A stretch of DNA of 64,000 nucleotides, taken from the NCBI GenBank assembly GCA_030018135.1, contig JASEGJ010000003.1:7633-71632 (forward strand), read 5' to 3'. Of this stretch, positions 1 through 64,000 are shown piece after piece. The notes under the pieces were generated by a model. The model saw only the letters and a list, made by a program, of their open reading frames with translations, searched no databases and was not told the DNA's origin. The translations under genes were made by a program, and so were the position numbers. The stretch's first letter is position 1. Each line of letters begins with the position of its first letter. The stretch is from Candidatus Hodarchaeaceae archaeon (GTDB taxonomy: Archaea > Hadarchaeota > Hadarchaeia > Hadarchaeales > Hadarchaeaceae).

Positions 1-185
1 TCCCCGAGTTCCTCGACCACACGATGGGTTATCAATACAAGCCCGATATCCCCGCGCGCGAAGAGTTCCCTAAGTTTGGCGAGCGTTTCTCCCTTTTCAA
101 CGTGGACGTGAGTGTAGGGCACGCTAGCTAGGGCAAAGCCAGTTACGGTATCCACATCGCCGACTGCAGCTATATTATAGCTCAA
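1..185 (-). CDS. atpF: A-type ATP synthase subunit F, partial (runs off window start)
   Basis: Minus-strand translation of 1-185 reads ..IAAVGDVDTVTGFALASVPYTHVHVEKGETLAKLRELFARGDIGLVLITHRVVEELG, the typical AtpF N-terminus. Candidate TTG start at 185-183 just past the atpC stop. Absent from the ORF track because truncated. Confidence 0.5.
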   Translation of the reverse strand, partial: MSYNIAAVGDVDTVTGFALASVPYTHVHVEKGETLAKLRELFARGDIGLVLITHRVVEELG

Positions 186-1314
186 TTTTAGGTACCCTCA
201 CTAACATCTCTTTGATTTTTTCTGGCTCGACCTTATCGACCTTAAGCCTCATAATCGTGCGCAAGTTCCTGATCTCCGCTTCCTTCGCGTAAACGTGGGC
301 GAGTACTGGGGCCAGGCTGAGCAATTTTACAATCGACATCCATTTACAGATTTTGAGTTGTCCCTCGTCGAGCGCCTTTTCCATCGCCAATAGCGAACCC
401 GTGGCCTCAAATTGGGGCAGGGCCCCCGACAGGATCGGCCCATATGAAGTGTGGGATATCACATCGATGGAGGAAGGGACATCGTCGGCAAGGATCATGG
501 ACCTCAACATCTCGTCCGATAGCTCACAGGATGGCCTAATTACATACTTATCGATTTCATCGGGCGGTATTCCTTCTTTTTTGAGTCGCAGGATCAACTT
601 TATGTTTACTGCATCTATCTCGTAACCGACCACCGCCCTCAAGACCGAGCGCTGGGCCTTCTTCCTCAATACCTCAGTCCATAGGCTCGAGTAATAATGC
701 TTGTCCAAAGCCGAGGTCAGAGCAATTAATCCCCTCTTTTTATAGTCTTCAAGGGCCGCGGAAATGACATCGAAGTATTCCGTCCCCTCTATGTACTTGA
801 GGAGTTCCTCGAAGCTTTCCGCCGCCGCCAATAGCTCAAGCCTGCTAGGGGGGGAGGTCGGGGAGGGGATCATCTCCCTCATCCTTTCTTCCTTGGGGAC
901 CTTGTTATGGATCGCGGCAAGCAACGTTTTAAGGTTCCAGAGGTCTATTCTTTGAATCAATCTCGCGATGGCCCCCCTTCCTTCCTTGGGTACCATTTGA
1001 AGGAGCTCTTGGTAGCGCACGCTGAGGCTTGCCTTTAGGGCCCGCTCGACTGCGACCACATCCACTTCTTCAACCCTTGGGACATCCACAAGGTGGGGGC
1101 CGTAATCTGTGTCGTCCAAGCCAGATAGGATGTTCACGACCCTTGCGGCATCCGCGAACTCGAGCAGGCGAGCCTCCGGGATGGACCTCGCCTCCCAAGC
1201 GCTGATCTTCGCGCTACAATAGACATAGGGTATCGTGCGCCTGGCGTGCGTGATGACAAAAACAAAAAAAATGGTTATGAGCGCGGACACGATCATTAAA
1301 GCTAAGGTGTTCAT
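175..1314 (-). CDS. atpC: A-type ATP synthase subunit C (V-type d-like)
   Basis: 379 aa. Position between atpE and atpF; size and helical character typical of archaeal AtpC. Confidence 0.8.
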   Translation of the reverse strand: MNTLALMIVSALITIFFVFVITHARRTIPYVYCSAKISAWEARSIPEARLLEFADAARVVNILSGLDDTDYGPHLVDVPRVEEVDVVAVERALKASLSVRYQELLQMVPKEGRGAIARLIQRIDLWNLKTLLAAIHNKVPKEERMREMIPSPTSPPSRLELLAAAESFEELLKYIEGTEYFDVISAALEDYKKRGLIALTSALDKHYYSSLWTEVLRKKAQRSVLRAVVGYEIDAVNIKLILRLKKEGIPPDEIDKYVIRPSCELSDEMLRSMILADDVPSSIDVISHTSYGPILSGALPQFEATGSLLAMEKALDEGQLKICKWMSIVKLLSLAPVLAHVYAKEAEIRNLRTIMRLKVDKVEPEKIKEMLVRVPKIEL

Positions 1315-1961
1315 GTAGACCCTTCGAAGAGAATCTTTGCTACCCTCACCCGCAGAGCCTCGAATTCCCTTTCCATTCTAGCCTCCAAAGTGTCGTCGAC
1401 CTCCATCTTCCGATCAGGCGTTCCAACCCTGACCCCACCGATGGTTTGAATTGGTTCACCGAAAGAGATACTTACTGGCCTATCTGCCGCCACCACGCGA
1501 GCGAGCTCGCCCTCATTTTTTTTGAGGAGCTTTAAGTCCCGTTTGTTGGCGTATATAACCGAGTTGTCCGAACCGAGTTTTTTGCACGCGCCTATGGCGA
1601 TGCGAATGAGGTCCCTCTCGTATTTTTCGGATGATGTATATTCCACAAGCCTCCCCTTCGCGCCTCTGAATACCTCATTTACGAGTTCTTCCCTCCTCCG
1701 GAGCACCTCCTTTTTTGCCCTCATCCGGCCCTCCGCGAGCATTGCCTCATATGTTTGCTTGCCCACCGCCTTCGCCTCCTCTACCTCACGCTCTCCTTCC
1801 TCCCTCGCGGTGAAGCGGGCGGCATCCAAGATGGTCTTTGCTTCCCTTCTTGCGGCTTCGATTATCCTAGCCGATTTTTCGCCCGCCTCTTTGAGTATCT
1901 CATCTACTATCAATTGTGCACCTTTGTCGGCCGGCAAGGTACAACCCCCTTTACCACACAC
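1311..1961 (-). CDS. atpE: A-type ATP synthase subunit E
   Basis: 216 aa, charged coiled-coil N-terminus. Operon position between atpK and atpC. Confidence 0.75.
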   Translation of the reverse strand: MCGKGGCTLPADKGAQLIVDEILKEAGEKSARIIEAARREAKTILDAARFTAREEGEREVEEAKAVGKQTYEAMLAEGRMRAKKEVLRRREELVNEVFRGAKGRLVEYTSSEKYERDLIRIAIGACKKLGSDNSVIYANKRDLKLLKKNEGELARVVAADRPVSISFGEPIQTIGGVRVGTPDRKMEVDDTLEARMEREFEALRVRVAKILFEGST

Positions 1962-2418
1962 CGAGGCTGACCAGCAACAGGAACGTCGCTAGAAAGCCCA
2001 AAATGGCGTAGGTTTCGACCATCACCGTGTACATGATGCACTTGCCGAATACCTCCGGCTTCTTAGCGATTGCAGATACCCCTGCCGTGGCCGTCAATCC
2101 CTGCGCATAAGCCGTGAATCCCTGGAAGATCGCTGGGATGGCTGCAGCAAGCACCGCCAAACCAGCTATGCCCGCCTTCAGTTCCCCTCCAAGCAAGCCG
2201 GTTCCGATGATTATTAACATGCCCGCGATGAAGCCATAGAACCCCTGTGTGCCGGGGAGTATCTCCAGCACGAACGCCTTTGAGAACTTCGTCGGATCCT
2301 CGCTCGTCACCCCTGCCGCCGCGACGCCCGTCATCCCGACGCCTATCGCCGAAAGGACCCCCGGAATTCCGACGGCTAGCCCTGCCGCCAACGCCACCCA
2401 AGTGATGTCGGTTACCAC
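1951..2418 (-). CDS. atpK: A-type ATP synthase proteolipid subunit c/K, duplicated 4-helix form
   Basis: 155 aa, Gly/Ala-rich transmembrane hairpins. Both hairpins keep a helix carboxylate (LEILPGTQG and MVETYAILG). Confidence 0.8.
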   Translation of the reverse strand: MVTDITWVALAAGLAVGIPGVLSAIGVGMTGVAAAGVTSEDPTKFSKAFVLEILPGTQGFYGFIAGMLIIIGTGLLGGELKAGIAGLAVLAAAIPAIFQGFTAYAQGLTATAGVSAIAKKPEVFGKCIMYTVMVETYAILGFLATFLLLVSLGVW

Positions 2419-4478
2419 CTACTCACCCCCTTTAATTTGGTGAACGTCCTTTTAGCTTTAAAGGGAGTGAACCCCAAGCCGCCAGCCTCATAGAACTTGC
2501 CGAAAAACTCCGCGAAATGAAGCCTCATCGTATGGATGAAGCCCCCCAAGCTGCTGATGAAGATGTTGAAGCCATGCCCGGCAACGAACAAAAGCCCAAG
2601 GACGATTAACAATGGGACAGCCAAAATCGCGGAGAGTACGGAAAGCTCGGATGGGAACATGCTACCGTACGCAAATTTGACGACATAATTTACCAAAAAT
2701 GCTATGACGCCCGTCGCGAGCCCTAGCGCCATGAGCCTTGCGTAGGAAACCACATCGGCCACCATACCCACTATGCCGTAAACGACGTTGACCGAGCCGC
2801 CGATTCTCTCCAAGCCGCCCTTTCTGGTCAACATAGCTCCAATCACCCCAATCACCAATCCAAGGTAGAGGAAAATTCGAAATGTTGAGACGATGGGCGC
2901 GGCTGGCGAGAACGGATTGAACGCATCGAATAAATCCATCTTCGGAAATGTGAAATCTATGCCGAACGAGGCCATGCTCATGCCAAGCACGCAAAAGCTC
3001 AGACCGAAGAACCCTATTATGATCAGCCCGCGCGAAACGCGGACGAACATCAAGCTCCTCCAGTCCCTCCTAAATACGTCCTTAAGGGCGCCTGCCACGC
3101 CGAATGCCAATAAGAGGTGGAGGATTCCTATGAATAACGCTAGCTTTAGCAGCGGTATCGGGTTCTCGATCGGGTTTGCCCAGCGGGCCTCGAAAAATGG
3201 ATGGATGCCTGCCAGGGCATCGCCAAACCATCCGCCCATCATAAGGCCAGCAAAAATGGTGAATATAGCGCATAGTACCATCATCCGCTTAAGTTCCCGT
3301 GGAAACACCTTGGCGAACCAAAAGTTTGATGCCATAAATAACCCTAAAATGATGCCGTAGCCAGCGTCAGACAAACAGATGGCGAAAAACATCGCAAAGG
3401 TGATCGTGAGTAGCGGTGTTGGATCAACCTCATCATATTTTGGCAGGCCATACATTTTAGTGACGTACTCAAAGTCTTTAATGCCCTGCGGGTTCTCGAG
3501 CTGGGTCGGGACTATTTCGACCTCCGCGGGTCGAGGTTCATAAGTCCTGACGACGTATTGTCCGTGCGTGGTCGCACCAAGTACCGTTTCAAGCTCTTTC
3601 ATCTTTTTTGCCGGAATCCATCCCTCAAGAACTATGGTGGCATCAGTATAACCAAAAATCCTGCCGCACTCGAGCCTCTCCTTTTGGATTTCAAGAAGTT
3701 CCACCAAACAGTTGATATCCGAAGCCTTGGCTCCCGCTAATTTCCTTATACTTTTTTTGAGTCCTGCCTCCCTTTTCTGTAGTTCAACCAATCGCTTTTC
3801 CAGCGACTTCAGCGCTTTTCGCGGAACCCCTACTACCGGCGGAAGCTCGATAAGTTCAACTTCATATTTATACAAAATCGGCAAAATTTTGGGTTGATCC
3901 CGTGCTCTACAAATTAGAACAACTATTCGCACTTTGCCCTTCCCGAACACTGCTACAAGAACCCTGCGCGATAAAGCATCCCTCGCCGACTTGCAAAGTT
4001 CCAATGCCTTTTCCTCCGCGGTGCGCCCAACTGCAACATAAAATTCCTCGGTTGAGCGAAGGTACTGCAGGAGGAGTTTTATCTCGCGGAGATCCTTGAG
4101 CGCGTCTATTTGGGCAAACAGCTTCTGTCTTTCGTCCTCTATATACTTGCTTTTCGCCTTTAGCGCGTTTAGCTTTGGCTCCAGTTTGCCGAGAGTTTTC
4201 CTCGCCAGTTCTAGGGTCTGCCCGTAGGTTAGCTCCTTGAGCTCGACGGGCCGGCCGTATTGGGGGGTCATTAAAAATTCTTGAATCTCTCTAGCCTTCG
4301 CAAGTAACGATGAAACTCCATAAAATTCATCACCCAATGCTCTACGCGAGAGCTCGATTTCTGAGATCTCTTTAAGCTGAACAACGCCCTCCTCATGCAA
4401 TCCCGACACGACATTATCGCGTGCGCGTTGTAGGACTATTGCACGGAATTTTTGCATTCGAGCCGTTCTAAACATCAT
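2412..4478 (-). CDS. atpI: A-type ATP synthase subunit I (stator a subunit)
   Basis: 688 aa. Soluble coiled-coil N-terminal half plus multi-TM C-terminal half. Operon context. Confidence 0.85.
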   Translation of the reverse strand: MMFRTARMQKFRAIVLQRARDNVVSGLHEEGVVQLKEISEIELSRRALGDEFYGVSSLLAKAREIQEFLMTPQYGRPVELKELTYGQTLELARKTLGKLEPKLNALKAKSKYIEDERQKLFAQIDALKDLREIKLLLQYLRSTEEFYVAVGRTAEEKALELCKSARDALSRRVLVAVFGKGKVRIVVLICRARDQPKILPILYKYEVELIELPPVVGVPRKALKSLEKRLVELQKREAGLKKSIRKLAGAKASDINCLVELLEIQKERLECGRIFGYTDATIVLEGWIPAKKMKELETVLGATTHGQYVVRTYEPRPAEVEIVPTQLENPQGIKDFEYVTKMYGLPKYDEVDPTPLLTITFAMFFAICLSDAGYGIILGLFMASNFWFAKVFPRELKRMMVLCAIFTIFAGLMMGGWFGDALAGIHPFFEARWANPIENPIPLLKLALFIGILHLLLAFGVAGALKDVFRRDWRSLMFVRVSRGLIIIGFFGLSFCVLGMSMASFGIDFTFPKMDLFDAFNPFSPAAPIVSTFRIFLYLGLVIGVIGAMLTRKGGLERIGGSVNVVYGIVGMVADVVSYARLMALGLATGVIAFLVNYVVKFAYGSMFPSELSVLSAILAVPLLIVLGLLFVAGHGFNIFISSLGGFIHTMRLHFAEFFGKFYEAGGLGFTPFKAKRTFTKLKGVSRW

Positions 4479-4479
4479 T

Positions 4480-4815
4480 TCACCGCATGATGGATTCCAA
4501 AATCAGTTTGACGGCGTTCTCATACCTAGCTCTGGCCTTCTTCTCTAGGGCTTGAAGTTGCGTTTGAGTCTTTTTAAGAAGTTCTTGAATGTCCGTCTCA
4601 GCCCTCGACTTAGAGCGCTTGATTACTTCCTCGGCCCTTGCCCTTGCTTCTCCCATGGCCTGTTCTTTTATTCGCTCTGCCTCCGCGCGGGCAGATTCAA
4701 CGATTTTCTTGGCTTCTCTTTGCGCGTCTTCGATTTTTTCCTTTGCTCTCTTCTCGGCCTCGAAAATCGCCTTGATGCTTTCTTCAACCACTGTATCACC
4801 CTCAAGCACGACCAA
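4480..4815 (-). CDS. atpH: A-type ATP synthase subunit H
   Basis: 111 aa, entirely charged coiled coil. First gene of the minus-strand atp unit. Confidence 0.65.
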   Translation of the reverse strand: MVVLEGDTVVEESIKAIFEAEKRAKEKIEDAQREAKKIVESARAEAERIKEQAMGEARARAEEVIKRSKSRAETDIQELLKKTQTQLQALEKKARARYENAVKLILESIMR

Positions 4816-4941
4816 ATCATTTAGGGTTTTTTACTATGGCGCTCATAAACATTCTGATTTAGACTGCTAGCGTTTTTATTCGAGGGCATATTCATAAAAG
4901 CTGGGTCACTAATCATAGCTAGATAAGCCCGGGGTGTAAAA
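4816..4941. promoter_or_regulatory. Divergent intergenic region between atpH (minus) and atpA (plus); AT-rich with TATA-like runs
   Basis: 126-bp non-coding gap containing ttttatt, ttcataaaag and ttttttac runs. RBS ggggtg precedes the atpA TTG start. Confidence 0.4.
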
Positions 4942-6729
4942 TTGGGCAAAATCGTTAGGATTACAGGTCCTGTGGTTATCGCAGACGACATGAAGGGCTC
5001 AGAGATGTATGAGCTCGTAAAGGTGGGCGAGGAGGGACTCATCGGCGAAATAATTGGATTAACTGGCGACAGAGCTACTATTCAGGTATATGAAGAAACA
5101 TCTGGCATAAAACCCGGCGAAAAAGTGGAGGGCACGGGGAAGCCATTATCAGTTGAACTCGGTCCTGGCTTGATCGGAGCCATTTACGATGGTACGCAGA
5201 GACCGCTCACAGTTATTCGAGCGAAGACCGGCGATTTGATAACGCGCGGTATTTCCGCATACGCCTTGCCCCGGGATAAAAAGTGGGGATTTGTGCCAAA
5301 AGTTAAAAAGGGCTCGAATGTCGTCGAGGGCGATGTGCTTGGCACCGTCAAGGAGGGTAAATTGGTCGAACACCGCATCTTGGTGCCTCCCGGGATAAGC
5401 GGCAAGGTGGCCGACATCTCGGAGGGAGCACACAAGGTCGAGGATGTTATAGCAGTGGTTGAGACGGCGAGTGGCGAAAAAAAGATAGCAATGATGCAAA
5501 CGTGGCCCGTGAGGAGGGCTAGGCCGTATAAGGAGAAGCTGGATCCGGTTGAGCCGCTTATATCTGGGCAGCGCGTCATCGATGCTTTTTTCCCGATCGC
5601 AAAAGGGGGAACGGCAGCTATACCCGGTGGATTTGGCACTGGCAAGACGGTCATGCTACATCAGTTCGCAAAGTGGGCCGACGCCGATATCATCGTCTAC
5701 GTCGGCTGTGGCGAGCGTGGTAACGAGATGTGCGATGTCCTCACGCATTTTCCTGAGCTTAAAGATCCCCGAACAGGCGAGTCGTTGATGGAGCGGGTAG
5801 TGCTTATTGCGAATACTTCAAACATGCCAGTCGCTGCAAGGGAGGCAAGCGTCTATACTGGTATCACGATCGCCGAGTACTTCAGGGATATGGGCTACGA
5901 TGTTGCCCTCATGGCCGACTCGACTTCGCGCTGGGCTGAGGCGATGCGTGAGATTTCAGGCAGGCTTGAGGAGATGCCCGGCGAGGAGGGCTTCCCCGCA
6001 TACTTGGCGTCTAGGCTTGCGGAGTTCTACGAGCGCGCCGGTCGCGTGCGGACCATCTGCAGCGGCGATAGAATTGGATCGATCACCGTTGTGGGGGCTG
6101 TTTCACCGCCCGGTGGCGATTTATCTGAACCAGTTTCCCAAAACACCTTGCGCATAGTTAAGGTCTTTTGGGCGCTCGACACCGCTCTAGCCGACCGCCG
6201 TCACTTCCCGGCGATTCATTGGCTGACGAGCTACTCGCTCTACGTTGACGCCATAAAGAATTGGTGGAAGCAAAAGTTTAGTAAGGACTGGAAATCTATG
6301 CGTGACGAGGCCATTGCGATGCTACAAGAGGAGGCCGAACTCGAGGAAATAGTTAAACTAGTCGGACCGGATGCGTTACCCGAGCGGGAGCGAGCGGTAT
6401 TGGAAGCAGCTCGAATAATGCGCGAGGATTTTCTCCAGCAATTTGCATTTCAAGAGGTCGATACTTATTGCCCCGTGGAAAAACAGCTCGGCATGCTCGA
6501 AGGAGTGCTTGAATTTTACCGCAATTGTGTCGAAGCGGCCAAACGCGGCGTCAGCGTAGATGAGATCAGGAAATTACCCATAAAGGATGCCATAGCTGGC
6601 ATGAAAAGGCTTCCGCCGGATAAATTCGAGAGGGAATTCAAATTGCTGAAAAAACAGCTCAAGGAGCAGTTCGCGGTGCTCATGCAAACTAAGAGGGCAC
6701 CCACCGGGGGTAGCGGGCATGACGAATGA
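4942..6729 (+). CDS. atpA: A-type ATP synthase catalytic subunit A (no intein)
   Basis: 595 aa. GPVV motif at N-terminus; Walker A GGFGTGKT; TTG start. Confidence 0.95.
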
Positions 6730-8113
6730 GGCGATAAAGGGTCGGGAATATCGGACCGTCGCGAAGGTTTCTGGTCCGCTGATGGTGGTCGAAGGCGTAA
6801 GCGGCGTCGCGTACGGCGAAGTTGTCGAAATTGTGACACCAACGGGTGAAACCAAAAGAGGACAGGTGCTCGACGCATATGAGGACCGTGCTGTGGTGCA
6901 GGTCTACGAGGGCACCGCGGGAATTGATACCCTCCAAACCCGGGTTAGGTTTACTGGGGGGACCGTTAAATTTGGTATTGGACTTGAGTTGCTTGGTAGG
7001 ATATTCAATGGCAGGGGCATGCCCATAGACGGCGGACCAAATCCCATATTCGAGGACAGGTGGGACGTGCATGGATCACCGATAAATCCGTCGGCGCGCG
7101 AGTATCCAAGCGAGTTTATCCAAACCGGCATTTCTGCCATCGACGGCATGAACACTTTAGTAAGGGGTCAGAAATTGCCGATATTCTCGGGCTCCGGTCT
7201 TCCTCACAATGAATTGGCCGCCCAAATAGCTAGACAATCCAAAGTTCTGGGTGAAGAGGAGCGGTTTGCGGTAGTATTTTGTGGTATGGGCATCACCCAC
7301 GAGGAGGCCGCTTTCTTCATGAAGGACTTCGAACGAACTGGGGCGCTCGAGCGCGCGACCTTATTTCTAAACTTGGCAAACGACCCCGCGATAGAGCGAA
7401 TATTGACGCCCCGGCTGGCGTTAACGACCGCTGAGTACCTCGCGTTCGTCCAAGGCATGCATGTTTTAGTCATCCTAACGGATATCACCAACTACGCGGA
7501 GGCCCTGCGCGAGGTTTCGGCGGCGAGGGGCGAGGTGCCAAGCAGGCGCGGCTATCCGGGCTACCTGTACACGGATTTTGCCACCATCTACGAGCGGGCG
7601 GGGAGGATCAGGGGAAAGAAGGGCTCGATCACGCAGATGCCGATCCTTACTATGCCGGGCGACGACATCACCCACCCAATACCAGACCTAACTGGCTACA
7701 TAACCGAGGGGCAGCTTGTTATGAATCGTGAGCTTCATCACAAGGGCATATACCCACCGATCGATGTTTTACCATCGTTATCCAGGCTCATGAAGGACGG
7801 CATAGGCACCGGTCACACGCGCGAGGACCATAGCGATGTCTCCAACCAACTTTACGCTGCATATGCAGAGGGCAAGGATCTGAGGGCGCTTGTTACGGTC
7901 GTGGGCGAAGAAGCTTTGATCGAACGCGATCGACGTTATTTGGATTTCGCCGAGAGATTTGAGCGAGAGTTCATCAATCAAGGCAGGGATGAGGATCGCC
8001 CAATTGAGGTCACGCTTGAGTTAGGCTGGGAGCTGTTGCGCACGCTGCCCGAAGCTGAACTTAAGCGTATCGATCCTAAATTCATAACTAAGTACTTGCA
8101 TCAGCGGGGTTAG
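6719..8113 (+). CDS. atpB: A-type ATP synthase regulatory subunit B
   Basis: 464 aa. Start overlaps the atpA end; typical AtpB length and conserved core. Confidence 0.95.
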
Positions 8114-8114
8114 C

Positions 8115-8531
8115 TTGATAGAAATTCGCAACTTTGAGAGCGACGATATCAATGACTTATTATCGCTTTTGCACACCTGCTTTGATCCGCGCGAGCTTGA
8201 GGGCATAACTTCATTTGACATGCTCGACTGGTACCGCCAGTTCCCGGGCGGTATGAAGGTGGCGGTTTCCGATGGGAATATCGCTGGTTTTGTGTTTGCG
8301 TTCACCTCACGTGGCATCGGCTGGATAACGTTGTTGTGTGTTAAGCCAGAGTTTCGCAGGCGGGAAATTGGCACCCGCTTACTTCAGGCCGCTCTTGCGT
8401 ACCTTTCCACACAGGGCGTTCGTGTGGTCAAGCTGGATGTTGAGCCCGAGAGCCCAGCGGCTGGGCTTTATAAAAAATTTGGCTTCGATGTCGAGCGGAC
8501 CCTGTTGCGCATGCGGAAAAAATTGCGGTGA
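8115..8531 (+). CDS. GNAT family N-acetyltransferase (RimI-like)
   Basis: 138 aa with the acetyl-CoA binding pattern (FRRREIGTRLL ... LYKKFGF). TTG start 2 nt after the atpB stop, so it is co-transcribed with atpAB where atpD would be expected. Confidence 0.65.
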   Translation: MIEIRNFESDDINDLLSLLHTCFDPRELEGITSFDMLDWYRQFPGGMKVAVSDGNIAGFVFAFTSRGIGWITLLCVKPEFRRREIGTRLLQAALAYLSTQGVRVVKLDVEPESPAAGLYKKFGFDVERTLLRMRKKLR

Positions 8532-8680
8532 ATTTTACAAATTTTGAGGGAATCTAAATCGACTCAGCGCGCTCGGGGACTCAAAATCTTCATCACTTGA
8601 ATCAGCTTAGCCAGGCTCGTCATCGCGCGTATCAAAATCTCGCCATAATGATTAAAGCCTTTCGCACAGTGGGCTGGCGC

Positions 8681-9796
8681 TCAGTAAACCTTTTCCACAA
8701 GTTTCTTTGCCTTAGCTTCGGTGCTCTTCCGCTTGGCCTGATGCGCCTTTAAGAACTTCGTCATAAGTTCGATCGCCCGCAACTTGCAATCGCCGCAAAT
8801 TATCGCCCCAGATTTGCATGCCTCCCGCAAATCCAAGAGTTTTTCGTCATTTGGCATGAGGTGATAAACGTAAAGTTTGTATACCGTGCATTTATCGGGG
8901 TCCCCTCCAAGGTTGCGTTGTTCATCGGCCGTCGGCTGTCCGCCCGTAAATGCATCCCTAATTTTTCTTTCCACTTGCTCGGGGCTATCAGTCAGAAATA
9001 TTGCCGTCTCCGGCTTGCTGCTCGACATTTTCTCGCCAGTCAGACCGGGCATGAGGCGGTGATAAGTTGAGGACGGCAGGATAAATCCGAATTCACGTTG
9101 GAACCTTGCTGCGACATCGCGAGCAAGCCTTATGTGTGGGTCTTGGTCGACCCCAACTGGCACAACGGTCGGACAAGGGCCCTCAAATTCGCGTAATTGT
9201 GGATGCAAGATATCTGCTACATCCACCATTGGATAAAATATGTGCGCAATGTTCGAGTTCCCGGCGAAGCCATAAATTGCGCGCGTTTCGCTGAAGTTCA
9301 CCTTTTTCGCCAGCATATACGCCAAGTGGCGCACGGCGTCGCTACGCGACTGAAAGTATACGTTGCACTTGTCGAGGTTTAGGCCAAGCGCCAGATAATT
9401 CGTGAGGTACTCATCAACAGCAAGCCGGCGGGCTTCTTCAAACGGCACATCGCGTGCAGAATATGCCTCGAGATCGGCGACACAAAGGTAAATATTTGCG
9501 CCCCGTTCCTGATACCAGATCAGCTGATCGATGACTAATTTGTGGCCGATATGCATTCGACCGCTGGGCATGAGGCCCGTCATCACGACGAACTTCTTGT
9601 GGGCAAACATCGCATCCAGTACGCGGCCAAAGTCGCGGTGACCAAAGATCACGCGGCGGCGCATAAGATGGTGTGGTTTGGGCATGCGATCGAGCAAACT
9701 CTCAAATGGCTCTATCCCGAACTCCTCCATCAATTTGGCGTAGTCCTTAGGTATGGCTGCACTCCAGGGGTCGATTCTGATTGGCATGCATTTCAC
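8681..9796 (-). CDS. trpS: Tryptophanyl-tRNA synthetase, archaeal type, with C-terminal 4-Cys cluster motif
   Basis: Class I motifs HIGH (GRMHIGH) and KMSSS. C-terminal C-x23-C-x6-C-x2-C. Overlaps the endA stop by 4 nt. Confidence 0.8.
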   Translation of the reverse strand: MKCMPIRIDPWSAAIPKDYAKLMEEFGIEPFESLLDRMPKPHHLMRRRVIFGHRDFGRVLDAMFAHKKFVVMTGLMPSGRMHIGHKLVIDQLIWYQERGANIYLCVADLEAYSARDVPFEEARRLAVDEYLTNYLALGLNLDKCNVYFQSRSDAVRHLAYMLAKKVNFSETRAIYGFAGNSNIAHIFYPMVDVADILHPQLREFEGPCPTVVPVGVDQDPHIRLARDVAARFQREFGFILPSSTYHRLMPGLTGEKMSSSKPETAIFLTDSPEQVERKIRDAFTGGQPTADEQRNLGGDPDKCTVYKLYVYHLMPNDEKLLDLREACKSGAIICGDCKLRAIELMTKFLKAHQAKRKSTEAKAKKLVEKVY

Positions 9797-10332
9797 GGCC
9801 TTTCGCGTTTTAGCGAATAGTAGGTAATATCTCCCTCGTCATCCACTATCGCAAATAACATGTCCTTGCGAACGCTGTGCGCCAATCGCACCGCGCGCGC
9901 GAGTTCGGTCGGCGTCAGTTTGGTGCCCTCCGGTACCGCATGGACTATATACTTTGAGTGCGTTTCGCCCGGCTTCTCACCGCGTTCGTAGACGCGAAAG
10001 TGTGCCCCAAACTTTAGCCCGGTCTTAACCACATAGCCGCGCGAGCGCATGTCCGCGTACACCAAGTACTTAAGCATCAAATCCGGATCGCGCTTTGTCA
10101 ACCTCGCTAGGAGCTCATCAAACCTGATTTGCTCGCCCATATCGTGGTCGATCACGTGGATTTTGCCACCCTCGAGGAGGTAGAGCGCCTCCAATGGTGC
10201 CAGCTGGAGCTTGCCGCCCGAAAGCGGCTTGCCAAAAGACCCCCGCTGGTAAAGTTGGTTTGCCTGAGCCTCGTCCCAAACCATTACCTTGTCCTTGTAC
10301 AGGTAAGCCTCGACAGGGATTTCGGCTTCCAT
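9793..10332 (-). CDS. endA: tRNA-splicing (tRNA-intron) endonuclease
   Basis: 179 aa. Catalytic region YLVYADMRSRGYVVKTGLKFGAHFRVYE and HSKYIVH (Tyr/His/Lys triad). Confidence 0.85.
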   Translation of the reverse strand: MEAEIPVEAYLYKDKVMVWDEAQANQLYQRGSFGKPLSGGKLQLAPLEALYLLEGGKIHVIDHDMGEQIRFDELLARLTKRDPDLMLKYLVYADMRSRGYVVKTGLKFGAHFRVYERGEKPGETHSKYIVHAVPEGTKLTPTELARAVRLAHSVRKDMLFAIVDDEGDITYYSLKRERP

Positions 10333-10413
10333 ACCGTCCCCTCTTACACTATCTAATGCATGTTAAGAAGTTTTTGATGCGAGACGCGGGTCAAGATTGG
10401 CCCCACTGTGCCC

Positions 10414-11871
10414 TCACTTGCTAGAGACCTGAGTTGGCGTCTCATTTTTTGTAGTTTTCTTCAACTCAAGCCAATACTTGAGATTGTGGATGCAGCCGGG
10501 GTCCGGAGCCTGTACATCGTCATAATACCCATATGCCCTCGCCCTGCAACCGCCGCAGGTGTAGCGATACTTGCATTCCCCGCAGCCCTTCAAAGCCTCC
10601 CTATCCCTAAGCTTCCATAGGAGCTCGGAGGAGTGCCAAACGTCCCGCAGGCGCACATCCCTTATGTTACCGAGCTTAATCGGCATGAACACGCAGGGGG
10701 TTATGTCTCCATTGGGCTCAAGTCCGCAGTAGAGCCTCCCGGCCCCACACCCGCCGAGGAAATCCGCGAGGCTCTTCGTTCGGCCCCGTAACGCCCTCAT
10801 CGCCCCCTCGCTCGTGAAATGAGTTGGAACTATGCTGCTCGCACCGTGTGCACCGTACGCGAACTCCAAGGAGATCATCGAATATTGCGGCGCAGTTGAA
10901 TAACAAATCATTTTGCAGTCACTGTCCACCATCTTGGTGTACAGGTAATTGAGCAGCTTGTGGCGCTCCTGCGGGCTTAGGTCTTGGTCGACGATGTCCT
11001 TGCCCCGCCCGACTGGCACGTAGTTGAACATGATAACGCGCTTCGCCCCAAGCTCTTGCTCGATGAAGTCGACAAGTTTTGGGATCTCTTGAAGGTTGGA
11101 GCGGGTTGCGGTCAGGGCGACACACGTGTCGATTCCCTCGCCGACGCTATTTTTGATCCCCTCGCACGTGAGCCTCCATGCCCCCGGGACCCCCCTGAAT
11201 CTATCGTGCACCTTCTCGAACCCGTCGAGGGATATCTCCACGTAATCGAAAACATTTTTCATCTTTTTTGCGACCTCCCTTGTGATCACCGTGCCGTTCG
11301 TAGCGACGGAGATGAAAAATCCCTTACTTTTAGCGTAACTCGCGATCTCGAAAATGTCATTCCTCAGCAACGGTTCGCCGCCGGAAAATGCTATCGCCAC
11401 AACGCCAGCGTCCTCGAACTCATCTATGACCCGCTTCGCCTCCTCGGTCGTGAGCTCATCCTTCATCGCCCCGGGTCCCGCGTTCTCATAGCAGTGCTCG
11501 CACCGCAGGTTGCAGTGCTTGGTGTAGTTCCAAACAACCAAGAAGGGGGCAATCGAGGTGAAAGGCCTGCGGGCGCCGTAATGGGCGACGCCTTCCAGCA
11601 CGTTTACCATGCCGCGCCGGATCACGGGGTCCTTCAAATTTTTCTTCAAGCTCTCGCCGGAGTAGCCGAGGGCGTTTGTTCCGCGATCGGCTATAAGCTT
11701 GACCACCAAAGCGGCGATTCTGTCCCGGAAGTCGCAGGGGATGTCCTCGCCCGCGTACCTTCTCAGGGCAACATCCAACCTGTTGCCGCCGTACTTGCTC
11801 CTCCCGCAGACAAACCTGAGCAGAGCCTTGGAGAAGGGGTTCCCCAGCCACCTCTGCACCGCCCCTGTCAC
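10414..11871 (-). CDS. Radical SAM enzyme with C-terminal SPASM-like Cys-rich domain and ~115-aa N-terminal extension
   Basis: CNLRCEHC (CxxxCxxC). C-terminal cysteine clusters (CGAGRLYCG ... CGECKYRYTCGGCRARA) typical of SPASM/twitch maturases. Confidence 0.75.
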   Translation of the reverse strand: MTGAVQRWLGNPFSKALLRFVCGRSKYGGNRLDVALRRYAGEDIPCDFRDRIAALVVKLIADRGTNALGYSGESLKKNLKDPVIRRGMVNVLEGVAHYGARRPFTSIAPFLVVWNYTKHCNLRCEHCYENAGPGAMKDELTTEEAKRVIDEFEDAGVVAIAFSGGEPLLRNDIFEIASYAKSKGFFISVATNGTVITREVAKKMKNVFDYVEISLDGFEKVHDRFRGVPGAWRLTCEGIKNSVGEGIDTCVALTATRSNLQEIPKLVDFIEQELGAKRVIMFNYVPVGRGKDIVDQDLSPQERHKLLNYLYTKMVDSDCKMICYSTAPQYSMISLEFAYGAHGASSIVPTHFTSEGAMRALRGRTKSLADFLGGCGAGRLYCGLEPNGDITPCVFMPIKLGNIRDVRLRDVWHSSELLWKLRDREALKGCGECKYRYTCGGCRARAYGYYDDVQAPDPGCIHNLKYWLELKKTTKNETPTQVSSK

Positions 11872-12113
11872 CGCTTCCTCCCTTCTAACCGTGATCCCAC
11901 CCCTTTCGCTCAGACGTTGGGGGCACCTCCGCTACCTGCGAAAATCCCCTTTTCAACCCCTTAATTGTAACGTTTAAATAATCGTCCAAATAATATATTA
12001 ACTCGAGGATAGCGTCGATAATCGCACTAATACCGGGCGGTCGGCCGAGACGATGACGAGAGCTTAAAGCTGAGGCAATAAGCTCTTTTTAGCCAATGAA
12101 GTGTCACCTCCAG

Positions 12114-13184
12114 CTAAGTCAGTGTGGCTGCCCGCCTGGGTATTATGACATCTCCGACTATTGGTATTCTATTCCCGCAGCTCGGGCATCTACAGTCATC
12201 TAGCCGGACCTCGACTAGTTTCAGTCCGTAGCGTTTGAGGAGCAACCTACCGCAACTCGGGCAATATGTGTTCTCGTAGCGATGTCCCGGCACATTACCT
12301 ACGTATACGTACACCAAGCCTTCTGACATGGCTATGTCATGGGCCAGCTCGAGGGTCGCGATCGGTGTAGGCGGGGCATTGAACTTGTAGGCGGGGGAAT
12401 AGGCGGTGAAGTGCAAGGGCGTCTCGCTGCCCGCCTCGCGCAGGTGGCGCCTCGCGAGCTCCCGCAACTGGTCCTCGCGGTCGTTGACGCCGGGGATGAC
12501 GAGGTTCACGACCTCGACGTGTAGCCCCAGCCACTTGGCCTCGCGCACGTTTCGCCAAACTAGCTCGACATCGGTGCCGCAGTACTTGCGCACGGCCTCC
12601 GCATTCCCCTTGACATCGATATTTATCGCATCTAAGCCAGCGTCGCGAAGCATCCGAAGCGCCTCGAGGGTCATAAAGCCATTTGTGACGAATGTATTGC
12701 GGTAGCCCGCTTTTTTAGCCAGCTTGAACATATCCAACGACCATTCGAATAGAAGAGTCGGCTCGTTAAACGAAACGCTCGTGGACTGACACCCGTACCC
12801 CTTAACCAGTTCCACGAATCTTTCTGGAGTAACGTATTCGCTTCTCGTGGGGTCGGGTGGAAATTTGCTGATGTGCCAATTTTGGCACCATTTGCATTCG
12901 AAATTGCAACTCCAGCTCCCAATCGTCAGTGAATCGCTTCCCGGCCAGAAGTGGTAAAATGGCTTCTTCTCGATGGGGTTTGCCGAAATCCCACTCGAGA
13001 GCCCATACTGCAGGGTGTAAAGTTCCCCTTCCTGATTCTGCCTTGTTTTACAAAAGCCTGATTTGCCCGGCGGGATAACGCAACGCCTTTCGCAGGTATT
13101 GCACTCCACCACATTTCCGCCCACCTTGTCGTAAAGCAAAGCTTTTCTGACCCACGGCTGCTTTAGATTCAAAGTTGCACCCAT
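12114..13184 (-). CDS. AmmeMemoRadiSam-system radical SAM enzyme (PflA-like activase family)
   Basis: N-terminal Cys cluster CNTCERRC...GFCKTR, IEKKPFYHFWPGS, and radical SAM motif CNFECKWCQNW. Matches the family signature. Confidence 0.75.
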   Translation of the reverse strand: MGATLNLKQPWVRKALLYDKVGGNVVECNTCERRCVIPPGKSGFCKTRQNQEGELYTLQYGLSSGISANPIEKKPFYHFWPGSDSLTIGSWSCNFECKWCQNWHISKFPPDPTRSEYVTPERFVELVKGYGCQSTSVSFNEPTLLFEWSLDMFKLAKKAGYRNTFVTNGFMTLEALRMLRDAGLDAINIDVKGNAEAVRKYCGTDVELVWRNVREAKWLGLHVEVVNLVIPGVNDREDQLRELARRHLREAGSETPLHFTAYSPAYKFNAPPTPIATLELAHDIAMSEGLVYVYVGNVPGHRYENTYCPSCGRLLLKRYGLKLVEVRLDDCRCPSCGNRIPIVGDVIIPRRAATLT

Positions 13185-13258
13185 CGTTATACATTAACGT
13201 TTTCGCACTTTTAGATGTGGGTTCCGAACTCGTGCAGTAAAGTGCTTCAAGTTTTGGG

Positions 13259-14215
13259 CTATCTAACTATTTCGGCGCCGGCCCTTCCTTCAATGGCATC
13301 CGTGGCGTGGTCCAGCGAGGCAATTATCGCCCGCTTGCCCCCCCACTCCATGAACCTGACTGCGGCCCTGACCTTGGGCTCCATGCTACCCACCGCGAAC
13401 TGGCCCTCCTGCAGGTAGCGCTTCGCATCCTCCACGGTAACCCTCCTGAGCCATCGCTCGCCGGGCTTCCCGTAATTTATCGCCACCCCGTCGACATCTG
13501 TTAGCATCATCAACACATCGGCGTCCACTGCCTCCGCCAGCTTCTCACCGGCCAGGTCCTTGTCTATGACGGCTTCCACGCCGACCAACTTTCCATCTTT
13601 CTCTATCACAGGTATTCCTCCCCCGCCGGAAGCTATGGGGACGACATGTGCCTCGAGGAGCTGCCTTATCGCCTCCTTCTCCGCTATGTCCTTGGGGTCG
13701 GGCGATGGGACGACACGCCTCCAGCCCCGCCCGGCGTCGTCGATCACGATCCACCCCCTCTCCTTCGCGAGCTTTTTTGCCTCCTCCTCGCTGTAGAAGG
13801 GTCCAACCGGCTTGGTAGGATTTTTAAATGCCGGGTCGTCCTTGCTCACGATGACCTGAGTAACGACCGTGGCTATGGGGATGTCTGGCCTTCCGCCTTC
13901 GACGAGGACCTCCCGCAGGCATTGCTGGATCATGTAGCCTATCAACCCTTGGCTCTCGGCGCCGCATACGTCCATGGGCATCGCCGGTATGCCGTACCTC
14001 TGCCCGGCGTCGTTCTGCAGGAGGATCGCTCCCACTTGGGGGCCGTTGCCGTGGGTTATTACCACCTGATATTTGCCGCTCAAGATCATCTTGCCCATGT
14101 GCTCCGCCGTCCTCCTGACGTTTGCCAGCTGCTCCTCGTACGTCCCCTTCTGCCCCTTCTGGAGGATGGCGTTCCCGCCCAAGGCCACGACGACCCTTGT
14201 CTTGGTTTTCGGCAA
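13259..14215 (-). CDS. arcC: Carbamate kinase
   Basis: 318 aa. N-terminus [17 protein letters not shown]; amino-acid kinase fold. Confidence 0.85.
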
Positions 14216-14265
14216 GGATATCCCTGCTGAACGCTATTATCAATAGCCACATGTTTTAAGTTTTT

Positions 14266-14640
14266 TCAAGCTACGCGGGTTGTCGAATAAATCCACACAA
14301 TAATTAAAATTTCCTTGTCTTTTTGCGCGCGGACTCGCGCCGAGGTTCGCAGGTTGTGGGCCACAGCCATGAGCATGATGTTAAAAATCTGTACATGGAG
14401 CAACTTGCACCTGATTCCACCGTCGTATCGGGTCTCGATGCCACCGAAAAATCCCTCGGCCACCTTGCGCAAGCGGTAGAGCTCTCGGTTTTCTTCGAAC
14501 TCTTTGAAAACTTCCCTCCGCACGAAAGCGTGGGGTCCCTCCATCCTTTTCTGCTGGCTTGATGATGGGGTTTGAATCCGTGTTGCCCCGCGAATTCTCT
14601 AACGAACTCGGCATCGTAAGCGGGATCCCCCAGCAAGGGC
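14266..14640 (-). mobile_element. Frameshifted 3' remnant of an IS5-family DDE transposase
   Basis: Two overlapping minus-strand frames encode LGDPAYDAEFVREF.. and ..FEENRELYRLRKVAEGFFGGIETRYDGGIRCKLLHVQIFNIMLMAVAHNL (transposase C-terminal signature). No intact transposase or terminal inverted repeats seen. Confidence 0.55.
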
Positions 14641-14703
14641 TCGCCTCTAACCCTATTGTCAAATGGTTCGCTGGGAAATCTTGATGCACGTGTATCAAAA
14701 AAT

Positions 14704-15645
14704 TCAGCTTAAGAGTATGAGCCCAGCGAGATAAAATGCGTAGAGCGTGAGCAGTGCCCAGCTCTCGCCCCGTGTCAGCCTTTGTCCGGTCCGCATGAAA
14801 ACCAGCAGTGACGCCATGATCAAAAACATCATCAAATTGCTGAACCATATCTTTTGAAGGCCGACGGACAGCGGCCTTATCACCGCGGAGAGTCCGAGAA
14901 CCCAAGTAAGGTCGAGGATGTTGGCGCCGACGATGTTCCCCAGCGAAAGTTCGGGCACCCCCTTGAAGGCGGACATGACGGCCGTGACCAACTCGGGAAG
15001 CGACGTACCGATGGCGACCATTGTAGAGCCTATTACGGCTTCCGATACCCCCAGGGATTCAACGATGCCCATTCCGGAATAGATGAGGAGCCTGCTGCCC
15101 ACCAGTATGCCTAGGGCCCCGAACGAAAACAGGAGAATGGGGCGCCCCAGTCTGAATGGGTACCCTGGCATCCGCGCTCGAGCTATCCGCGCGTTCCTCC
15201 GCTCCCTTCGCACGATAAATCTGAGGAACAGCACCAAGAGCAGCAGGAGCCCCACGCCCTCATAGCGGCTAAGCGTGCCGTCCCACGCGATAATTGTCAC
15301 GAGTGCCCCAAGCCCGACCATTACCGCCCCCTCGTTCAGCCTATCCCTCTCTACGTGGATTGCCACGGTTGCCGCCACTATCGCAAGGATCAAGGCGATG
15401 TTCGCGATGCACGTCCCCACGGCATTTCCGTACGCCAATCCGACATTTCCTATGCCAGCCGCCATGGTCGAAGCGACGAGTTCCGGGGCGACGGTGGCAA
15501 AGCTCACGAGCGTTAGGCCTATAACTGCCCGCGATAGGCCCAGCCTGCGGGCTATCGCACACGCCGAGTCGACGAATACATTGCCACCTATGGCGATCGA
15601 TGCAAGACCGGCCAAGAGGGCGAGGGTGTACAAGATCGCGGACAT
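14704..15645 (-). CDS. Ca2+/cation antiporter (CaCA family, YrbG-like)
   Basis: 313 aa. Two alpha-repeat motifs (GNVGLAYGNAVGTCIANIALI and GNIVGANILDLTWVLGLS). Confidence 0.8.
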   Translation of the reverse strand: MSAILYTLALLAGLASIAIGGNVFVDSACAIARRLGLSRAVIGLTLVSFATVAPELVASTMAAGIGNVGLAYGNAVGTCIANIALILAIVAATVAIHVERDRLNEGAVMVGLGALVTIIAWDGTLSRYEGVGLLLLLVLFLRFIVRRERRNARIARARMPGYPFRLGRPILLFSFGALGILVGSRLLIYSGMGIVESLGVSEAVIGSTMVAIGTSLPELVTAVMSAFKGVPELSLGNIVGANILDLTWVLGLSAVIRPLSVGLQKIWFSNLMMFLIMASLLVFMRTGQRLTRGESWALLTLYAFYLAGLILLS

Positions 15646-15658
15646 GGGCGCAGCTCCA

Positions 15659-16825
15659 CTACCTCGTGATTTGCCTGAACAGCACCGGAGCCAGAAGCGT
15701 GGTCGTCAACGTGGTCGCTATCATCACGGCAAATAGATCCGGCGGTACCACCCTGGCTTCAAGCCCAAAGAGCAGTACCGCAACCTCAAGCGACCCACGC
15801 GGGCACATGGCTGTGCCGATTGTCAGGCGGTCCCTCCCCCTATATCCAACTGCCGCGGCCCCGGCGCCGCCCCCTATGATCTTACCCGCAAATGCGGCAG
15901 CGATCAGCAATAAGAGCATCGCGACCTTGATTTGCCCCCAATCCGGCGCGAAGGTGAGCCCAACGTATACGAAAAACATGGGGGTGAGTATGGATTGAAA
16001 TGAGGTCGTGATGTCGTCCAAAATAGCATTCAACCTGATCCTGCTGAGCAGGAGGGCGTCGGGCCTCTCGCGTAGCCTGCTGATGAACAGGCCAGCCATA
16101 TATGCGCCGATTATCTCGTGGAGCCCGATTTTGCGGGCGATTACCGCGAGGACGAGCGCGAGGGATAGGGCAAAGGTAAGCGGAGCGCCCCCCCTCTCGA
16201 ACCTCCAAATCCTCCGCATGGTGTCCTTCTCTATTATGAGCTTGCGCGATAGGTAGACGACGACCAAGAAAAACACAACTATCAATATGGTCGCCCAAGC
16301 CAGCGCGTTTGGGTCCAGCCTCTTTTCCGGGCTCAGGGCTACCATGGAAAGGATGCCGATGATGTAAACGGCGAGAATATCGTCGATGAGTGCCACACCA
16401 ACCACTAGCTGACCAAGCGGGCGAGTTCCGACCATGCGAACGACGATCTCCGTGGCGGTGTTGCTCAGGGCCGCCCCGACGAAGAGGCAGGCGACCGTTG
16501 GGTAGTTCCATGCGTACGCGACGCCAAACCCGAGCGCAAAGGAAGCTGCCATGCCGCAAAGCGCGATGATCAACGCCTTAAATTTCACCCTCAGGAACAG
16601 GTCGAAGCGCGAGTTCATGCCGGCGACGAGCATGAGCACAACCAGCCCGAGCATGGCAATCGCCTTGATGAAGTCGGTCGGGTCCATCCACCCGAGCAGG
16701 GCCGGGCCGAGCACCACTCCGGTCGCGACCTCGCCGATTAGCGGCGAAAAGCCGTATTTGTGCAGCAACTCGCCGAACACCTTCGCGCAGAGCAACAGCA
16801 CTAGCAGCTCGAGCAGAAACTCCAT
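15659..16825 (-). CDS. Cation:proton antiporter (CPA family Na+/H+ exchanger)
   Basis: 388 aa polytopic membrane protein with a Kef/NhaP-like N-terminus. Confidence 0.75.
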   Translation of the reverse strand: MEFLLELLVLLLCAKVFGELLHKYGFSPLIGEVATGVVLGPALLGWMDPTDFIKAIAMLGLVVLMLVAGMNSRFDLFLRVKFKALIIALCGMAASFALGFGVAYAWNYPTVACLFVGAALSNTATEIVVRMVGTRPLGQLVVGVALIDDILAVYIIGILSMVALSPEKRLDPNALAWATILIVVFFLVVVYLSRKLIIEKDTMRRIWRFERGGAPLTFALSLALVLAVIARKIGLHEIIGAYMAGLFISRLRERPDALLLSRIRLNAILDDITTSFQSILTPMFFVYVGLTFAPDWGQIKVAMLLLLIAAAFAGKIIGGGAGAAAVGYRGRDRLTIGTAMCPRGSLEVAVLLFGLEARVVPPDLFAVMIATTLTTTLLAPVLFRQITR

Positions 16826-16828
16826 GTT

Positions 16829-17128
16829 TTAGAACCCCCGCTTCCGCCAGAGCGTTCGTCCCCGCGCCTCGATTCGAAGGATTCGGTGGTAGGGGATATC
16901 AACCTCCCCCTCCTGCGAAGCTACCCTCATGAAGGCCCGCCCGAGTTCCTTTATGTCGCTGCCCTCGACGACGCGAATGTTCCCCGGAGCGCCTCTGTGC
17001 ACTATCGCCACCCTAACGTCGAGTAGGCTGAGCCTCGGGTGCCACTTGAGCCTGTTTAATTCGTCGCGCGCCCCCATGTAAACCAAGAGCCCTATTTTTG
17101 ATTGTACATTTACCGTTATCGCCCCCAT
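16829..17128 (-). CDS. MJ1316/DUF504-family small protein (RNA cyclic-phosphate end recognition domain)
   Basis: 99 aa with LNRLKWHP ... IPYHRILRI, the family hallmark. Confidence 0.55.
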   Translation of the reverse strand: MGAITVNVQSKIGLLVYMGARDELNRLKWHPRLSLLDVRVAIVHRGAPGNIRVVEGSDIKELGRAFMRVASQEGEVDIPYHRILRIEARGRTLWRKRGF

Positions 17129-17293
17129 GCGAATTCTCCGCCATGCTACTTATGAATCAACCTAGCTGGTAGCGGGAGGAGTCCACGCTCGTGCAAGCAA
17201 TTCGGCAAATTTTTACATTTTAAGATGCGAGAGCCCGCCAGCTTGAGCTATTTATCCTCGCACACAAACCGAGGGCTTGAAGGCGGGATTGAA

Positions 17294-17920
17294 ATGTTTT
17301 CCTACGTATTCTTGCTCGGGCGCCCCGGCTCAGGCAAGTCGGCCGTCTATAAGATGTTTGTCGAGCGCATGCTTCGAGAGGGGCTGGCAAGCGAGGTGAT
17401 GCGCATCGACGACTTCCCGATCCTGAAGCAGATCCTCGACGAGGACGTTGAGTTCAAGCGCCACGTTAGGAAGGAGGGCGGGTTCGAGGTCACGGATTTC
17501 TCCATACTCGACGATGTGCTTAAGCGCATCAACGGCCAGCTCAAGGAATTGCAAAAGCCCGGCAGGGTGATATTTGTCGAGTTCTCGCGCGATAGCTACG
17601 CCAATGCGCTAGGAAATTTTGACGATGGGGTGCTTAGTCGCTCGCTCTTGGTTTACATCTACTGCCCATTCGAGGTCTGCTTGGAGAGGAACGCGAGAAG
17701 GTTCAAAGAAGGGCTCAAGGATGTTGATGATCACATCGTACCCCGCGACCTCATGGAAAAGTACTACCGCTATGACGACTACGAGGAGCTTTTTTTGAAA
17801 TCGGAGAATGAACTGAAAGCACGAGCCCCCGCCCCGATCGTGGTAGTCAAGAACAACGTTGAGGGGTTAGATCATCTCAAATTGGAAATCGAGAAGGTAG
17901 TAACTGCTTTGAAAATTTAG
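17294..17920 (+). CDS. P-loop kinase of unknown specificity (AAA_33/zeta-toxin-like)
   Basis: Walker A GRPGSGKS near the N-terminus. Start chosen at MFSYVFLLG rather than the ORF-track upstream Met. Confidence 0.5.
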   Translation: MFSYVFLLGRPGSGKSAVYKMFVERMLREGLASEVMRIDDFPILKQILDEDVEFKRHVRKEGGFEVTDFSILDDVLKRINGQLKELQKPGRVIFVEFSRDSYANALGNFDDGVLSRSLLVYIYCPFEVCLERNARRFKEGLKDVDDHIVPRDLMEKYYRYDDYEELFLKSENELKARAPAPIVVVKNNVEGLDHLKLEIEKVVTALKI

Positions 17921-17926
17921 CTCCCG

Positions 17927-18709
17927 TCAAGGATGGTCGTGCCCGTATGGACAGAAGTGCCTTAGATTCAGAATTTTTGCAGCCCCCTTGCTGGTGACTC
18001 CGTAAATCACAGGTTTAACCCCGTAAGTTTCGCACCATCCGATTAACTCGGGCAACGTCCCACTAGCTAAAGTACTGCCGGTTATACAGGCAACGTCGAC
18101 CTTTCTTATCACTTCTTCATTTGCTGATCCATCCAAAATCTTTCTCCCGAACTTCACTTCCCCAACGTTTTCAGAATCTAGGTCAGTAACATAACTCTCG
18201 AAATGTTTTGAACACGCCTCCACGTGGCTAGGCTGATAGCCGATGTGCGCAACCCGGACCTTACCGAAGTTCTCCAAGATATACGCGGCCAATCGCTCGC
18301 CGCACTTCCTCGGCTCATCACCCTTACAGTGAACCGTTCCCCGGATTAACCCAACGTAGCTGAGCGTCGCGTTTAACGTGGCAAAGAAAACGGCTTTGTC
18401 TCCCTTATCGCCAAATAATAGTTCACACACGTCCTCGATCCCCCCCCTGAAAGTTTTTGGTTCGTCGGTGAAGGCGTCCCCGTAGTGATCCTCAAGCTTG
18501 CATCGGACGAGAACTTCCTTTCCTTTTGCCAGCGCATACTCCCTTGAGGGTAACTTGAAATGTTGTTCGATGAAATTTTTGGGCGTAGAGGATAACCGTG
18601 GCCGACGATCACTGAATCCCTTTGCTATTATCCCACAGCTGACCTCCTTCTCCTGAAGCTTATGCTTTTCAACTATTTTTTTGAACTCCCCGTTTATCTT
18701 TTCATACAT
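17927..18709 (-). CDS. Conserved hypothetical, possibly DUF364-like Rossmann domain protein
   Basis: C-terminal pattern ACITGSTLASGTLPELIGW resembles the DUF364 core of the 31583 gene. Lower GC than its neighbours. Confidence 0.35.
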   Translation of the reverse strand: MYEKINGEFKKIVEKHKLQEKEVSCGIIAKGFSDRRPRLSSTPKNFIEQHFKLPSREYALAKGKEVLVRCKLEDHYGDAFTDEPKTFRGGIEDVCELLFGDKGDKAVFFATLNATLSYVGLIRGTVHCKGDEPRKCGERLAAYILENFGKVRVAHIGYQPSHVEACSKHFESYVTDLDSENVGEVKFGRKILDGSANEEVIRKVDVACITGSTLASGTLPELIGWCETYGVKPVIYGVTSKGAAKILNLRHFCPYGHDHP

Positions 18710-18741
18710 GTGGTGTCTCCCTGCTCACGCTTGGTGATCGG

Positions 18742-19164
18742 TCACAGAATCTCAACTTTCCCTTCTTTGCTAACCATAATGCCGAAGTCTGTGAGGGCCT
18801 TTCTACGTTTGAGATTCTTCCTTCCAAGCGTTTCCGTTATCAGCCTCGTAAGCTCTGAATAATTACGAGTTATTTTGATCCCCCTCTCATCGGCTTTCCT
18901 GAACACCTGTTCTGAGACGCTGTAAACGTTGGATCCCGCCCTCACATCTATTTTGATCGGCCACTCGATGGTCCCGATTAGCTTTAGAGTATTCCTAGCT
19001 CGTTCCACATTGCGTTCAGCGATTTTTATGATGCGGCTGACATTTGACCTGCTTGTTCCCAGCTCTTCCGCTATCTGCGTCAGACTCTTCCCTTCCCTCC
19101 TCCTTTTGAGCACCTCGAACTGCCTTCTTGTAAGATGGGTTTCCTTTATGTTAACCATTTTCAT
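18742..19164 (-). CDS. tfx: Tfx-family DNA-binding transcriptional regulator
   Basis: 140 aa. N-terminal HTH LTRRQFEVLKRRREGKSLTQIAEELGTSRSNVSRI (LuxR/sigma-70 region 4-like). Confidence 0.75.
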   Translation of the reverse strand: MKMVNIKETHLTRRQFEVLKRRREGKSLTQIAEELGTSRSNVSRIIKIAERNVERARNTLKLIGTIEWPIKIDVRAGSNVYSVSEQVFRKADERGIKITRNYSELTRLITETLGRKNLKRRKALTDFGIMVSKEGKVEIL

Positions 19165-19203
19165 TGCTCATTAGACTTATATTGACTGGTTTGGGTATAA
19201 AAA

Positions 19204-19728
19204 ATGGTGCCTATGAAGCTTGAAACAGCACTCGAGCTGTTCGGGAAAAATCCTTTCGTCCACGCTCTGATAATCGCGACCGTATTTGTCTATCTTATTT
19301 TGTTGATCGCCAAACCCACGGTCGCGAAAAAATCTGCAAAAGATTCGATCAGAACTTTGAAAAGTTTGATGATTCCAATAATTGCCGCCTTATTCATAGC
19401 TGGCGCAATCAAATTCCTCGTTCCCTCCAAAATGCTCGCTGGATTTCTTGGGGAACAGGCGGGGATTGCCGCCGTCTTCATCGGGGTCGCGATCGGAAGT
19501 TTGCTACCAGCTTGCCCTTTCATCTCCTTCCCGATAATCGCGGGTGTTTATGCTGCTGGTGCGAGTCTTGTCGGAGTGATGGCTATGCTTTTCGGGTCTG
19601 GGCTCGCCTTCGCGTGTCGGGTCACTTGCGATCTCATGTTTTTTAACCCAAAGGTTGCCGGAGCCCGGATGACGCTGTCGTTCTTCGTGGCCGTCGTTGC
19701 AGGGCTTCTGGTTTACTTCATCATCTGA
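19204..19728 (+). CDS. Membrane permease subunit (COG0701/DUF318-like half-permease), paralog 1
   Basis: 174 aa with GSLLPACPFISFPII Cys-Pro motif; paralogous to the next gene. Confidence 0.5.
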   Translation: MVPMKLETALELFGKNPFVHALIIATVFVYLILLIAKPTVAKKSAKDSIRTLKSLMIPIIAALFIAGAIKFLVPSKMLAGFLGEQAGIAAVFIGVAIGSLLPACPFISFPIIAGVYAAGASLVGVMAMLFGSGLAFACRVTCDLMFFNPKVAGARMTLSFFVAVVAGLLVYFII

Positions 19729-19737
19729 GGTGAAGCA

Positions 19738-20289
19738 ATGGAGACGAAGGAAAAGATCTACTTGAGCATAGTAATCGCGGCGGTTCTTCTCTACTTGGTG
19801 ACTTGGCTTTTGGACCCCACGCGAGTCAAAAAATGCGTTGCCGCGAGTTTTTCTGAAGTGAAGAAACTGTTCATCCCTATCTTGGCAGCGATCTTCGCCG
19901 GAAGTGTCGCAAAGAACCTTCTGCTGGGAAGCCGTTTCATGAAGATCTTGGGTGGTAAATCCAAGCTGAGGGGGGTAGTTGCGGGGGGGACGCTCGGCAG
20001 TCTGTTGCCGCCATGTCCTTACGCCTCCTATCCGTTGATAAAAGGCGTAAGCGACGGAGGAGCCAACTCCCTGAGCACGATGGCGATGCTCCTCGGCCTC
20101 ACGTCGGTGGCGGTGGGGCGAGTTTTCGCCGGGATCGCGATCTTGGGCCCGGAGATCGAAGGACTCAGAATACTTTTTTCATTTTTGGCAGTGATGCTCG
20201 TCGGCACCCTTTGCTTCTACTTTGACCGCGCCTTGGAGGTTAAGAGAAGGTTGCCGCGTGTTCTGAGCCGCGCGAGCGAACCCAAGTGA
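19738..20289 (+). CDS. Membrane permease subunit (COG0701/DUF318-like half-permease), paralog 2
   Basis: 183 aa with GSLLPPCPYASYPLI; tandem paralog. Confidence 0.5.
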   Translation: METKEKIYLSIVIAAVLLYLVTWLLDPTRVKKCVAASFSEVKKLFIPILAAIFAGSVAKNLLLGSRFMKILGGKSKLRGVVAGGTLGSLLPPCPYASYPLIKGVSDGGANSLSTMAMLLGLTSVAVGRVFAGIAILGPEIEGLRILFSFLAVMLVGTLCFYFDRALEVKRRLPRVLSRASEPK

Positions 20290-20479
20290 TCAAATTCGCT
20301 GCCTTAGCTCTACTGCGTGGGGACACTCGCGGTTTTGTTTTCTGGGAGCTAGCATAGTGGCCATCGCATCGGGACCTTAGAGTACTGACAAATTTCCCCC
20401 AACGCCGCTGCTATCCGAACCAACGAGAGATGAAGGTAATACTTTTATTCAAATAGGTAATATCAATTGAGGCGATGCG

Positions 20480-21754
20480 ATGCTCAATTATATGATCGAG
20501 AGAATGACTAGGAAAAAAATTGGAAATGTCAAATTTTCCAGAACCAAACCAGAAATCCCAAATGATAAGGATGAAATCGGTCTATACATCCACATACCAT
20601 TTTGTAAGGTCCCATGTCCGTTCTGCGCTTACATCCGCTATCCTTGGAACCCAAAGCTCGAGCGACCTTACGTGGAGGCCGTGAAGGAGGAGATAAACCT
20701 CTACCGGGAGAGGCTAAGCGACGTGAAAATAAACTCTATATACGTCGGCGGGGGCACCCCAACCATCATGCCTGAGGGCATTGCCGATATCCTCAGACAT
20801 GCCGAGGACACTTTCGACGTGAGCAGCGACATAGGAGTCGAATCAAACCCCGATGATTTGAATGAAAAAACCCTTGAGCTTCTGCTTGACGCCGGCGTGA
20901 GCAAGCTCAGCATGGGGGTACAGTCCTTCAACGACGAGATCTTAAAAGCGATAGGGAGACGAAGCCACGACGCAAAACAGGCGCTTGACGCAATAGAACT
21001 CGTCATGGACAACGGTGGATTTGACACTTTCAGCATCGATTTGATGTTTTCCCTGCCGACCCAGTCCCTCTCCAGTTTGAAGAGAGATCTCGAGATAGCC
21101 ATCGAAAAGGGCGTGCCGCAGGTCGCAACTTATCCCCTCCTCTTGTTCCCCTACTGCAAGATGTACCGCGATGAGAAAGAGGGAAAGGTGAAGCTGCAGA
21201 ACAAAAAAATCGAAAAGTGCATGTACGACACCATCGTGGATTCCTTCACGGATGCGGGCTATGAACCATGTTCGGTCTGGAGCTTCGTAAAGCAAGGGAT
21301 AGACAAGTACGGATCGGTCGAACGCGATGAGTACGTTGGGATAGGCGCGGGGGCGATGAGTTCTGTGAACCAATACTTTTACGCCAACACCGCTTCGATC
21401 GAGGAATACACCCGGACGGTAGGGGAGGGAGCTCTACCAATAACGATCGGGGCAGAGTTCCAGCCGGAGGGCGTCGCGGCGAGATGGCTGTCTATGTCAC
21501 TTTACGAAACGGGGTTCGACAAGCGCGAGTTCAAAAATCGCTTCAGCATGGGTGTCGACGAGAAATTTAAATCATTCCTGCGCTGGCTCAAACTCTTTGG
21601 GATCATAAAACTCGAAGGAGATCACGTCCAAGTTACAAGGAAAGGTATGTGCCCCATCCATCTGATGACAAAAACATTCTTGCTCACGTTCATAGCCAAA
21701 GCGTGCGTCGCGTGCATGGAAAACCCAAAGCCCCTAAACTTGCAGGTAGGCTAA
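20480..21754 (+). CDS. HemN/HemW-family radical SAM protein (coproporphyrinogen III oxidase-like / heme chaperone)
   Basis: 424 aa. HIPFCKVPCPFCAY CxxxCxxC motif; GGGTP motif. Confidence 0.8.
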   Translation: MLNYMIERMTRKKIGNVKFSRTKPEIPNDKDEIGLYIHIPFCKVPCPFCAYIRYPWNPKLERPYVEAVKEEINLYRERLSDVKINSIYVGGGTPTIMPEGIADILRHAEDTFDVSSDIGVESNPDDLNEKTLELLLDAGVSKLSMGVQSFNDEILKAIGRRSHDAKQALDAIELVMDNGGFDTFSIDLMFSLPTQSLSSLKRDLEIAIEKGVPQVATYPLLLFPYCKMYRDEKEGKVKLQNKKIEKCMYDTIVDSFTDAGYEPCSVWSFVKQGIDKYGSVERDEYVGIGAGAMSSVNQYFYANTASIEEYTRTVGEGALPITIGAEFQPEGVAARWLSMSLYETGFDKREFKNRFSMGVDEKFKSFLRWLKLFGIIKLEGDHVQVTRKGMCPIHLMTKTFLLTFIAKACVACMENPKPLNLQVG

Positions 21755-21834
21755 GCGTTGCTTCTCTTCAGTCTTCGGATGGATTTTATTGCAATTGCAT
21801 ATAACAACAACAGTTAAAAACACTTTCACGCTAA

Positions 21835-21854
21835 AAATTAGGCATGCCTAATTT
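21835..21854. promoter_or_regulatory. Perfect 20-bp palindrome AAATTAGGCATGCCTAATTT, candidate DtxR/MntR operator
   Basis: Exact self-complement, 15 nt upstream of the feoA TTG start, between a TATA-like ttaaaaa and the RBS aaggag. Confidence 0.5.
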
Positions 21855-21869
21855 CAAGGAGAGCCGTAT

Positions 21870-22103
21870 TTGAGAAAATTACTCGTTGAGCTAAGAGCGG
21901 GCGAGAGTGGCATCATTGCGGGCGTCACAGGCGGGTTTGGGTTGCAACGGCGTTTGGCAACTTTAGGGATAAAAATCAACAAAAAAGTCCGAATGATCAC
22001 TGCTCAACCGTTCAGGGGCCCTGTTGTCGTGGAAGTCGATGGGGCCCGTGTAGCAATCGGCATGGGAATAGCTTGGAAGGTCCTTGTGGAGGTAACAAAG
22101 TGA
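21870..22103 (+). CDS. feoA: Ferrous iron transport protein A
   Basis: 77 aa SH3-like FeoA. TTG start with AAGGAG RBS. Confidence 0.8.
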   Translation: MRKLLVELRAGESGIIAGVTGGFGLQRRLATLGIKINKKVRMITAQPFRGPVVVEVDGARVAIGMGIAWKVLVEVTK

Positions 22104-23806
22104 GAATACTCCTCATGGGAAATCCAAACGTCGGTAAAAGTGTCGTTTTTTCAAGGCTGACAGGTACCAGCGTGGTCGTGTCCAATTACCCCGGTACCAC
22201 AGTTGAGTTCACGAAAGGCACGATGAAGATTGGGGAAAAGAAAGCAGACGTAATCGACGTTCCGGGGACCTATACCTTGGAGCCAACCACAAGGGCAGAA
22301 GAAGTCGCAGTTGAGATGCTTAAAGAAGGCGATGTGGTCATCGATATCGTCGACGCCACAAACTTGGAGAGAAACCTTTACTTAACGCTTCAGCTATTGG
22401 AAAAGAAAGTGCCTGTGATCGTGGCCCTCAACTTGTCGGACGAGGCCAAGCACAAAGGTATAACTATCGATGTCAAGAAACTCGAGAAATTATTAGACGT
22501 CCCAGTCGTTCCCACCGTTGCCATCACTGGAGAGGGGCTCAAAAAACTCGTTTCTCGCCTGCCTGAAGCCAAAGCACATGCTTACAGACACACCGACGAA
22601 CAAAGATGGGAAAAAGTGGGCAAGATCGTTGAAGATGTCCAATCAGTAGCGCATCGACATCATACTTTGGCAGAAAGGCTAGGGGATGCAACCGTTAGGC
22701 CCTTAACTGGGATCCCAATTGCCATTGGAATAGTTACACTAATGTTCCTTGTGATACGATTCATCGGCGAGGGATTGATTGCCAATGTGTTTGATCCAGC
22801 GTTTGGGGCCTATGAACCCGTAGCGATGAGGATGAGCGAAGCATTAGGTTCTGGCGGCCTCCTCCATAATATCGTAATCGGAAACCTGATCGATGGCGGG
22901 ATAGACTTTACGCAGTCCATGGGCCTATTGACTACCGGGATTTTTGTCCCGTTCGCAATGGTTCTACCTTACGTGTTTGCGTTTTACTTGGTGCTGGGAT
23001 TTCTCGAGGATAGCGGCTACTTACCAAGGCTAGGTGTACTTGTCGATAGTGGAATGCACAGGGTAGGGATGCACGGCCTTGCGGTAGTGCCGATGTTGCT
23101 TGGCTTAGGGTGCAATGTCCCGGGAGCTCTTTCTTCCAGAATTCTCGAAACTCAAAGGCAAAGGTTCATTGCCCTCACGCTCATGGGGATAGCAGTCCCA
23201 TGCATGGCCCAGCTCGCCATAATCTTCGGGTTGGTAGGTCCCTATGGCATCGGAGCTCTGGCGATGGTCTTTGCAACACTTTTTGTGGTATGGGTGGTGA
23301 TTGGGCTCTTGCTCAACAAGGTTTTGGCGGGCGAAAGTCCGGAGATGTTCACAGAAATTCCGCCTTACCGCATGCCGTATTGGGGGGCAACATTGAAAAA
23401 GCTGTGGATGAGGATAAGGCACTTTTTGACCACGGCGATCCCCTTCGTGCTGCTGGGCGTACTTCTTGTGAATGTATTGTATACTTTGGGGATAATCGAC
23501 TTCATGGGTGATATCGCATCCCCAGTTGTTGTTGGGTTGCTTGGGTTACCGCCGGCTGCGGCCGGAGCATTGATAATAGGATTTCTGCGCAAAGATGTGG
23601 CTGTAGGGATGTTGCTGCCCCTCGGCCTGAGCATGCAACAGCTGGTAGTGGCCAGCGTGGTACTGGCGATGTACTTCCCCTGTGTCGCAACCTTCGCCAT
23701 CCTCTTCAAAGAGTTCGGGATAAAAGGCACGATAAAATCTACTTCAATTATGATCGGAATGGCGTTGCTAGTGGGGACTTTACTTAGACTTGTACTCGGT
23801 GTGTGA
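22100..23806 (+). CDS. feoB: Ferrous iron transport protein B (GTPase plus permease)
   Basis: G1 motif [11 protein letters not shown] start overlapping the feoA stop (GTGA), with GGAGGT RBS. Long polytopic C-terminal half. Confidence 0.9.
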
Positions 23807-23807
23807 G

Positions 23808-24236
23808 ATGCCATCGGTAAGTATCGACGAATATCTGGAAGTCCTGTGGACTCTACGGGTCGATAGAAATCAGCCCGGAAAGATAAGGGATGTCGCAAAG
23901 TTATTAAAAATCGCGCCGCCAAGTGTGTTCCAAATGTTCGAAAAAATGAGAATGCAGGGGCTGATTAAATATGACAAGCGCTCTGGGGCAGATTTCACAC
24001 GAAAGGGAAAGAGGAGGGCCAGACATATTGTGAGAAGTCACAAGCTTGTGGAAAAACTCCTCGTTGACATCGTGGGCGTTAAACTCGGTGAGGTGGAACG
24101 TCCCGCTTGCGGCGCCGAGCATTATCTGCCAGAAGAAGTGGCTGATGCGATATGTATTTATTTGAAACATCCGCGCGAGTGTCCACACGGAGATCCGATT
24201 CCGAAGGGAAAATGTTGTCCTCAGAGGAAAGTTTGA
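23808..24236 (+). CDS. DtxR/MntR-family metal-dependent transcriptional repressor
   Basis: HTH region SIDEYLEVLW..IRDVAKLLKIAPPSVFQMFEKM. ATG one nt after the feoB stop, in frame with the ORF-track 23790 start. Confidence 0.75.
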   Translation: MPSVSIDEYLEVLWTLRVDRNQPGKIRDVAKLLKIAPPSVFQMFEKMRMQGLIKYDKRSGADFTRKGKRRARHIVRSHKLVEKLLVDIVGVKLGEVERPACGAEHYLPEEVADAICIYLKHPRECPHGDPIPKGKCCPQRKV

Positions 24237-24350
24237 GGGCGCCGATATAGGACCATTGCACAAAAACCTATATTGGCACGAGTAATTCTCTTCTATGGGG
24301 TTAGCTTGTACCAATGGCGTCGCGGTCGGCGAGGGGGACCTGGAAGGCCG

Positions 24351-24653
24351 ATGAAACCCAGGTTCTTGAGCTTCAGGCCCGAAGCGATAACGTTTATGCC
24401 ATCCGCTCCAATAGGGCCACCAATCGCGGGCGAGCCGATCTACATGACTTATGACGAGTACGAGGCCTTTCGCCTGATTTATCACGAAGGGCTGAACCAG
24501 GAGGAGGCCGCCAAGCGGATGAAAATTTCGCGTGGGACGGTGTGGCGCTGCTTAGAGAGCGCGAGGAATAAGGTTGCCTGCATGCTCGTCGAACGCCGCC
24601 CGCTCGTGGTCACGTCTGCACCTCCTCGACCTCCAGAGGAGACAGGCACTTGA
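24351..24653 (+). CDS. DUF134 (UPF0251) family putative DNA-binding protein
   Basis: MKPRFLSFRPEAITFMP N-terminus and sigma-70 region-4-like HTH LNQEEAAKRMKISRGTVWRCLESARNKVA. GGAAGG RBS upstream. The ORF-track TTG start at 24273 was rejected. Confidence 0.65.
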   Translation: MKPRFLSFRPEAITFMPSAPIGPPIAGEPIYMTYDEYEAFRLIYHEGLNQEEAAKRMKISRGTVWRCLESARNKVACMLVERRPLVVTSAPPRPPEETGT

Positions 24654-25489
24654 GCCAAGTCGATAGAATACGGCTCACGGTTTTGGTTGACGATTCCAAG
24701 AACCCGATCAGACCCGAACTCACAGCCAAGCACGGGTTGTCCTTCTTCATCGAATTGAAAGCTGGCAGACACACAACTAGTCTGTTGCTGGATACCGGGC
24801 CGTCCGCCGATGTTGTCCTACAAAACGCTCGGAAGCTCGACATCGATTTGAGGAAGGTGGATTCTATTTTCCTGAGCCACGGACATTACGACCATACCGG
24901 TGGGCTCTTGGGCGTCCTAAAACACATCGGCAAAAAGGTACCTGTGATAGCCCACCCAGAGGCGCTTGAGCCAAAATTTGCGAGGAGGAAGAAGCGTCTC
25001 AAAAAGGCCGGCATCCCTTTTCAAGTTTCAGAGTTGCAGAGATCGAGCGGCATCTTAACTCTAAAACGGGGGTCGACTTCCGTAGCGCCCGGAGTTTGGG
25101 TGAGCGGGGAAATCAAAAGAGTCAGCCCATTTGAAGAGGTAAAGGGGTTCAAGGTTATGAGGCGGGGCAAACTCGTAGAGGATTACATGCCGGATGATCA
25201 GGCTCTTTTCGTGAGGGTCAAGGGCAGGGGGCTGGTGGTCATCACGGGTTGCGCTCACGCGGGGTTGATAAACACGATCAAGCAGGCGCAAAAGGTAACG
25301 GGTTCGAGCGGCGTGTATGCGGTCGTTGGTGGGTTTCACCTAGCTGGAGCAAGTGCGGGAAGGATAAATGCAACCATTGAGGAGCTCCAGAAAGCTGGCG
25401 TGAAAGCTGTCATGCCATGTCACTGCACGGGAAAGAAGGCAATCACAAAGTTCTCGAAGGTCTTTGGAAAAAAAGTGCAACCAGCTTAG
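24650..25489 (+). CDS. Metallo-beta-lactamase fold hydrolase
   Basis: HxHxDH motif (LSHGHYDHTGG). Overlaps the DUF134 stop by 4 nt. Confidence 0.7.
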   Translation: MSQVDRIRLTVLVDDSKNPIRPELTAKHGLSFFIELKAGRHTTSLLLDTGPSADVVLQNARKLDIDLRKVDSIFLSHGHYDHTGGLLGVLKHIGKKVPVIAHPEALEPKFARRKKRLKKAGIPFQVSELQRSSGILTLKRGSTSVAPGVWVSGEIKRVSPFEEVKGFKVMRRGKLVEDYMPDDQALFVRVKGRGLVVITGCAHAGLINTIKQAQKVTGSSGVYAVVGGFHLAGASAGRINATIEELQKAGVKAVMPCHCTGKKAITKFSKVFGKKVQPA

Positions 25490-25518
25490 AACAGGTAATG
25501 TAATCATTCTAAGCACCA

Positions 25519-25532
25519 AAAAGCTTTTATAG
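25519..25532 (+). promoter_or_regulatory. Candidate BRE/TATA (aaaagcTTTTATAG) for the downstream operon
   Basis: AT-rich 88-bp gap; TATA-like element ~45 nt upstream of the ATG at 25578. Confidence 0.3.
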
Positions 25533-25577
25533 AATTATGTGCAATAGCACAAATAGTACAAATAGAGGTGGTAACGA

Positions 25578-25841
25578 ATGTGGTGGCCGGGTTTCGGCTG
25601 GGGTCGAGGCTGGTTTGGACCTTGGCCAGGCAGAGGGCCTTTTAGCTATCTGCCCCCATGGCAGAGACCCGGGTGGTGGTTTGGTCGAGGAGCGTGCTGG
25701 TGGCTCTTCGGACCTTGGGCGTGGTCGATGTTCGGATACCCATGGAGTGGATACCTAGGAACCTACGGGTTTGCTCCGTACGCGATGCCACAGTACCCCT
25801 ACCAAAGATACGTACCATACCCTTATCCGGGATACTGGTAA
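25578..25841 (+). CDS. Trp/Gly/Pro/Tyr-rich small protein (87 aa, 14 Trp)
   Basis: Starts MWWPGFGWGRGWF; SD GAGGTGG 7 nt upstream. A paralogous MWWP start opens the next gene. Confidence 0.5.
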   Translation: MWWPGFGWGRGWFGPWPGRGPFSYLPPWQRPGWWFGRGACWWLFGPWAWSMFGYPWSGYLGTYGFAPYAMPQYPYQRYVPYPYPGYW

Positions 25842-25864
25842 ACAAACAAAAGGAGGTCAAAAGT

Positions 25865-26182
25865 ATGTGGTGGCCTAGAGGTTGGAGATGTTGGTGGTGG
25901 TATATGAATCCATACATGTACCCACCCTACCTACCATACGTGCAAGCGCCGCAGCAACCCTCGCAACCTGCGCCGCAACCCACGCAGCCCGCAACAGTAC
26001 CTTACTACCCGCTCCCACCGTTCATGCCTCCTCCACCGACGCCCGAGCAAGAGATCGAAGCGCTGGAGGCATACAAAAGCGAGCTCGAAGAGGAACTCAA
26101 GGGCATCGAGGCGAGGATAAAAGAGTTGAGGGAGTCCCTAGGCAAAGGATCCAGCGGTCAACCATCTGAAACCGGAAAGTGA
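25865..26182 (+). CDS. DUF5320-like small protein: Trp/Tyr/Pro-rich N-terminus plus C-terminal coiled coil
   Basis: ATG at 25865 with AAAGGAGGT SD, internal to the ORF-track 174-aa frame. MWWPRGWRCWWWYMNPYMYPPY..., then EQEIEALEAYKSELEEELKGIEARIKELRESLGK. Confidence 0.55.
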   Translation: MWWPRGWRCWWWYMNPYMYPPYLPYVQAPQQPSQPAPQPTQPATVPYYPLPPFMPPPPTPEQEIEALEAYKSELEEELKGIEARIKELRESLGKGSSGQPSETGK

Positions 26183-26186
26183 TAAA

Positions 26187-26552
26187 TTGGGGCTTAAAGT
26201 GGCAGTTGCCACGAAGGGGCTCAAAAGCCTAGAGGATGAAGTATCAGATGTCTTCGGCAGAGCTCGAGCCTTTGCAATAGTCGAGACCGAGGGAGGTCAG
26301 ATCAAGAACGCAAAAGCTGTGGAGAATCCCGCAGCTTCATACGAGTACGGAGCTGGACCGATAGTCACAAAAATGCTCGCCGACATGGGAGTCGAGGTCG
26401 TGATCGCTGGCGAGTTCGGTATGGGGGTGTCAGTTCTCCTCAAGGATAAGAATATCCGTGCAGTCAAAGTTAGAGCTGGAACAAATGTCTGCCGGGCCGT
26501 GGATAGTGAATTAAGTGAGAAACAAACTTCGGAGCGATTGTCATGCGGGTAG
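26187..26552 (+). CDS. NifX/NafY/NifB-C-like protein (dinitrogenase FeMo-cofactor-binding domain, PF02579-like), single domain
   Basis: KVAVATKG...FGRARAFAIVETEGG...MGVEVVIAGEFG fits the Nitro_FeMo-Co fold pattern. Confidence 0.7.
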   Translation: MGLKVAVATKGLKSLEDEVSDVFGRARAFAIVETEGGQIKNAKAVENPAASYEYGAGPIVTKMLADMGVEVVIAGEFGMGVSVLLKDKNIRAVKVRAGTNVCRAVDSELSEKQTSERLSCG

Positions 26553-27421
26553 CCATCCCATCAAATAAGCCTGGCGGACTGGATGCTGCGGTCTCCCCCC
26601 ATTTTGGTCGTTGTGATGTATTCACGATAGTTAAAATTGAAAATGGCAAGGTAGTGGATGTAAGCGTTGTTGAAAATCGAGGGACACATTTCGGCTTTGG
26701 AGCAACACCTGCGGAAATCTTGGTTTCGAACGGCGTAGATGCGGTATTAGCTCAGGGTATGGGACCTAAGGCCCTGCAGCTCTTGGCACAAAGCGGTATC
26801 ACAACGTACATGGCCTCGGCTCAAACGGTTGGAGAGGCTGTGCGCGAGCTGGTCGAGGATAAGGTCAGGCTGGCTACAATCGAGGAAGCGTGCAAAGAAG
26901 CAAGAGAACCTTGGTTGCCTCCGGCCCCTATCATGCCCGGTGTGGGGATGGGGATGGGCCGTGGAATGGGAAGGGGGGGGAGAATGATGGGTCCCTCTCC
27001 TTATGGTCCCGCTTACCCACCGATGATCCCCCCAACGCCGTATCCTCCACAAATGCCGAAACCTTCTCCCCCACCAACAGGCCGCTTTAAAGTGGGCGTC
27101 GCAAGCCAGGGGCCAGGGGGACTCGACGACATGGTATCGCCGATCTTTGGCAGGTGCCCGAGCTTTACCATCGTCGAGATCGAAGGGAGAGAAATTAAAA
27201 ATGTAAAGGTGATACCGAATCAATTCGTTTCTACGCCTCGCGGTGTGGGAATCGCTGTGGTCCAGATGCTAGCAAGCGAAGGGGTGAAATTTATTTTGGC
27301 CGGACGATTTGGCCCTTGGGCATCCTCAACTTCTAGTCAATTCGATATCCAAATGGTCATGGTCCCGCCCGGCGTGAGGATTAGGGACGCTATCAACCAA
27401 TACATCATCGGCTCACGCTAG
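26543..27421 (+). CDS. Tandem two-domain NifX-like protein joined by a Pro/Gly/Met-rich low-complexity linker
   Basis: Domain 1 MRVAIPS..HFGRCDVFTIVKIENGKV..; linker PGVGMGMGRGMGRGGRMMGPSPYGPAYPPMIPPTPYPPQMPKPSPPP; domain 2 FKVGVASQG..IFGRCPSFTIVEIEGREI... Confidence 0.7.
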   Translation: MRVAIPSNKPGGLDAAVSPHFGRCDVFTIVKIENGKVVDVSVVENRGTHFGFGATPAEILVSNGVDAVLAQGMGPKALQLLAQSGITTYMASAQTVGEAVRELVEDKVRLATIEEACKEAREPWLPPAPIMPGVGMGMGRGMGRGGRMMGPSPYGPAYPPMIPPTPYPPQMPKPSPPPTGRFKVGVASQGPGGLDDMVSPIFGRCPSFTIVEIEGREIKNVKVIPNQFVSTPRGVGIAVVQMLASEGVKFILAGRFGPWASSTSSQFDIQMVMVPPGVRIRDAINQYIIGSR

Positions 27422-27422
27422 G

Positions 27423-28328
27423 GTGCAGCGATTGAAGGAAATTGTGATCGCTAGTGGAAAGGGTGGAGTCGGTAAGACTACGGTCGCTGCATCGCTTGCA
27501 GTTTTTTTGGCCAAAGCCGGGACGAAAATCGTTGCAGCTGATGCAGATGTTGATGCACCGGATCTCTTGTTGGCGCTGGGTGGCGGAAAGACAATTTCCT
27601 CAACCGAGATCGAAGCTTCAGAAAAAGCGGTGGTCGACGGGTCGAAATGCACTGGATGTGGTAATTGCGTCAGCGCTTGCCCGTTCGGCGCGATTGTGGT
27701 GCAGAATCGTCGACCAACCGTTGTGCGGCTCATGTGTGAGGGTTGCGGCGTGTGCGAGGTTGTCTGCCCCGTCAACGCAGTTGAGGTGAAAAAGGCGGTG
27801 ACGGGCACCCTGAAAATCGAGGATACTAAGTACGGATTCCCGTTGGTGACTGGGTACCTGAGGCTGGGCGAACACAATTCGGGGCACCTCGTAGCGAGCG
27901 TAAAAAAATCCGGGCGGAAGACGGCTGAGGATTTGGGGGCAAGGGCGCTCGTGGTCGACGCAGCGCCGGGTATAGGTTGCCCAGTGATCGCTTCGATCTC
28001 GGGAGCCAGCTATGTTATTGCTGTTACCGAGCCGACGCCTGCCGCCAAGCGGGACCTAGAACGCTTGGTCAAAATCATAAAACACTTCGGGGTCTCGGCG
28101 GGAGTGGTGATAAACAAGGCGAACCTCTCGGACGACTTCAGGGATGCGCTTGAGGACTGGGTAAAGCATGTGCTAGGTTATCAAATTTTAGGCGAGATCC
28201 CCATCGACTACGAAGTTGTTAAAGCTCTGGTGAACATGGTGCCGGTCACTGAGTTTAATCCAAACGCTGAAGCATCGAAGATCTTGACTGCGATAGCCAA
28301 ACGCGTGCGAGATGAGGTTTTACTATGA
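27423..28328 (+). CDS. MinD/ParA-superfamily P-loop ATPase with inserted 2x[4Fe-4S] ferredoxin domain (COG1149-type)
   Basis: Walker A SGKGGVGKTT; CTGCGNCVSACPFGAI and CEGCGVCEVVCPVNAV inserts. GTG start 1 nt after the previous stop. Confidence 0.8.
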   Translation: MQRLKEIVIASGKGGVGKTTVAASLAVFLAKAGTKIVAADADVDAPDLLLALGGGKTISSTEIEASEKAVVDGSKCTGCGNCVSACPFGAIVVQNRRPTVVRLMCEGCGVCEVVCPVNAVEVKKAVTGTLKIEDTKYGFPLVTGYLRLGEHNSGHLVASVKKSGRKTAEDLGARALVVDAAPGIGCPVIASISGASYVIAVTEPTPAAKRDLERLVKIIKHFGVSAGVVINKANLSDDFRDALEDWVKHVLGYQILGEIPIDYEVVKALVNMVPVTEFNPNAEASKILTAIAKRVRDEVLL

Positions 28329-29278
28329 AACCCGGCGGGGAGGTGTCAGCGAAAGTGCTCAGGAAAAAGAGCGTGAGCGTGCCCATGATAGCAGTCACCG
28401 GCGGAAAGGGCGGCACGGGCAAAACCACGGTTGCGGTGAATTTGGCCGTGGGGTTGAGTTTGAAAGGCTCTAAGGTCATGCTGGTCGATGCCGACGTTGA
28501 CTGCCCCTGTTGCGCGATGTTGCTCGGAACCGAACTGAATGCTAGCGAGGAAGTCAGAGTATTTAAGCCAGTGATCGATGCGGCGAAGTGCACTGGATGT
28601 GGAAGGTGTGTGGAAGTCTGTCGGGAACATGCATTGGTAGGGCTTGAGGGGCAAGTCCCATCACTTTTCGAAGAACTTTGCTCCGGGTGTAAAGCGTGTC
28701 AGCTCGTTTGCGAAGCCGGCGCCATGAAGAGCGGTCAGAAAGTTCTCGGTACCATCTACGTCGCAGATTCAAATGGGATTAAACTGGTGGTGGGCGAACT
28801 CAAACCGACCGAGCCGAGGTCGCCGATCGTGGCGCGCGCGACCATGCTCAAAGCCGCTGAGGAGCTTAAGCTTGACAAACACGATATCGTAATCGTGGAC
28901 ACCGCTCCGGGGATTCATAACGTGGTGGCTCAAGCCCTTTGGGAAGCCGACCTAGCGCTGGCTGTGACTGAGCCGACCCCACTCGGAGCTCACGATCTGG
29001 GATTCATGTTAGACCTCACCGAGGAACTGGGGTTGCCGACCGAGGTCATCCTGAACAAGGCCGACATCCCAAGCGGTTTGAAGGATAAGGTGGTGAAGAC
29101 GAGCCGTGATCGGGGAGTTAAAATCGTTGCGGAGATACCGATGGACGAAGAGCTGTTGCGCTCCTACGTTTCGGGTGAGCCGCTCGTGAGAAAATCACCC
29201 AAGAGCCCAGCTGCAGCTGCAATGTTAACTCTGGTTCCGCACATTCGTGAAATGTTTGTAAAGGGAGGTGAAACCTGA
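28325..29278 (+). CDS. Second MinD-type ATPase with ferredoxin insert (paralog of the previous gene)
   Basis: TGGKGGTGKTT; CTGCGRCVEVCREHAL plus a second Cys cluster. Overlaps the previous gene by 4 nt. Confidence 0.8.
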   Translation: MKPGGEVSAKVLRKKSVSVPMIAVTGGKGGTGKTTVAVNLAVGLSLKGSKVMLVDADVDCPCCAMLLGTELNASEEVRVFKPVIDAAKCTGCGRCVEVCREHALVGLEGQVPSLFEELCSGCKACQLVCEAGAMKSGQKVLGTIYVADSNGIKLVVGELKPTEPRSPIVARATMLKAAEELKLDKHDIVIVDTAPGIHNVVAQALWEADLALAVTEPTPLGAHDLGFMLDLTEELGLPTEVILNKADIPSGLKDKVVKTSRDRGVKIVAEIPMDEELLRSYVSGEPLVRKSPKSPAAAAMLTLVPHIREMFVKGGET

Positions 29279-29487
29279 TGGCGCAACCACCCACCCCACC
29301 ACCGCTGCCAACTAAAAAGTTTCAATGTTTTGCCTGCGGGAACATCATAGAGGTGCCTCAGGGGATACCCAAGCCACCAGCGTGCTCTAGGTGCGGCGCT
29401 CCGGCGGTAATGATTCATCGTGTTGACAAGGGGCCGCCGGGTGGAAGACGCGGCGCTGCGGGCCCACCTTGGGCTCAGCAAGGCTGA
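29278..29487 (+). CDS. Small zinc-ribbon protein (CxxC...CxxC), Pro-rich termini
   Basis: 69 aa. CFACG...CSRCG. Start overlaps the upstream stop (ATGA) with AGGGAGGTG SD. Confidence 0.45.
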   Translation: MAQPPTPPPLPTKKFQCFACGNIIEVPQGIPKPPACSRCGAPAVMIHRVDKGPPGGRRGAAGPPWAQQG

Positions 29488-29572
29488 TTTAGTTGGGCCG
29501 TGGAACCAAAATCACTGAAAGAAGGGATAGATGTTTACGGCAAGGAGAAACTACAAAAATTGGTGAATAAGA

Positions 29573-30421
29573 GTGAGGATCTATTTAGATTGCATCCCGT
29601 GCTTCGTGAGGCAGGCTTTGGAAGCGAGCAAGATGGCTACGAGGAACAAAAACAAACAAGAAAAAGTCTTGAAGAAAGTTTTATCTGAGATTGGGAAAAC
29701 TTCGTTAAAAAACAAGATACCATCTGATATTGCTCATAAAGTTCACCGCATAATCAGAAAAATGACAGGGAATAACGATCCTTACAAGAAATTGAAAGAC
29801 CAGTGCAACAGAAAAGCGCTGAGGATGTACCCGGACCTTAAACAAAAGGTCGCTGGGTCTAAAGATAGATTGCTGACGGCGACAAAACTCGCCATAGCTG
29901 GAAACATTATCGATTTTGGGCCCGGTTCTGAGTTCAATCTGGAGAAAACAATAGAGGAAGTTCTAGTTCAGGATTTCGCTATAAATCATTTTAATCGGCT
30001 TAGGGAAGCGTTGCAAAAATCTGAAAAGATTGTATATTTAGGAGACAATGCAGGTGAGATAGTTTTCGATCGGATTCTCTTGGAAGAATTGAAGGATAAA
30101 GAGATCACATTTGTGGTCAAAGGAGGGCCCATCATAAATGATGCAACGGTCGAAGATGCAAAATTCGCTGGCATAGACAAAATTGCTGAGATTAAAACAA
30201 TAAGCAATGGGGAGCCTGGCACGGGGCCGAAGAGAAATTCAAAGGAATTTACAAATTTCTTAAAAAGCGCCGATGTCGTGATTAGCAAAGGGCAGGGAAA
30301 CTATGAAGCCTTAAGCGAAGTGAACGCGAACATATTCTTCTTGCTCAAGGTGAAGTGCCCAACGATTGCTGGGGATATCGGAGTTAAAATTGGTGGTATC
30401 GTCGTAAAACAATCGTGTTAG
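29573..30421 (+). CDS. DUF89 family protein (ARMT1-like damage-control phosphatase / methyltransferase)
   Basis: N-terminal CIPCFVRQ and C-terminal ISKGQGNYE motifs. GTG start. Gene is markedly AT-rich. Confidence 0.65.
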   Translation: MRIYLDCIPCFVRQALEASKMATRNKNKQEKVLKKVLSEIGKTSLKNKIPSDIAHKVHRIIRKMTGNNDPYKKLKDQCNRKALRMYPDLKQKVAGSKDRLLTATKLAIAGNIIDFGPGSEFNLEKTIEEVLVQDFAINHFNRLREALQKSEKIVYLGDNAGEIVFDRILLEELKDKEITFVVKGGPIINDATVEDAKFAGIDKIAEIKTISNGEPGTGPKRNSKEFTNFLKSADVVISKGQGNYEALSEVNANIFFLLKVKCPTIAGDIGVKIGGIVVKQSC

Positions 30422-30728
30422 TTGGTTGAGGCGATCCCAAGATGTCGGAGACCAAGCTCGTGAGCGCCTGCCTTTTTGGGGTCAACTGTAGTACGACGGT
30501 CAAAACAACTTTAACGAGAAAGACAAATGCTTGAAGGTCAGGCGGCAGCGCTCCGGCAGCAATTGGATCAATCAAGAAGAGGCTTGAAGAGCTCAGCAAA
30601 ATGTAGGGCCCAATCGTCTTATCAATGAGTCCGACAACAGGGGTGAAAAAGTGCTACGATAAGTGTGTAGCCTCATCTTGAATCAGCTGGATACACATTT
30701 ATTTTGTGCAATCGCCAGAAAAAAATGA

Positions 30729-31586
30729 ATGGTGGGGCAAGTAGAAGAAAGGATGAAAGAAATACAGGAACAGGAAAGGCGCCTCAAAATACGGATGGCC
30801 AAAATCAAGTATAAACTGGCGATACTGAGTGGAAAGGGCGGGGTCGGCAAGAGTACCATCACCGCTAATTTAGCCATTGCTTTTGCACGCAAGGGTCACA
30901 AGGTGGGTGTTTTGGATGTTGATATTCACGGCCCGAGTATTCCCAAAATACTCGGCATGAGGGGGCAGGAGTTGACTGCAGGGCGGCTTGAAGGTGTGGG
31001 CATCTTTCCGGCCAAAGGTCCGCTCGACATCAAAGTCATCTCCATGGATTTCCTCCTCCCAGATGACGAAACCCCGGTTATTTGGCGCGGTCCGATGAAG
31101 ATGGGTGCGATCAGGCAATTTTTGGCGGATGTGGCGTGGGGTGACTTGGATTTTCTGTTTATTGATGTCCCGCCAGGAACTGGGGACGAGCCGCTCAGCT
31201 TGATGCAATTGTTGCCAGACATCACGGGTGTCATCGTAGTAACTGCACCATCCGAGGTTTCTCAGATCGTCGTCAAGAGAGCAGTAGGATTTACAAGGGA
31301 GCTGCACGTGCCGGTGGTTGGCATCGTAGAGAACATGAGTGGGTTCGTTTGTCCAAAATGTGGTGCAGAATTCGACATTTTAGGAACTAGTGGTGGGCAA
31401 AAAATATCAGAGCAACTTGGCATCCCATTTTTGGGCAAGATTCCAATCGATCAAAAGATATGTGAGGATTCAGACAGGGGAACGCCTTTCGTCATCGAGC
31501 GTGCTGAAACTCCGGCGGCTAAGGCCTTCATGCGAGTGGTTGATAAAGTGGAGGGGTATTTAAAACAACTGGGAGTGCGGGCTTGA
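30729..31586 (+). CDS. apbC: Mrp/NBP35/ApbC-family Fe-S cluster carrier ATPase
   Basis: ILSGKGGVGKST; CPKCG CxxC near C-terminus; WGDLDFLFIDVPPGTGDE. Confidence 0.85.
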   Translation: MVGQVEERMKEIQEQERRLKIRMAKIKYKLAILSGKGGVGKSTITANLAIAFARKGHKVGVLDVDIHGPSIPKILGMRGQELTAGRLEGVGIFPAKGPLDIKVISMDFLLPDDETPVIWRGPMKMGAIRQFLADVAWGDLDFLFIDVPPGTGDEPLSLMQLLPDITGVIVVTAPSEVSQIVVKRAVGFTRELHVPVVGIVENMSGFVCPKCGAEFDILGTSGGQKISEQLGIPFLGKIPIDQKICEDSDRGTPFVIERAETPAAKAFMRVVDKVEGYLKQLGVRA

Positions 31587-32341
31587 TCGTCGACGAGTTA
31601 TTGGGTCTGGTCGGGGAGCGGAGAAGCCAGCTAGAAGACCTGACGCTCTCGAGGGTATGCGTGAGCCTCTGCTATACCGCGGTGATGCTCGATAACGGCT
31701 ACGTTGGGCTCTGCCACACGCCTACCGAGGACATTGCACACACTCATTGGGGCCGCAGGCGGGACTTCCACGGCTTCAAGGCCTTGGAAATCACGCGCCT
31801 GGCGAATTCGCTTGACATGATTGAGAGGACCGTTGGCATAGCGGCATTGAACGCCCTCTCACAGTACCTGATGGACTCTGAAGGTTATGAGCGGCAGTTT
31901 GGAATGGACGCCTTTAATGCGATAGATGTAAAGGAGGAAGACAGCGCCGCGGTGGTTGGGTACATGAGGCCCCTAGTCGGGAAGCTGAGGGCAAAGGCCC
32001 GCGAAGTCCACGTTTTCGAACGCAACCCCCAATTGAGGGGGGATGCCCTGCCTGATACTTTTGTCGACTCGATATTGCCGAAAGCGGATATCGTGGTTAT
32101 AAGCGGGTCGAGTTTAGTCAATGGAACCCTTGATAGGTTGCTGGAGCTATCCAAAAGAACTAGATTCGTGATTTTTGCAGGGCCAACGGCCAGCACTTTA
32201 CCAGAGCCTCTTTTCAAGCGGGGTGTAAGCGTCGTGGCGGGCGTTCGCGCGAAAGGTCCTAAGGTGATGGGTGCAGTAGCCGAGGCCAAACCATTCGTGG
32301 CATTCAAACAGCTTGTGGAGAAGTATATTTTAAGGAGATGA
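31583..32341 (+). CDS. DUF4213/DUF364 protein (putative metal-chelating Rossmann-like domain)
   Basis: N-terminal VGLCHTPTED; C-terminal DIVVISGSSLVNGTLDRLLEL. Overlaps the apbC stop. Confidence 0.6.
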   Translation: MIVDELLGLVGERRSQLEDLTLSRVCVSLCYTAVMLDNGYVGLCHTPTEDIAHTHWGRRRDFHGFKALEITRLANSLDMIERTVGIAALNALSQYLMDSEGYERQFGMDAFNAIDVKEEDSAAVVGYMRPLVGKLRAKAREVHVFERNPQLRGDALPDTFVDSILPKADIVVISGSSLVNGTLDRLLELSKRTRFVIFAGPTASTLPEPLFKRGVSVVAGVRAKGPKVMGAVAEAKPFVAFKQLVEKYILRR

Positions 32342-32361
32342 AAACAGCCTAAGGGGTAAGA

Positions 32362-32970
32362 GTGAATCGGCTTAAGCACATCGCTGCAGAGCTCAAAGAG
32401 CATGCACCTTTCACCGCTTTTGGAGCGGGCGTAGGGATGGTTGTAATGGCTGTTGTGTGTCTAACCAAACCCGACCCAGAGGTCTCTCACCACACCTTCC
32501 ACGTCCTGCATCCCGCCCACATGCTACTGAGCTCGATCGTGACCGCCGCGATGTTCAGGCTGCATAGGAGGGGTGTCAGATCCTCGATAGTCGTCGGACT
32601 CGTGGGAGCAGCGGGAATATGCGCGATAAGTGACATATTGTTCCCCTACGTGGGAGGTACTTTGCTCGGGGCTAGGATGACTTTGCACGTGTGCCTCTTA
32701 AAGCACCCGTGGCTCGTGCTTATACCAGGAGTCGTTGGCGCGACAATTGGTGCCCTTACACGCCGCCCTACCAAGTGCCCGCACGCGGCGCACGTGCTAA
32801 TAAGCACCCTCGCATCGCTCTTCTACCTCATGGCGTTTGGGGTGGTGGATTGGCTCCCGGTGTTTCCGCTCGTATTCGTGGTACTGTTCATAGCGGTATG
32901 GATCCCATGTTGCACCAGTGATATCGTGTTTCCCCTCTTGTTCGTGAGGGAAGGGAGGCATCGGAGGTGA
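32362..32970 (+). CDS. His/Cys-containing polytopic membrane protein, unknown function
   Basis: 202 aa, ~6 predicted TM segments, several His residues (HHTFHVLHPAH). Confidence 0.4.
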   Translation: MNRLKHIAAELKEHAPFTAFGAGVGMVVMAVVCLTKPDPEVSHHTFHVLHPAHMLLSSIVTAAMFRLHRRGVRSSIVVGLVGAAGICAISDILFPYVGGTLLGARMTLHVCLLKHPWLVLIPGVVGATIGALTRRPTKCPHAAHVLISTLASLFYLMAFGVVDWLPVFPLVFVVLFIAVWIPCCTSDIVFPLLFVREGRHRR

Positions 32971-32974
32971 CCTC

Positions 32975-33370
32975 GTGGACGAATTGGATGAAATACGCAA
33001 GAGGGGGATGAAAGAGCTGATGCGGAAATATTTGGGGAAAAAGGAAGCGTTTGGCAAACCCATTCAGGTCACGGACGAAACATTCGACCGAGTCATCAAG
33101 GCCCATCCCGTAGTCGTGGTGGACTTCTGGGGTGAGTGGTGCCCGCCATGTCGCTTAATCGCGCCAATCATCGAGGAGCTCGCAAGGGATTACGCAGGAA
33201 AGGTGATATTCGGGAAGCTGAACGTCGATGAGAACAAAGCTACCGCGGTGAGGTATGGTATAACGGCGATCCCGACCTTACTGATTTTTAAGAACGGTAA
33301 GCTGGTCGACCAAGTGCTCGGCGCTGTGTCGAAGCGGCACTTGGAGGAAAAAATTAGAAAAACGATTTAA
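32975..33370 (+). CDS. Thioredoxin
   Basis: WCPPC active site (WGEWCPPCRLIAP). Confidence 0.85.
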   Translation: MDELDEIRKRGMKELMRKYLGKKEAFGKPIQVTDETFDRVIKAHPVVVVDFWGEWCPPCRLIAPIIEELARDYAGKVIFGKLNVDENKATAVRYGITAIPTLLIFKNGKLVDQVLGAVSKRHLEEKIRKTI

Positions 33371-33374
33371 AGCT

Positions 33375-33737
33375 CTAACTGAGTCCCTTCATCGCATCCA
33401 TCGCCACCTTCGTGTAGGCCAGCGCAGGACCACCGCCCATCACTATCGCCATGAAGCAAGCCTCGATTATTTCGTCCTTCGTCGCCCCCGCCTCTATCGC
33501 CTTCTTCACGTGGGTCGCTATGCACCAGTCGCATCCCCTGACGATCCCCGCGGCCAGCGCTATCAGCCGCTTCACCTTGGCGGAAAGGGCTCCCTCTTCA
33601 AAGGCGTGCCTCAGGAACACGTTGAACTGTCCTCCGACTTTCGGGGATATCCTCCCTAGCTCTTCGGCTGTTTCCGCCAGTTCCTTTACCAGCCTAACGG
33701 CTTCTCCTCCTTCCATCTCGATCACCCCCTTTAACAC
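33375..33737 (-). CDS. Carboxymuconolactone decarboxylase / AhpD-like family protein
   Basis: 120 aa. CDWCIATH CxxC...H motif of the AhpD-like fold. Confidence 0.7.
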   Translation of the reverse strand: MLKGVIEMEGGEAVRLVKELAETAEELGRISPKVGGQFNVFLRHAFEEGALSAKVKRLIALAAGIVRGCDWCIATHVKKAIEAGATKDEIIEACFMAIVMGGGPALAYTKVAMDAMKGLS

Positions 33738-33808
33738 CTATAGGCTACTGTTAAATCGTCAAATGAGTTCTTATTAACCTTTGAGAACGTCGGCGAAAAG
33801 GGGAAAAC

Positions 33809-34387
33809 ATGGTAAATTGTGTATCTTGCGTGGAAAAAGCGTGTTCAAGAGGGAACCCATGCCCAGTCGGCGAACCTTTGAAAAAATTTGCATTCAAATT
33901 CAAGGAATACCGCAAAGCGGGCAACTTGAAGCTCTATCAAAAATCCAGCTCGCTAGAAGTCGAAGGGTACATGAGATACCCCCGGGTGAAAGAACCCATC
34001 CGGCTGGCAGAGGGGATGGGCTGGAATAAACTGGGGATGGCCTTTTGCATAGGTCTTTCGGAGGAGGCGAAGAAGCTGCAGGAGGTACTGAAGTGCACGG
34101 TTTTGAAGTTCATTCGGTTGTGTGTAAAGTTGGTGGCGTTGAGAAGGAAAAATTCTCTTCCCGAAAGGAAAAGATCACGCATGCAATCCAATTCTCCAAG
34201 CGATGGTCCTCAACGAGGTTGGAACGGATTTGAACGTCATCGTGGGTCTTTGCATCGGCCACGACACCTGTTCCAGCGGTATTCGAAGGCTCCGACGACG
34301 ACGCTCATAGTCAAGGATCGAGTACTGGCTCACAATCCGGTCGGGGCCCTCTACTCGAGATACCACTTCAAAAAGTTGTTGCGGTAG
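33809..34387 (+). pseudogene. DUF1847-like Cys-rich protein gene apparently disrupted by three single-nucleotide frameshifts
   Basis: Cys-rich N-terminus MVNCVSCVEKACSRGNPC.. in frame A. Protein-like continuation [18 protein letters not shown] in frame B (about 34093-34180). [29 protein letters not shown] in frame C (about 34182-34265). Return to frame A for [29 protein letters not shown]. Frame A is junk-like between 34100 and 34265. Confidence 0.5.
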
Positions 34388-34393
34388 GAGAGG

Positions 34394-35182
34394 TTGAGCG
34401 ATAATTTCAGAGAGGTAATCTACGGCCCGGTTTTCTCTTGGCGGCTTGGCAGATCTCTGGGAGTAGACCCGATTTGCGCCGAGGGGAAAATCTGTTCATT
34501 CGATTGTGTGTATTGCTCTCTCGGTCGGACCGCGATGAAAACCGTCGACCGCAGAACCTTTGTCCCGGCGAAAACTGTGGAGCGAGCCCTTGGAGAAGCG
34601 CTGAAAAGTGTCAAGGCGGATGTCATAACTTTTTCTGGAACGGGTGAGCCGACACTCGCCAAAAACTTGGGTGAACTCATAGAGGTCGCTAAAGAATCCT
34701 CCGATCTCCCGGTCGCGGTTTTAACGAATTCCTCCCTCCAATTCAGGAAGGATGCGAGAAAAGAACTCGCAAAGGCGGACATCGTGAAAGGCAAACTGGA
34801 TGCTCAAAACGATGAACTTCTCAAACGGATAAATCGTCCGCACGAGAAAATTTCGTTCTCTGAAATCATAGCGGGTTTGAAAAAATTCCGAAAGGAGTTC
34901 ACCGGAAGGTTCGCGATAGAGGTGATGTTCGTCCCGGAAAACAAGGATTTTTCGGGCGAGATCGCGGAAATTGTGGAAACAATAGAGCCGGATGAGGTCC
35001 AGATTAACACCCCTCTCAGACCGAGTCCCGCAACACCGCTTACCCGAGAGGAGTTGGAGAAAGTCGAGAAAAGCTTTCGGGGTTTGAATTGCAGGTCCGT
35101 TTACAAAGCTAGAATCCCGGCAAGACGCTACCTAAAAGTCTTGGGAGCGGAAAAAATAAGACGGCTCAAACGAGTCGATTGA
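34394..35182 (+). CDS. Radical SAM protein (small, PflA/QueE-like core)
   Basis: CSFDCVYC CxxxCxxC motif; 262 aa. Confidence 0.7.
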   Translation: MSDNFREVIYGPVFSWRLGRSLGVDPICAEGKICSFDCVYCSLGRTAMKTVDRRTFVPAKTVERALGEALKSVKADVITFSGTGEPTLAKNLGELIEVAKESSDLPVAVLTNSSLQFRKDARKELAKADIVKGKLDAQNDELLKRINRPHEKISFSEIIAGLKKFRKEFTGRFAIEVMFVPENKDFSGEIAEIVETIEPDEVQINTPLRPSPATPLTREELEKVEKSFRGLNCRSVYKARIPARRYLKVLGAEKIRRLKRVD

Positions 35183-35489
35183 TTACTTGGGTTCGTTGGT
35201 GCCAAGAATAAAATCCGAGCCCCGCCTTTCTCTCCTCTTCCCGTCTCCCACTAGCAAAGAGTCGAACACCACTGATCGACAATTTTCTCCAAGCCTTCCC
35301 TTTCGTCGATATCAATGCCGCCACACGAGCCGCCTGGGCTTTACTCTGCACGAGGATCACGCCTGCCCTTTCGAGTTTTCTTCGTTGCACCGATAGGTTT
35401 TGCGGATCGCGGGGTGTGTCAAATCGAGGCGACAATGCTCAAGTGCCCCTTCTCTGCCCCCACGGCATGCTTTGCTTCACCGATCGCTT

Positions 35490-35802
35490 TTGCGAGTTCA
35501 TCCGCTGGGTTTTAAAGGCCTCTCGGATGGAGTGGCATGTGCTTTTGCTCGGGCCAAAACCTTCACGATCCTCGATGTAGGGGGCAGAAAGGTTCAGGTG
35601 AAAGTCATCGCCAACCGGCAATTTCTGCGAGCGCGGCCGCGGACGGGCGGTAGTTCAAATGCTTTCGGAGGAGGGCGTGGATGTTGCGATCGCGGGCGAG
35701 TTCGGCCCGGGGGCGGCGGCATTTCTCCAAAAGAATAGAATCGACACGGTCGTGGAAAAAGCCGGCACTAAGGTTGTCGACTTGCTGAGGGGCAAATATT
35801 GA
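35490..35802 (+). pseudogene. NifX-like (Nitro_FeMo-Co domain) gene with a +1 frameshift
   Basis: TTG start. Frame 0 reads MRVHPLGFKGLSDGVACAFARAKTFTILDVGGRKVQVKVIAN. Frame +1 reads ..GRAVVQMLSEEGVDVAIAGEFGPGAAAFLQKNRIDTVVEKAGTKVVDLLRGKY. Shift near 35620-35645; total length 313 nt. Confidence 0.45.
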
Positions 35803-35886
35803 AATACGATATCGCATAGTGCATTCCTCACGAGTTGGCTCTGAGGAGCTGGGCCTTCCATCAAACCTAGGTCTTAGGAGCACGGC

Positions 35887-36552
35887 CTACCATCGACTTT
35901 CTTTAACGAGTCGGTGGGCCATCCTCACGTGCATGTCCGCAGACTCCTCGACGACCGGCCCGTGGCCGGGAAGCAGCTTCTGCACCTCCAGTCTAGCCAA
36001 CCTCCGCAGCGATTTCAGCATTGCCGCCGCGTCGCCCGTCGGCAAATCAACGCGCCCGATGCCTTCACAGAAAACAGTGTCCCCCGAGAAGAGGAGCCGC
36101 TGCTTTGGCTCGTACAGGCATATGCTACCCAGCGTGTGGCCAGGAGTATGCAACACCTCGAGCTTGAGTTTACCGAGCTTAATGCGGTCGCCCTCGCGTA
36201 ACTCCCGCGCAACCTCCATTGGCCCCAACCTTCCACCGAAGCCTCCTGCTAGCGTGATAGTTTGATCCCCCTTCCGAAGCAGCTCCGCCTCGAGCTCATG
36301 GATCGACACCTCGCAGCCCGCAGCGACGAAATCCCGGTCGCCGCCAGCGTGATCGAAGTGGCAGTGGGTGTTGATGATGAGTTCGATGTCGCCCGGCTTC
36401 AGGTTAAAATCGGCCAGATTTCGTTTGACCGACTCGAAGTTCATGCCCGTGCCCGCGTCGATGAGCGCTACGGTCTCGTCGATGATCAAGTAGATATTCG
36501 AGTCGAATCCAAAACCACCTATACTGTGCACCTCTGCCAATTTCACCGCCAA
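35887..36552 (-). CDS. MBL-fold hydrolase (glyoxalase II / hydroxyacylglutathione hydrolase-like)
   Basis: INTHCHFDHAGG motif; 221 aa. Confidence 0.75.
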   Translation of the reverse strand: MAVKLAEVHSIGGFGFDSNIYLIIDETVALIDAGTGMNFESVKRNLADFNLKPGDIELIINTHCHFDHAGGDRDFVAAGCEVSIHELEAELLRKGDQTITLAGGFGGRLGPMEVARELREGDRIKLGKLKLEVLHTPGHTLGSICLYEPKQRLLFSGDTVFCEGIGRVDLPTGDAAAMLKSLRRLARLEVQKLLPGHGPVVEESADMHVRMAHRLVKESRW

Positions 36553-36567
36553 AATACGGATGGTGGG

Positions 36568-37659
36568 CTAAGTTATGACATTTTCTAGTCCAACCTCGCG
36601 AGCTATTTCGAGCGCCCTACCAAATTCATCGCTCGTCAGTCGCCTGTTCAGTTCCTCGAACTCATGGGCCCGATATTCTGGCCTGTACTGGTCCATCAAA
36701 TTCACACGAACCATTGAGCCCAAGTTCTCGGCTATCCATTCGAGCACCGGGCGGGTGCAGCATTCGATGTGGTTGGGAAGGACTAGATGGCGGACGATGA
36801 GCTCTGAGTCAGCAAAAGCGAGCCTATGATTGCGTGCAACGATTTTGAAAAAATTTGGCACCTTTGAATACTTGAGTGCACACTTATCGTCTGCATACTT
36901 AAAATCGGTTAAATAGACATCCTGCGTCCCGAAAAGCAGTTTCATTGCCTCGAGCGACATGTAGAAGTTAGAGTTCCAAACACTCGGTACGCTTACTTCA
37001 CACAGGTTAAGCGTCTCCAGGATCGTATGAAGGTGAGGAGTAGGGGAACCACCGACCCAGTTGACGTTTCTAGCCCCATCATGACGTTGGGCTTCGACGA
37101 GTCTGGCAAGCGTCCGAGGCGAGACTTCGACTCCCCCTCTTGGATCTTGGGAGATGTCATAGTTCTGGCAGAAGCAGCACTTGAAGGTGCAGCCGTTAAA
37201 AAAGATCGTGTAACTCGGCACAAGCTCCGGCTCTTCGCCCATGTGGATGAACTCCGATGCTATTCGCGACCGTTCACTCACCCCACAGACCCCAACTTTC
37301 CCCGCAGTTCGGTCGACCACACACCTGCGCTCGCAGAAGTGGCAAGATTTCAGGATTCGCCGGGCGAGTTCCACCTTTAAGTCGAGCAGCGAGGGCTCTG
37401 GTCGCTCGAGGTCCTCAAGCCTCGCCTTGCCCCCGTCGATGTGCGCGAGCAGCTTGCGGAACTCCCTCAGGCCGCGATCGTGCGCGCGCCACAGCTCCTC
37501 ATCGCCCGCCGAAAGGTCGACCTTGACCTCCGCACGCTTGCACACCAAGAAGCGCGCCGGGAGCTCGCCCCCCATGACCGCGAAGTAGCGGCCGAGCGAT
37601 TTCCGCGCCCGCTCGTCCTTGAGCACCGCCACCGCGTCCGGCCTCAAAACCCGCCACAT
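36568..37659 (-). CDS. Radical SAM protein, PflX/COG1313-like putative activase
   Basis: CTFKCCFCQN radical SAM motif plus an upstream Cys pair (CHFCERRC). Confidence 0.7.
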   Translation of the reverse strand: MWRVLRPDAVAVLKDERARKSLGRYFAVMGGELPARFLVCKRAEVKVDLSAGDEELWRAHDRGLREFRKLLAHIDGGKARLEDLERPEPSLLDLKVELARRILKSCHFCERRCVVDRTAGKVGVCGVSERSRIASEFIHMGEEPELVPSYTIFFNGCTFKCCFCQNYDISQDPRGGVEVSPRTLARLVEAQRHDGARNVNWVGGSPTPHLHTILETLNLCEVSVPSVWNSNFYMSLEAMKLLFGTQDVYLTDFKYADDKCALKYSKVPNFFKIVARNHRLAFADSELIVRHLVLPNHIECCTRPVLEWIAENLGSMVRVNLMDQYRPEYRAHEFEELNRRLTSDEFGRALEIAREVGLENVIT

Positions 37660-37712
37660 TTGCCAGCCCCATATATGTTTTTAAATCAGCCCCACAAAAG
37701 GGTTGTCGCATC

Positions 37713-38589
37713 AGGTGTCATCATGATAGTGGTTGCTGGCCCAGCTTCAGGTGAATTAGCCGCGCGGGTCGCCAAGGCCTTGAAGTGTTCGCTCATCGAG
37801 CCAGAACTCAAACGCTTCCCGGATGGCGAGAGCTACGTGCGCATCGACCACAAGTTCGAGGGCGAACACGCCGTGGTCGTGCAATCCACCTGCCATCCGG
37901 TGAACGACAATTTCATGGAGCTATTTCTGCTCTTGGATACCACCAAGGACTTGGGCGCCAAGCGCGTGACGGCGGCAGTGCCCTATTTTGGCTACGCCCG
38001 GCAGGATAAGCGCTTCAAGCCCGGCGAGGCCATCAGCGTTCGGACCATGTGCAAGCTGATCGAGCGCGCTGGCGCGGATGATCTGCTGACGATCGATATC
38101 CATGAGGATGAAATAATGGCGAACTTCGCGATCCCCGCATACAACCTCACCGCAATGCCGCTGATCGGCCGCTACCTCGCAAACCTCGACCTTCGAGATC
38201 CGGTCGTTCTGGCGCCGGACCCCGGGGCGTTGCGCCACGCCCGTCGCGCCGCGGCCGAGTTCATGGCGGACTACGATTACCTCGAAAAGACCAGGCTGAC
38301 CTCAACCAAGGTCGCGATGCGCCCCAAGCGACTCAGCGTGTCCGGGAGGGACGTCGCGATAGTCGACGACATAATCAGCACGGGCGGCACGGTAATCGAG
38401 GCCACCAAGGTACTCAAAAAGCAGGGAGCCCGCAAGATCTACGCAGCTTGCACTCATCCGGTGCTCGTGGGCAAGGCCGCGCAAAAGATCCTGGCAGCCG
38501 GCGTGCGAGAAATCATCTCGACCGATACCATCAAGCATAAGACAAATATGATATCCGTAGCGCCAGTCATAGCAGAATCGATCCATTAG
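37713..38589 (+). CDS. prs: Ribose-phosphate pyrophosphokinase (PRPP synthetase)
   Basis: ATG at 37713 (MIVVAGPASGELA). PRPP-binding loop VAIVDDIISTGGT. The ORF-track 37441 start was rejected because it runs antisense into the neighbouring gene. Confidence 0.9.
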
Positions 38590-38597
38590 GGTTTCCC

Positions 38598-39623
38598 ATG
38601 AGGCAACTCATGTTCCTGCTCTCAGGCGAGCACCCAACTCTGCCGGTGGCGGAGGCAGCGGCTGCCATCAAGGCGGAACACCGCGCCTACAAGGTGATCG
38701 AACAGTTCGACCAAGTTTTGGTGGTGGAAACCAAGGCCAAGCCGGAAGTCCTCGCCTCGAGGCTCGCCATGTGTCGTGAGATATGTTGGCACCTCTGTAC
38801 CTCCGGCGTTGACGAGGTCTTGGAAGCGGTGGGCAGCTCCGACATCGTCGACCTCATCCCCCACGGCCGGACCTTCGCGGTGCACATAAAACGCGTGAAG
38901 CGCCACTCCTCTGAAGTCGATGTGCCCAAGCTGACCAGAGATATTGCGGAGTTGATAGCCAGCGAGGTGGAGTTCAAGGTCGACCTTGTGCAACCCGAAG
39001 TTGAGGTGTTGGGTGTACTCACGGATGGCAAGTGCATAATCGGTCTAAAGGCCACGCACGTCGACCGCACCCAGTTTACAAAGCGCCGGCCGACGATGAG
39101 GCCAGCGTTTCACCCCGGCACGCTTACGCCCCTTTTGGCGCGCTGCATGGTGAACTTGGCGCGGACCCCCAGGGGCGGTACCATGCTCGATCCGTTTTGC
39201 GGTGTCGGGGGTATCCTGATCGAAGCGGGCCTGATGGGCGCGAAGCCAATCGGCATGGATATCGACGCGGAGATGATAGAGGGCGCTCGGCGCAACCTCG
39301 AAGCCGCTGGTATAAAAGATTACCAGTTGCTCGTTGGAGATGCGCGGCATCTCCCAGTGGCGGAGGTCGACGCAGTTGCCACTGACCCGCCGTACGGACG
39401 ACAGGCCACCACCGCAGGCCTGCGGCTCGAGGAGCTTTATGGGCAGGCGTTACCTTCGATCGCAGGCGTGCTCAAACGCAGGGGGTACGTGTGCATCACC
39501 TCGCCGGCGGATCTTGAGCTCAAGGAGCTAGCCAAGGGAGCGGGCCTGAGGCTCATCGAAAGGCATGAGCAACGCGTGCATAAGAGCTTGACCCGCCGCA
39601 TCTATGTATTCAGGGGAAAGTAG
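38598..39623 (+). CDS. tRNA (guanine10-N2)-methyltransferase, THUMP + Rossmann MTase (Trm-G10/Trm11-like)
   Basis: DPPYG motif (VATDPPYGR); N-terminal THUMP-like region; 341 aa. Confidence 0.75.
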   Translation: MRQLMFLLSGEHPTLPVAEAAAAIKAEHRAYKVIEQFDQVLVVETKAKPEVLASRLAMCREICWHLCTSGVDEVLEAVGSSDIVDLIPHGRTFAVHIKRVKRHSSEVDVPKLTRDIAELIASEVEFKVDLVQPEVEVLGVLTDGKCIIGLKATHVDRTQFTKRRPTMRPAFHPGTLTPLLARCMVNLARTPRGGTMLDPFCGVGGILIEAGLMGAKPIGMDIDAEMIEGARRNLEAAGIKDYQLLVGDARHLPVAEVDAVATDPPYGRQATTAGLRLEELYGQALPSIAGVLKRRGYVCITSPADLELKELAKGAGLRLIERHEQRVHKSLTRRIYVFRGK

Positions 39624-39624
39624 G

Positions 39625-40536
39625 ATGAGGCTAATATTTTTGGGCACCGGTGGGAGCATCCCGACGCCATCACGCAGCCTGCCTGCGATCGCAGTCAAGA
39701 GAGCGAGGGAACTTTTACTTTTCGATTGTGGGGAGGGCACGCAATCTCAAATGGCCCGCGCTGGAGTGAGCCCGATGAAGGTGAAGGCCGTTTTCCTGAC
39801 CCATTTCCACGGCGACCATTTTCTCGGCTTGCCCGGCCTGGTGCAGACGATGGCATTGATGAACCGCGACGAGGAACTCGAGATTTATGGTCCGCGAGGC
39901 GCCGCCGGGCTCGTCGAGAAGTTGCTCGATCTGGGCTACTACACCCTAACGTTTCAAGTGCGGGCGCGGGATGTCAAACCGGGCGAGGAGCTGCGGCGTC
40001 AGGGCTACCGCGTTCAAACATGCGAGGTTGAGCACACGGTCGAGAGCTTGGCATACGCGATTGTCGAGGACCTCCGCCCGGGCAAATTTTACCTCGAGAA
40101 GGCCCTCGAGTTCGGAGTCAAGCCTGGGCCGGACTTCTCGCGCCTGCAAGCTGGGCAAACCGTTGAGCTGCCTGGCGGGCGAGTGATAAAACCGGAGCAG
40201 GTGATGGGACCGGCTAGGCCTGGGCGAAAGGTGGTTTACGCCGGAGATACGAGGCCCTGCGAGCGCCTAATAGAGCTTGCTCGCGACGCCGATGTGTTGA
40301 TTCACGATTGCACGCTGGCTAACGAACTCGCCGACAAGGCGGCGGAGAGCGGCCACTCGACGCCCGCCGAAGCCGCGGAGGTCGCAAGGAGGGCAGGCGT
40401 CAAGCAACTGGTGCTCGTCCACATAAGCCCGCGCTACACCGACGATGCGGAGTTGCTCAGGGAGGCGCAGCAAATATTTCCAAACGTCATCGTCGCCCGC
40501 GATCTGATGGAGTTGAATGTACAGCTGAGAGAATGA
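39625..40536 (+). CDS. rnz: Ribonuclease Z (tRNA 3' endonuclease)
   Basis: MRLIFLGTGGSIP..; HFHGDH zinc motif; 304 aa. Confidence 0.85.
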   Translation: MRLIFLGTGGSIPTPSRSLPAIAVKRARELLLFDCGEGTQSQMARAGVSPMKVKAVFLTHFHGDHFLGLPGLVQTMALMNRDEELEIYGPRGAAGLVEKLLDLGYYTLTFQVRARDVKPGEELRRQGYRVQTCEVEHTVESLAYAIVEDLRPGKFYLEKALEFGVKPGPDFSRLQAGQTVELPGGRVIKPEQVMGPARPGRKVVYAGDTRPCERLIELARDADVLIHDCTLANELADKAAESGHSTPAEAAEVARRAGVKQLVLVHISPRYTDDAELLREAQQIFPNVIVARDLMELNVQLRE

Positions 40537-40552
40537 GGGGTTAAAAAGTTTG

Positions 40553-41203
40553 TTACAGCCCCTCAAAGCGGATGCCGACGCCAGCTGTCTTGTAGCGTCG
40601 GGTGAGTTCGACGAGCAGCGCCACCATTGGTTCAACAAATCTGCTGTTGCACAGGGGCCCGCCGTCTATCGCCCGCACGCTTGGCATTTTTTCCGCCAGC
40701 TTCATGACTACCTGTTTGGCCTCTAGGTCGTCGCCGCACACGACGACATCGCAGTCGAGCGGCGTCGAGATATCCTGTATTCTTTTTGCACCTATGGTCT
40801 GAAATCCCGACACCACCCTCACACCCTTCGGTACCAGCCTCGCCAGCTCCTCGGTGGCGGAACCCGCCCTTGGCTGCTCAACCACGATCACGCCCCGCCG
40901 AAGCTCGATGGGGACGACGACGTTGACGAGGATCTTGCCCGGGCTCAAAGCCGGCTTTATATCCTCGATGATCCTCTTCATTGCTTTAAACGGCACGCTT
41001 AAAACCACGATGTCAGCAGCGCGCGCGGCCTCGAGATTTGTCGCCCCGCGTACCGATTTGCCGGTACGCTCGCTCACTTGGCTTGCTACGAGTTCGGCCT
41101 TCTCACGCTGGCGGGAGCCTATGATAACGTTCTCGCCGGCCAACGCCAGACGCGCCACCAATCCGCGGCCTTGTGCGCCAGTTCCACCTATGACCGCTAT
41201 CAC
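40553..41203 (-). CDS. NADPH-dependent F420 reductase-like oxidoreductase (NpdG/Fno family Rossmann protein)
   Basis: MIAVIGGTGAQGRGLVARL dinucleotide fold; ~216 aa family size. Confidence 0.6.
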   Translation of the reverse strand: MIAVIGGTGAQGRGLVARLALAGENVIIGSRQREKAELVASQVSERTGKSVRGATNLEAARAADIVVLSVPFKAMKRIIEDIKPALSPGKILVNVVVPIELRRGVIVVEQPRAGSATEELARLVPKGVRVVSGFQTIGAKRIQDISTPLDCDVVVCGDDLEAKQVVMKLAEKMPSVRAIDGGPLCNSRFVEPMVALLVELTRRYKTAGVGIRFEGL

Positions 41204-41212
41204 GCCATCGCC

Positions 41213-41625
41213 TCAGTATTTGATCTCCTCGATCGGCTTACCGTTTACGGTGCGTGGGGCGAGGTAGTCTATCAGATGCTCCGCATCGGGAGCTTCGAGC
41301 GTAACCATGATAGGGCCGAGCGGCGACTCCCCGTTTGTGAAGCTTACCCTCCCAACCGCGGCAACTTGTTTATTCAGCATGAATCGCACGATGTTTTCCC
41401 GCATGCCGCCGCGCATGACCCTTCGCGCGGAGTCGAGGATGGCCTGCAACCTCAACAGCTGATGCAGCCTATCCAGGGCTTCTACCTGCGTTGACTCGCC
41501 CATGAGCAGGTTTCCCGCGAGGTTCAGCCGGAGCGTTGGGAAGATGTTTTTTACGGCCGCCTCCACCTTTTTAGGATCCTCGGTCGGTTTAACTTCGGCC
41601 TCGACGCGCAGCCTTAACAAGCTTT
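41213..41625 (-). CDS. UPF0201 (DUF54) family protein
   Basis: LRVEAEVKPTEDPKKVEAAVKNIFP N-terminal signature. Start uncertain (GTG/TTG); the ORF-track Met overlaps the upstream kinase. Confidence 0.45.
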
Positions 41626-42188
41626 TCACCAGCCACGATCTTTTTAAGGATTTTATCCGCCTTTTCGTGGAGTTCGGCAAGCGTGCCCTCGTTGACGATG
41701 ATTGAATCGGCCAGCGCGAACGCATCGCCCAGCCCCCAGCTGAGTTCGCGCGCGTCCTTTTGGCGAAAAGTTTTCATGCCGGCGATGTCATCCGCCCTAC
41801 CTCGGGCCACGACCCTCGAGTAGCGCGTGGGCTCGCTCGCCCAAATCGCTAGGAGATGAAAACGGTCGCCGAAGGCGCGGCGGAACTCCTCGACCTCGGC
41901 AATGCCCCTGATGCCATCGACTATTACGGCCTGCTTGCCCCTGCCCCTCCGCTCGATCAGTGGCACGCAGCGATTGGCGATCGTCCCGAGCCCCTCCCGC
42001 TGCCTGAGCTCGTTCGCCACAGCTCCGACGTTCGCCTCGTTCAGCTCCAGCCCGCGGCGCTTGACCTCCGCCCAAACGACATCGCCCATCCGTACGTAGG
42101 GCATATCCAGCTTCATGGCCACCCCAGCGACCTCGGTCTTGCCGGATCCCTGCAGGCCGACGATGCCTATGACCTTAAAATCGCTCAT
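41589..42188 (-). CDS. UPF0200-like P-loop kinase (dephospho-CoA kinase / adenylate kinase-like)
   Basis: Walker A GLQGSGKT; 199 aa. Confidence 0.5.
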   Translation of the reverse strand: MSDFKVIGIVGLQGSGKTEVAGVAMKLDMPYVRMGDVVWAEVKRRGLELNEANVGAVANELRQREGLGTIANRCVPLIERRGRGKQAVIVDGIRGIAEVEEFRRAFGDRFHLLAIWASEPTRYSRVVARGRADDIAGMKTFRQKDARELSWGLGDAFALADSIIVNEGTLAELHEKADKILKKIVAGEKLVKAARRGRS

Positions 42189-42439
42189 AACTCGACCACG
42201 ATCAGCGTCGTGGTGTTCGTGACGCCGGGTATGCCTCGGATATCACCAAAAACAGCTTTCGTCAACTTCTCAAGGGAGTCCACTTCTATGCGGGCGACGA
42301 TCTCATACGGACCAGCGACGCATTCAGCCTTCTTGACGCCTTCGATGGTTTTCACCTTGCGAAAAACATCTGCGGTTTTACCCGACTCCGCGGAAATTAG
42401 GCTATAGGCATTTACCATATACCCACCTCTTTTTACCAC
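42185..42439 (-). CDS. Stand-alone Lrp/AsnC ligand-binding (RAM) domain protein
   Basis: 84 aa, ferredoxin-like fold pattern ..GPYEIVARIEV.. Confidence 0.6.
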   Translation of the reverse strand: MVKRGGYMVNAYSLISAESGKTADVFRKVKTIEGVKKAECVAGPYEIVARIEVDSLEKLTKAVFGDIRGIPGVTNTTTLIVVEL

Positions 42440-42483
42440 TATGTTGAACTGCTTTAAAACTTCAGCGTCAAGGATATCGATGG

Positions 42484-42906
42484 GTGCGCTGGGTGAAGCT
42501 CAGGACATCGCGCGAGCACCTCAGGCAAATCGGGGCGGATGCTAAGGCTAGAGCGCCGATCGAGGCATGTGGCGTTTTGGTGGGCGTCCGCAGAAAGGGG
42601 GGATTCGAGGTTTTGGAAGTCCTTCCCGCCCCCAACGAGTTGAGTTCGCCGACCCGCTTCGAGATAAATCCCGAGCGCCTCTACGAGTTCATCAAGGGCG
42701 CTGAGGGCAAAGGCTTGGAGGTCATAGGGTTTTATCATTCCCACCTAGGTTATGGCGCAGGGCCGTCAGCAACAGATCTTGAGCACTTGAAATTTCTTCC
42801 GAACTTGGTGTGGTTGATATGTGATGTTTCCACAGCTGGCGCTGAGTTCAGAGCTTTTGTCATGCGATCAGGTGCGTTGGTGGAGCTTGAGGTCGTGGTG
42901 GCTTGA
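42484..42906 (+). CDS. JAMM/MPN+ metalloprotease (deubiquitinase/desampylase-like)
   Basis: E..HSHLGYGAGPSATD JAMM motif; 140 aa. Confidence 0.75.
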   Translation: MRWVKLRTSREHLRQIGADAKARAPIEACGVLVGVRRKGGFEVLEVLPAPNELSSPTRFEINPERLYEFIKGAEGKGLEVIGFYHSHLGYGAGPSATDLEHLKFLPNLVWLICDVSTAGAEFRAFVMRSGALVELEVVVA

Positions 42907-43505
42907 CTCTAGTTTATTACAGGGGAAAAGGCTTCGAGGTCAGGCCAAGCGTTTACGAGCCCGCCGAGGACACATTTCTCCTCGCGGATAACCTCGATGT
43001 GTATCCGGGTGAAAAAGTTTTAGAGCTCGGGACTGGTTGTGGCTTGTTGGCAATTCTAGCGGCGGAAGCCGGGGGCCGCGTGGTTGCGACAGATATAAAC
43101 CCAATCGCGCTTGAGTGCGCCCGCACAAACGCGGTAGCGCACGAGGTCCTCGACCTCGTAGATTTTCGATTTGGCGACCTCTTCGAGCCGGTCGTCGATG
43201 AACGCTTTGATTTAGTGATCTTTAATCCGCCATATTTACCCGTTCAGCCTGAGGAAGTGCTTGGTACCATGCTCGATCGCGCGTGGGGGGCGGGACCAGA
43301 AGGTAGAGAGGTTATCGATCGGTTTTTGAGCAGGTTGCCAAACCATTTGGTAAGCAAAGGCCGGGCGTTATTTGTGCAGTCGTCTTTGTCAAATGCTGCC
43401 AAAACGCTCCGCGCCCTCCAAGCTCGCGGTTTTCAGGTCGATGTCATTGGCAAGAAGTTGCCATTTGAGGAGCTGTTCTTGTTTAAGGCAAAGCTCATGT
43501 TTTAG
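42903..43505 (+). CDS. HemK/PrmC-like protein N5-glutamine methyltransferase (MTQ2-like)
   Basis: NPPY motif (VIFNPPYLP); SAM-binding LELGTGCG. Confidence 0.75.
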   Translation: MTLVYYRGKGFEVRPSVYEPAEDTFLLADNLDVYPGEKVLELGTGCGLLAILAAEAGGRVVATDINPIALECARTNAVAHEVLDLVDFRFGDLFEPVVDERFDLVIFNPPYLPVQPEEVLGTMLDRAWGAGPEGREVIDRFLSRLPNHLVSKGRALFVQSSLSNAAKTLRALQARGFQVDVIGKKLPFEELFLFKAKLMF

Positions 43506-43596
43506 GCTGGGGACAAACAAGCAAAATATCATGCGAAACTTGGATTAGGTAAGATTTTTAGCCTCGCAGTAGCAAGTCGAGCAAGCTGGTGCTAAC

Positions 43597-43704
43597 ATGG
43601 GGAAAAGGCCTCGCAAGTGGAAGAAGAAGGGAAGGATGCGTTGGAAGTGGGTCAAGAAGCGCATGCGCAGGAAAAAGCGCAGACTGAAGCAGAGAAAGGC
43701 TTAG
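43597..43704 (+). CDS. rpl41e: 50S ribosomal protein L41e (eL41), 35 aa; absent from the ORF track
   Basis: [35 protein letters not shown], the canonical archaeal/eukaryotic L41e pattern ([18 protein letters not shown]). TATA-like gattttta about 30 nt upstream. Confidence 0.7.
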
Positions 43705-43838
43705 TTTCTTTAGATTTAAAAGGTCAAAATCGAGCGGTGCCCATTCAAGGCAAAGATTTTTATATTGGATGGATAATCCATCCAAGAGGAGGTTATAGCA
43801 TATTCGCAAAGTTATTCCGCGGCGGTGTCCCAGAAGAG

Positions 43839-44450
43839 GTGCTATCCAAAAGGATCAAGATATTCGTCCTTCTTGGGTTCACATTTATAGCGATAAACAA
43901 ATTCACGTTAAGCCGATTTAGCCCCCTCCCAAATCTTGAGATGATAATTCCGACCATCTGCGTCATGGGCTGCTTTCCGCTCTATTGCGGCGGGGGCAAG
44001 TTCTGGGGTCTTTTGATGAGATATTTTGGGGTAGTGGCATTGGTCAGCGTGTTCTTGGCGGATTTGTGGGTCTGGGGTTTCCGCTCGATATATGCCTTTA
44101 CCTGGTCGGGGTTCGTAATTTGCTGGTTTTTCGCCGCGCGCAGGAAGCTCTTCATGTTCGGTAGATTCAAACACCTGCTCTGGCACTCGATGCTGACAAC
44201 CGCGGTCGCCATCATAATGTTTGATATCTACACCTGTTTTGGTTGGGCATTTCTGACGGGGGCTAGGACCCTTGCAGGGCTAACGGCAGTTTTCCTCGCC
44301 CAAATACCCTTCACTCTGTACCATCTCTCCTCCCTGACGTTCGTTCCGCCTTTAGTCGGGTTGGCTAAGTTGTTGATCAGGGTTAGAGTTCCAGTTCCAG
44401 CGGCAGTTCCCATGGCGATGAAAATTCGGACCGCTCAGGGAAGGGGGTGA
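43839..44450 (+). CDS. Polytopic membrane protein of unknown function (start uncertain)
   Basis: The ORF-track frame 43617-44450 overlaps rpl41e in another frame; start tentatively placed at the in-frame GTG 43839 just before the first TM helix. Confidence 0.35.
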   Translation: MLSKRIKIFVLLGFTFIAINKFTLSRFSPLPNLEMIIPTICVMGCFPLYCGGGKFWGLLMRYFGVVALVSVFLADLWVWGFRSIYAFTWSGFVICWFFAARRKLFMFGRFKHLLWHSMLTTAVAIIMFDIYTCFGWAFLTGARTLAGLTAVFLAQIPFTLYHLSSLTFVPPLVGLAKLLIRVRVPVPAAVPMAMKIRTAQGRG

Positions 44451-44456
44451 ATTGAA

Positions 44457-44870
44457 TTGGGCATCAAAGTCTTAGCCTTTGGCATCCTATCGGCGGCGAT
44501 ATTGGCAGGGGCGATGTTCCAAATTGGCAGCATGTATGGCTCTAAGGGAACGGAAACGGTTGGCAGCGTGTCCATCCGCGTCATCGTGGTGCAACCAGGA
44601 GAGAACCAATTGTTAAAAAATGAAAACGTGAGGATCTCGACAGGAACCACGGTTTTCGAGGTGCTGGACCGAGTTGCGGATGTGGGTTATAAAAAATACC
44701 CAGGGGTGGGCAAATTTGTGATCTCCATCGACAACGTGGAGCAAACCCCCGACAAATGGTGGCTCTACCAGGTGAACGGGGTCTACCCAAATATCGCGTC
44801 GGATAGGTATGCCGTGATGGACGGGGACAACATCCTCTGGGAGTTCACCTCGGAATGGCCCACCTTCTGA
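44457..44870 (+). CDS. Secreted DUF4430-like (ubiquitin-like beta-grasp) protein
   Basis: N-terminal signal/TM region; TTVFEVLDRV...WLYQVNG...MDGDNILWEF pattern. Confidence 0.5.
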   Translation: MGIKVLAFGILSAAILAGAMFQIGSMYGSKGTETVGSVSIRVIVVQPGENQLLKNENVRISTGTTVFEVLDRVADVGYKKYPGVGKFVISIDNVEQTPDKWWLYQVNGVYPNIASDRYAVMDGDNILWEFTSEWPTF

Positions 44871-44890
44871 CGATTTTCAGACGGGCCCCG

Positions 44891-45451
44891 TTACGAAAGC
44901 CTTCTTGCCGCGGCCCTCGCCCCAGCCTCGGCTTTTGCTACATCTCCCCCTGTCCCGATTATGATGACGTCTCCTTCGCGAGGCTTAAAAATCTTCTTCA
45001 ACTCGGAGCTGATTTCCTTGTTGACTTCTAGAAAGCCGTCCGGGAACTGAAGTTTGCCCGCCCTGAAGACGAGCACGGTAGCTCCATCGGCACCAGCTTT
45101 AATCGCCTCATCGCGTTGCTCCACGCCCCGCCTAACCTTTGCTGCAGCATTTCTGACGATTATCGCGACATCGACCTCGCCGACCGTTAAATCTCCAGCA
45201 TCGATTTGCGCGCATTTGAACGCCTTTCCGAGTTCGCGCCTGCCCTTCTCAGTTATCGAGTGACCGCCCCTGCCCGAAGTTATTAGCCCACGTTTTTTCA
45301 GGCGGTTTAGGATCGTGCGCATACTGCCCTCGCCTATGCCAAGTTTCCCCGCCAATCTCTTGCGCCCCAGCGCCTTTTGCTCGGCGATGAGTTCTAGCGC
45401 CATGCGAACTTGGACCTCGGCGAAGTGCGGCATTGGCCCTGTGGCGGGCAA
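44891..45451 (-). CDS. Winged-HTH transcriptional regulator with C-terminal ligand-binding-like domain (DUF4443-like), last gene of the arg operon
   Basis: HTH LAGKLGIGEGSMRTILNRLKKRGLI; starts 2 nt after the argF stop. Confidence 0.5.
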   Translation of the reverse strand: MPATGPMPHFAEVQVRMALELIAEQKALGRKRLAGKLGIGEGSMRTILNRLKKRGLITSGRGGHSITEKGRRELGKAFKCAQIDAGDLTVGEVDVAIIVRNAAAKVRRGVEQRDEAIKAGADGATVLVFRAGKLQFPDGFLEVNKEISSELKKIFKPREGDVIIIGTGGDVAKAEAGARAAARRLS

Positions 45452-45452
45452 G

Positions 45453-46376
45453 CTACATCACCACGCAGAGGATTGCTTTCTGGGAATGCAGCCTGTTCTC
45501 AGCTTGGTCGAAGACGACCGAGTGAGGCCCGTCTATTACCTCAGCGGTAACCTCTTCTCCGCGATGGGCGGGTAGGCAATGCATGAAGATTACGTCCTCC
45601 TTCGCATGTTTCAGAAGGCCGGCGTTAACTTGGTAGCCCTTGAAGTCCTTCATCCTCCTCTCTCGCTCCGCCTCGTGGCCCATCGAGACGAACACATCGG
45701 TGTAAATTACATCCGCCCCCTTGACCGCTTTTTTTGGGTCGTTGAGGATTTCGAGCTTAACCCCGCTGCGCTTGGCATTCTTCTGCGCCTGTTCCACTAT
45801 TTCGGCGTTCGGTTCATATCCCTTCGGGCACGCGACTGAAATGTTCATGCCGACGAGCGTACACGCGAGCAGCAGCGAGTTGCACACGTTGTTGCCGTCT
45901 CCGACCCAAGCTAGCTTCAGGCCCTCCAGCCCGCCCTTCTTTTCCCTGATCGTCTGGAGGTCCGCGAGCGTCTGGCAGGGGTGGAGCAGCTCGGTGAGGC
46001 CATTTATCACCGGCACGCTCGAATTTCGCGCCAGCTCGACAACATCCTCATGCTTGAATAACCTAGCCATCACCGCATCGACGTAGCGTGAAAGCGTTCT
46101 GGCCGTGTCGGCGATGGTTTCTCCTCGCCCAAGTTGAAGGTCGCCGGTGCCCAAGTAAATCGCGTGCCCACCCAGCTGGGTCATCGCGGCCTCGAAGCTG
46201 ACACGTGTCCTCGTTGATGGCTTGGCGAATATCATACCAAGCGTCTTGCCGTGGAGCACCTCATGGGGTTCGCCCCTGCGCAGCTTCTGCTTGAGTTCGT
46301 CCGCCTTGTCGAGCAGAGCAATGATCTCCTCAGGGCTTAAATCCTGAGGCGACAGGAGATGTCTTCCCTTCAGCAT
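45453..46376 (-). CDS. argF: Ornithine carbamoyltransferase
   Basis: STRTR and HCLP motifs. Confidence 0.9.
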
Positions 46377-47560
46377 TTCCCCACCTCCGTCAGGATTTGG
46401 TCGAGCTCCTTAATTAGGCGATCTACGTGTTTGCGTTCGACTATGAGGGGCGGCACGAACCTTAGAACTTTGTCAGCCGTGCAGTTTATCAATAAACCCC
46501 TCTCCCTTGCCTTTGCCACCGCCGCATCTGCGATCTGCTTACTTGAAAGTTCCATCCCGAGCATGAGCCCAAGCCCTCGAACGTCGAGCACGCAGTCATG
46601 TTTGTCCTTTAACTCGAGCAAGCGCTTCTTGAAATATTTGCCGATCCTCGCGACGCGCTTGGGGAGCTTCAGCCGCAGCATGGTCTTGATCACCGCCTTC
46701 GAAGCCTCGCATGCGAGGGGGTTGCCGCCAAAGGTTGAGGCGTGATCGCCCGGGGAGAATGAAGCCATAACGTCGCCCTTGGCGCCGAAGCAACCTATCG
46801 GGAAGCCCCCTCCGAGAGCCTTTGCCATCGTTACAATATCGGGAGTTACCCCCCAATTCTGGCAGGCGAACCATCGCCCTGTTCGTCCCATGCCCGTCTG
46901 GATCTCGTCGCAGATCAGGAGGATGCCCCGCTCATCACAGAGCTTTCTGAGCCCGGGCAGGAAATCGTCGGAGGCAACGTTTATCCCCCCTTCCCCTTGG
47001 ACGGGCTCGACGATCACCGCGGCGGTTTGATCGGTCGTCGCCTTCTCCACGGCCGCAAGGTCGTTGAACGGCACGAAATCGAAGACCTTGGGGATCAGCG
47101 CCGCATAGGGCTCACGATAGGAGGCGTGCCAAGTTGCCCCTACTGTAGATGCCGTCCTGCCGTGGAACGAGCCTTCCATGGCTATGATGCGTTGGCGCTT
47201 CGTGTGTTTGACCGCGAGCTTGAAGGAGCCCTCGACGGCCTCAGCGCCGGAATTGCAGAAGAAGAACTTGTCTATACCCTGAGGAGCGACTTGAGCGAGC
47301 AGTCCAGCTAGTTCAGCCTGCGGTTGGATGTAGTAGAGGTTTGAAACGTGCATCAGTTTCTTAGCCTGCGTAGAAATCGCTTTTATGATTGCCGGATGGC
47401 AATGACCCAGAGCACAAACCGCTATTCCACCGACGAAGTCGAGGTATTTCTTTCCCTCGATGTCGCGGACGAACATTCCCTTGCCTTCGACGAGGCAAAG
47501 GGGCTGGCGTCTGTAGGTCTGGGCGACGTAGCGCCCGTCTAACTCTTGAATGCGATGCAT
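46370..47560 (-). CDS. argD: Acetylornithine aminotransferase (class III PLP)
   Basis: 396 aa class-III aminotransferase in arg operon context. Confidence 0.9.
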
Positions 47561-48457
47561 TCATTGCCCTCGTTCGATCATCGTACCTATACCGCTCTCA
47601 GTCAAGATCTCGAGCAAGAGGACATGAGGCATGGTGCCTTTGAGAATGTGGCACCGCTCGACGCCGCTCTGTATGGCCTTCAGACAAGCATCGACCTTGG
47701 GTATCATACCCTTCTTGATCACCCCATCCTGTATGAGCTTCCGCGCCTCGTCAACTGTCAACACCGAAATTAAGGTTTTTTCATCGTTTGGGTCTCGCAT
47801 AACCCCAACGACATCCGTGAGCAGGATGAGCTTTTTTGCATGCATGGCCCCGGCGAGTTCGGCGGCGGTGATGTCGGCGTTTATGTTTAAACTGTGACCT
47901 TCGGCATCCACACCGATTGGCGTGATCACCGGGATGCAGCCCCCTTTGATCAAGTTATGGATGATGGTCGGGTCGATCTTTTCCACCTCTCCGACGAGCC
48001 CGAGGTCGACTTCAACTTCCTTTCCCTTGCTTGTGGTCATCTTGTGGATGAGCTTGCGCGCGCGGATGAGGTTCCCATCCATCCCGGAGATCCCGAAGGC
48101 TTTTCCCCCGTGGTGGTTGATCCCGAGGACTATCTGCTTGTTGATCTTCCCGGCGAGCTGTTCGTGCAGGATCTCCATCGTCCTCTCATCGGTGACGCGA
48201 AGCCCCTCGATGAACTTAGGCTTGATCCCCAGCTTGCGCATTTCCTCGCTTATCTCCGGGCCGCCTCCGTGGACCACCACTATCTTCATCCCAAAGAGGT
48301 TGAGGAGGACTACATCTTGGAGGAGGGTATCGAGCATCTTTTCGCCCCCTAGCACGCTGCCGCCGATTTTGATGACGATGATTTTGCCGTGAAAGCGCTG
48401 AATGTAGGGTAGTGCCTCGAGCAATACCGACGCGCGATCTTGCATCTTTATCTCCAC
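47561..48457 (-). CDS. argB: Acetylglutamate kinase
   Basis: KIGGSVL amino-acid kinase motif; 298 aa. Confidence 0.9.
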   Translation of the reverse strand: MEIKMQDRASVLLEALPYIQRFHGKIIVIKIGGSVLGGEKMLDTLLQDVVLLNLFGMKIVVVHGGGPEISEEMRKLGIKPKFIEGLRVTDERTMEILHEQLAGKINKQIVLGINHHGGKAFGISGMDGNLIRARKLIHKMTTSKGKEVEVDLGLVGEVEKIDPTIIHNLIKGGCIPVITPIGVDAEGHSLNINADITAAELAGAMHAKKLILLTDVVGVMRDPNDEKTLISVLTVDEARKLIQDGVIKKGMIPKVDACLKAIQSGVERCHILKGTMPHVLLLEILTESGIGTMIERGQ

Positions 48458-48623
48458 AATTTCACTTCATTGTTATGTATCTTCTTAAAAACATTTGTAA
48501 ACGACGTAAGCGTCAAAGTAAAAATCTTGATCGCTGGATCGATGTTTTTCTAGGCACGCACAGCTGTGAAGTTAGGGGAAATTGGTTATTTTTTAGATTC
48601 TCAAGCAATCTTGGTGAACCTCA
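48458..48623 (-). promoter_or_regulatory. AT-rich 166-bp gap inside the arg operon (argJ-argB); possible internal promoter or regulatory site
   Basis: Only sizeable non-coding gap in the argGHCJBDF run; T/A-rich runs. Confidence 0.3.
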
Positions 48624-49856
48624 TCAGGTGGTGTACCTCGAGTTTATCCTCACGTAGTCATAGGTCAGGTCGCATCCCCACGCGACTGCCTCGGCCTTCC
48701 CCGCGGCCAAGTCCACATGGACCTCGATCTCCCGACAGCGCATTATGTCGCGCGCTCGCTCGAGGGCTCGCCTTGGCTTGGGCTTGCCCCGTTCGACTAG
48801 GTTGACCCGCCCACGATCGCTCACAAACTCCAGGCTGATCTTGGACGGATCGAAGGAAGCTCCGGAGTACCCGAGCGCGGCGATCACGCGGCCCCAATTT
48901 GGATCTCGGCCAAAGACGGCGGCCTTAACGAGGTTCGAGCCAGCCACAGCGAGGGCCGCTCGACGTGCGTCCCCCTCGTTGCGCGCGTTTTTTACCCGTA
49001 CCTCGATTAGGTGGGCCGCGCCTTCCCCATCCCTCACGATCATGCGCGCGAGTTCGATGAGCACATAGTCCAAACCGGATTGGAACATTTTGTCGATGTG
49101 TTTGATGGTTATCGGGCGATTTTTCGCGCGCCCATTTGCCATGATCAATACCATATCATTTGTGCTTGTATCGTCATCGACGGTGATCATGTTAAAGCTC
49201 CGCTCAACGGAGTTTTGGAGCGCAGCTCTCAAGGCAGCCGGGGTCACCGTGGCATCGGTCACGATCAATGCCAACATGGTTGCAACCCTCATCCGCGGTC
49301 GGATCATGCCTGCGCCCTTGGCTACCCCAGCGATGTTGATCGTCGTGCCGTCCTCCAGGTTAACTCTGATCGCGATTTCCTTTGGAAATGTATCGGTCGT
49401 CATGATGGCCCTTGCGGCGTTCAAGCTCGCCTCGCGTGAGCTGGAGAGCTCCTCGACTGCTGCCCTGATACCTGCCTCTATTCGACGCATGGGGAGACGC
49501 ATTCCTATGAGGCCAGTCGACGCAACGGCGAGGTCATTCGAGCGCAGCTTGAGAAGCTTGGCAGCGAGCCGTGCCATCTGGCGCGCGTCCCGTATCCCCT
49601 GCTTGCCGGTGTATGCATTCGCGTTGCCGCTGTTAGCGACCACCGCCGCGAGCTTGCCGTCCTTGAGGTGCTCCATTGTAACCAAAAGCGGCGCACCCCT
49701 GACTAGGTTGGTTGTAAAGGAGCCAGCAGCCGGCACCGGGCCATCCTCGCTCACCAGCATCATGATGTCCAAGCCGCGCCGCTTGACGTTTGCCCTAACC
49801 CCCGCCGCCAAAAAGCCAGGCACTGCGGTTAAGCCGCCCTCCAGCACGGTGATCAT
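48624..49856 (-). CDS. argJ: Bifunctional glutamate N-acetyltransferase / ornithine acetyltransferase
   Basis: ATML autoproteolysis site (VATMLALIVTDA); 410 aa. Confidence 0.9.
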   Translation of the reverse strand: MITVLEGGLTAVPGFLAAGVRANVKRRGLDIMMLVSEDGPVPAAGSFTTNLVRGAPLLVTMEHLKDGKLAAVVANSGNANAYTGKQGIRDARQMARLAAKLLKLRSNDLAVASTGLIGMRLPMRRIEAGIRAAVEELSSSREASLNAARAIMTTDTFPKEIAIRVNLEDGTTINIAGVAKGAGMIRPRMRVATMLALIVTDATVTPAALRAALQNSVERSFNMITVDDDTSTNDMVLIMANGRAKNRPITIKHIDKMFQSGLDYVLIELARMIVRDGEGAAHLIEVRVKNARNEGDARRAALAVAGSNLVKAAVFGRDPNWGRVIAALGYSGASFDPSKISLEFVSDRGRVNLVERGKPKPRRALERARDIMRCREIEVHVDLAAGKAEAVAWGCDLTYDYVRINSRYTT

Positions 49857-49864
49857 GGCTTCAC

Positions 49865-50893
49865 CTATGGGCGTAGCGGCGGGGTTTCCAAGCCCCTCGC
49901 CTCATCGATGCCGAACATCAGATTCATGTTTTGGATCGCCTGACCGGATGCGCCCTTGATGAGGTTATCGATCGTAGATACCACCACAAGCCTTTTCCCC
50001 TCGGCGTCGCATTCGACCCCGACATCGCAGTAATTCGACCCCGCGACGAAGTTGACCTGCGGCAGATCTTCCAGCACGCGCACAAAGCGCTCGCCGCGGT
50101 AAAACTCTTGATAGAGCTTGAGCACCCTCTCCTTAAACATTGGCTCACGAGCGAACACGTGCATGGTAGATAGGATGCCTCGCACGATCGGTATGAGGTG
50201 CGGGGTGAAGAATGCCTTGATTTCCCGTCCGGCGAGTTTACTCAGCTCCTGATCTATTTCGGGGCCGTGGCGATGGGTCGTCACTGCATAGGCGCGGACA
50301 TTTGAGCCGCAGGTGGGGTGATGGGTAATTTCGCCGGGTGCGGCCCCGGCTCCAGAGGTGCCGCTCTTGGCATCGATCACTATATGTCCAAGATCGACGA
50401 GATGTCCCTTGACGAGCGGCGCTAAACCCAGGACGGCGGCAGTTGGATAGCAGCCGGGGTTGGCGACGAGTTCGGCCCCCTTTATTTCATCGCGGTAGAG
50501 CTCCGGCAATCCGTAGACCGCTTTAAGGTGCGGGCTCTCGTGTTTGACGTAGTGCCGTTCAAACACCTTGGGGTCGTCGAACCTATAGTCGGCACTAAGG
50601 TCGACCACTTTCGCACCGCCCTCTAAAAGCTTTGGGACAAACTTCATAGCAATCCCATGTGGCGTGGCGGTGAACACGACATCAGCTGCTTTACCTATCT
50701 TTGCATAGTCTGGCTCAGCTATGGTTAAATCAACCAATCCCCGCAAGTTTGGGTGTACCCTGTGTAATGGCTGACCGGCGTTTTTAATGTCATACGCACC
50801 GACGAGATTTACATCCGGATGGTTCGCCAGAAGCCTGAACAGCTCGCCCCCAGCATATCCAGATGCCCCGATGACGGCAGCGGTTATCGTCAA
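49865..50893 (-). CDS. argC: N-acetyl-gamma-glutamyl-phosphate reductase
   Basis: N-terminus AAVIGASGYAGGEL; catalytic Cys region GCYPT. Confidence 0.9.
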   Translation of the reverse strand: MTITAAVIGASGYAGGELFRLLANHPDVNLVGAYDIKNAGQPLHRVHPNLRGLVDLTIAEPDYAKIGKAADVVFTATPHGIAMKFVPKLLEGGAKVVDLSADYRFDDPKVFERHYVKHESPHLKAVYGLPELYRDEIKGAELVANPGCYPTAAVLGLAPLVKGHLVDLGHIVIDAKSGTSGAGAAPGEITHHPTCGSNVRAYAVTTHRHGPEIDQELSKLAGREIKAFFTPHLIPIVRGILSTMHVFAREPMFKERVLKLYQEFYRGERFVRVLEDLPQVNFVAGSNYCDVGVECDAEGKRLVVVSTIDNLIKGASGQAIQNMNLMFGIDEARGLETPPLRP

Positions 50894-52371
50894 CGCACCC
50901 TTCTCCTCACGTCTTTCAACAGTTTTGTCTCCGCCTTTGCAATCGCCCTCGCTCGTGCGCGCACCAGCTTTTCCCTGTTTTTAACGGCTCTCCTTAGTTG
51001 ATTTATTTGCCCTTTTATCACCTTCGGCGCAGGTCCACCGAGCGTGCCTCGAGCCTCCACGCATTTTTCGGCATCCCAAGCTTCTTTAAACTCCTTTTCT
51101 GTGAGCGAGATTCCCTTGCCGAGGATCTCGCGGCATGCCGCCTGCAAATCCTCGATGCTTAATGCCCGCGGGGATTTGTGCTCTTTCACGGCCCGAGCGA
51201 CCATTCGGCCAACTACCGCGTGCGCGTCCCTGAACGCCAACCCAGCTCTGCGCACGAGCGTGTCGGCGAGTTCCGTTGCGGTGGCAAAGCTCATCTCTGC
51301 GCGCTCGCGCATGACCTCCGGCTTAGGCTCGATTGCACCCATGAGTTTTGACATCGCCTTCAAGCTATCCCTTGTCTGGTCGATGGCGTCCCAAAGCAGG
51401 GGAGTGAGATCCTGGAGGTCCAAGTTATATGACTGCGGCAGGGCTTTCATTACGGCCAATGCACCGACTAGGTTGCCGGTCAAGCGTCCTGCCTTCGCGC
51501 GGGCTATTTCTGCAACCACCGGGTTTTTCTTCTGAGGCATTATGCTGCTGGTCGCTGCAAACTCGTCGGGCATCTCGATCATGTCAAACTCGGCCGAACC
51601 CCAAAGCACGAGCTCATCAGCTAACCTGCTCACATTCACCATTGAAATGGCCAGAGCTGATATTGTCTGAAGGGCAAAGTCCCGACCACCGACGGCGTCG
51701 ATGGTGTTCTCCAGGATGTGCTTAAAACCGAGCAACCGAGCGACACGCATCCGATCGATGGGAAAGCTCGTTCCAGCCAAAGCGCAGGCGCCCATTGGAC
51801 AGGAGCTGGCCTGTTCTAGCGCGTGCGAGAGGCGGTCCGCATCCCGGAGGAAAGCCGATGCATGGGCGACAAGGTAGTGGGCGAAGGTTGTTGGCTCCGC
51901 AACTTGGAGGTGGGTATAGCCGGGCATTATTGTCCTAGTGTTTTTTTCGGCGAGGGCTATCAAATTGCCTATCAGCTCGAGGAGCGCGGCCTGAACTTCC
52001 AAAAGGTCCTTTCGAAGGGTCATGCGAATGGCGGCGGCGACTTGGTCGTTACGGCTCTTCGCCGTGTGAAGTTTACCTCCGACCTCCTCGTCGGTGGCCG
52101 CAATGACGAACTTCTCAACGGCCATGTGGATGTCCTCGAGCTCCGGCCGTAGCTCGAGGGCTTCCACGCCCCGCTCATGGAGTTCATGAAGCGCACGAAG
52201 TATTGCGGCGGCATCTTCCTCAGGGATTATACGGCGTTCAGCCAGCATGATGATGTGCGCCATGTTGATCTGGACAACTGGCTTAAAAATCCGGACATCG
52301 GCCCGCATTGAGGAGGTGTACTCGCTGATCATCTCATCCGTCGGCGGCTTGAGGCGTCCTCTGCGCAACAT
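50890..52371 (-). CDS. argH: Argininosuccinate lyase
   Basis: 493 aa fumarase/aspartase family with HMPQKKNP-like signature (IMPQKKNPVVAE). Confidence 0.9.
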   Translation of the reverse strand: MLRRGRLKPPTDEMISEYTSSMRADVRIFKPVVQINMAHIIMLAERRIIPEEDAAAILRALHELHERGVEALELRPELEDIHMAVEKFVIAATDEEVGGKLHTAKSRNDQVAAAIRMTLRKDLLEVQAALLELIGNLIALAEKNTRTIMPGYTHLQVAEPTTFAHYLVAHASAFLRDADRLSHALEQASSCPMGACALAGTSFPIDRMRVARLLGFKHILENTIDAVGGRDFALQTISALAISMVNVSRLADELVLWGSAEFDMIEMPDEFAATSSIMPQKKNPVVAEIARAKAGRLTGNLVGALAVMKALPQSYNLDLQDLTPLLWDAIDQTRDSLKAMSKLMGAIEPKPEVMRERAEMSFATATELADTLVRRAGLAFRDAHAVVGRMVARAVKEHKSPRALSIEDLQAACREILGKGISLTEKEFKEAWDAEKCVEARGTLGGPAPKVIKGQINQLRRAVKNREKLVRARARAIAKAETKLLKDVRRRVR

Positions 52372-52410
52372 CCTATCTCCCTCACTCTACTTTTACCACA
52401 ACTTGTTTGA

Positions 52411-53592
52411 TCATCTACCCTTCTTTCTGGCACATGCAATTTTTTGTTGCAACCCATACAATTTTATGAACGCTTCCGCGTCGGCGCCTTTCCAACTTGC
52501 CATCTGTGCGTACCGTGCGACATCTTCGCGCACGAGGGAGTATGGGGATGAAACGCTTACCTGAATTGCACTCATGTGATCCAGTTTCATCACCGTTTCC
52601 CCCGTCACAACCTTTTGAGTTGAATCCATGAAGGCTTCTATGTCTCGCACCAGTGGCTCATAAAACAAACCACGGTAAGACATGTCCGCATAGGTACTCT
52701 CTAGAGGGGTTTTGGTGGCAAGCTGGTGTCGCGTGAGCACAAGCCTTTCAAGCGCCCTGTGCGCCTCGATCAGCAGGAGCAAGCCCGGTGCTTCAAATGC
52801 CTGAAAACCTTTTATCCCAACCGTTTCGTCCTCCACGTAAAGTCCCCTTCCGTACCCGTGCGCCCCGGCCACCTCGTTCAACTTCTGGAGGATCTCTATT
52901 CCATGCATTTTCTTTCCGTCCAACGCGACGGGAACCCCTTTCTCGAAGGAAATTTTAACATATTCGGGTTCTCTTTTCCTTACTTTAGTTAACACCCATA
53001 CTTCCTCACTTGGCTCCTTGTTTTCGTCTATTTCTGAGCCTGAAATAGTTCGCCCGAAAACATTTTCGTTGATGGTGTATTTTTTCGTCGCATTTTTCAC
53101 GCTGAATCCTTTTTTCTCCAAATACTCTATTTCCTGCGGCCTTCTTATCCCGAGCTCTCGTATGGGCGCGATTATTTTAAGATCCGGAGCCAAGCACATC
53201 GTAGTTATGTCGATTCGCACTTGGTCATTTCCCGCCCCGGTGCATCCGTGCGCAACCGCGCTAGCTTTTTCCTCAGCCGCGATCTCGATTAGATGTTTTG
53301 CGATGGTATAGCGGTCGGAGCACATGAGGGGGTACACTCCCTCATACAACGCGTTTGCCTTGATGATGTAAGAGATTATCTCGTCGAAGATTTCTTTTTT
53401 CGCATCGACAAAATAATGTTTTATTGCGCCCAACTTCTTTGAACGATTTTCGATGTACTTCAATTCTTCTTTACTCAGTCCACCAGTATCTACCGTTGCG
53501 GTAATCACGTCAAACTTTTTTTCTTTTAAGTAGAGCAAACAAAAACTCGTGTCTAAGCCACCAGAAAAAGCCAATACAACTTTTTCGGTCAT
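52411..53592 (-). CDS. argG: Argininosuccinate synthase (AT-rich relative to its neighbours)
   Basis: AFSGGLDTS PP-loop motif; 393 aa. Confidence 0.9.
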   Translation of the reverse strand: MTEKVVLAFSGGLDTSFCLLYLKEKKFDVITATVDTGGLSKEELKYIENRSKKLGAIKHYFVDAKKEIFDEIISYIIKANALYEGVYPLMCSDRYTIAKHLIEIAAEEKASAVAHGCTGAGNDQVRIDITTMCLAPDLKIIAPIRELGIRRPQEIEYLEKKGFSVKNATKKYTINENVFGRTISGSEIDENKEPSEEVWVLTKVRKREPEYVKISFEKGVPVALDGKKMHGIEILQKLNEVAGAHGYGRGLYVEDETVGIKGFQAFEAPGLLLLIEAHRALERLVLTRHQLATKTPLESTYADMSYRGLFYEPLVRDIEAFMDSTQKVVTGETVMKLDHMSAIQVSVSSPYSLVREDVARYAQMASWKGADAEAFIKLYGLQQKIACARKKGR

Positions 53593-53729
53593 TTACTCCA
53601 CCCACCTACAATAGCGTCTCAGTTTTTATCACTATTTAGTTCGGGTATATCAATAAATCTTTAATCATCCCGAAAGCTTTTTAGCAGCCGTTCTCCAATC
53701 GCTACGGTTGAAGTTCCACGGGTGCCTAG
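53593..53729. promoter_or_regulatory. Divergent promoter region between argG (minus) and fdx-aor (plus)
   Basis: 137-bp AT-rich gap with ttttatcactatttag TATA-like runs. Confidence 0.35.
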
Positions 53730-54164
53730 ATGGGAAGGATCGCGTACGTGGGTGAAGGCTGTACCGGATGCAAAATCTGCTCTGTTGCCTGTGCTTATGC
53801 GCACGATCGGACATTTGGCGTCAAGGCGGGCCGCATTTGGGTCGTCAAGGAGGAGCCACTTACAGATTATCCCGTTGTTTGCGTCCAGTGCGCTAAGCCC
53901 CGGTGCCAAGAAGTTTGTCCGGTGGCGGCCATCAGCCGCGTTAACGATTTGGTGCTTGTCGACGAAAATGCTTGCATAGGCTGTGGCGCGTGCGTCGAGG
54001 CCTGTCCGTTTGGTGCGATAATTTTGCATCCCGCGAAGCGCATCGCGATTAAATGCGACCTCTGCGGCGGCAATGAGCCACAATGCGTAAAGTTTTGCCC
54101 AGCGGACGTATTGAAACTCAAAGAGCTCGCAGCCGTGGCGCAGGAGAAGCGGACTAAGGGGTGA
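53730..54164 (+). CDS. Four-cluster [4Fe-4S] ferredoxin-like electron-transfer subunit of AOR
   Basis: Four CxxCxxCxxxCP-type motifs in 144 aa; immediately upstream of aor. Confidence 0.8.
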   Translation: MGRIAYVGEGCTGCKICSVACAYAHDRTFGVKAGRIWVVKEEPLTDYPVVCVQCAKPRCQEVCPVAAISRVNDLVLVDENACIGCGACVEACPFGAIILHPAKRIAIKCDLCGGNEPQCVKFCPADVLKLKELAAVAQEKRTKG

Positions 54165-54168
54165 TATC

Positions 54169-56079
54169 TTGCCATATCCGTTCGGCGGCTACATGGGACA
54201 AATCCTGCGCGTGGATTTGACGAGACAAAAGTCCGCCGTGGAGCAACTGCCGAGCAGGCTTGTGCGCGACTATATCGGCGGCACAGGCTTTGCAGCTCGC
54301 ATTTTGTTCGATGAGCTCAAGTCCGGGATGGACGCCCTCGATCCGGAAAACAGGCTAATCTTCGCGACCGGTCCGCTGGTGGGCACGCTCTGGCCAACGT
54401 CTGGCAGGTGGGCGGTTTACGCGAAATCTCCTCTGACAGATATTTGGGGGGAGTCGCACTGCGGAGGGTTCTTCGGCGCGGAGCTGAAGTTCGCTGGCTA
54501 CGATATGATCATAGTGAATGGGCGAGCGAACAAACCCGTTTATTTGTGGATCGACGACGGAAGGATCGAGATCCTGTCCGCCAAAAACCTCTGGAACAGA
54601 AACACGGCCGAAACCACGGACGCGATTCGAGAGCAACACGGCGATCGGGAGATCGAGGTGGCTTGCATCGGTCCAGCGGGTGAGAACCTCGTGCGCTTCG
54701 CTTGCATAATGAACAATTATCAAGACGCGGCTGGCAGGGCAGGCTTGGGGGCGGTGATGGGCTCGAAGCGCCTAAAGGCGGTTGCCGTGAGGGGTTCGCA
54801 AAGCGTCAGGGTGGCGGATGATGATAAGTTTATGGAGCTGGTTGAGGATGCCCACGAGCGCGTGCTCAAGCAACCTCAAGCTCGGGAGATGACCAAGTAT
54901 GGCACGCCGTTGCTTGTCGCATACAAATCAGAAATTGGGGAACTCCCCACGCGAAACCATCAAACGGGCATATTTGCGGGCGCCGGTAAACTTAAGGCAG
55001 ACACGATCCGCGCGCAGTACTTCGCCAAAACGCGGTCATGCTTTGGCTGCCGCATAATGTGCAAAAAGGTAAACCGCATCCCCGAGGGCCCGTATAAGGG
55101 GACGATATCCGGCGGGCCGGAATATGAGTCAATTTTTTCGCTCGGCACCAATTGCGGCATAGATGATTTTGGCGCGATACATAAGGCGAACCAGCTTTGC
55201 AACCTGTACGGTCTCGACGCCATCTCAGCGGGCTGCGTCGTAGCATGGCTGATGGAGTGCTATGAACGTGGGCTGATCAACCGTGGGCAGTGCGATGGCC
55301 TCGACCCGACGTGGGGCAACCATGGGGCGATGGTGACGCTAATCGAGAAAATTGCAAAACGCGAGGGGATCGGCGATACCCTCGCGGAGGGCAGCTATCG
55401 CGCGGCGAAGAAGCTGGGCAAGGGCGCCGAATACGTCATGCACGTCAAAAAACTGGAAATATCGGGTCAGGATGGCCGCACCCATCGAAGCGTCGCGCTT
55501 ACGCACGCCATATCCGTGCGCGGCGCCGACCATCTGCGCTCGCTCGTCACCGTGGATCAGCTCGGCTACGAGGAGACGGCGGCGAAGCGCTACGGCAAGG
55601 ACAAGTTACCGGAGATATGCGATCCCTACGTGGAGAAATACAAGGCCGCGGCGGTCAAGGACACCGAGGACGCGTTCGCGATACGCGATAGCTTGATCGT
55701 CTGTTGGTACTCCTGCGGTTGGCCGCCCATCTTCTGGATGCCTGACTTTGCGGCGGTTGCGGCGGCGGCAACTGGCATAAAGGAGTTCGGCAGGCTCGAG
55801 GAGCTTTACCGCATAGCGCAGCGCATATGCAATCTGCGGCGGGCCTTCAACGTGCGCGAGGGGCTGGATCGAAGGCACGACGCGCTGCCCAAGCGTTTCA
55901 CCCACGAACCCATGCCCGAAGGGCCTGGCAAGGGGCAGGTGGCGAACCTTGAAATAATGTTGCGCGAATATTACAAATTGAGGGGCTGGGGCGAAAATGG
56001 CATACCTACGAGGCGGACGTTGGGTGAGCTTGGGTTGAGCGATGTGGCGGCCGAGCTGGAGCGCTTGGGGAGGTTGTGA
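54169..56079 (+). CDS. aor: Tungsten-containing aldehyde:ferredoxin oxidoreductase (AOR family)
   Basis: 636 aa. AOR N-terminal domain pattern; conserved AOR-family Cys/Asp motifs. Confidence 0.9.
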   Translation: MPYPFGGYMGQILRVDLTRQKSAVEQLPSRLVRDYIGGTGFAARILFDELKSGMDALDPENRLIFATGPLVGTLWPTSGRWAVYAKSPLTDIWGESHCGGFFGAELKFAGYDMIIVNGRANKPVYLWIDDGRIEILSAKNLWNRNTAETTDAIREQHGDREIEVACIGPAGENLVRFACIMNNYQDAAGRAGLGAVMGSKRLKAVAVRGSQSVRVADDDKFMELVEDAHERVLKQPQAREMTKYGTPLLVAYKSEIGELPTRNHQTGIFAGAGKLKADTIRAQYFAKTRSCFGCRIMCKKVNRIPEGPYKGTISGGPEYESIFSLGTNCGIDDFGAIHKANQLCNLYGLDAISAGCVVAWLMECYERGLINRGQCDGLDPTWGNHGAMVTLIEKIAKREGIGDTLAEGSYRAAKKLGKGAEYVMHVKKLEISGQDGRTHRSVALTHAISVRGADHLRSLVTVDQLGYEETAAKRYGKDKLPEICDPYVEKYKAAAVKDTEDAFAIRDSLIVCWYSCGWPPIFWMPDFAAVAAAATGIKEFGRLEELYRIAQRICNLRRAFNVREGLDRRHDALPKRFTHEPMPEGPGKGQVANLEIMLREYYKLRGWGENGIPTRRTLGELGLSDVAAELERLGRL

Positions 56080-56369
56080 CGGCTGTGGAAGTCGTGATCA
56101 AACTTCACGGCGATTTATGCGAGAAGGCGGGCACCGACACGATAAAGCTGCCGATCGACGAAGACGAGACGATCGACACGCTGCTGATGAAGCTCGGCAG
56201 GCGCCACTCGGACCTGCTGGAGGCCATCCTCGATCCGCAGACGGGCGAACTCAAGTCCTACTACAATATTTTGCTCAATGGTAGGAGGGTACAGCAGCTT
56301 CGCGGCATCCATACCAAGCTGAAGCACAAGGACGAGCTCGCGATCTTTCCGCCCGTGGCGGGGGGTTAG
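56076..56369 (+). CDS. MoaD/ThiS-like ubiquitin-fold sulfur carrier (C-terminal GG), AOR-associated
   Basis: 97 aa ending ..FPPVAGG. GTG start overlaps the aor stop (GTGA). Confidence 0.75.
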   Translation: MTAVEVVIKLHGDLCEKAGTDTIKLPIDEDETIDTLLMKLGRRHSDLLEAILDPQTGELKSYYNILLNGRRVQQLRGIHTKLKHKDELAIFPPVAGG

Positions 56370-56697
56370 CAAGCATCCGGAGATTTTGCTCGACGTTTTG
56401 CCCGACCCCGAGTACCATGGAGTTTGTCGGACACCTCTCCAACTTTGCTAGCAACTCAGCGATGCTCAGGTCAGCCAGCTTGTATCTGATCAATTTTCCT
56501 TGGCGCACACTTTTTACCAGCCCGCACCTTCTGGCAACTTGCAGGTGGTGCGAAATCAAGGATTGCTCCTTACCCAGCCCCCTAAAGATCTCGCACACGC
56601 AGCGCTCGCCGTCCTTCGGCATCAACAGAATTTTAAACTGCGTTTCGTCCGCTATGCGCTTGAGCAGGGCGAGCTGGTTGTCGATGGGCTGAGGCAT
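56275..56697 (-). CDS. ArsR/SmtB-family metalloregulator
   Basis: CVCEI metal site plus HTH QSLISHHLQVARRCGLV. The 45-aa C-terminal tail is low-complexity and lies antisense to the moaD-like gene. Confidence 0.65.
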   Translation of the reverse strand: MPQPIDNQLALLKRIADETQFKILLMPKDGERCVCEIFRGLGKEQSLISHHLQVARRCGLVKSVRQGKLIRYKLADLSIAELLAKLERCPTNSMVLGVGQNVEQNLRMLANPPPRAERSRARPCASAWYGCREAAVPSYH

Positions 56698-56886
56698 GCG
56701 CTCATCCCGGAATGTCGCGCCTTATGACCAAGACTGGCCTCCGAGTCGTTTTTCAGCCACTTTTGCCACCTAAGATTCTTGAGCGTCTTCTTGGTAAATG
56801 AATGATGGTTCAAATAAGGTTTTCTTAGCGCGAAACTTTCGCCAACGACAAAGGACAAGAAATGTATCCTCTTTCGTTTTTAAACT

Positions 56887-58122
56887 CTACAGGATCCTTT
56901 TCGCTGTTATGTCGATTATTTTCTTGATTTCGCTCTCCAGCGCATCAGGGAGCCCGAGGATGCTGGCATCCATGAACCCCCTTACTATCAGCGATTGGGC
57001 CTCCTCTTCGGAGAACCCCCTCGCCATTAGATATCGTATCTGGTCCCCGGCTATCTTGCCGACCGCCGCCTCGTGCGAGAGCTCGGTTCCCTTGACCCTC
57101 GCGACGAGCTCAGGGATCGCATGGATGGACGCGTCGTCGGAGAGCAGGAGGCCCCTGCATTCGAGGTGTGCTTTGCTATCTTCATGTTCCCCCACCAAAA
57201 GGCCTCGGGCGTAGATTTGCGCGCTGTCAGATGCTAAAGCGCGGGCGATGACCTCTCCCCTGCTACCCGCGCCCTGGAGGATCACCTTGGACCCGATATC
57301 CAAATAGGAATTTCCAGCTCCGTAAAAAATCGCGTTAAATCTAGCCCTTGAGTTATCTCCTTTGCAATACGCAACTGGGTACATCTGGAGGCTCTTGACT
57401 GGCTTCAGGCAAACGTAGTTGTTCACGAACGTGGCGTTGTCCTCCAGCAGCGCCGCGGTTCTAGGGCGGACGTCAAAATCTTGGGCCCAGTTGTGGACCA
57501 TGGTGAAGGTGAGCTTCGCCCCCTCCTTCACGAAGAACTCGGTAATTCCGACGTGCAACCCCCGCTTGACGTCTGGATGGATGGTGCAGCCAGTTATTAT
57601 CTGAACCTCCGAGTTGGGCTCCGCTACTATGAGGTTGTGAACGTTCTGGTTCAGATTGTCCTTGGAGATGAAGAGGCACGCCTGCAGGGGGAGGTCGACC
57701 TTCTGGCCTTCAAATATCCTGATGAAGTAGCCCTGGTCCCACTTTAACTCGGCCAAGGTAGTGTACTTGTCCTGGTTCACATCGATGATTTTCCACCAAT
57801 AGTCCCCTACCCAGCCGTATTTTTGAAGGGCCTCTTGGGTACTCATTATTTCTGTCTTTCCTTCCAACGCCCTTTGAACTCCTTGAAAGACCACCGAGTG
57901 ATCCATCTGAAAATATGTGCCTGCCCTCTTCCCTTCATCGACCCTAACCCCAACGCTTAGGGCTTGCCGCAGGATATCCTCCGGCAGACCTGAAATTGGG
58001 CAGGGGGCCCACGGCCTCGCATCCCTTGAGAAGCTTTCGACATCTAGGTCAGGGCCAAGCTTGGATGACCTTTCTTTGGCCCTCAGCGCGGCTTCCTTGC
58101 TTCGGGGCATCTCTCGCACCAC
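56887..58122 (-). CDS. sufB: Fe-S cluster assembly scaffold SufB/SufD family protein
   Basis: 411 aa with the beta-helix region of SufBD; downstream of sufC. Confidence 0.8.
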   Translation of the reverse strand: MVREMPRSKEAALRAKERSSKLGPDLDVESFSRDARPWAPCPISGLPEDILRQALSVGVRVDEGKRAGTYFQMDHSVVFQGVQRALEGKTEIMSTQEALQKYGWVGDYWWKIIDVNQDKYTTLAELKWDQGYFIRIFEGQKVDLPLQACLFISKDNLNQNVHNLIVAEPNSEVQIITGCTIHPDVKRGLHVGITEFFVKEGAKLTFTMVHNWAQDFDVRPRTAALLEDNATFVNNYVCLKPVKSLQMYPVAYCKGDNSRARFNAIFYGAGNSYLDIGSKVILQGAGSRGEVIARALASDSAQIYARGLLVGEHEDSKAHLECRGLLLSDDASIHAIPELVARVKGTELSHEAAVGKIAGDQIRYLMARGFSEEEAQSLIVRGFMDASILGLPDALESEIKKIIDITAKRIL

Positions 58123-58802
58123 CTATAACCTTCCTTCATGATCTGACTGAGGATTTTGATCGGCTTTCCGGAGCAGGCGATGCTGCCGTTTATCAACACG
58201 TGCGCTTCATCCGCCTCTATGTAACGAAGGATGTGGCCCAGGTGGGTTATCAAAAGCCCAGATCTACCATCGAGGAAGCTGTTGATGGCCTTGCCGACTA
58301 TCTCTAGGTTTTCGACATCCACTCCCGAGTCGGGCTCGTCGAATATCGCGAGACCCGGTTCTTGTGCGAGCACCTGCAAGATCTCAGAGCGTTTTAGCTC
58401 CCCGCCGGAAAATCCAAGATTTAAATCCCTCCTCAAGAACTCCGTAGGGAGGTTTACGGATTCAGCTAGCTTCCAAGCGTCGACTTCGCCTTCGGTGAGT
58501 CGATTCAAGATATCGCCTAATTTTACACCCCTTATAGCGGGGGGATTTTGGAAGGCCACGCCGATCCCGAGCTCCACGCGCTCGTCGATGGGCATGCTCG
58601 TGATATTCACCCCTTTAAACAAGATCTCGCCTGAAACGACGCGGTAATTCGGAAAACCTAGGATCGACATTATTAACGATGTCTTTCCGGAGCCATTTGG
58701 GCCGAATAGGACATGGACCTCCCCTTCAGGTATCTCCAAATCGACATTTTCAAGTACCTTCTTTCCCGCGGTTTCGACTGTTAGGCCTTTTATCTTTAAC
58801 AA
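58083..58802 (-). CDS. sufC: Fe-S cluster assembly ATPase SufC
   Basis: Walker A GPNGSGKTSL; ABC signature LNLGFSGGELKRSE; Walker B AIFDEPDSG. Confidence 0.9.
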   Translation of the reverse strand: MLKIKGLTVETAGKKVLENVDLEIPEGEVHVLFGPNGSGKTSLIMSILGFPNYRVVSGEILFKGVNITSMPIDERVELGIGVAFQNPPAIRGVKLGDILNRLTEGEVDAWKLAESVNLPTEFLRRDLNLGFSGGELKRSEILQVLAQEPGLAIFDEPDSGVDVENLEIVGKAINSFLDGRSGLLITHLGHILRYIEADEAHVLINGSIACSGKPIKILSQIMKEGYRWCERCPEARKPR

Positions 58803-59037
58803 GGTGCACGACCTCGCGAATTAGCCCCTATCGCTAACATCAATGTGGGTTTTAAACTTAAGATTACCGCCTAACCCTGCACGCAGCAGCTATAGAACCG
58901 TCGGGGATGTGGCGCTCTTTCTCCCGCAACAGGCGCGCTGCATTCACGGGAGGGCATAAAAAATCTCAACTCAAGGGCGCTTACGGAATGGCATATGTGT
59001 TAGGGGAACCGCTAGAAAATGGTGAGCGGGACAATTC

Positions 59038-59388
59038 GTGAAGGGAGGAAAATTGAGGGTTCTGTTCGTTTGCGTGGAGAACGCCTGCTGGAGCCAGATG
59101 GCGGAGGCATTTTTCAACAAGATGTCAAGGGCGGCTAAGGCAAGCAACGCTGGCACCAAGCCAGCAATGGTGGTGAATCCTATAGCCGTTGAGGTGATGA
59201 AGGAGGTCGGGGTCGACATGAGCGATGCGAGGTCCAAATTGCTGACCCTCGAAATGCTCGAGGAAGCAGACAAGGTGATAACGATGGGCTGCTCCGTGGG
59301 GAGGTCTGCCCCGGGGCCACCGTTGAGGCCGAGGATTGGGCGTCGAGGACCAAGCTGGGAAATCGATCGAAAAATTCCGAGAAGTTAG
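59038..59388 (+). CDS. LMW-PTP/ArsC-fold protein, probably degenerate (P-loop Arg to Trp; C-terminus frameshifted)
   Basis: LFVCVENACWSQMAEA where the family has CxGNxCRS. The expected C-terminal helix (..KFREVRDLVEGKVKELPKKLEG) continues in the +1 frame to 59440. Confidence 0.45.
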   Translation: MKGGKLRVLFVCVENACWSQMAEAFFNKMSRAAKASNAGTKPAMVVNPIAVEVMKEVGVDMSDARSKLLTLEMLEEADKVITMGCSVGRSAPGPPLRPRIGRRGPSWEIDRKIPRS

Positions 59389-59448
59389 GGATCTGGTGGA
59401 GGGGAAAGTTAAGGAGTTGCCGAAAAAATTGGAAGGTTGATGTCTGAA

Positions 59449-60048
59449 TTACTTCTCCCGAACGGCGCTGAATCCCAGCTCGAATGCGCGCAGGTTAACC
59501 TCTTCGGTGCCCTTCGGCACGTTTTCCCGGATGACGCGCTTCAGGGATTCCGGTGATGTCGGTAGCTTGTCGACGCCCGCGAGCGCCCCGAGCATGACGA
59601 CGTTCATCGTCCGCACATTTCCCGCCTGCTGGGCGAGCGAGGTCGCGTCTATCGCGATGACCCTCCCGCCGAGCTTTTCCACGGCGCCCCTGATGGTCTC
59701 CATACTCGGGTACTCAGCCCTGCCCGTGTTGACGTCCACCGGCGTCCACGCTCGAGTATTCGTCAGCAATATACCACCCCCGGCGAGGTACTTTACAGCA
59801 TTCCTGAGCCCTTCGAGCGGCTCAAGCGCGAGCACGATTTCGGCGCCGCCCTCCGGCACAAGCGGGGTAGGGGCATCTTCGCCTATGCGCACATGGCTTG
59901 CAACCGCGCCGCCTCGCATCGCCGCGCCGAAGGTTTCGCCGACGCGAGCGCGCAACCCATCTCGGATCGCCGCCATTGCGACGAGGTGCGACGCCAGCAC
60001 GCTGCCTTGGCCGCCGACGCCGGCGATTATCAGGTTGAGCTCGGTCAT
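59449..60048 (-). CDS. iorB: Indolepyruvate:ferredoxin oxidoreductase subunit beta
   Basis: IIAGVGGQGSVLAS N-terminus; 199 aa. Confidence 0.85.
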   Translation of the reverse strand: MTELNLIIAGVGGQGSVLASHLVAMAAIRDGLRARVGETFGAAMRGGAVASHVRIGEDAPTPLVPEGGAEIVLALEPLEGLRNAVKYLAGGGILLTNTRAWTPVDVNTGRAEYPSMETIRGAVEKLGGRVIAIDATSLAQQAGNVRTMNVVMLGALAGVDKLPTSPESLKRVIRENVPKGTEEVNLRAFELGFSAVREK

Positions 60049-62016
60049 CTACTCAACCACGCTCAGGGCCCCGGTCGGGCAGACTTGGGCGCACATCCCG
60101 CAGCCGTTGCAGAGAAGAAAATCTATGCCCCCTTTGTTGTCCTTGTAGGTTATGGCGGGGCAGCCGAAGCTGACGCAAAGTCTGCAGCTAGTGCATTTTT
60201 CAGGGCTCACTACCATTTTTTTGCCAACGAATTTCTTCTCCCGCTGCGCCTGAAGCGTGCAGACCCGTCTAGCGACGACTACGGCGAAGCCCTCGTGCTT
60301 TAGCGCCTCCTCGATCGCAGCTTGAGTGGCTCCCAGGTCGAATGGGTCGGCGGTCCTGATGAAGTCCACGCCGCAGGCTTTAGCTACGTCCTCGATGCGG
60401 AGGGCCCTAACCCGCTCGCCGGTGGCCGTGATACCAGTGGCGGGATTTGGCTGGTGGCCCGTCATCGCCGTCCAGGAGTTGTCCATCACCAGGAAGACGC
60501 CCTTCGCTAGGTTGCAGACGGCATTTATCACCGCGGGTATGCAGGCGTGGAAGAAGGTGGAGTCGCCAGCCACCGCGACGATGGCGCCGTCTCTATAGCC
60601 TGCGTGAAACTCTCCCTGCATCAGCCCAACGCCTCCTCCCATGATATAGTTGGTATCAAGCGCCTCGTATGGCGACTCGATGGGATAGCGGACGGATTCG
60701 GTCGAGAAGCTTGGTTTTATCGCCTTCGCGAAAATCCCGTAGCCCCCCTGCTCGTAACAACCAATGTCGCCGTTGACTATGGGCACCCGACCGCCGAGCT
60801 TGCGAAGGGCCTGTTTGAGGGCCCAGTAGCTTCCTAGGTGCTGGCAGCCAGCGCACAGCGTCGATGAGCGGGGTGAGACGAGTTCGCCCACCTCGGCCTT
60901 GATGAACTCCCTCGCCCTATCCCTTCGCCGCCTAATACCTGCCAACTTTGCGAGGGCATTTGCGACGATGTCGGAGTTTATCTCCCCGACCGGAGGCAGC
61001 TCGCCCGTCAACTTGCCAGCAATTTTGACCCTTGGGTTCAGGTCCTTAGCGAGGGCTTTTACCTGAAATTCCACGAGGGGGTCGCCCTCCTCCACTACGA
61101 AGACGGTTTTGACGGCTTTCAGCAGGCGGCCCACCATCCGCTCTGGTAAGGGCGTCGGGGTTCCCACCTTGAGGAACGCCACCTTGCCCTCGAGCCCGAG
61201 TCTTCGAACGGCATCCCGAGCGTAGCTGGCGCCGAGCCCAGGAGCTATGATGCCGAGTTTGGGCTTTCCCTTCAGCTCAAGCTTGTTCCACGGCAACTTT
61301 TCAACTGCCCTTTTGGCGAGCGGCATGCGGGAGTGTAGCCACCGATGTTTCTCCACCGGACCTGGAGGCCCGTATACGTTCCAGCGGTAGGCCAGCTCGT
61401 AATGCTTGTCGAAGGCCGGCTTTCGGTCGAGCTTTTGAATCTTGCCGAGCTCGACATCGCCTGAGGCATGACTTAGTCGCGTTGCTGATCGGACCATCAC
61501 GGGTAGCTTGAGCTGTTCCGAGAGTTCGAAGGCGTAGCGGGTCATGTCCTTAGCTTCTTGCTGGTCAGCTGGCTCAAGGCAGGGGATCTCGCCGTAGAAT
61601 GCGGCGAAGCGCGTGTCCTGCTCGTTTGAGGAATAGTGGGCGTCAGGGTCATCCGCGACGGCGACGACGAAGCCGCCACGCACGCCCCCGTAGACGAGCG
61701 TCATGAACATGTCCATGACCCAATTCAAGCCCGCGTTTTTCATGGAGGTCAACGCTCGAATGCCGGTTATGGCTGCGCCCGCGGCGACCTCGAAGGCCAC
61801 CTTCTCATTGGTCGACCATTCGGCATGAAAGCCGAGCCTCGGCGCGGCGAGCGCGAGCGCCTCCATGATTTCCGACGCCGGTGTGCCGGGGTAGGAAGCC
61901 GCGACCCCTATGCCGGCTTCAATTGCCCCTCGAGCGATTGCCTCGTTGCCCATCAGCAGGACGCGTTTTCCCGGCGAGTCTTCAGCGATGGTTTCGGCAA
62001 TTCCCAAATCGATCAC
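60049..62016 (-). CDS. iorA: Indolepyruvate:ferredoxin oxidoreductase subunit alpha (TPP plus 2x[4Fe-4S])
   Basis: 655 aa. TPP-binding region; C-terminal CTSCRLCVSFGCP / CNGCGMCAQVCP. Confidence 0.85.
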   Translation of the reverse strand: MIDLGIAETIAEDSPGKRVLLMGNEAIARGAIEAGIGVAASYPGTPASEIMEALALAAPRLGFHAEWSTNEKVAFEVAAGAAITGIRALTSMKNAGLNWVMDMFMTLVYGGVRGGFVVAVADDPDAHYSSNEQDTRFAAFYGEIPCLEPADQQEAKDMTRYAFELSEQLKLPVMVRSATRLSHASGDVELGKIQKLDRKPAFDKHYELAYRWNVYGPPGPVEKHRWLHSRMPLAKRAVEKLPWNKLELKGKPKLGIIAPGLGASYARDAVRRLGLEGKVAFLKVGTPTPLPERMVGRLLKAVKTVFVVEEGDPLVEFQVKALAKDLNPRVKIAGKLTGELPPVGEINSDIVANALAKLAGIRRRRDRAREFIKAEVGELVSPRSSTLCAGCQHLGSYWALKQALRKLGGRVPIVNGDIGCYEQGGYGIFAKAIKPSFSTESVRYPIESPYEALDTNYIMGGGVGLMQGEFHAGYRDGAIVAVAGDSTFFHACIPAVINAVCNLAKGVFLVMDNSWTAMTGHQPNPATGITATGERVRALRIEDVAKACGVDFIRTADPFDLGATQAAIEEALKHEGFAVVVARRVCTLQAQREKKFVGKKMVVSPEKCTSCRLCVSFGCPAITYKDNKGGIDFLLCNGCGMCAQVCPTGALSVVE

Positions 62017-62049
62017 CTCGATCGTCGATTTCGTGAGGGGGCTGCTCGC

Positions 62050-63432
62050 TTAAAGGTTTTGCCCGCGAGTTTGGGACTTCCTCGACCTCGCATATTTGAC
62101 CAACGCTGCCAGCGTGCGCGCTGCGCGCACGGGGCTTGAATACACTGGCACCCGCATTTTTTGGAGCTTCGCCCGCTCCTCGATCTCCGCCCGTCCGCCG
62201 CCCAGCATCACCGGTATAAGCGTCCTGCCGCCGCCGAAATGCTTCGCGATGACATCCGCGATTCCGGGCATCGGGTCGCCGACTATCGCAATGACGGAGT
62301 GCACACCCGCGGCCGCCGACAATGCCGTGAGCACTTCATCGTACATCTGCGAGGTCGCGCTCCCGGTTAGGTCTAGTGGGTTGCGCAATATGCACTCGGG
62401 CGGTAGCTTGTCCTCGAGCGAGTGGCGAACGTTCGCCGGTAGCTCGACGACGTTCAAACCCAGCTCCTCGCAGGCATCAGTAGCCAAGATGCCCGAGCCA
62501 CCGGAGCTCGTCACGATGACGACGTCGTCTCCCTCGGGCAGGGGCAGGTGCGCGAATCCCTTGCAAACATCGTATAGCTCTTCAACGTCGAGAACGCGGA
62601 TCACGCCAGCCTGCTTGAATGCAACGTCGAAAATCACGTCCGAACCAGCCAGCGAGCGGGTGTGGGACAGGACGGCTTCCGCACCCTTGGCAGTCCGCCC
62701 GCCCTTGAGCACCACGACTGGCTTCCTGCGCGCGGCGGCACGCGAGGTCTCCATGAACCTCCTGCCATCGCGCACCCCCTCCATGTACAACGCGACCACC
62801 TTCGTCCGGGGGTCTTCGGCTAGGTACTCGAGCAGCTCGGTTTCATCCACATCGCACTTGTTTCCTAGCGCCACGAGCTTGCATATCCCAATCCCTTCGT
62901 CGGCGGCCCAGCACCCGAGCGCCGCGCCGATCGTGCCGCTCTGTGAGACTATGGAGATCGGCCCTTGAACCTTGACCAACGGCCAGCTCGCGCATAGTCC
63001 AACGAAGGTGCTGTTGACGCCTTGGCAGTTTGGCCCGATGATGCGGATGCCCGCTCGTTTTGCGATTTCGAGCGTTTGGCGCTCGAGTTCCTCGCCTGGT
63101 GCGCCAGACTCCCTGAAGCCGCCCGAGATGATAGCCGCGGCGGGCACGCCCTTGGCGGCGCAGTCGGTCATGACCGATGGCACGAAGCGCGCGGGCACGA
63201 TGATGACCGCAAGCTCGATGTCATCTTGCACATCCTTCACGGAAGGGTAGCACTTGAGCCCCAGGATCTCGTCGGCTTTGGGGTTGATCGGGTAAAGCTT
63301 ACCCTTAAAGCCGGCCTCGATGATATTGCGCAGGATTTCATACCCGAGCTTGCCCGGCTCCCGTGACGCCCCCACGACCGCGACGCTCGATGGCTCGAAA
63401 AAGCTGCTCAGCGCCATCAGACCACCGGCCAT
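62050..63432 (-). CDS. ADP-forming acetyl-CoA (acyl-CoA) synthetase alpha subunit
   Basis: CoA-binding N-terminus SVAVVGAS...; succinyl-CoA-synthetase-like alpha domain; 460 aa. Confidence 0.85.
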   Translation of the reverse strand: MAGGLMALSSFFEPSSVAVVGASREPGKLGYEILRNIIEAGFKGKLYPINPKADEILGLKCYPSVKDVQDDIELAVIIVPARFVPSVMTDCAAKGVPAAAIISGGFRESGAPGEELERQTLEIAKRAGIRIIGPNCQGVNSTFVGLCASWPLVKVQGPISIVSQSGTIGAALGCWAADEGIGICKLVALGNKCDVDETELLEYLAEDPRTKVVALYMEGVRDGRRFMETSRAAARRKPVVVLKGGRTAKGAEAVLSHTRSLAGSDVIFDVAFKQAGVIRVLDVEELYDVCKGFAHLPLPEGDDVVIVTSSGGSGILATDACEELGLNVVELPANVRHSLEDKLPPECILRNPLDLTGSATSQMYDEVLTALSAAAGVHSVIAIVGDPMPGIADVIAKHFGGGRTLIPVMLGGGRAEIEERAKLQKMRVPVYSSPVRAARTLAALVKYARSRKSQTRGQNL

Positions 63433-64000
63433 CTAGGTCCGATGTTCAACCCCAGTCGCTCGTCGACCTTGAGGCCGAGTTCCTGCGCGAGTGCTACGAC
63501 CTCCGCTTCATCGATGGTCTTGACCTCGCGCTCCCGCATGACGATCTCGCCATCGACGATGACGGTGTCGACATCGCCGCCGTTTGCGGCGTAGACCAAG
63601 TTTGAGACCGGATTGCGCACTGGCACGAGGTGGGGTTTTCGCCGATCTAGGACGATCACATCCGCCAGCTTGCCCGGTTCGAGCGAGCCCAACCGGTCGC
63701 CCCAGAGCGTCGCACGGGCGCCATTTACGGTGGCCATCTCCAGGACCGCTTCGGCGGGCAGGACCTCCGGGTCCAGCAGCCAGCCCTTGTGGACGATCGC
63801 GGCGAGCTTCATCTCCCGCATCATGTCGTAGCAGTTGTTGCTCGGTCCGCCGTCGCAACCGAGCGCCACGTTGACGCGCGATTTGAGCATCTCCGGCACC
63901 GGCGCGATGCCGGATGCCAGCTTTAAGTTGCTCGCCGGGCAGTGGCAAACGGTTCCGCCAGTCTCGCGCAGCCTCGCGAAGTCCTCCTCCGGGAGCCAGA
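63417..64000 (-). CDS. Amidohydrolase-superfamily deaminase (MtaD/SAH-deaminase-like), C-terminal part; gene continues past window end
   Basis: In-frame continuation upstream reads ..VCHCPASNLKLASGIAPVPEMLKSRVNVALGCDGG (HxPxSN and D-G motifs of TIM-barrel amidohydrolases). Confidence 0.7.
   Translation of the reverse strand, partial: WLPEEDFARLRETGGTVCHCPASNLKLASGIAPVPEMLKSRVNVALGCDGGPSNNCYDMMREMKLAAIVHKGWLLDPEVLPAEAVLEMATVNGARATLWGDRLGSLEPGKLADVIVLDRRKPHLVPVRNPVSNLVYAANGGDVDTVIVDGEIVMREREVKTIDEAEVVALAQELGLKVDERLGLNIGPRWPVV

Follow-up and report, generated by a model that had tools for sequence, protein, structure and literature searches.

Two small genes, here called ORF1 and ORF2, are the first genes of an operon in Candidatus Hodarchaeaceae, with NifX-like genes directly downstream, a position already recognized in an earlier note on this DNA (Table 1; the window is the whole stretch of 64,000 nucleotides that was analysed). 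The rest of the cluster encodes two MinD/ParA ATPases and a series of further proteins including an Mrp/NBP35 Fe-S carrier, while the genes immediately upstream encode FeoB and a DtxR-type iron repressor. A tungsten-type aldehyde:ferredoxin oxidoreductase is encoded elsewhere in the window.

Table 1. Features of the ORF1/ORF2 locus, with positions counted from the first nucleotide of the window.
Feature	Positions	Strand	Details
DUF134 helix-turn-helix protein, candidate regulator at the palindrome	24273-24653	+	PF02001, 65.7 bits
BRE/TATA-like archaeal promoter element	25516-25531	+	CCAAAAAGC-TTTTATA; read from sequence
Putative palindromic operator, 14 bp	25538-25551	.	TGTGCAATAGCACA; exact match to consensus TGTGC-N4-GCACA
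Shine-Dalgarno of ORF1	25565-25572	+	GAGGTGGT; read from sequence; kept in L003, L005 and L006
ORF1	25578-25841	+	87 aa, Trp/Tyr/Gly/Pro/Arg-rich; conserved motif and aromatic tail
Conserved motif of ORF1 (residues 14-44)	25617-25709	+	GPWPGRGPFSYLPPWQRPGWWFGRGACWWLF; 31 aa; Cys40 codon at 25695-25697
Spurious 5' extension in the deposited ORF2 call (174 aa)	25658-25864	+	overlaps ORF1 in another frame
Shine-Dalgarno of ORF2	25850-25857	+	AAGGAGGT; read from sequence; kept in L005
ORF2	25865-26182	+	105 aa: W/R/C head MWWPRGWRCWWWY, Pro/Gln/Tyr-rich spacer, DUF5320-type coiled-coil helix
Coiled-coil helix of ORF2 (residues 60-97)	26042-26155	+	AF2 pLDDT ~95; heptad pattern
NifX-like, single-domain	26187-26552	+	PF02579 domain match
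NifX-like, double-domain	26543-27421	+	PF02579 domain match; GMGMGRGMGRGG / Pro-rich linker
Two MinD/ParA ATPases with inserted 2x[4Fe-4S] ferredoxin domains (Orp3/Orp4-like)	27423-29278	+	domain matches
Cluster remainder: Zn-ribbon, ARMT1/DUF89 phosphatase, Mrp/NBP35 Fe-S carrier, DUF4213-DUF364	29278-32341	+	

Two Trp-rich small genes

The composition of ORF1 is extreme: 14 Trp (exactly the number that had been estimated for its 87 residues), 11 Tyr, 7 Phe, 15 Pro and 16 Gly make up 72% of the protein, with Trp alone accounting for 16% as compared to 0.5% across 11 neighbouring genes. It contains no Asp, Glu or Lys and a single Cys, ends in Trp, and has a net charge of +5 and a pI of 9.6, whereas the pI of ORF2 is 4.9.

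Strong Shine-Dalgarno sequences, dN/dS values near 0.2 in comparison with a relative, and homologues numbering in the hundreds show that both ORFs are real genes under purifying selection. Compared with the orthologous pair in locus L002, dN/dS is 0.22 at dS 1.2 for ORF1 and 0.18 at dS 0.7 for ORF2, and the two have 299 and 28 homologue clusters, respectively. The tandem arrangement of two small genes and the ribosome-binding sites described in the earlier note, both visible in the sequence, are borne out. Codon usage, which had been proposed as a check, fails to separate the three frames; synonymous codon bias is weak in this genome. An RNA or repeat artefact was ruled out, as Rfam (E ≤ 1) and Tandem Repeats Finder gave nothing inside either ORF.

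The source annotation missed ORF1 and over-extended ORF2. The source record carries no annotation of ORF1, both ORF1 and the 105-aa ORF2 are missing from the protein collection, and the protein MDI6819612.1 deposited at NCBI is a long form (25658-26182, 174 aa) named 'DUF5320 domain-containing protein'. As had been suggested, the start of ORF2 is internal to this longer, spurious frame: the upstream extensions of five long homologues (P0121, P0122, P0124, P0127 and P0138) are mutually unrelated, and five other proteins (P0123, P0128, P0130, P0136 and P0137) begin at MWWPRG. The proposed protein start MWWPRGWRCWWWYMNPYMYPPY stands, while its coordinate moves from 25866 to 25865, where the ATG lies.

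Both proteins are Trp-rich and mostly disordered. The AF2 model of ORF1, built on a 20-sequence alignment, has no confident fold (pLDDT 48.8, pTM 0.18) and includes an aromatic helix at residues 33-51; fold-search matches to a model of such low confidence would be meaningless. For ORF2, the coiled-coil helix is the sole structure in the AF2 model, its heptad a/d positions reading I,L,.,L,L,I,I,L,L in the sequence, and a profile search against the PDB returned generic coiled coils only (best E 0.049).

A split DUF5320-type architecture

DUF5320 (PF17253) is a Pfam family of unknown function, and literature searches on DUF5320, DUF134 and the palindrome found no functional studies. PF17253 matches ORF2 with 24.4 bits (E 6.7e-05), over residues 52-88 and profile positions 63-99 only, just under the curated gathering cut-off of 27 bits, which applies to the whole-protein score. 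This match and the confident helix are in line with the DUF5320-like tail that had been read from the sequence. The C-terminal amphipathic coiled-coil helix typical of DUF5320 is present in ORF2 and absent in ORF1, for which no Pfam or NCBIfam model gave a match, PF17253 not even at E ≤ 10; the NCBIfam search yielded nothing relevant for either ORF.

The view of ORF1 as low complexity with no pattern has to be abandoned: in the alignment of its family across phyla (A2), the 31-aa motif comprises 16 invariant and 14 nearly invariant columns. The motif, one Cys, the lack of acidic residues and a C-terminal Trp are typical among 56 distinct relatives across archaeal phyla, with net charges from +3 to +12, a single Cys in 49 of the 56, and Trp as last residue in 40 of the 56 as opposed to 5 of 341 background proteins. 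A Cys lies no more than 16 residues past the motif core in 53/56 tail-type proteins and in all 23 proteins that combine the motif with a coiled coil.

These combined proteins connect ORF1 to DUF5320. Five of them (P0004, P0023, P0051, P0059 and P0146) carry the ORF1 motif and a DUF5320 coiled coil on one chain and pass the PF17253 cut-off with 28.3-33.4 bits, and 43 of the 120 best ORF1 homologues have a precomputed PF17253 match; contrary to the earlier expectation, a Trp-rich N-terminus is thus nothing rare among archaeal DUF5320 proteins. Homology to the N-terminus of bona fide DUF5320 members thus holds for ORF1 via the shared motif. The N-terminus of ORF2 aligns with the end of the same motif (WPRGWRCWWWY), of which it has kept the last ~11 residues and lost two thirds. 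In a close relative (L003/L004), both halves are fused exactly in frame, via a deletion between two GTGGTGG repeats. Judging from these alignments, ORF1 and ORF2 are halves of one split DUF5320-type architecture, with ORF2 as the coiled-coil half.

A DUF5320-type coiled-coil ORF occurs near the ORF1-type gene in 45 of 57 loci, mostly directly downstream, and such pairs span Hadesarchaea, Bathyarchaeia, Nitrososphaeria and Thermoproteota. The family that includes both ORFs is pan-archaeal and related to DUF5320. Likeness to the Pfam family lies in the Gly/Arg/aromatic N-terminal character of both ORFs and in the helix of ORF2, and the difference in the division of the architecture between two genes at this locus. 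The heads also differ between domains, with WPGRGPFSYLPPWQRPGW as the archaeal motif and MPRGDGTGP...GRGAGYC in Bacteria.

Conserved neighbourhood, promoter and putative operator

DUF5320 genes are associated in genomes with those for DUF134, NifX-like and MinD-ferredoxin proteins, although this is not a formal membership criterion. The same association is present in the window and in related loci, where the ORF1-type/ORF2-type pair is usually found near these genes, co-occurrence with NifX-like genes having been proposed as a check; in some Desulfurococcales loci the pair is kept, yet a NifX or MinD gene is absent within 8 kb. Natural fusions of a Nitro_FeMo-Co domain to DUF5320 score above the Pfam cut-off in two loci (L010, 36.7 bits; L061, 27.9 bits). 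Adjacent DUF134 genes were counted at 37/57 tail-type loci and at 21/24 loci of the motif-plus-coiled-coil type, 58/81 together.

The BRE/TATA-like element upstream of ORF1 recurs without any change at the orthologous loci L003, L005 and L006 and probably acts as a promoter; a scan for bacterial-type promoters and terminators was uninformative for archaeal DNA. The palindrome that follows it is the only exact TGTGC-N4-GCACA match in the 64-kb window. Palindromes with one mismatch at 17515, 40640, 43114 and 53790 were taken as chance: their number agrees with that in shuffled sequence (1.67 on average, with 4 of 100 shuffles reaching 5 matches), and the two that were inspected both lie inside coding regions. 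Across ~1 Mb of related loci, 63 palindrome sites were observed as opposed to ~3.8 expected, and 54 of these are found no more than 200 nt ahead of an ORF1-family gene, the ORF1-type gene being the first past the operator. TTTATA-like boxes adjoin the palindrome in most ORF1-family promoters. An IssA regulon was defined in this analysis by such a site beside the TATA box, at a distance of 16-63 nt from the start codon, and the promoter of ORF1 fits this definition; the classification of positions relative to TATA is crude and indicative only.

The issA genes of Thermococcales encode an iron-sulfur storage protein. Nine issA-type genes of Thermococcales were recovered from metagenome contigs via a degenerate version of the Pyrococcus furiosus issA primer sequence, the exact sequence having given zero matches in these contigs, and all nine promoters carry TGTGCATATGCACA at the same position. 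The promoter of ORF1 and ORF2 therefore shares a putative operator with issA. DUF134, which lies within 4 kb in 27 of 36 loci with the site and full flanks and is divergent and adjacent in 12, is likely the regulator that binds the palindrome, adjacency being what points to it.

A possible role in iron-sulfide handling

To our knowledge, IssA is the only storage protein for iron-sulfur that has been studied. It is a thioferrate iron-sulfur storage protein of P. furiosus with a tail proposed to wrap the anionic thioferrate (PMC5524996), binding Fe and S as thioferrate and forming nanoparticles (Vaccaro 2017), although thioferrate-like iron forms even without IssA (PMC8219758). IssA-type tails carry GWGRG and YP/YG repeats, contain exactly one Cys and almost no acidic residues, have net charges between +7 and +13 and end in WW. 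The tail of IssA (PF2025, Q8TZG9) is the closest studied analogue of ORF1: both it and the ORF1 family are disordered, cationic and nearly acid-free, with GWGRG repeats, a stretch rich in Tyr and Pro, a single Cys between aromatic residues, and Trp at the C-terminus (GWW in IssA), and both issA and the ORF1-family gene come first past the TGTGC-N4-GCACA operator, with a NifX-like gene after them.

The two also differ. The IssA tail is attached to a NifX-like domain but ORF1 and ORF2 each stand alone, and the order of segments is not the same; the PF02579 domain (the N-terminal IPR003731 domain of IssA) has no match in ORF1 or ORF2 and is encoded by the next two genes. Trp reaches 16% in ORF1 as compared to 7% in the IssA tail, which lacks the strictly conserved 31-aa motif. 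An hhalign comparison of IssA-type tails (A4) with the ORF1 family (A2) gave a probability of 15.7% over 1 aligned column, and the ORF1 profile, run against 1.84 billion representatives, retrieved zero NifX proteins with this motif as their tail; because both searches were negative, ORF1 is not claimed as a homologue of the IssA tail. By the published description of such tails (pI of at least 9, fewer than 5 Cys, and a Gly content of 20% or more over the C-terminal 40 residues; Vaccaro 2017), ORF1 falls outside, with its pI and single Cys within range but only ~5 Gly in the last 40 residues (~13%). So does ORF2 by its pI, and the two NifX-like proteins have 5% (NifX1) and 10% (NifX2) Gly in this region.

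A second comparable system is the ORP cluster of Desulfovibrio vulgaris (Orp3, Orp4, Orp5, Orp8 and Orp9/MrpORP), which likewise combines two MinD-type ATPases carrying 2x[4Fe-4S], NifX-like proteins and an Mrp/NBP35 protein (PMC6345978). MrpORP hands Fe-S clusters to ORP-complex proteins in vitro and localizes to the cell pole, the complex is linked to cell division, and its NifX-like subunit holds a non-covalent [S2MoS2CuS2MoS2] cluster (PMC6345978). In contrast to MrpORP, the Mrp of the operon has no fused NifX-like domain; MrpORP (NCBIfam NF041136) is its best match with 348.8 bits, below the cut-off of 450 and over the Mrp domain only (positions 1-249 of 365). The five published ORP subunits include no counterpart of ORF1 or ORF2 and no DUF5320-type small protein (PMC6345978), and control differs, with an archaeal TATA box and palindrome here as opposed to sigma-54 in Desulfovibrio. 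Composition alone likens ORF1 to the FUS-type Tyr/Gly and RGG 'sticker-spacer' regions of eukaryotic condensates, from which it differs in being short and prokaryotic and in having a strictly conserved motif and Cys. Acid-free compositions rich in Tyr, Trp, Arg, Gly and Pro drive multivalent cation-pi and pi-pi association.

We infer, with a probability of roughly one half, that ORF1 and ORF2 serve iron-sulfide handling as IssA-tail-like scaffold subunits, each encoded by its own gene and the two making up one split DUF5320-type module, in an operon that would be the archaeal counterpart of the Desulfovibrio ORP cluster and Thermococcales issA. Transcription would proceed from the TATA box past the palindrome, most likely bound by the neighbouring DUF134. 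ORF1 would provide a conserved Trp-rich motif with a single Cys followed by a cationic, acid-free Tyr/Pro/Trp tail ending in Trp, and ORF2 the end of the motif, a Pro/Gln spacer and an oligomerising coiled-coil helix, so that two separate polypeptides might do here what in IssA is done by the C-terminal tail of a single protein. The disordered Arg/aromatic/Gly/Pro segment with its one thiol may coat or nucleate anionic iron sulfide on the NifX-like domains, and the coiled coil would link several heads and carriers within one larger complex. The earlier note had suggested that the proteins serve the metallocluster module as scaffolds or adaptors, which fits the genomic context and the natural fusions; the split halves, the pan-archaeal conservation of the pair, the conserved operator and the IssA-tail analogue go beyond that note. 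On the other side, the conservation of the 31-aa motif is easier to explain by a specific interface with a protein or ligand than by loose electrostatic wrapping. Further points against the scaffold reading are the negative homology searches with IssA tails, the Desulfurococcales pairs that lack NifX and MinD genes nearby, the low-confidence model of ORF1, and the formation of thioferrate-like iron even in the absence of IssA, which makes the role of IssA itself less certain.

An alternative reading is regulatory: ORF1 and ORF2 could be RGG-like partners that bind nucleic acid or DUF134, as co-sensor or anti-repressor, and tune the regulon. Apart from the partner ORF, no neighbour is as frequent as DUF134, minimal arrangements of DUF134 with an ORF1-type and an ORF2-type gene exist (L084, L011 and L081), the ORF1-type gene stands first past the operator, and a motif scan in M. 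mazei flagged DUF134 and DUF5320 proteins for a G-quadruplex-binding RG motif (PMC7565180). However, the G-quadruplex claim comes from motif prediction alone, a recognisable nucleic-acid-binding fold is lacking in tail-type members, and DUF5320 segments are fused to NifX-like and not to DNA-binding domains, which leaves this explanation unlikely. Slightly less probable again is that the pair acts as membrane-interface anchors or localisation adaptors whose Trp/Tyr segments recruit MinD-type ATPases and Mrp to the membrane or pole. The extreme richness in Trp, Tyr and Phe, the Trp at the family's C-terminus, the modelled aromatic helix, and the polar localisation of MrpORP with the link of ORP to cell division (PMC6345978) would suit such anchors, but a hydrophobic transmembrane segment and a signal peptide are absent, the fusion partners are soluble NifX-like domains, and high Gly/Pro, positive charge and zero acidic residues resemble the soluble IssA tail.

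It is also improbable, to a similar or somewhat greater degree, that the anionic metal sulfide bound by the pair is not iron sulfide but a different one, such as thiomolybdate or thiotungstate (as in a Mo/Cu cluster of the ORP type). In favour, the genes correspond to those of the ORP complex, in which a NifX-like subunit holds the Mo/Cu cluster (PMC6345978), and the window encodes the tungsten-type oxidoreductase, but FeoB and the DtxR-type repressor lie immediately upstream, the operator is common with the gene of an iron-sulfur protein, and the cluster lacks a molybdate or tungstate transporter. Finally, the reading of ORF1 as an open frame that arose by chance in the G-rich DNA ahead of a longer ORF2, implied by the deposited record with its single 174-aa ORF and left uncontradicted by codon usage, is refuted by the comparative data, i.e., homologue clusters with invariant residues, purifying selection, its own Shine-Dalgarno, a conserved promoter and operator, and unconserved N-terminal extensions of long ORF2 calls.

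Beyond the scaffold reading of the pair, a tentative and broader proposal is that of a widespread, hitherto undescribed archaeal regulon in which a DUF134 repressor acting on TGTGC-N4-GCACA controls iron-sulfide handling, with IssA as a lineage-specific version and the Trp-rich ORF1-type and ORF2-type proteins as the general mineral-templating or condensate scaffold. If true, prokaryotes would have an anaerobic analogue of biomineralisation matrix proteins, and acid-free, Trp-rich, disordered small proteins would be a new class serving NifX-like carriers as separate polypeptides.

The storage, detoxification and trafficking of iron and sulfide in anaerobic archaea are poorly understood. The present results suggest that the principle of the IssA tail (cationic, aromatic, disordered and with a single Cys) is far more widespread than IssA itself, and that such segments are often free-standing small proteins missed or mis-called by current models and annotation pipelines. 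The operator common to ORF1-family genes and issA suggests DUF134 as the candidate regulator of an Fe-S regulon over many archaeal phyla, in which DUF5320, DUF134 and the ORP-like MinD and NifX-like genes may form one functional unit.

Two conserved small genes ahead of a NifX-like cluster

ORF1 encodes a Trp-rich protein with 14 W, 11 Y, 7 F, 15 P, 16 G, 5 R and a single C, lacking D, E and K (16% Trp as compared with 0.5% in eleven neighbour genes), and ORF2, directly downstream, a protein in which a W/R/C head (MWWPRGWRCWWWY) is followed by a spacer rich in Pro, Gln and Tyr and by a charged helical tail. Both have the strong SD sequences described in the earlier note; the ATG of ORF2 lies one base earlier than that description implies. 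Homologue clusters (E<=0.01) number 299 for ORF1 and 28 for ORF2; measured against the orthologous tandem genes of a Hadesarchaeal relative (L002), dN/dS is 0.22 at dS 1.2 for ORF1, 0.18 at dS 0.70 for ORF2 and 0.12 for the adjacent NifX-like gene. Codon usage in the host genome is uninformative for coding status. On the homologue clusters and dN/dS values a spurious-ORF reading was rejected and a non-gene is hardly conceivable: ORF1 and ORF2 are two conserved small genes under selection. Neither tandem DNA repeats nor Rfam matches were found in the ORF1/ORF2 region.

The source is a Candidatus Hodarchaeaceae (Hadesarchaea) MAG, whose deposited protein MDI6819612.1 is a 174-aa ORF starting at 25658, 207 nt too early for ORF2 and in a frame overlapping ORF1, and a collection of 15 billion proteins holds neither ORF1 nor the 105-aa ORF2; the annotation of this genome therefore lacks ORF1 and over-extends ORF2. 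The same mis-start affects ORF2 calls in relatives (P0122, P0124, P0127, P0138, L005). Several relatives start exactly at MWWPRG and the N-terminal extensions of the long calls are unconserved, in agreement with the earlier proposal that the ORF2 start is internal to a longer spurious frame.

Features of the ORF1/ORF2 region and related positions (window coordinates unless a related locus is named)
Feature	Position	Strand	Description
FeoB, DtxR-type repressor, DUF134, MBL-fold genes	22073-25489		tight string, part overlapping (23790/23806, 24650/24653)
TATA-like box	25525-25531	+	TTTTATA
Palindrome	25538-25551		TGTGCAATAGCACA, between TATA-like box and ORF1 SD
9-bp direct duplication	25543-25565		AATAGCACA x2.6, between operator and ORF1 SD
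SD of ORF1	25565-25572	+	GAGGTGGT, strong
ORF1	25578-25841	+	87 aa, MWWPGFGWGRGWFGPWPGRGPFSYLPPWQRPGWWFGRGACWWLFGPWAWSMFGYPWSGYLGTYGFAPYAMPQYPYQRYVPYPYPGYW
SD of ORF2	25850-25857	+	AAGGAGGT, strong
ORF2	25865-26182	+	105 aa
Double-domain NifX-like gene	26543-27421		two domains joined by a linker
ARMT1/DUF89 damage-control phosphatase	29573-30421		inside cluster
DUF4213-DUF364 'putative heavy-metal chelation' protein	31583-32341		cluster end
Polyferredoxin-like, then aldehyde:ferredoxin oxidoreductase-type gene	53730-56079		
One-mismatch palindrome	53790-53803		within ferredoxin coding region; probably chance
Fused gene	L003 1481-1897 / L004 1187-1603		counterpart of window 25578-26182

A motif shared with archaeal DUF5320 proteins, split over two genes

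In the alignment of ORF1 with 19 relatives, 16 columns are invariant and 14 nearly so; they make up the motif GPWPGRGPFSYLPPWQRPGW[LW][FY]GRGACWWLF (ORF1 residues 14-44) and correct the earlier view of this protein as low-complexity with no ordinary globular pattern; conservation this strict suggests a specific binding partner. The motif is followed by a coiled coil in some relatives and by a Tyr/Pro/Trp tail in others, including ORF1. Motif-plus-coiled-coil proteins score above the 27-bit cut-off of the DUF5320 model PF17253 (P0004 28.3, P0023 28.5, P0051 30.9, P0059 32.3, P0146 33.4), and 43 of the 120 best ORF1 homologues have a precomputed PF17253 match, while Pfam and NCBIfam searches with tail-type proteins, including ORF1, gave none. 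A Trp-rich N-terminus, earlier considered atypical for DUF5320, is normal in its archaeal relatives. Some ORF1-type proteins carry a CxRFPWLPRWWW element in place of GRGACWW (L002 7646-7978, P0109).

The 56 distinct tail-type proteins are much alike in composition (G 17%, W 16%, P 16%, Y 13%, R 8%; D/E/K nearly nil) and have a net charge of +3 to +12; exactly one Cys is present in 49, a Cys lies no more than 16 residues after the motif core in 53, and 40 end in W, as opposed to 5 of 341 background proteins of the same loci. ORF1 is thus typical of a conserved family. When one genome per species was scanned, 249 loci were found to encode a relative, the best 80 being archaeal without exception (Hadesarchaea, Bathyarchaeia, Nitrososphaeria, Thermoproteota, Methanomethylicota, Methanodesulfokora, Methanocellales, Thermoplasmata, Brockarchaeota and one Thermococci MAG). 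Searched against 1.84 billion representatives, the ORF1 profile recovers 106 clusters, nearly all stand-alone proteins of 53-176 aa, and reaches classical bacterial DUF5320 (P0229) weakly. ORF1 is a member of a large archaeal family for which Pfam and NCBIfam have no model and which has its head in common with archaeal DUF5320. AF2 gave no usable structure for ORF1 (pLDDT 48.8).

The DUF5320-like coiled-coil tail proposed earlier for ORF2 is borne out by a sub-threshold PF17253 score of 24.4 bits, over residues 52-88 only, and by an AF2 model with one long helix (residues 60-97, pLDDT about 95; remainder low-confidence), its heptad core being readable directly in the sequence; ORF2 is a DUF5320 member that falls slightly short of the threshold and is truncated at its N-terminus. 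Its head, WPRGWRCWWWY, aligns to the end of the ORF1 motif, GWWFGRGACWWLF. In a close relative represented by two assemblies (L003/L004), a single gene lies between the MBL-fold and NifX-like genes, and its 138-aa product consists of the ORF1 N-terminus and the ORF2 body. DNA alignment resolves this fusion as the clean in-frame loss of the DNA between two GTGGTGG repeats (...CCC GGG TGG TGG... in ORF1, ATG TGG TGG CCT in ORF2); outside it, the flanks closely resemble the window, L005 and L006, mean column identity being 84% over the four aligned sequences. The head alignment and the fusion thus show that ORF1 and ORF2 are two halves of one motif-plus-coiled-coil architecture. The L003/L004 gene represents a natural 're-fusion' restoring that architecture.

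A DUF5320-type coiled-coil ORF occurs within 6 kb of 45 of the 57 tail-type genes, mostly directly downstream on the same strand, and of only 3 of the 24 motif-plus-coiled-coil genes. Proteins built like ORF2 (W/R/Y head, Pro/Gln spacer, ...TPEEELxMLExYKxxLEEELKxVExRIKELR) are also found in Thermoproteota, Nitrososphaeria and Bathyarchaeia; the split form is ancient and widespread. Desulfurococcales-type loci have a third small ORF between the ORF1-type and ORF2-type genes (L059 8241-8483; L070 8230-8442), with a Tyr/Trp/Pro-rich start leading into a hydrophobic helical segment, and a similar gap of 210-290 nt is found in L053, L058, L071, L073, L075 and L084. Such loci often have no NifX or MinD genes nearby, and some Desulfurococcales retain the pair, with the third aromatic ORF in between, apart from any gene of either kind.

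An operator common to the pair and issA

The exact palindrome TGTGC-N4-GCACA has a single copy in the 64-kb window, at the ORF1 promoter. Across roughly 1 Mb of related loci, about 3.8 sites of a slightly relaxed form would be expected and 63 are present. Of these, 54 lie no more than 200 nt ahead of an ORF1-family gene and 3 precede a coiled-coil ORF. The sites are 16-63 nt before the start codon (median 41), directly after or directly before the TATA box, and some promoters have two. The palindrome is conserved at ORF1-family promoters across archaeal phyla (L005-L084). Relative to L003, L005 and L006, ACAAATAGT is inserted in the window, making the leader 9 nt longer in this genome only.

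DUF134 lies within 4 kb in 27 of the 36 loci with a site and full flanks (divergent-adjacent in 12) and is therefore the best candidate binder of the palindrome. The packed, overlapping genes upstream of the pair, FeoB, a DtxR-type repressor, DUF134 and an MBL-fold protein, suggest that this candidate regulator is co-transcribed with iron-uptake genes; the order in L001/L002 is DtxR-FeoA, FeoB, DUF134, MBL. DUF134 also adjoins 37 of the 57 tail-type and 21 of the 24 motif-plus-coiled-coil genes, and the pair acting as its regulatory or nucleic-acid-binding partner is an unlikely alternative, if the least unlikely one. The searchable literature yielded neither the palindrome in a relevant context nor a functional study of DUF5320 or DUF134.

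IssA, the Pyrococcus furiosus thioferrate storage protein, consists of a NifX-like domain and a 70-aa tail; in the tail, a Pro-rich stretch precedes a Gly-rich region that is cationic and aromatic, has conserved W/G/R and holds the single Cys of the protein. This tail is proposed to wrap around anionic thioferrate (PMC5524996); the role of IssA is debated because thioferrate-like iron forms without IssA (PMC8219758). With a degenerate DNA pattern derived from the N-terminal peptide of a published issA primer, nine Thermococcales issA-type genes (L085-L093) were recovered from metagenomes, all with products that start MKIAIPTNGGG and contain PVEEAIKVA, as the primers encode. Their tails (e.g., ...YPAYGYGLGWGRGRGRGFGRGWGRGGRGWGARLGYCPWTGMPNRRNWFARYFGWW; G 22%, P 16%, R 11%, Y 9%, W 7%) have one Cys, a net charge of +7 to +13, nearly no acidic residues and always a GWW C-terminus. 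The ORF1 family shares these unusual features but differs in segment order, and profile-profile comparison detected no homology between the two (probability 15.7%, one aligned column); the resemblance is therefore one of architecture and composition, not demonstrable descent.

The operator provides a link that does not depend on composition: TGTGCATATGCACA stands in each of the nine issA promoters, directly downstream of the TATA box and 32-44 nt ahead of the ATG, with no second such site in any of these loci. Another NifX-like gene follows each issA gene, so that the Thermococcales order is operator, issA (NifX-like domain plus tail), NifX-like gene, whereas that of the window is operator, ORF1 (tail-like), ORF2 (coiled coil), NifX-like genes.

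Links to NifX-like carriers and a proposed scaffold role

As the earlier note stated, the pair sits ahead of NifX-like genes, one single-domain and one double-domain with a GMGMGRGMGRGG / Pro-rich linker. These are accompanied by two MinD/ParA ATPases into which 2x[4Fe-4S] domains are inserted and, further downstream, by a Zn-ribbon protein, an ARMT1/DUF89 phosphatase, an Mrp/NBP35 carrier and a DUF4213-DUF364 protein; in NCBIfam the carrier is matched best by MrpORP, with 348.8 bits where the cut-off is 450. This set is like the Desulfovibrio orange protein (ORP) cluster, with its Orp3/Orp4 MinD-ferredoxin proteins, NifX-like orange protein and MrpORP (PMC6345978). DUF4213-DUF364 and ARMT1/DUF89 genes recur in L003, L005, L082, L037 and L015. 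The (GMGR)n / Pro-rich linker of the double NifX-like protein differs by 12 residues of GMGMGR repeat between the otherwise near-identical contigs L001 (8642-9583, 313 aa) and L002 (8642-9619, 325 aa), so its length is polymorphic.

The association recurs among relatives, with NifX-like neighbours at 30/57 tail-type and 17/24 motif-plus-coiled-coil genes and MinD-ferredoxin neighbours at 25/57 and 15/24; since many contigs are short, these counts, like those for DUF134, are minimum values. Three types of natural fusion tie the DUF5320-type and NifX-like families directly: a NifX-like domain followed by GMGRGMGRG and a DUF5320 coiled coil (L010 9199-9777, PF02579 85.6 bits, PF17253 36.7 bits; also L012, L014, L025, L030, L037, L038, L050, L066); an ORF2-like head and coiled coil followed by a G/W/R linker and a NifX-like domain (L061, PF17253 27.9 bits; L020, L065, L048); and an N-terminal GYGRGRG... 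plus poly-Pro before a NifX-like domain (L033, L042, L055, L058, L075). The pair is linked to NifX-like carriers both by fusion and by neighbourhood. Four-gene arrays occur in some Nitrososphaeria, Bathyarchaeia, Brockarchaeota and one Thermococci MAG (L010 8001-9777; L014 6670-8323; L017, L025, L064, L066), encoding, in this order, an ORF1-type protein, a double-coiled-coil protein starting MGYRWRRMYYLTGLPGWMRFGYSPGW, an MPYGMGPWGWF...RCRWFPWLPRWWWTGIYGP protein with a coiled coil and a NifX-DUF5320 fusion.

We infer, with a probability of about 0.5, that ORF1 and ORF2 are non-catalytic scaffolds coating, nucleating or organising anionic iron-sulfide on NifX-like proteins. The scaffold subunits would be encoded apart from their carriers; contacts with the iron-sulfide would come from Arg, from aromatic side chains and from the lone thiol, the ORF2 coiled coil would confer multivalency, the MinD-ferredoxin and Mrp ATPases may load or mobilise clusters, and DUF134 may control the operon via the palindrome. 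Caveats to this reading are the strict conservation of the ORF1 motif, the Desulfurococcales pairs apart from NifX and MinD genes, the debate over IssA and the low-confidence AF2 model of ORF1. A membrane-interface adaptor is a shade less probable than the partnership with DUF134, and binding of a Mo/W-sulfide cluster in place of iron sulfide slightly less so again. The split pair, its conservation, the NifX-DUF5320 fusions and the operator in common with issA appear to be undescribed in the searchable literature. The composition that drew attention to ORF1 and ORF2 is a conserved, selectable trait, from which directly testable hypotheses on archaeal iron-sulfur storage and regulation arise.
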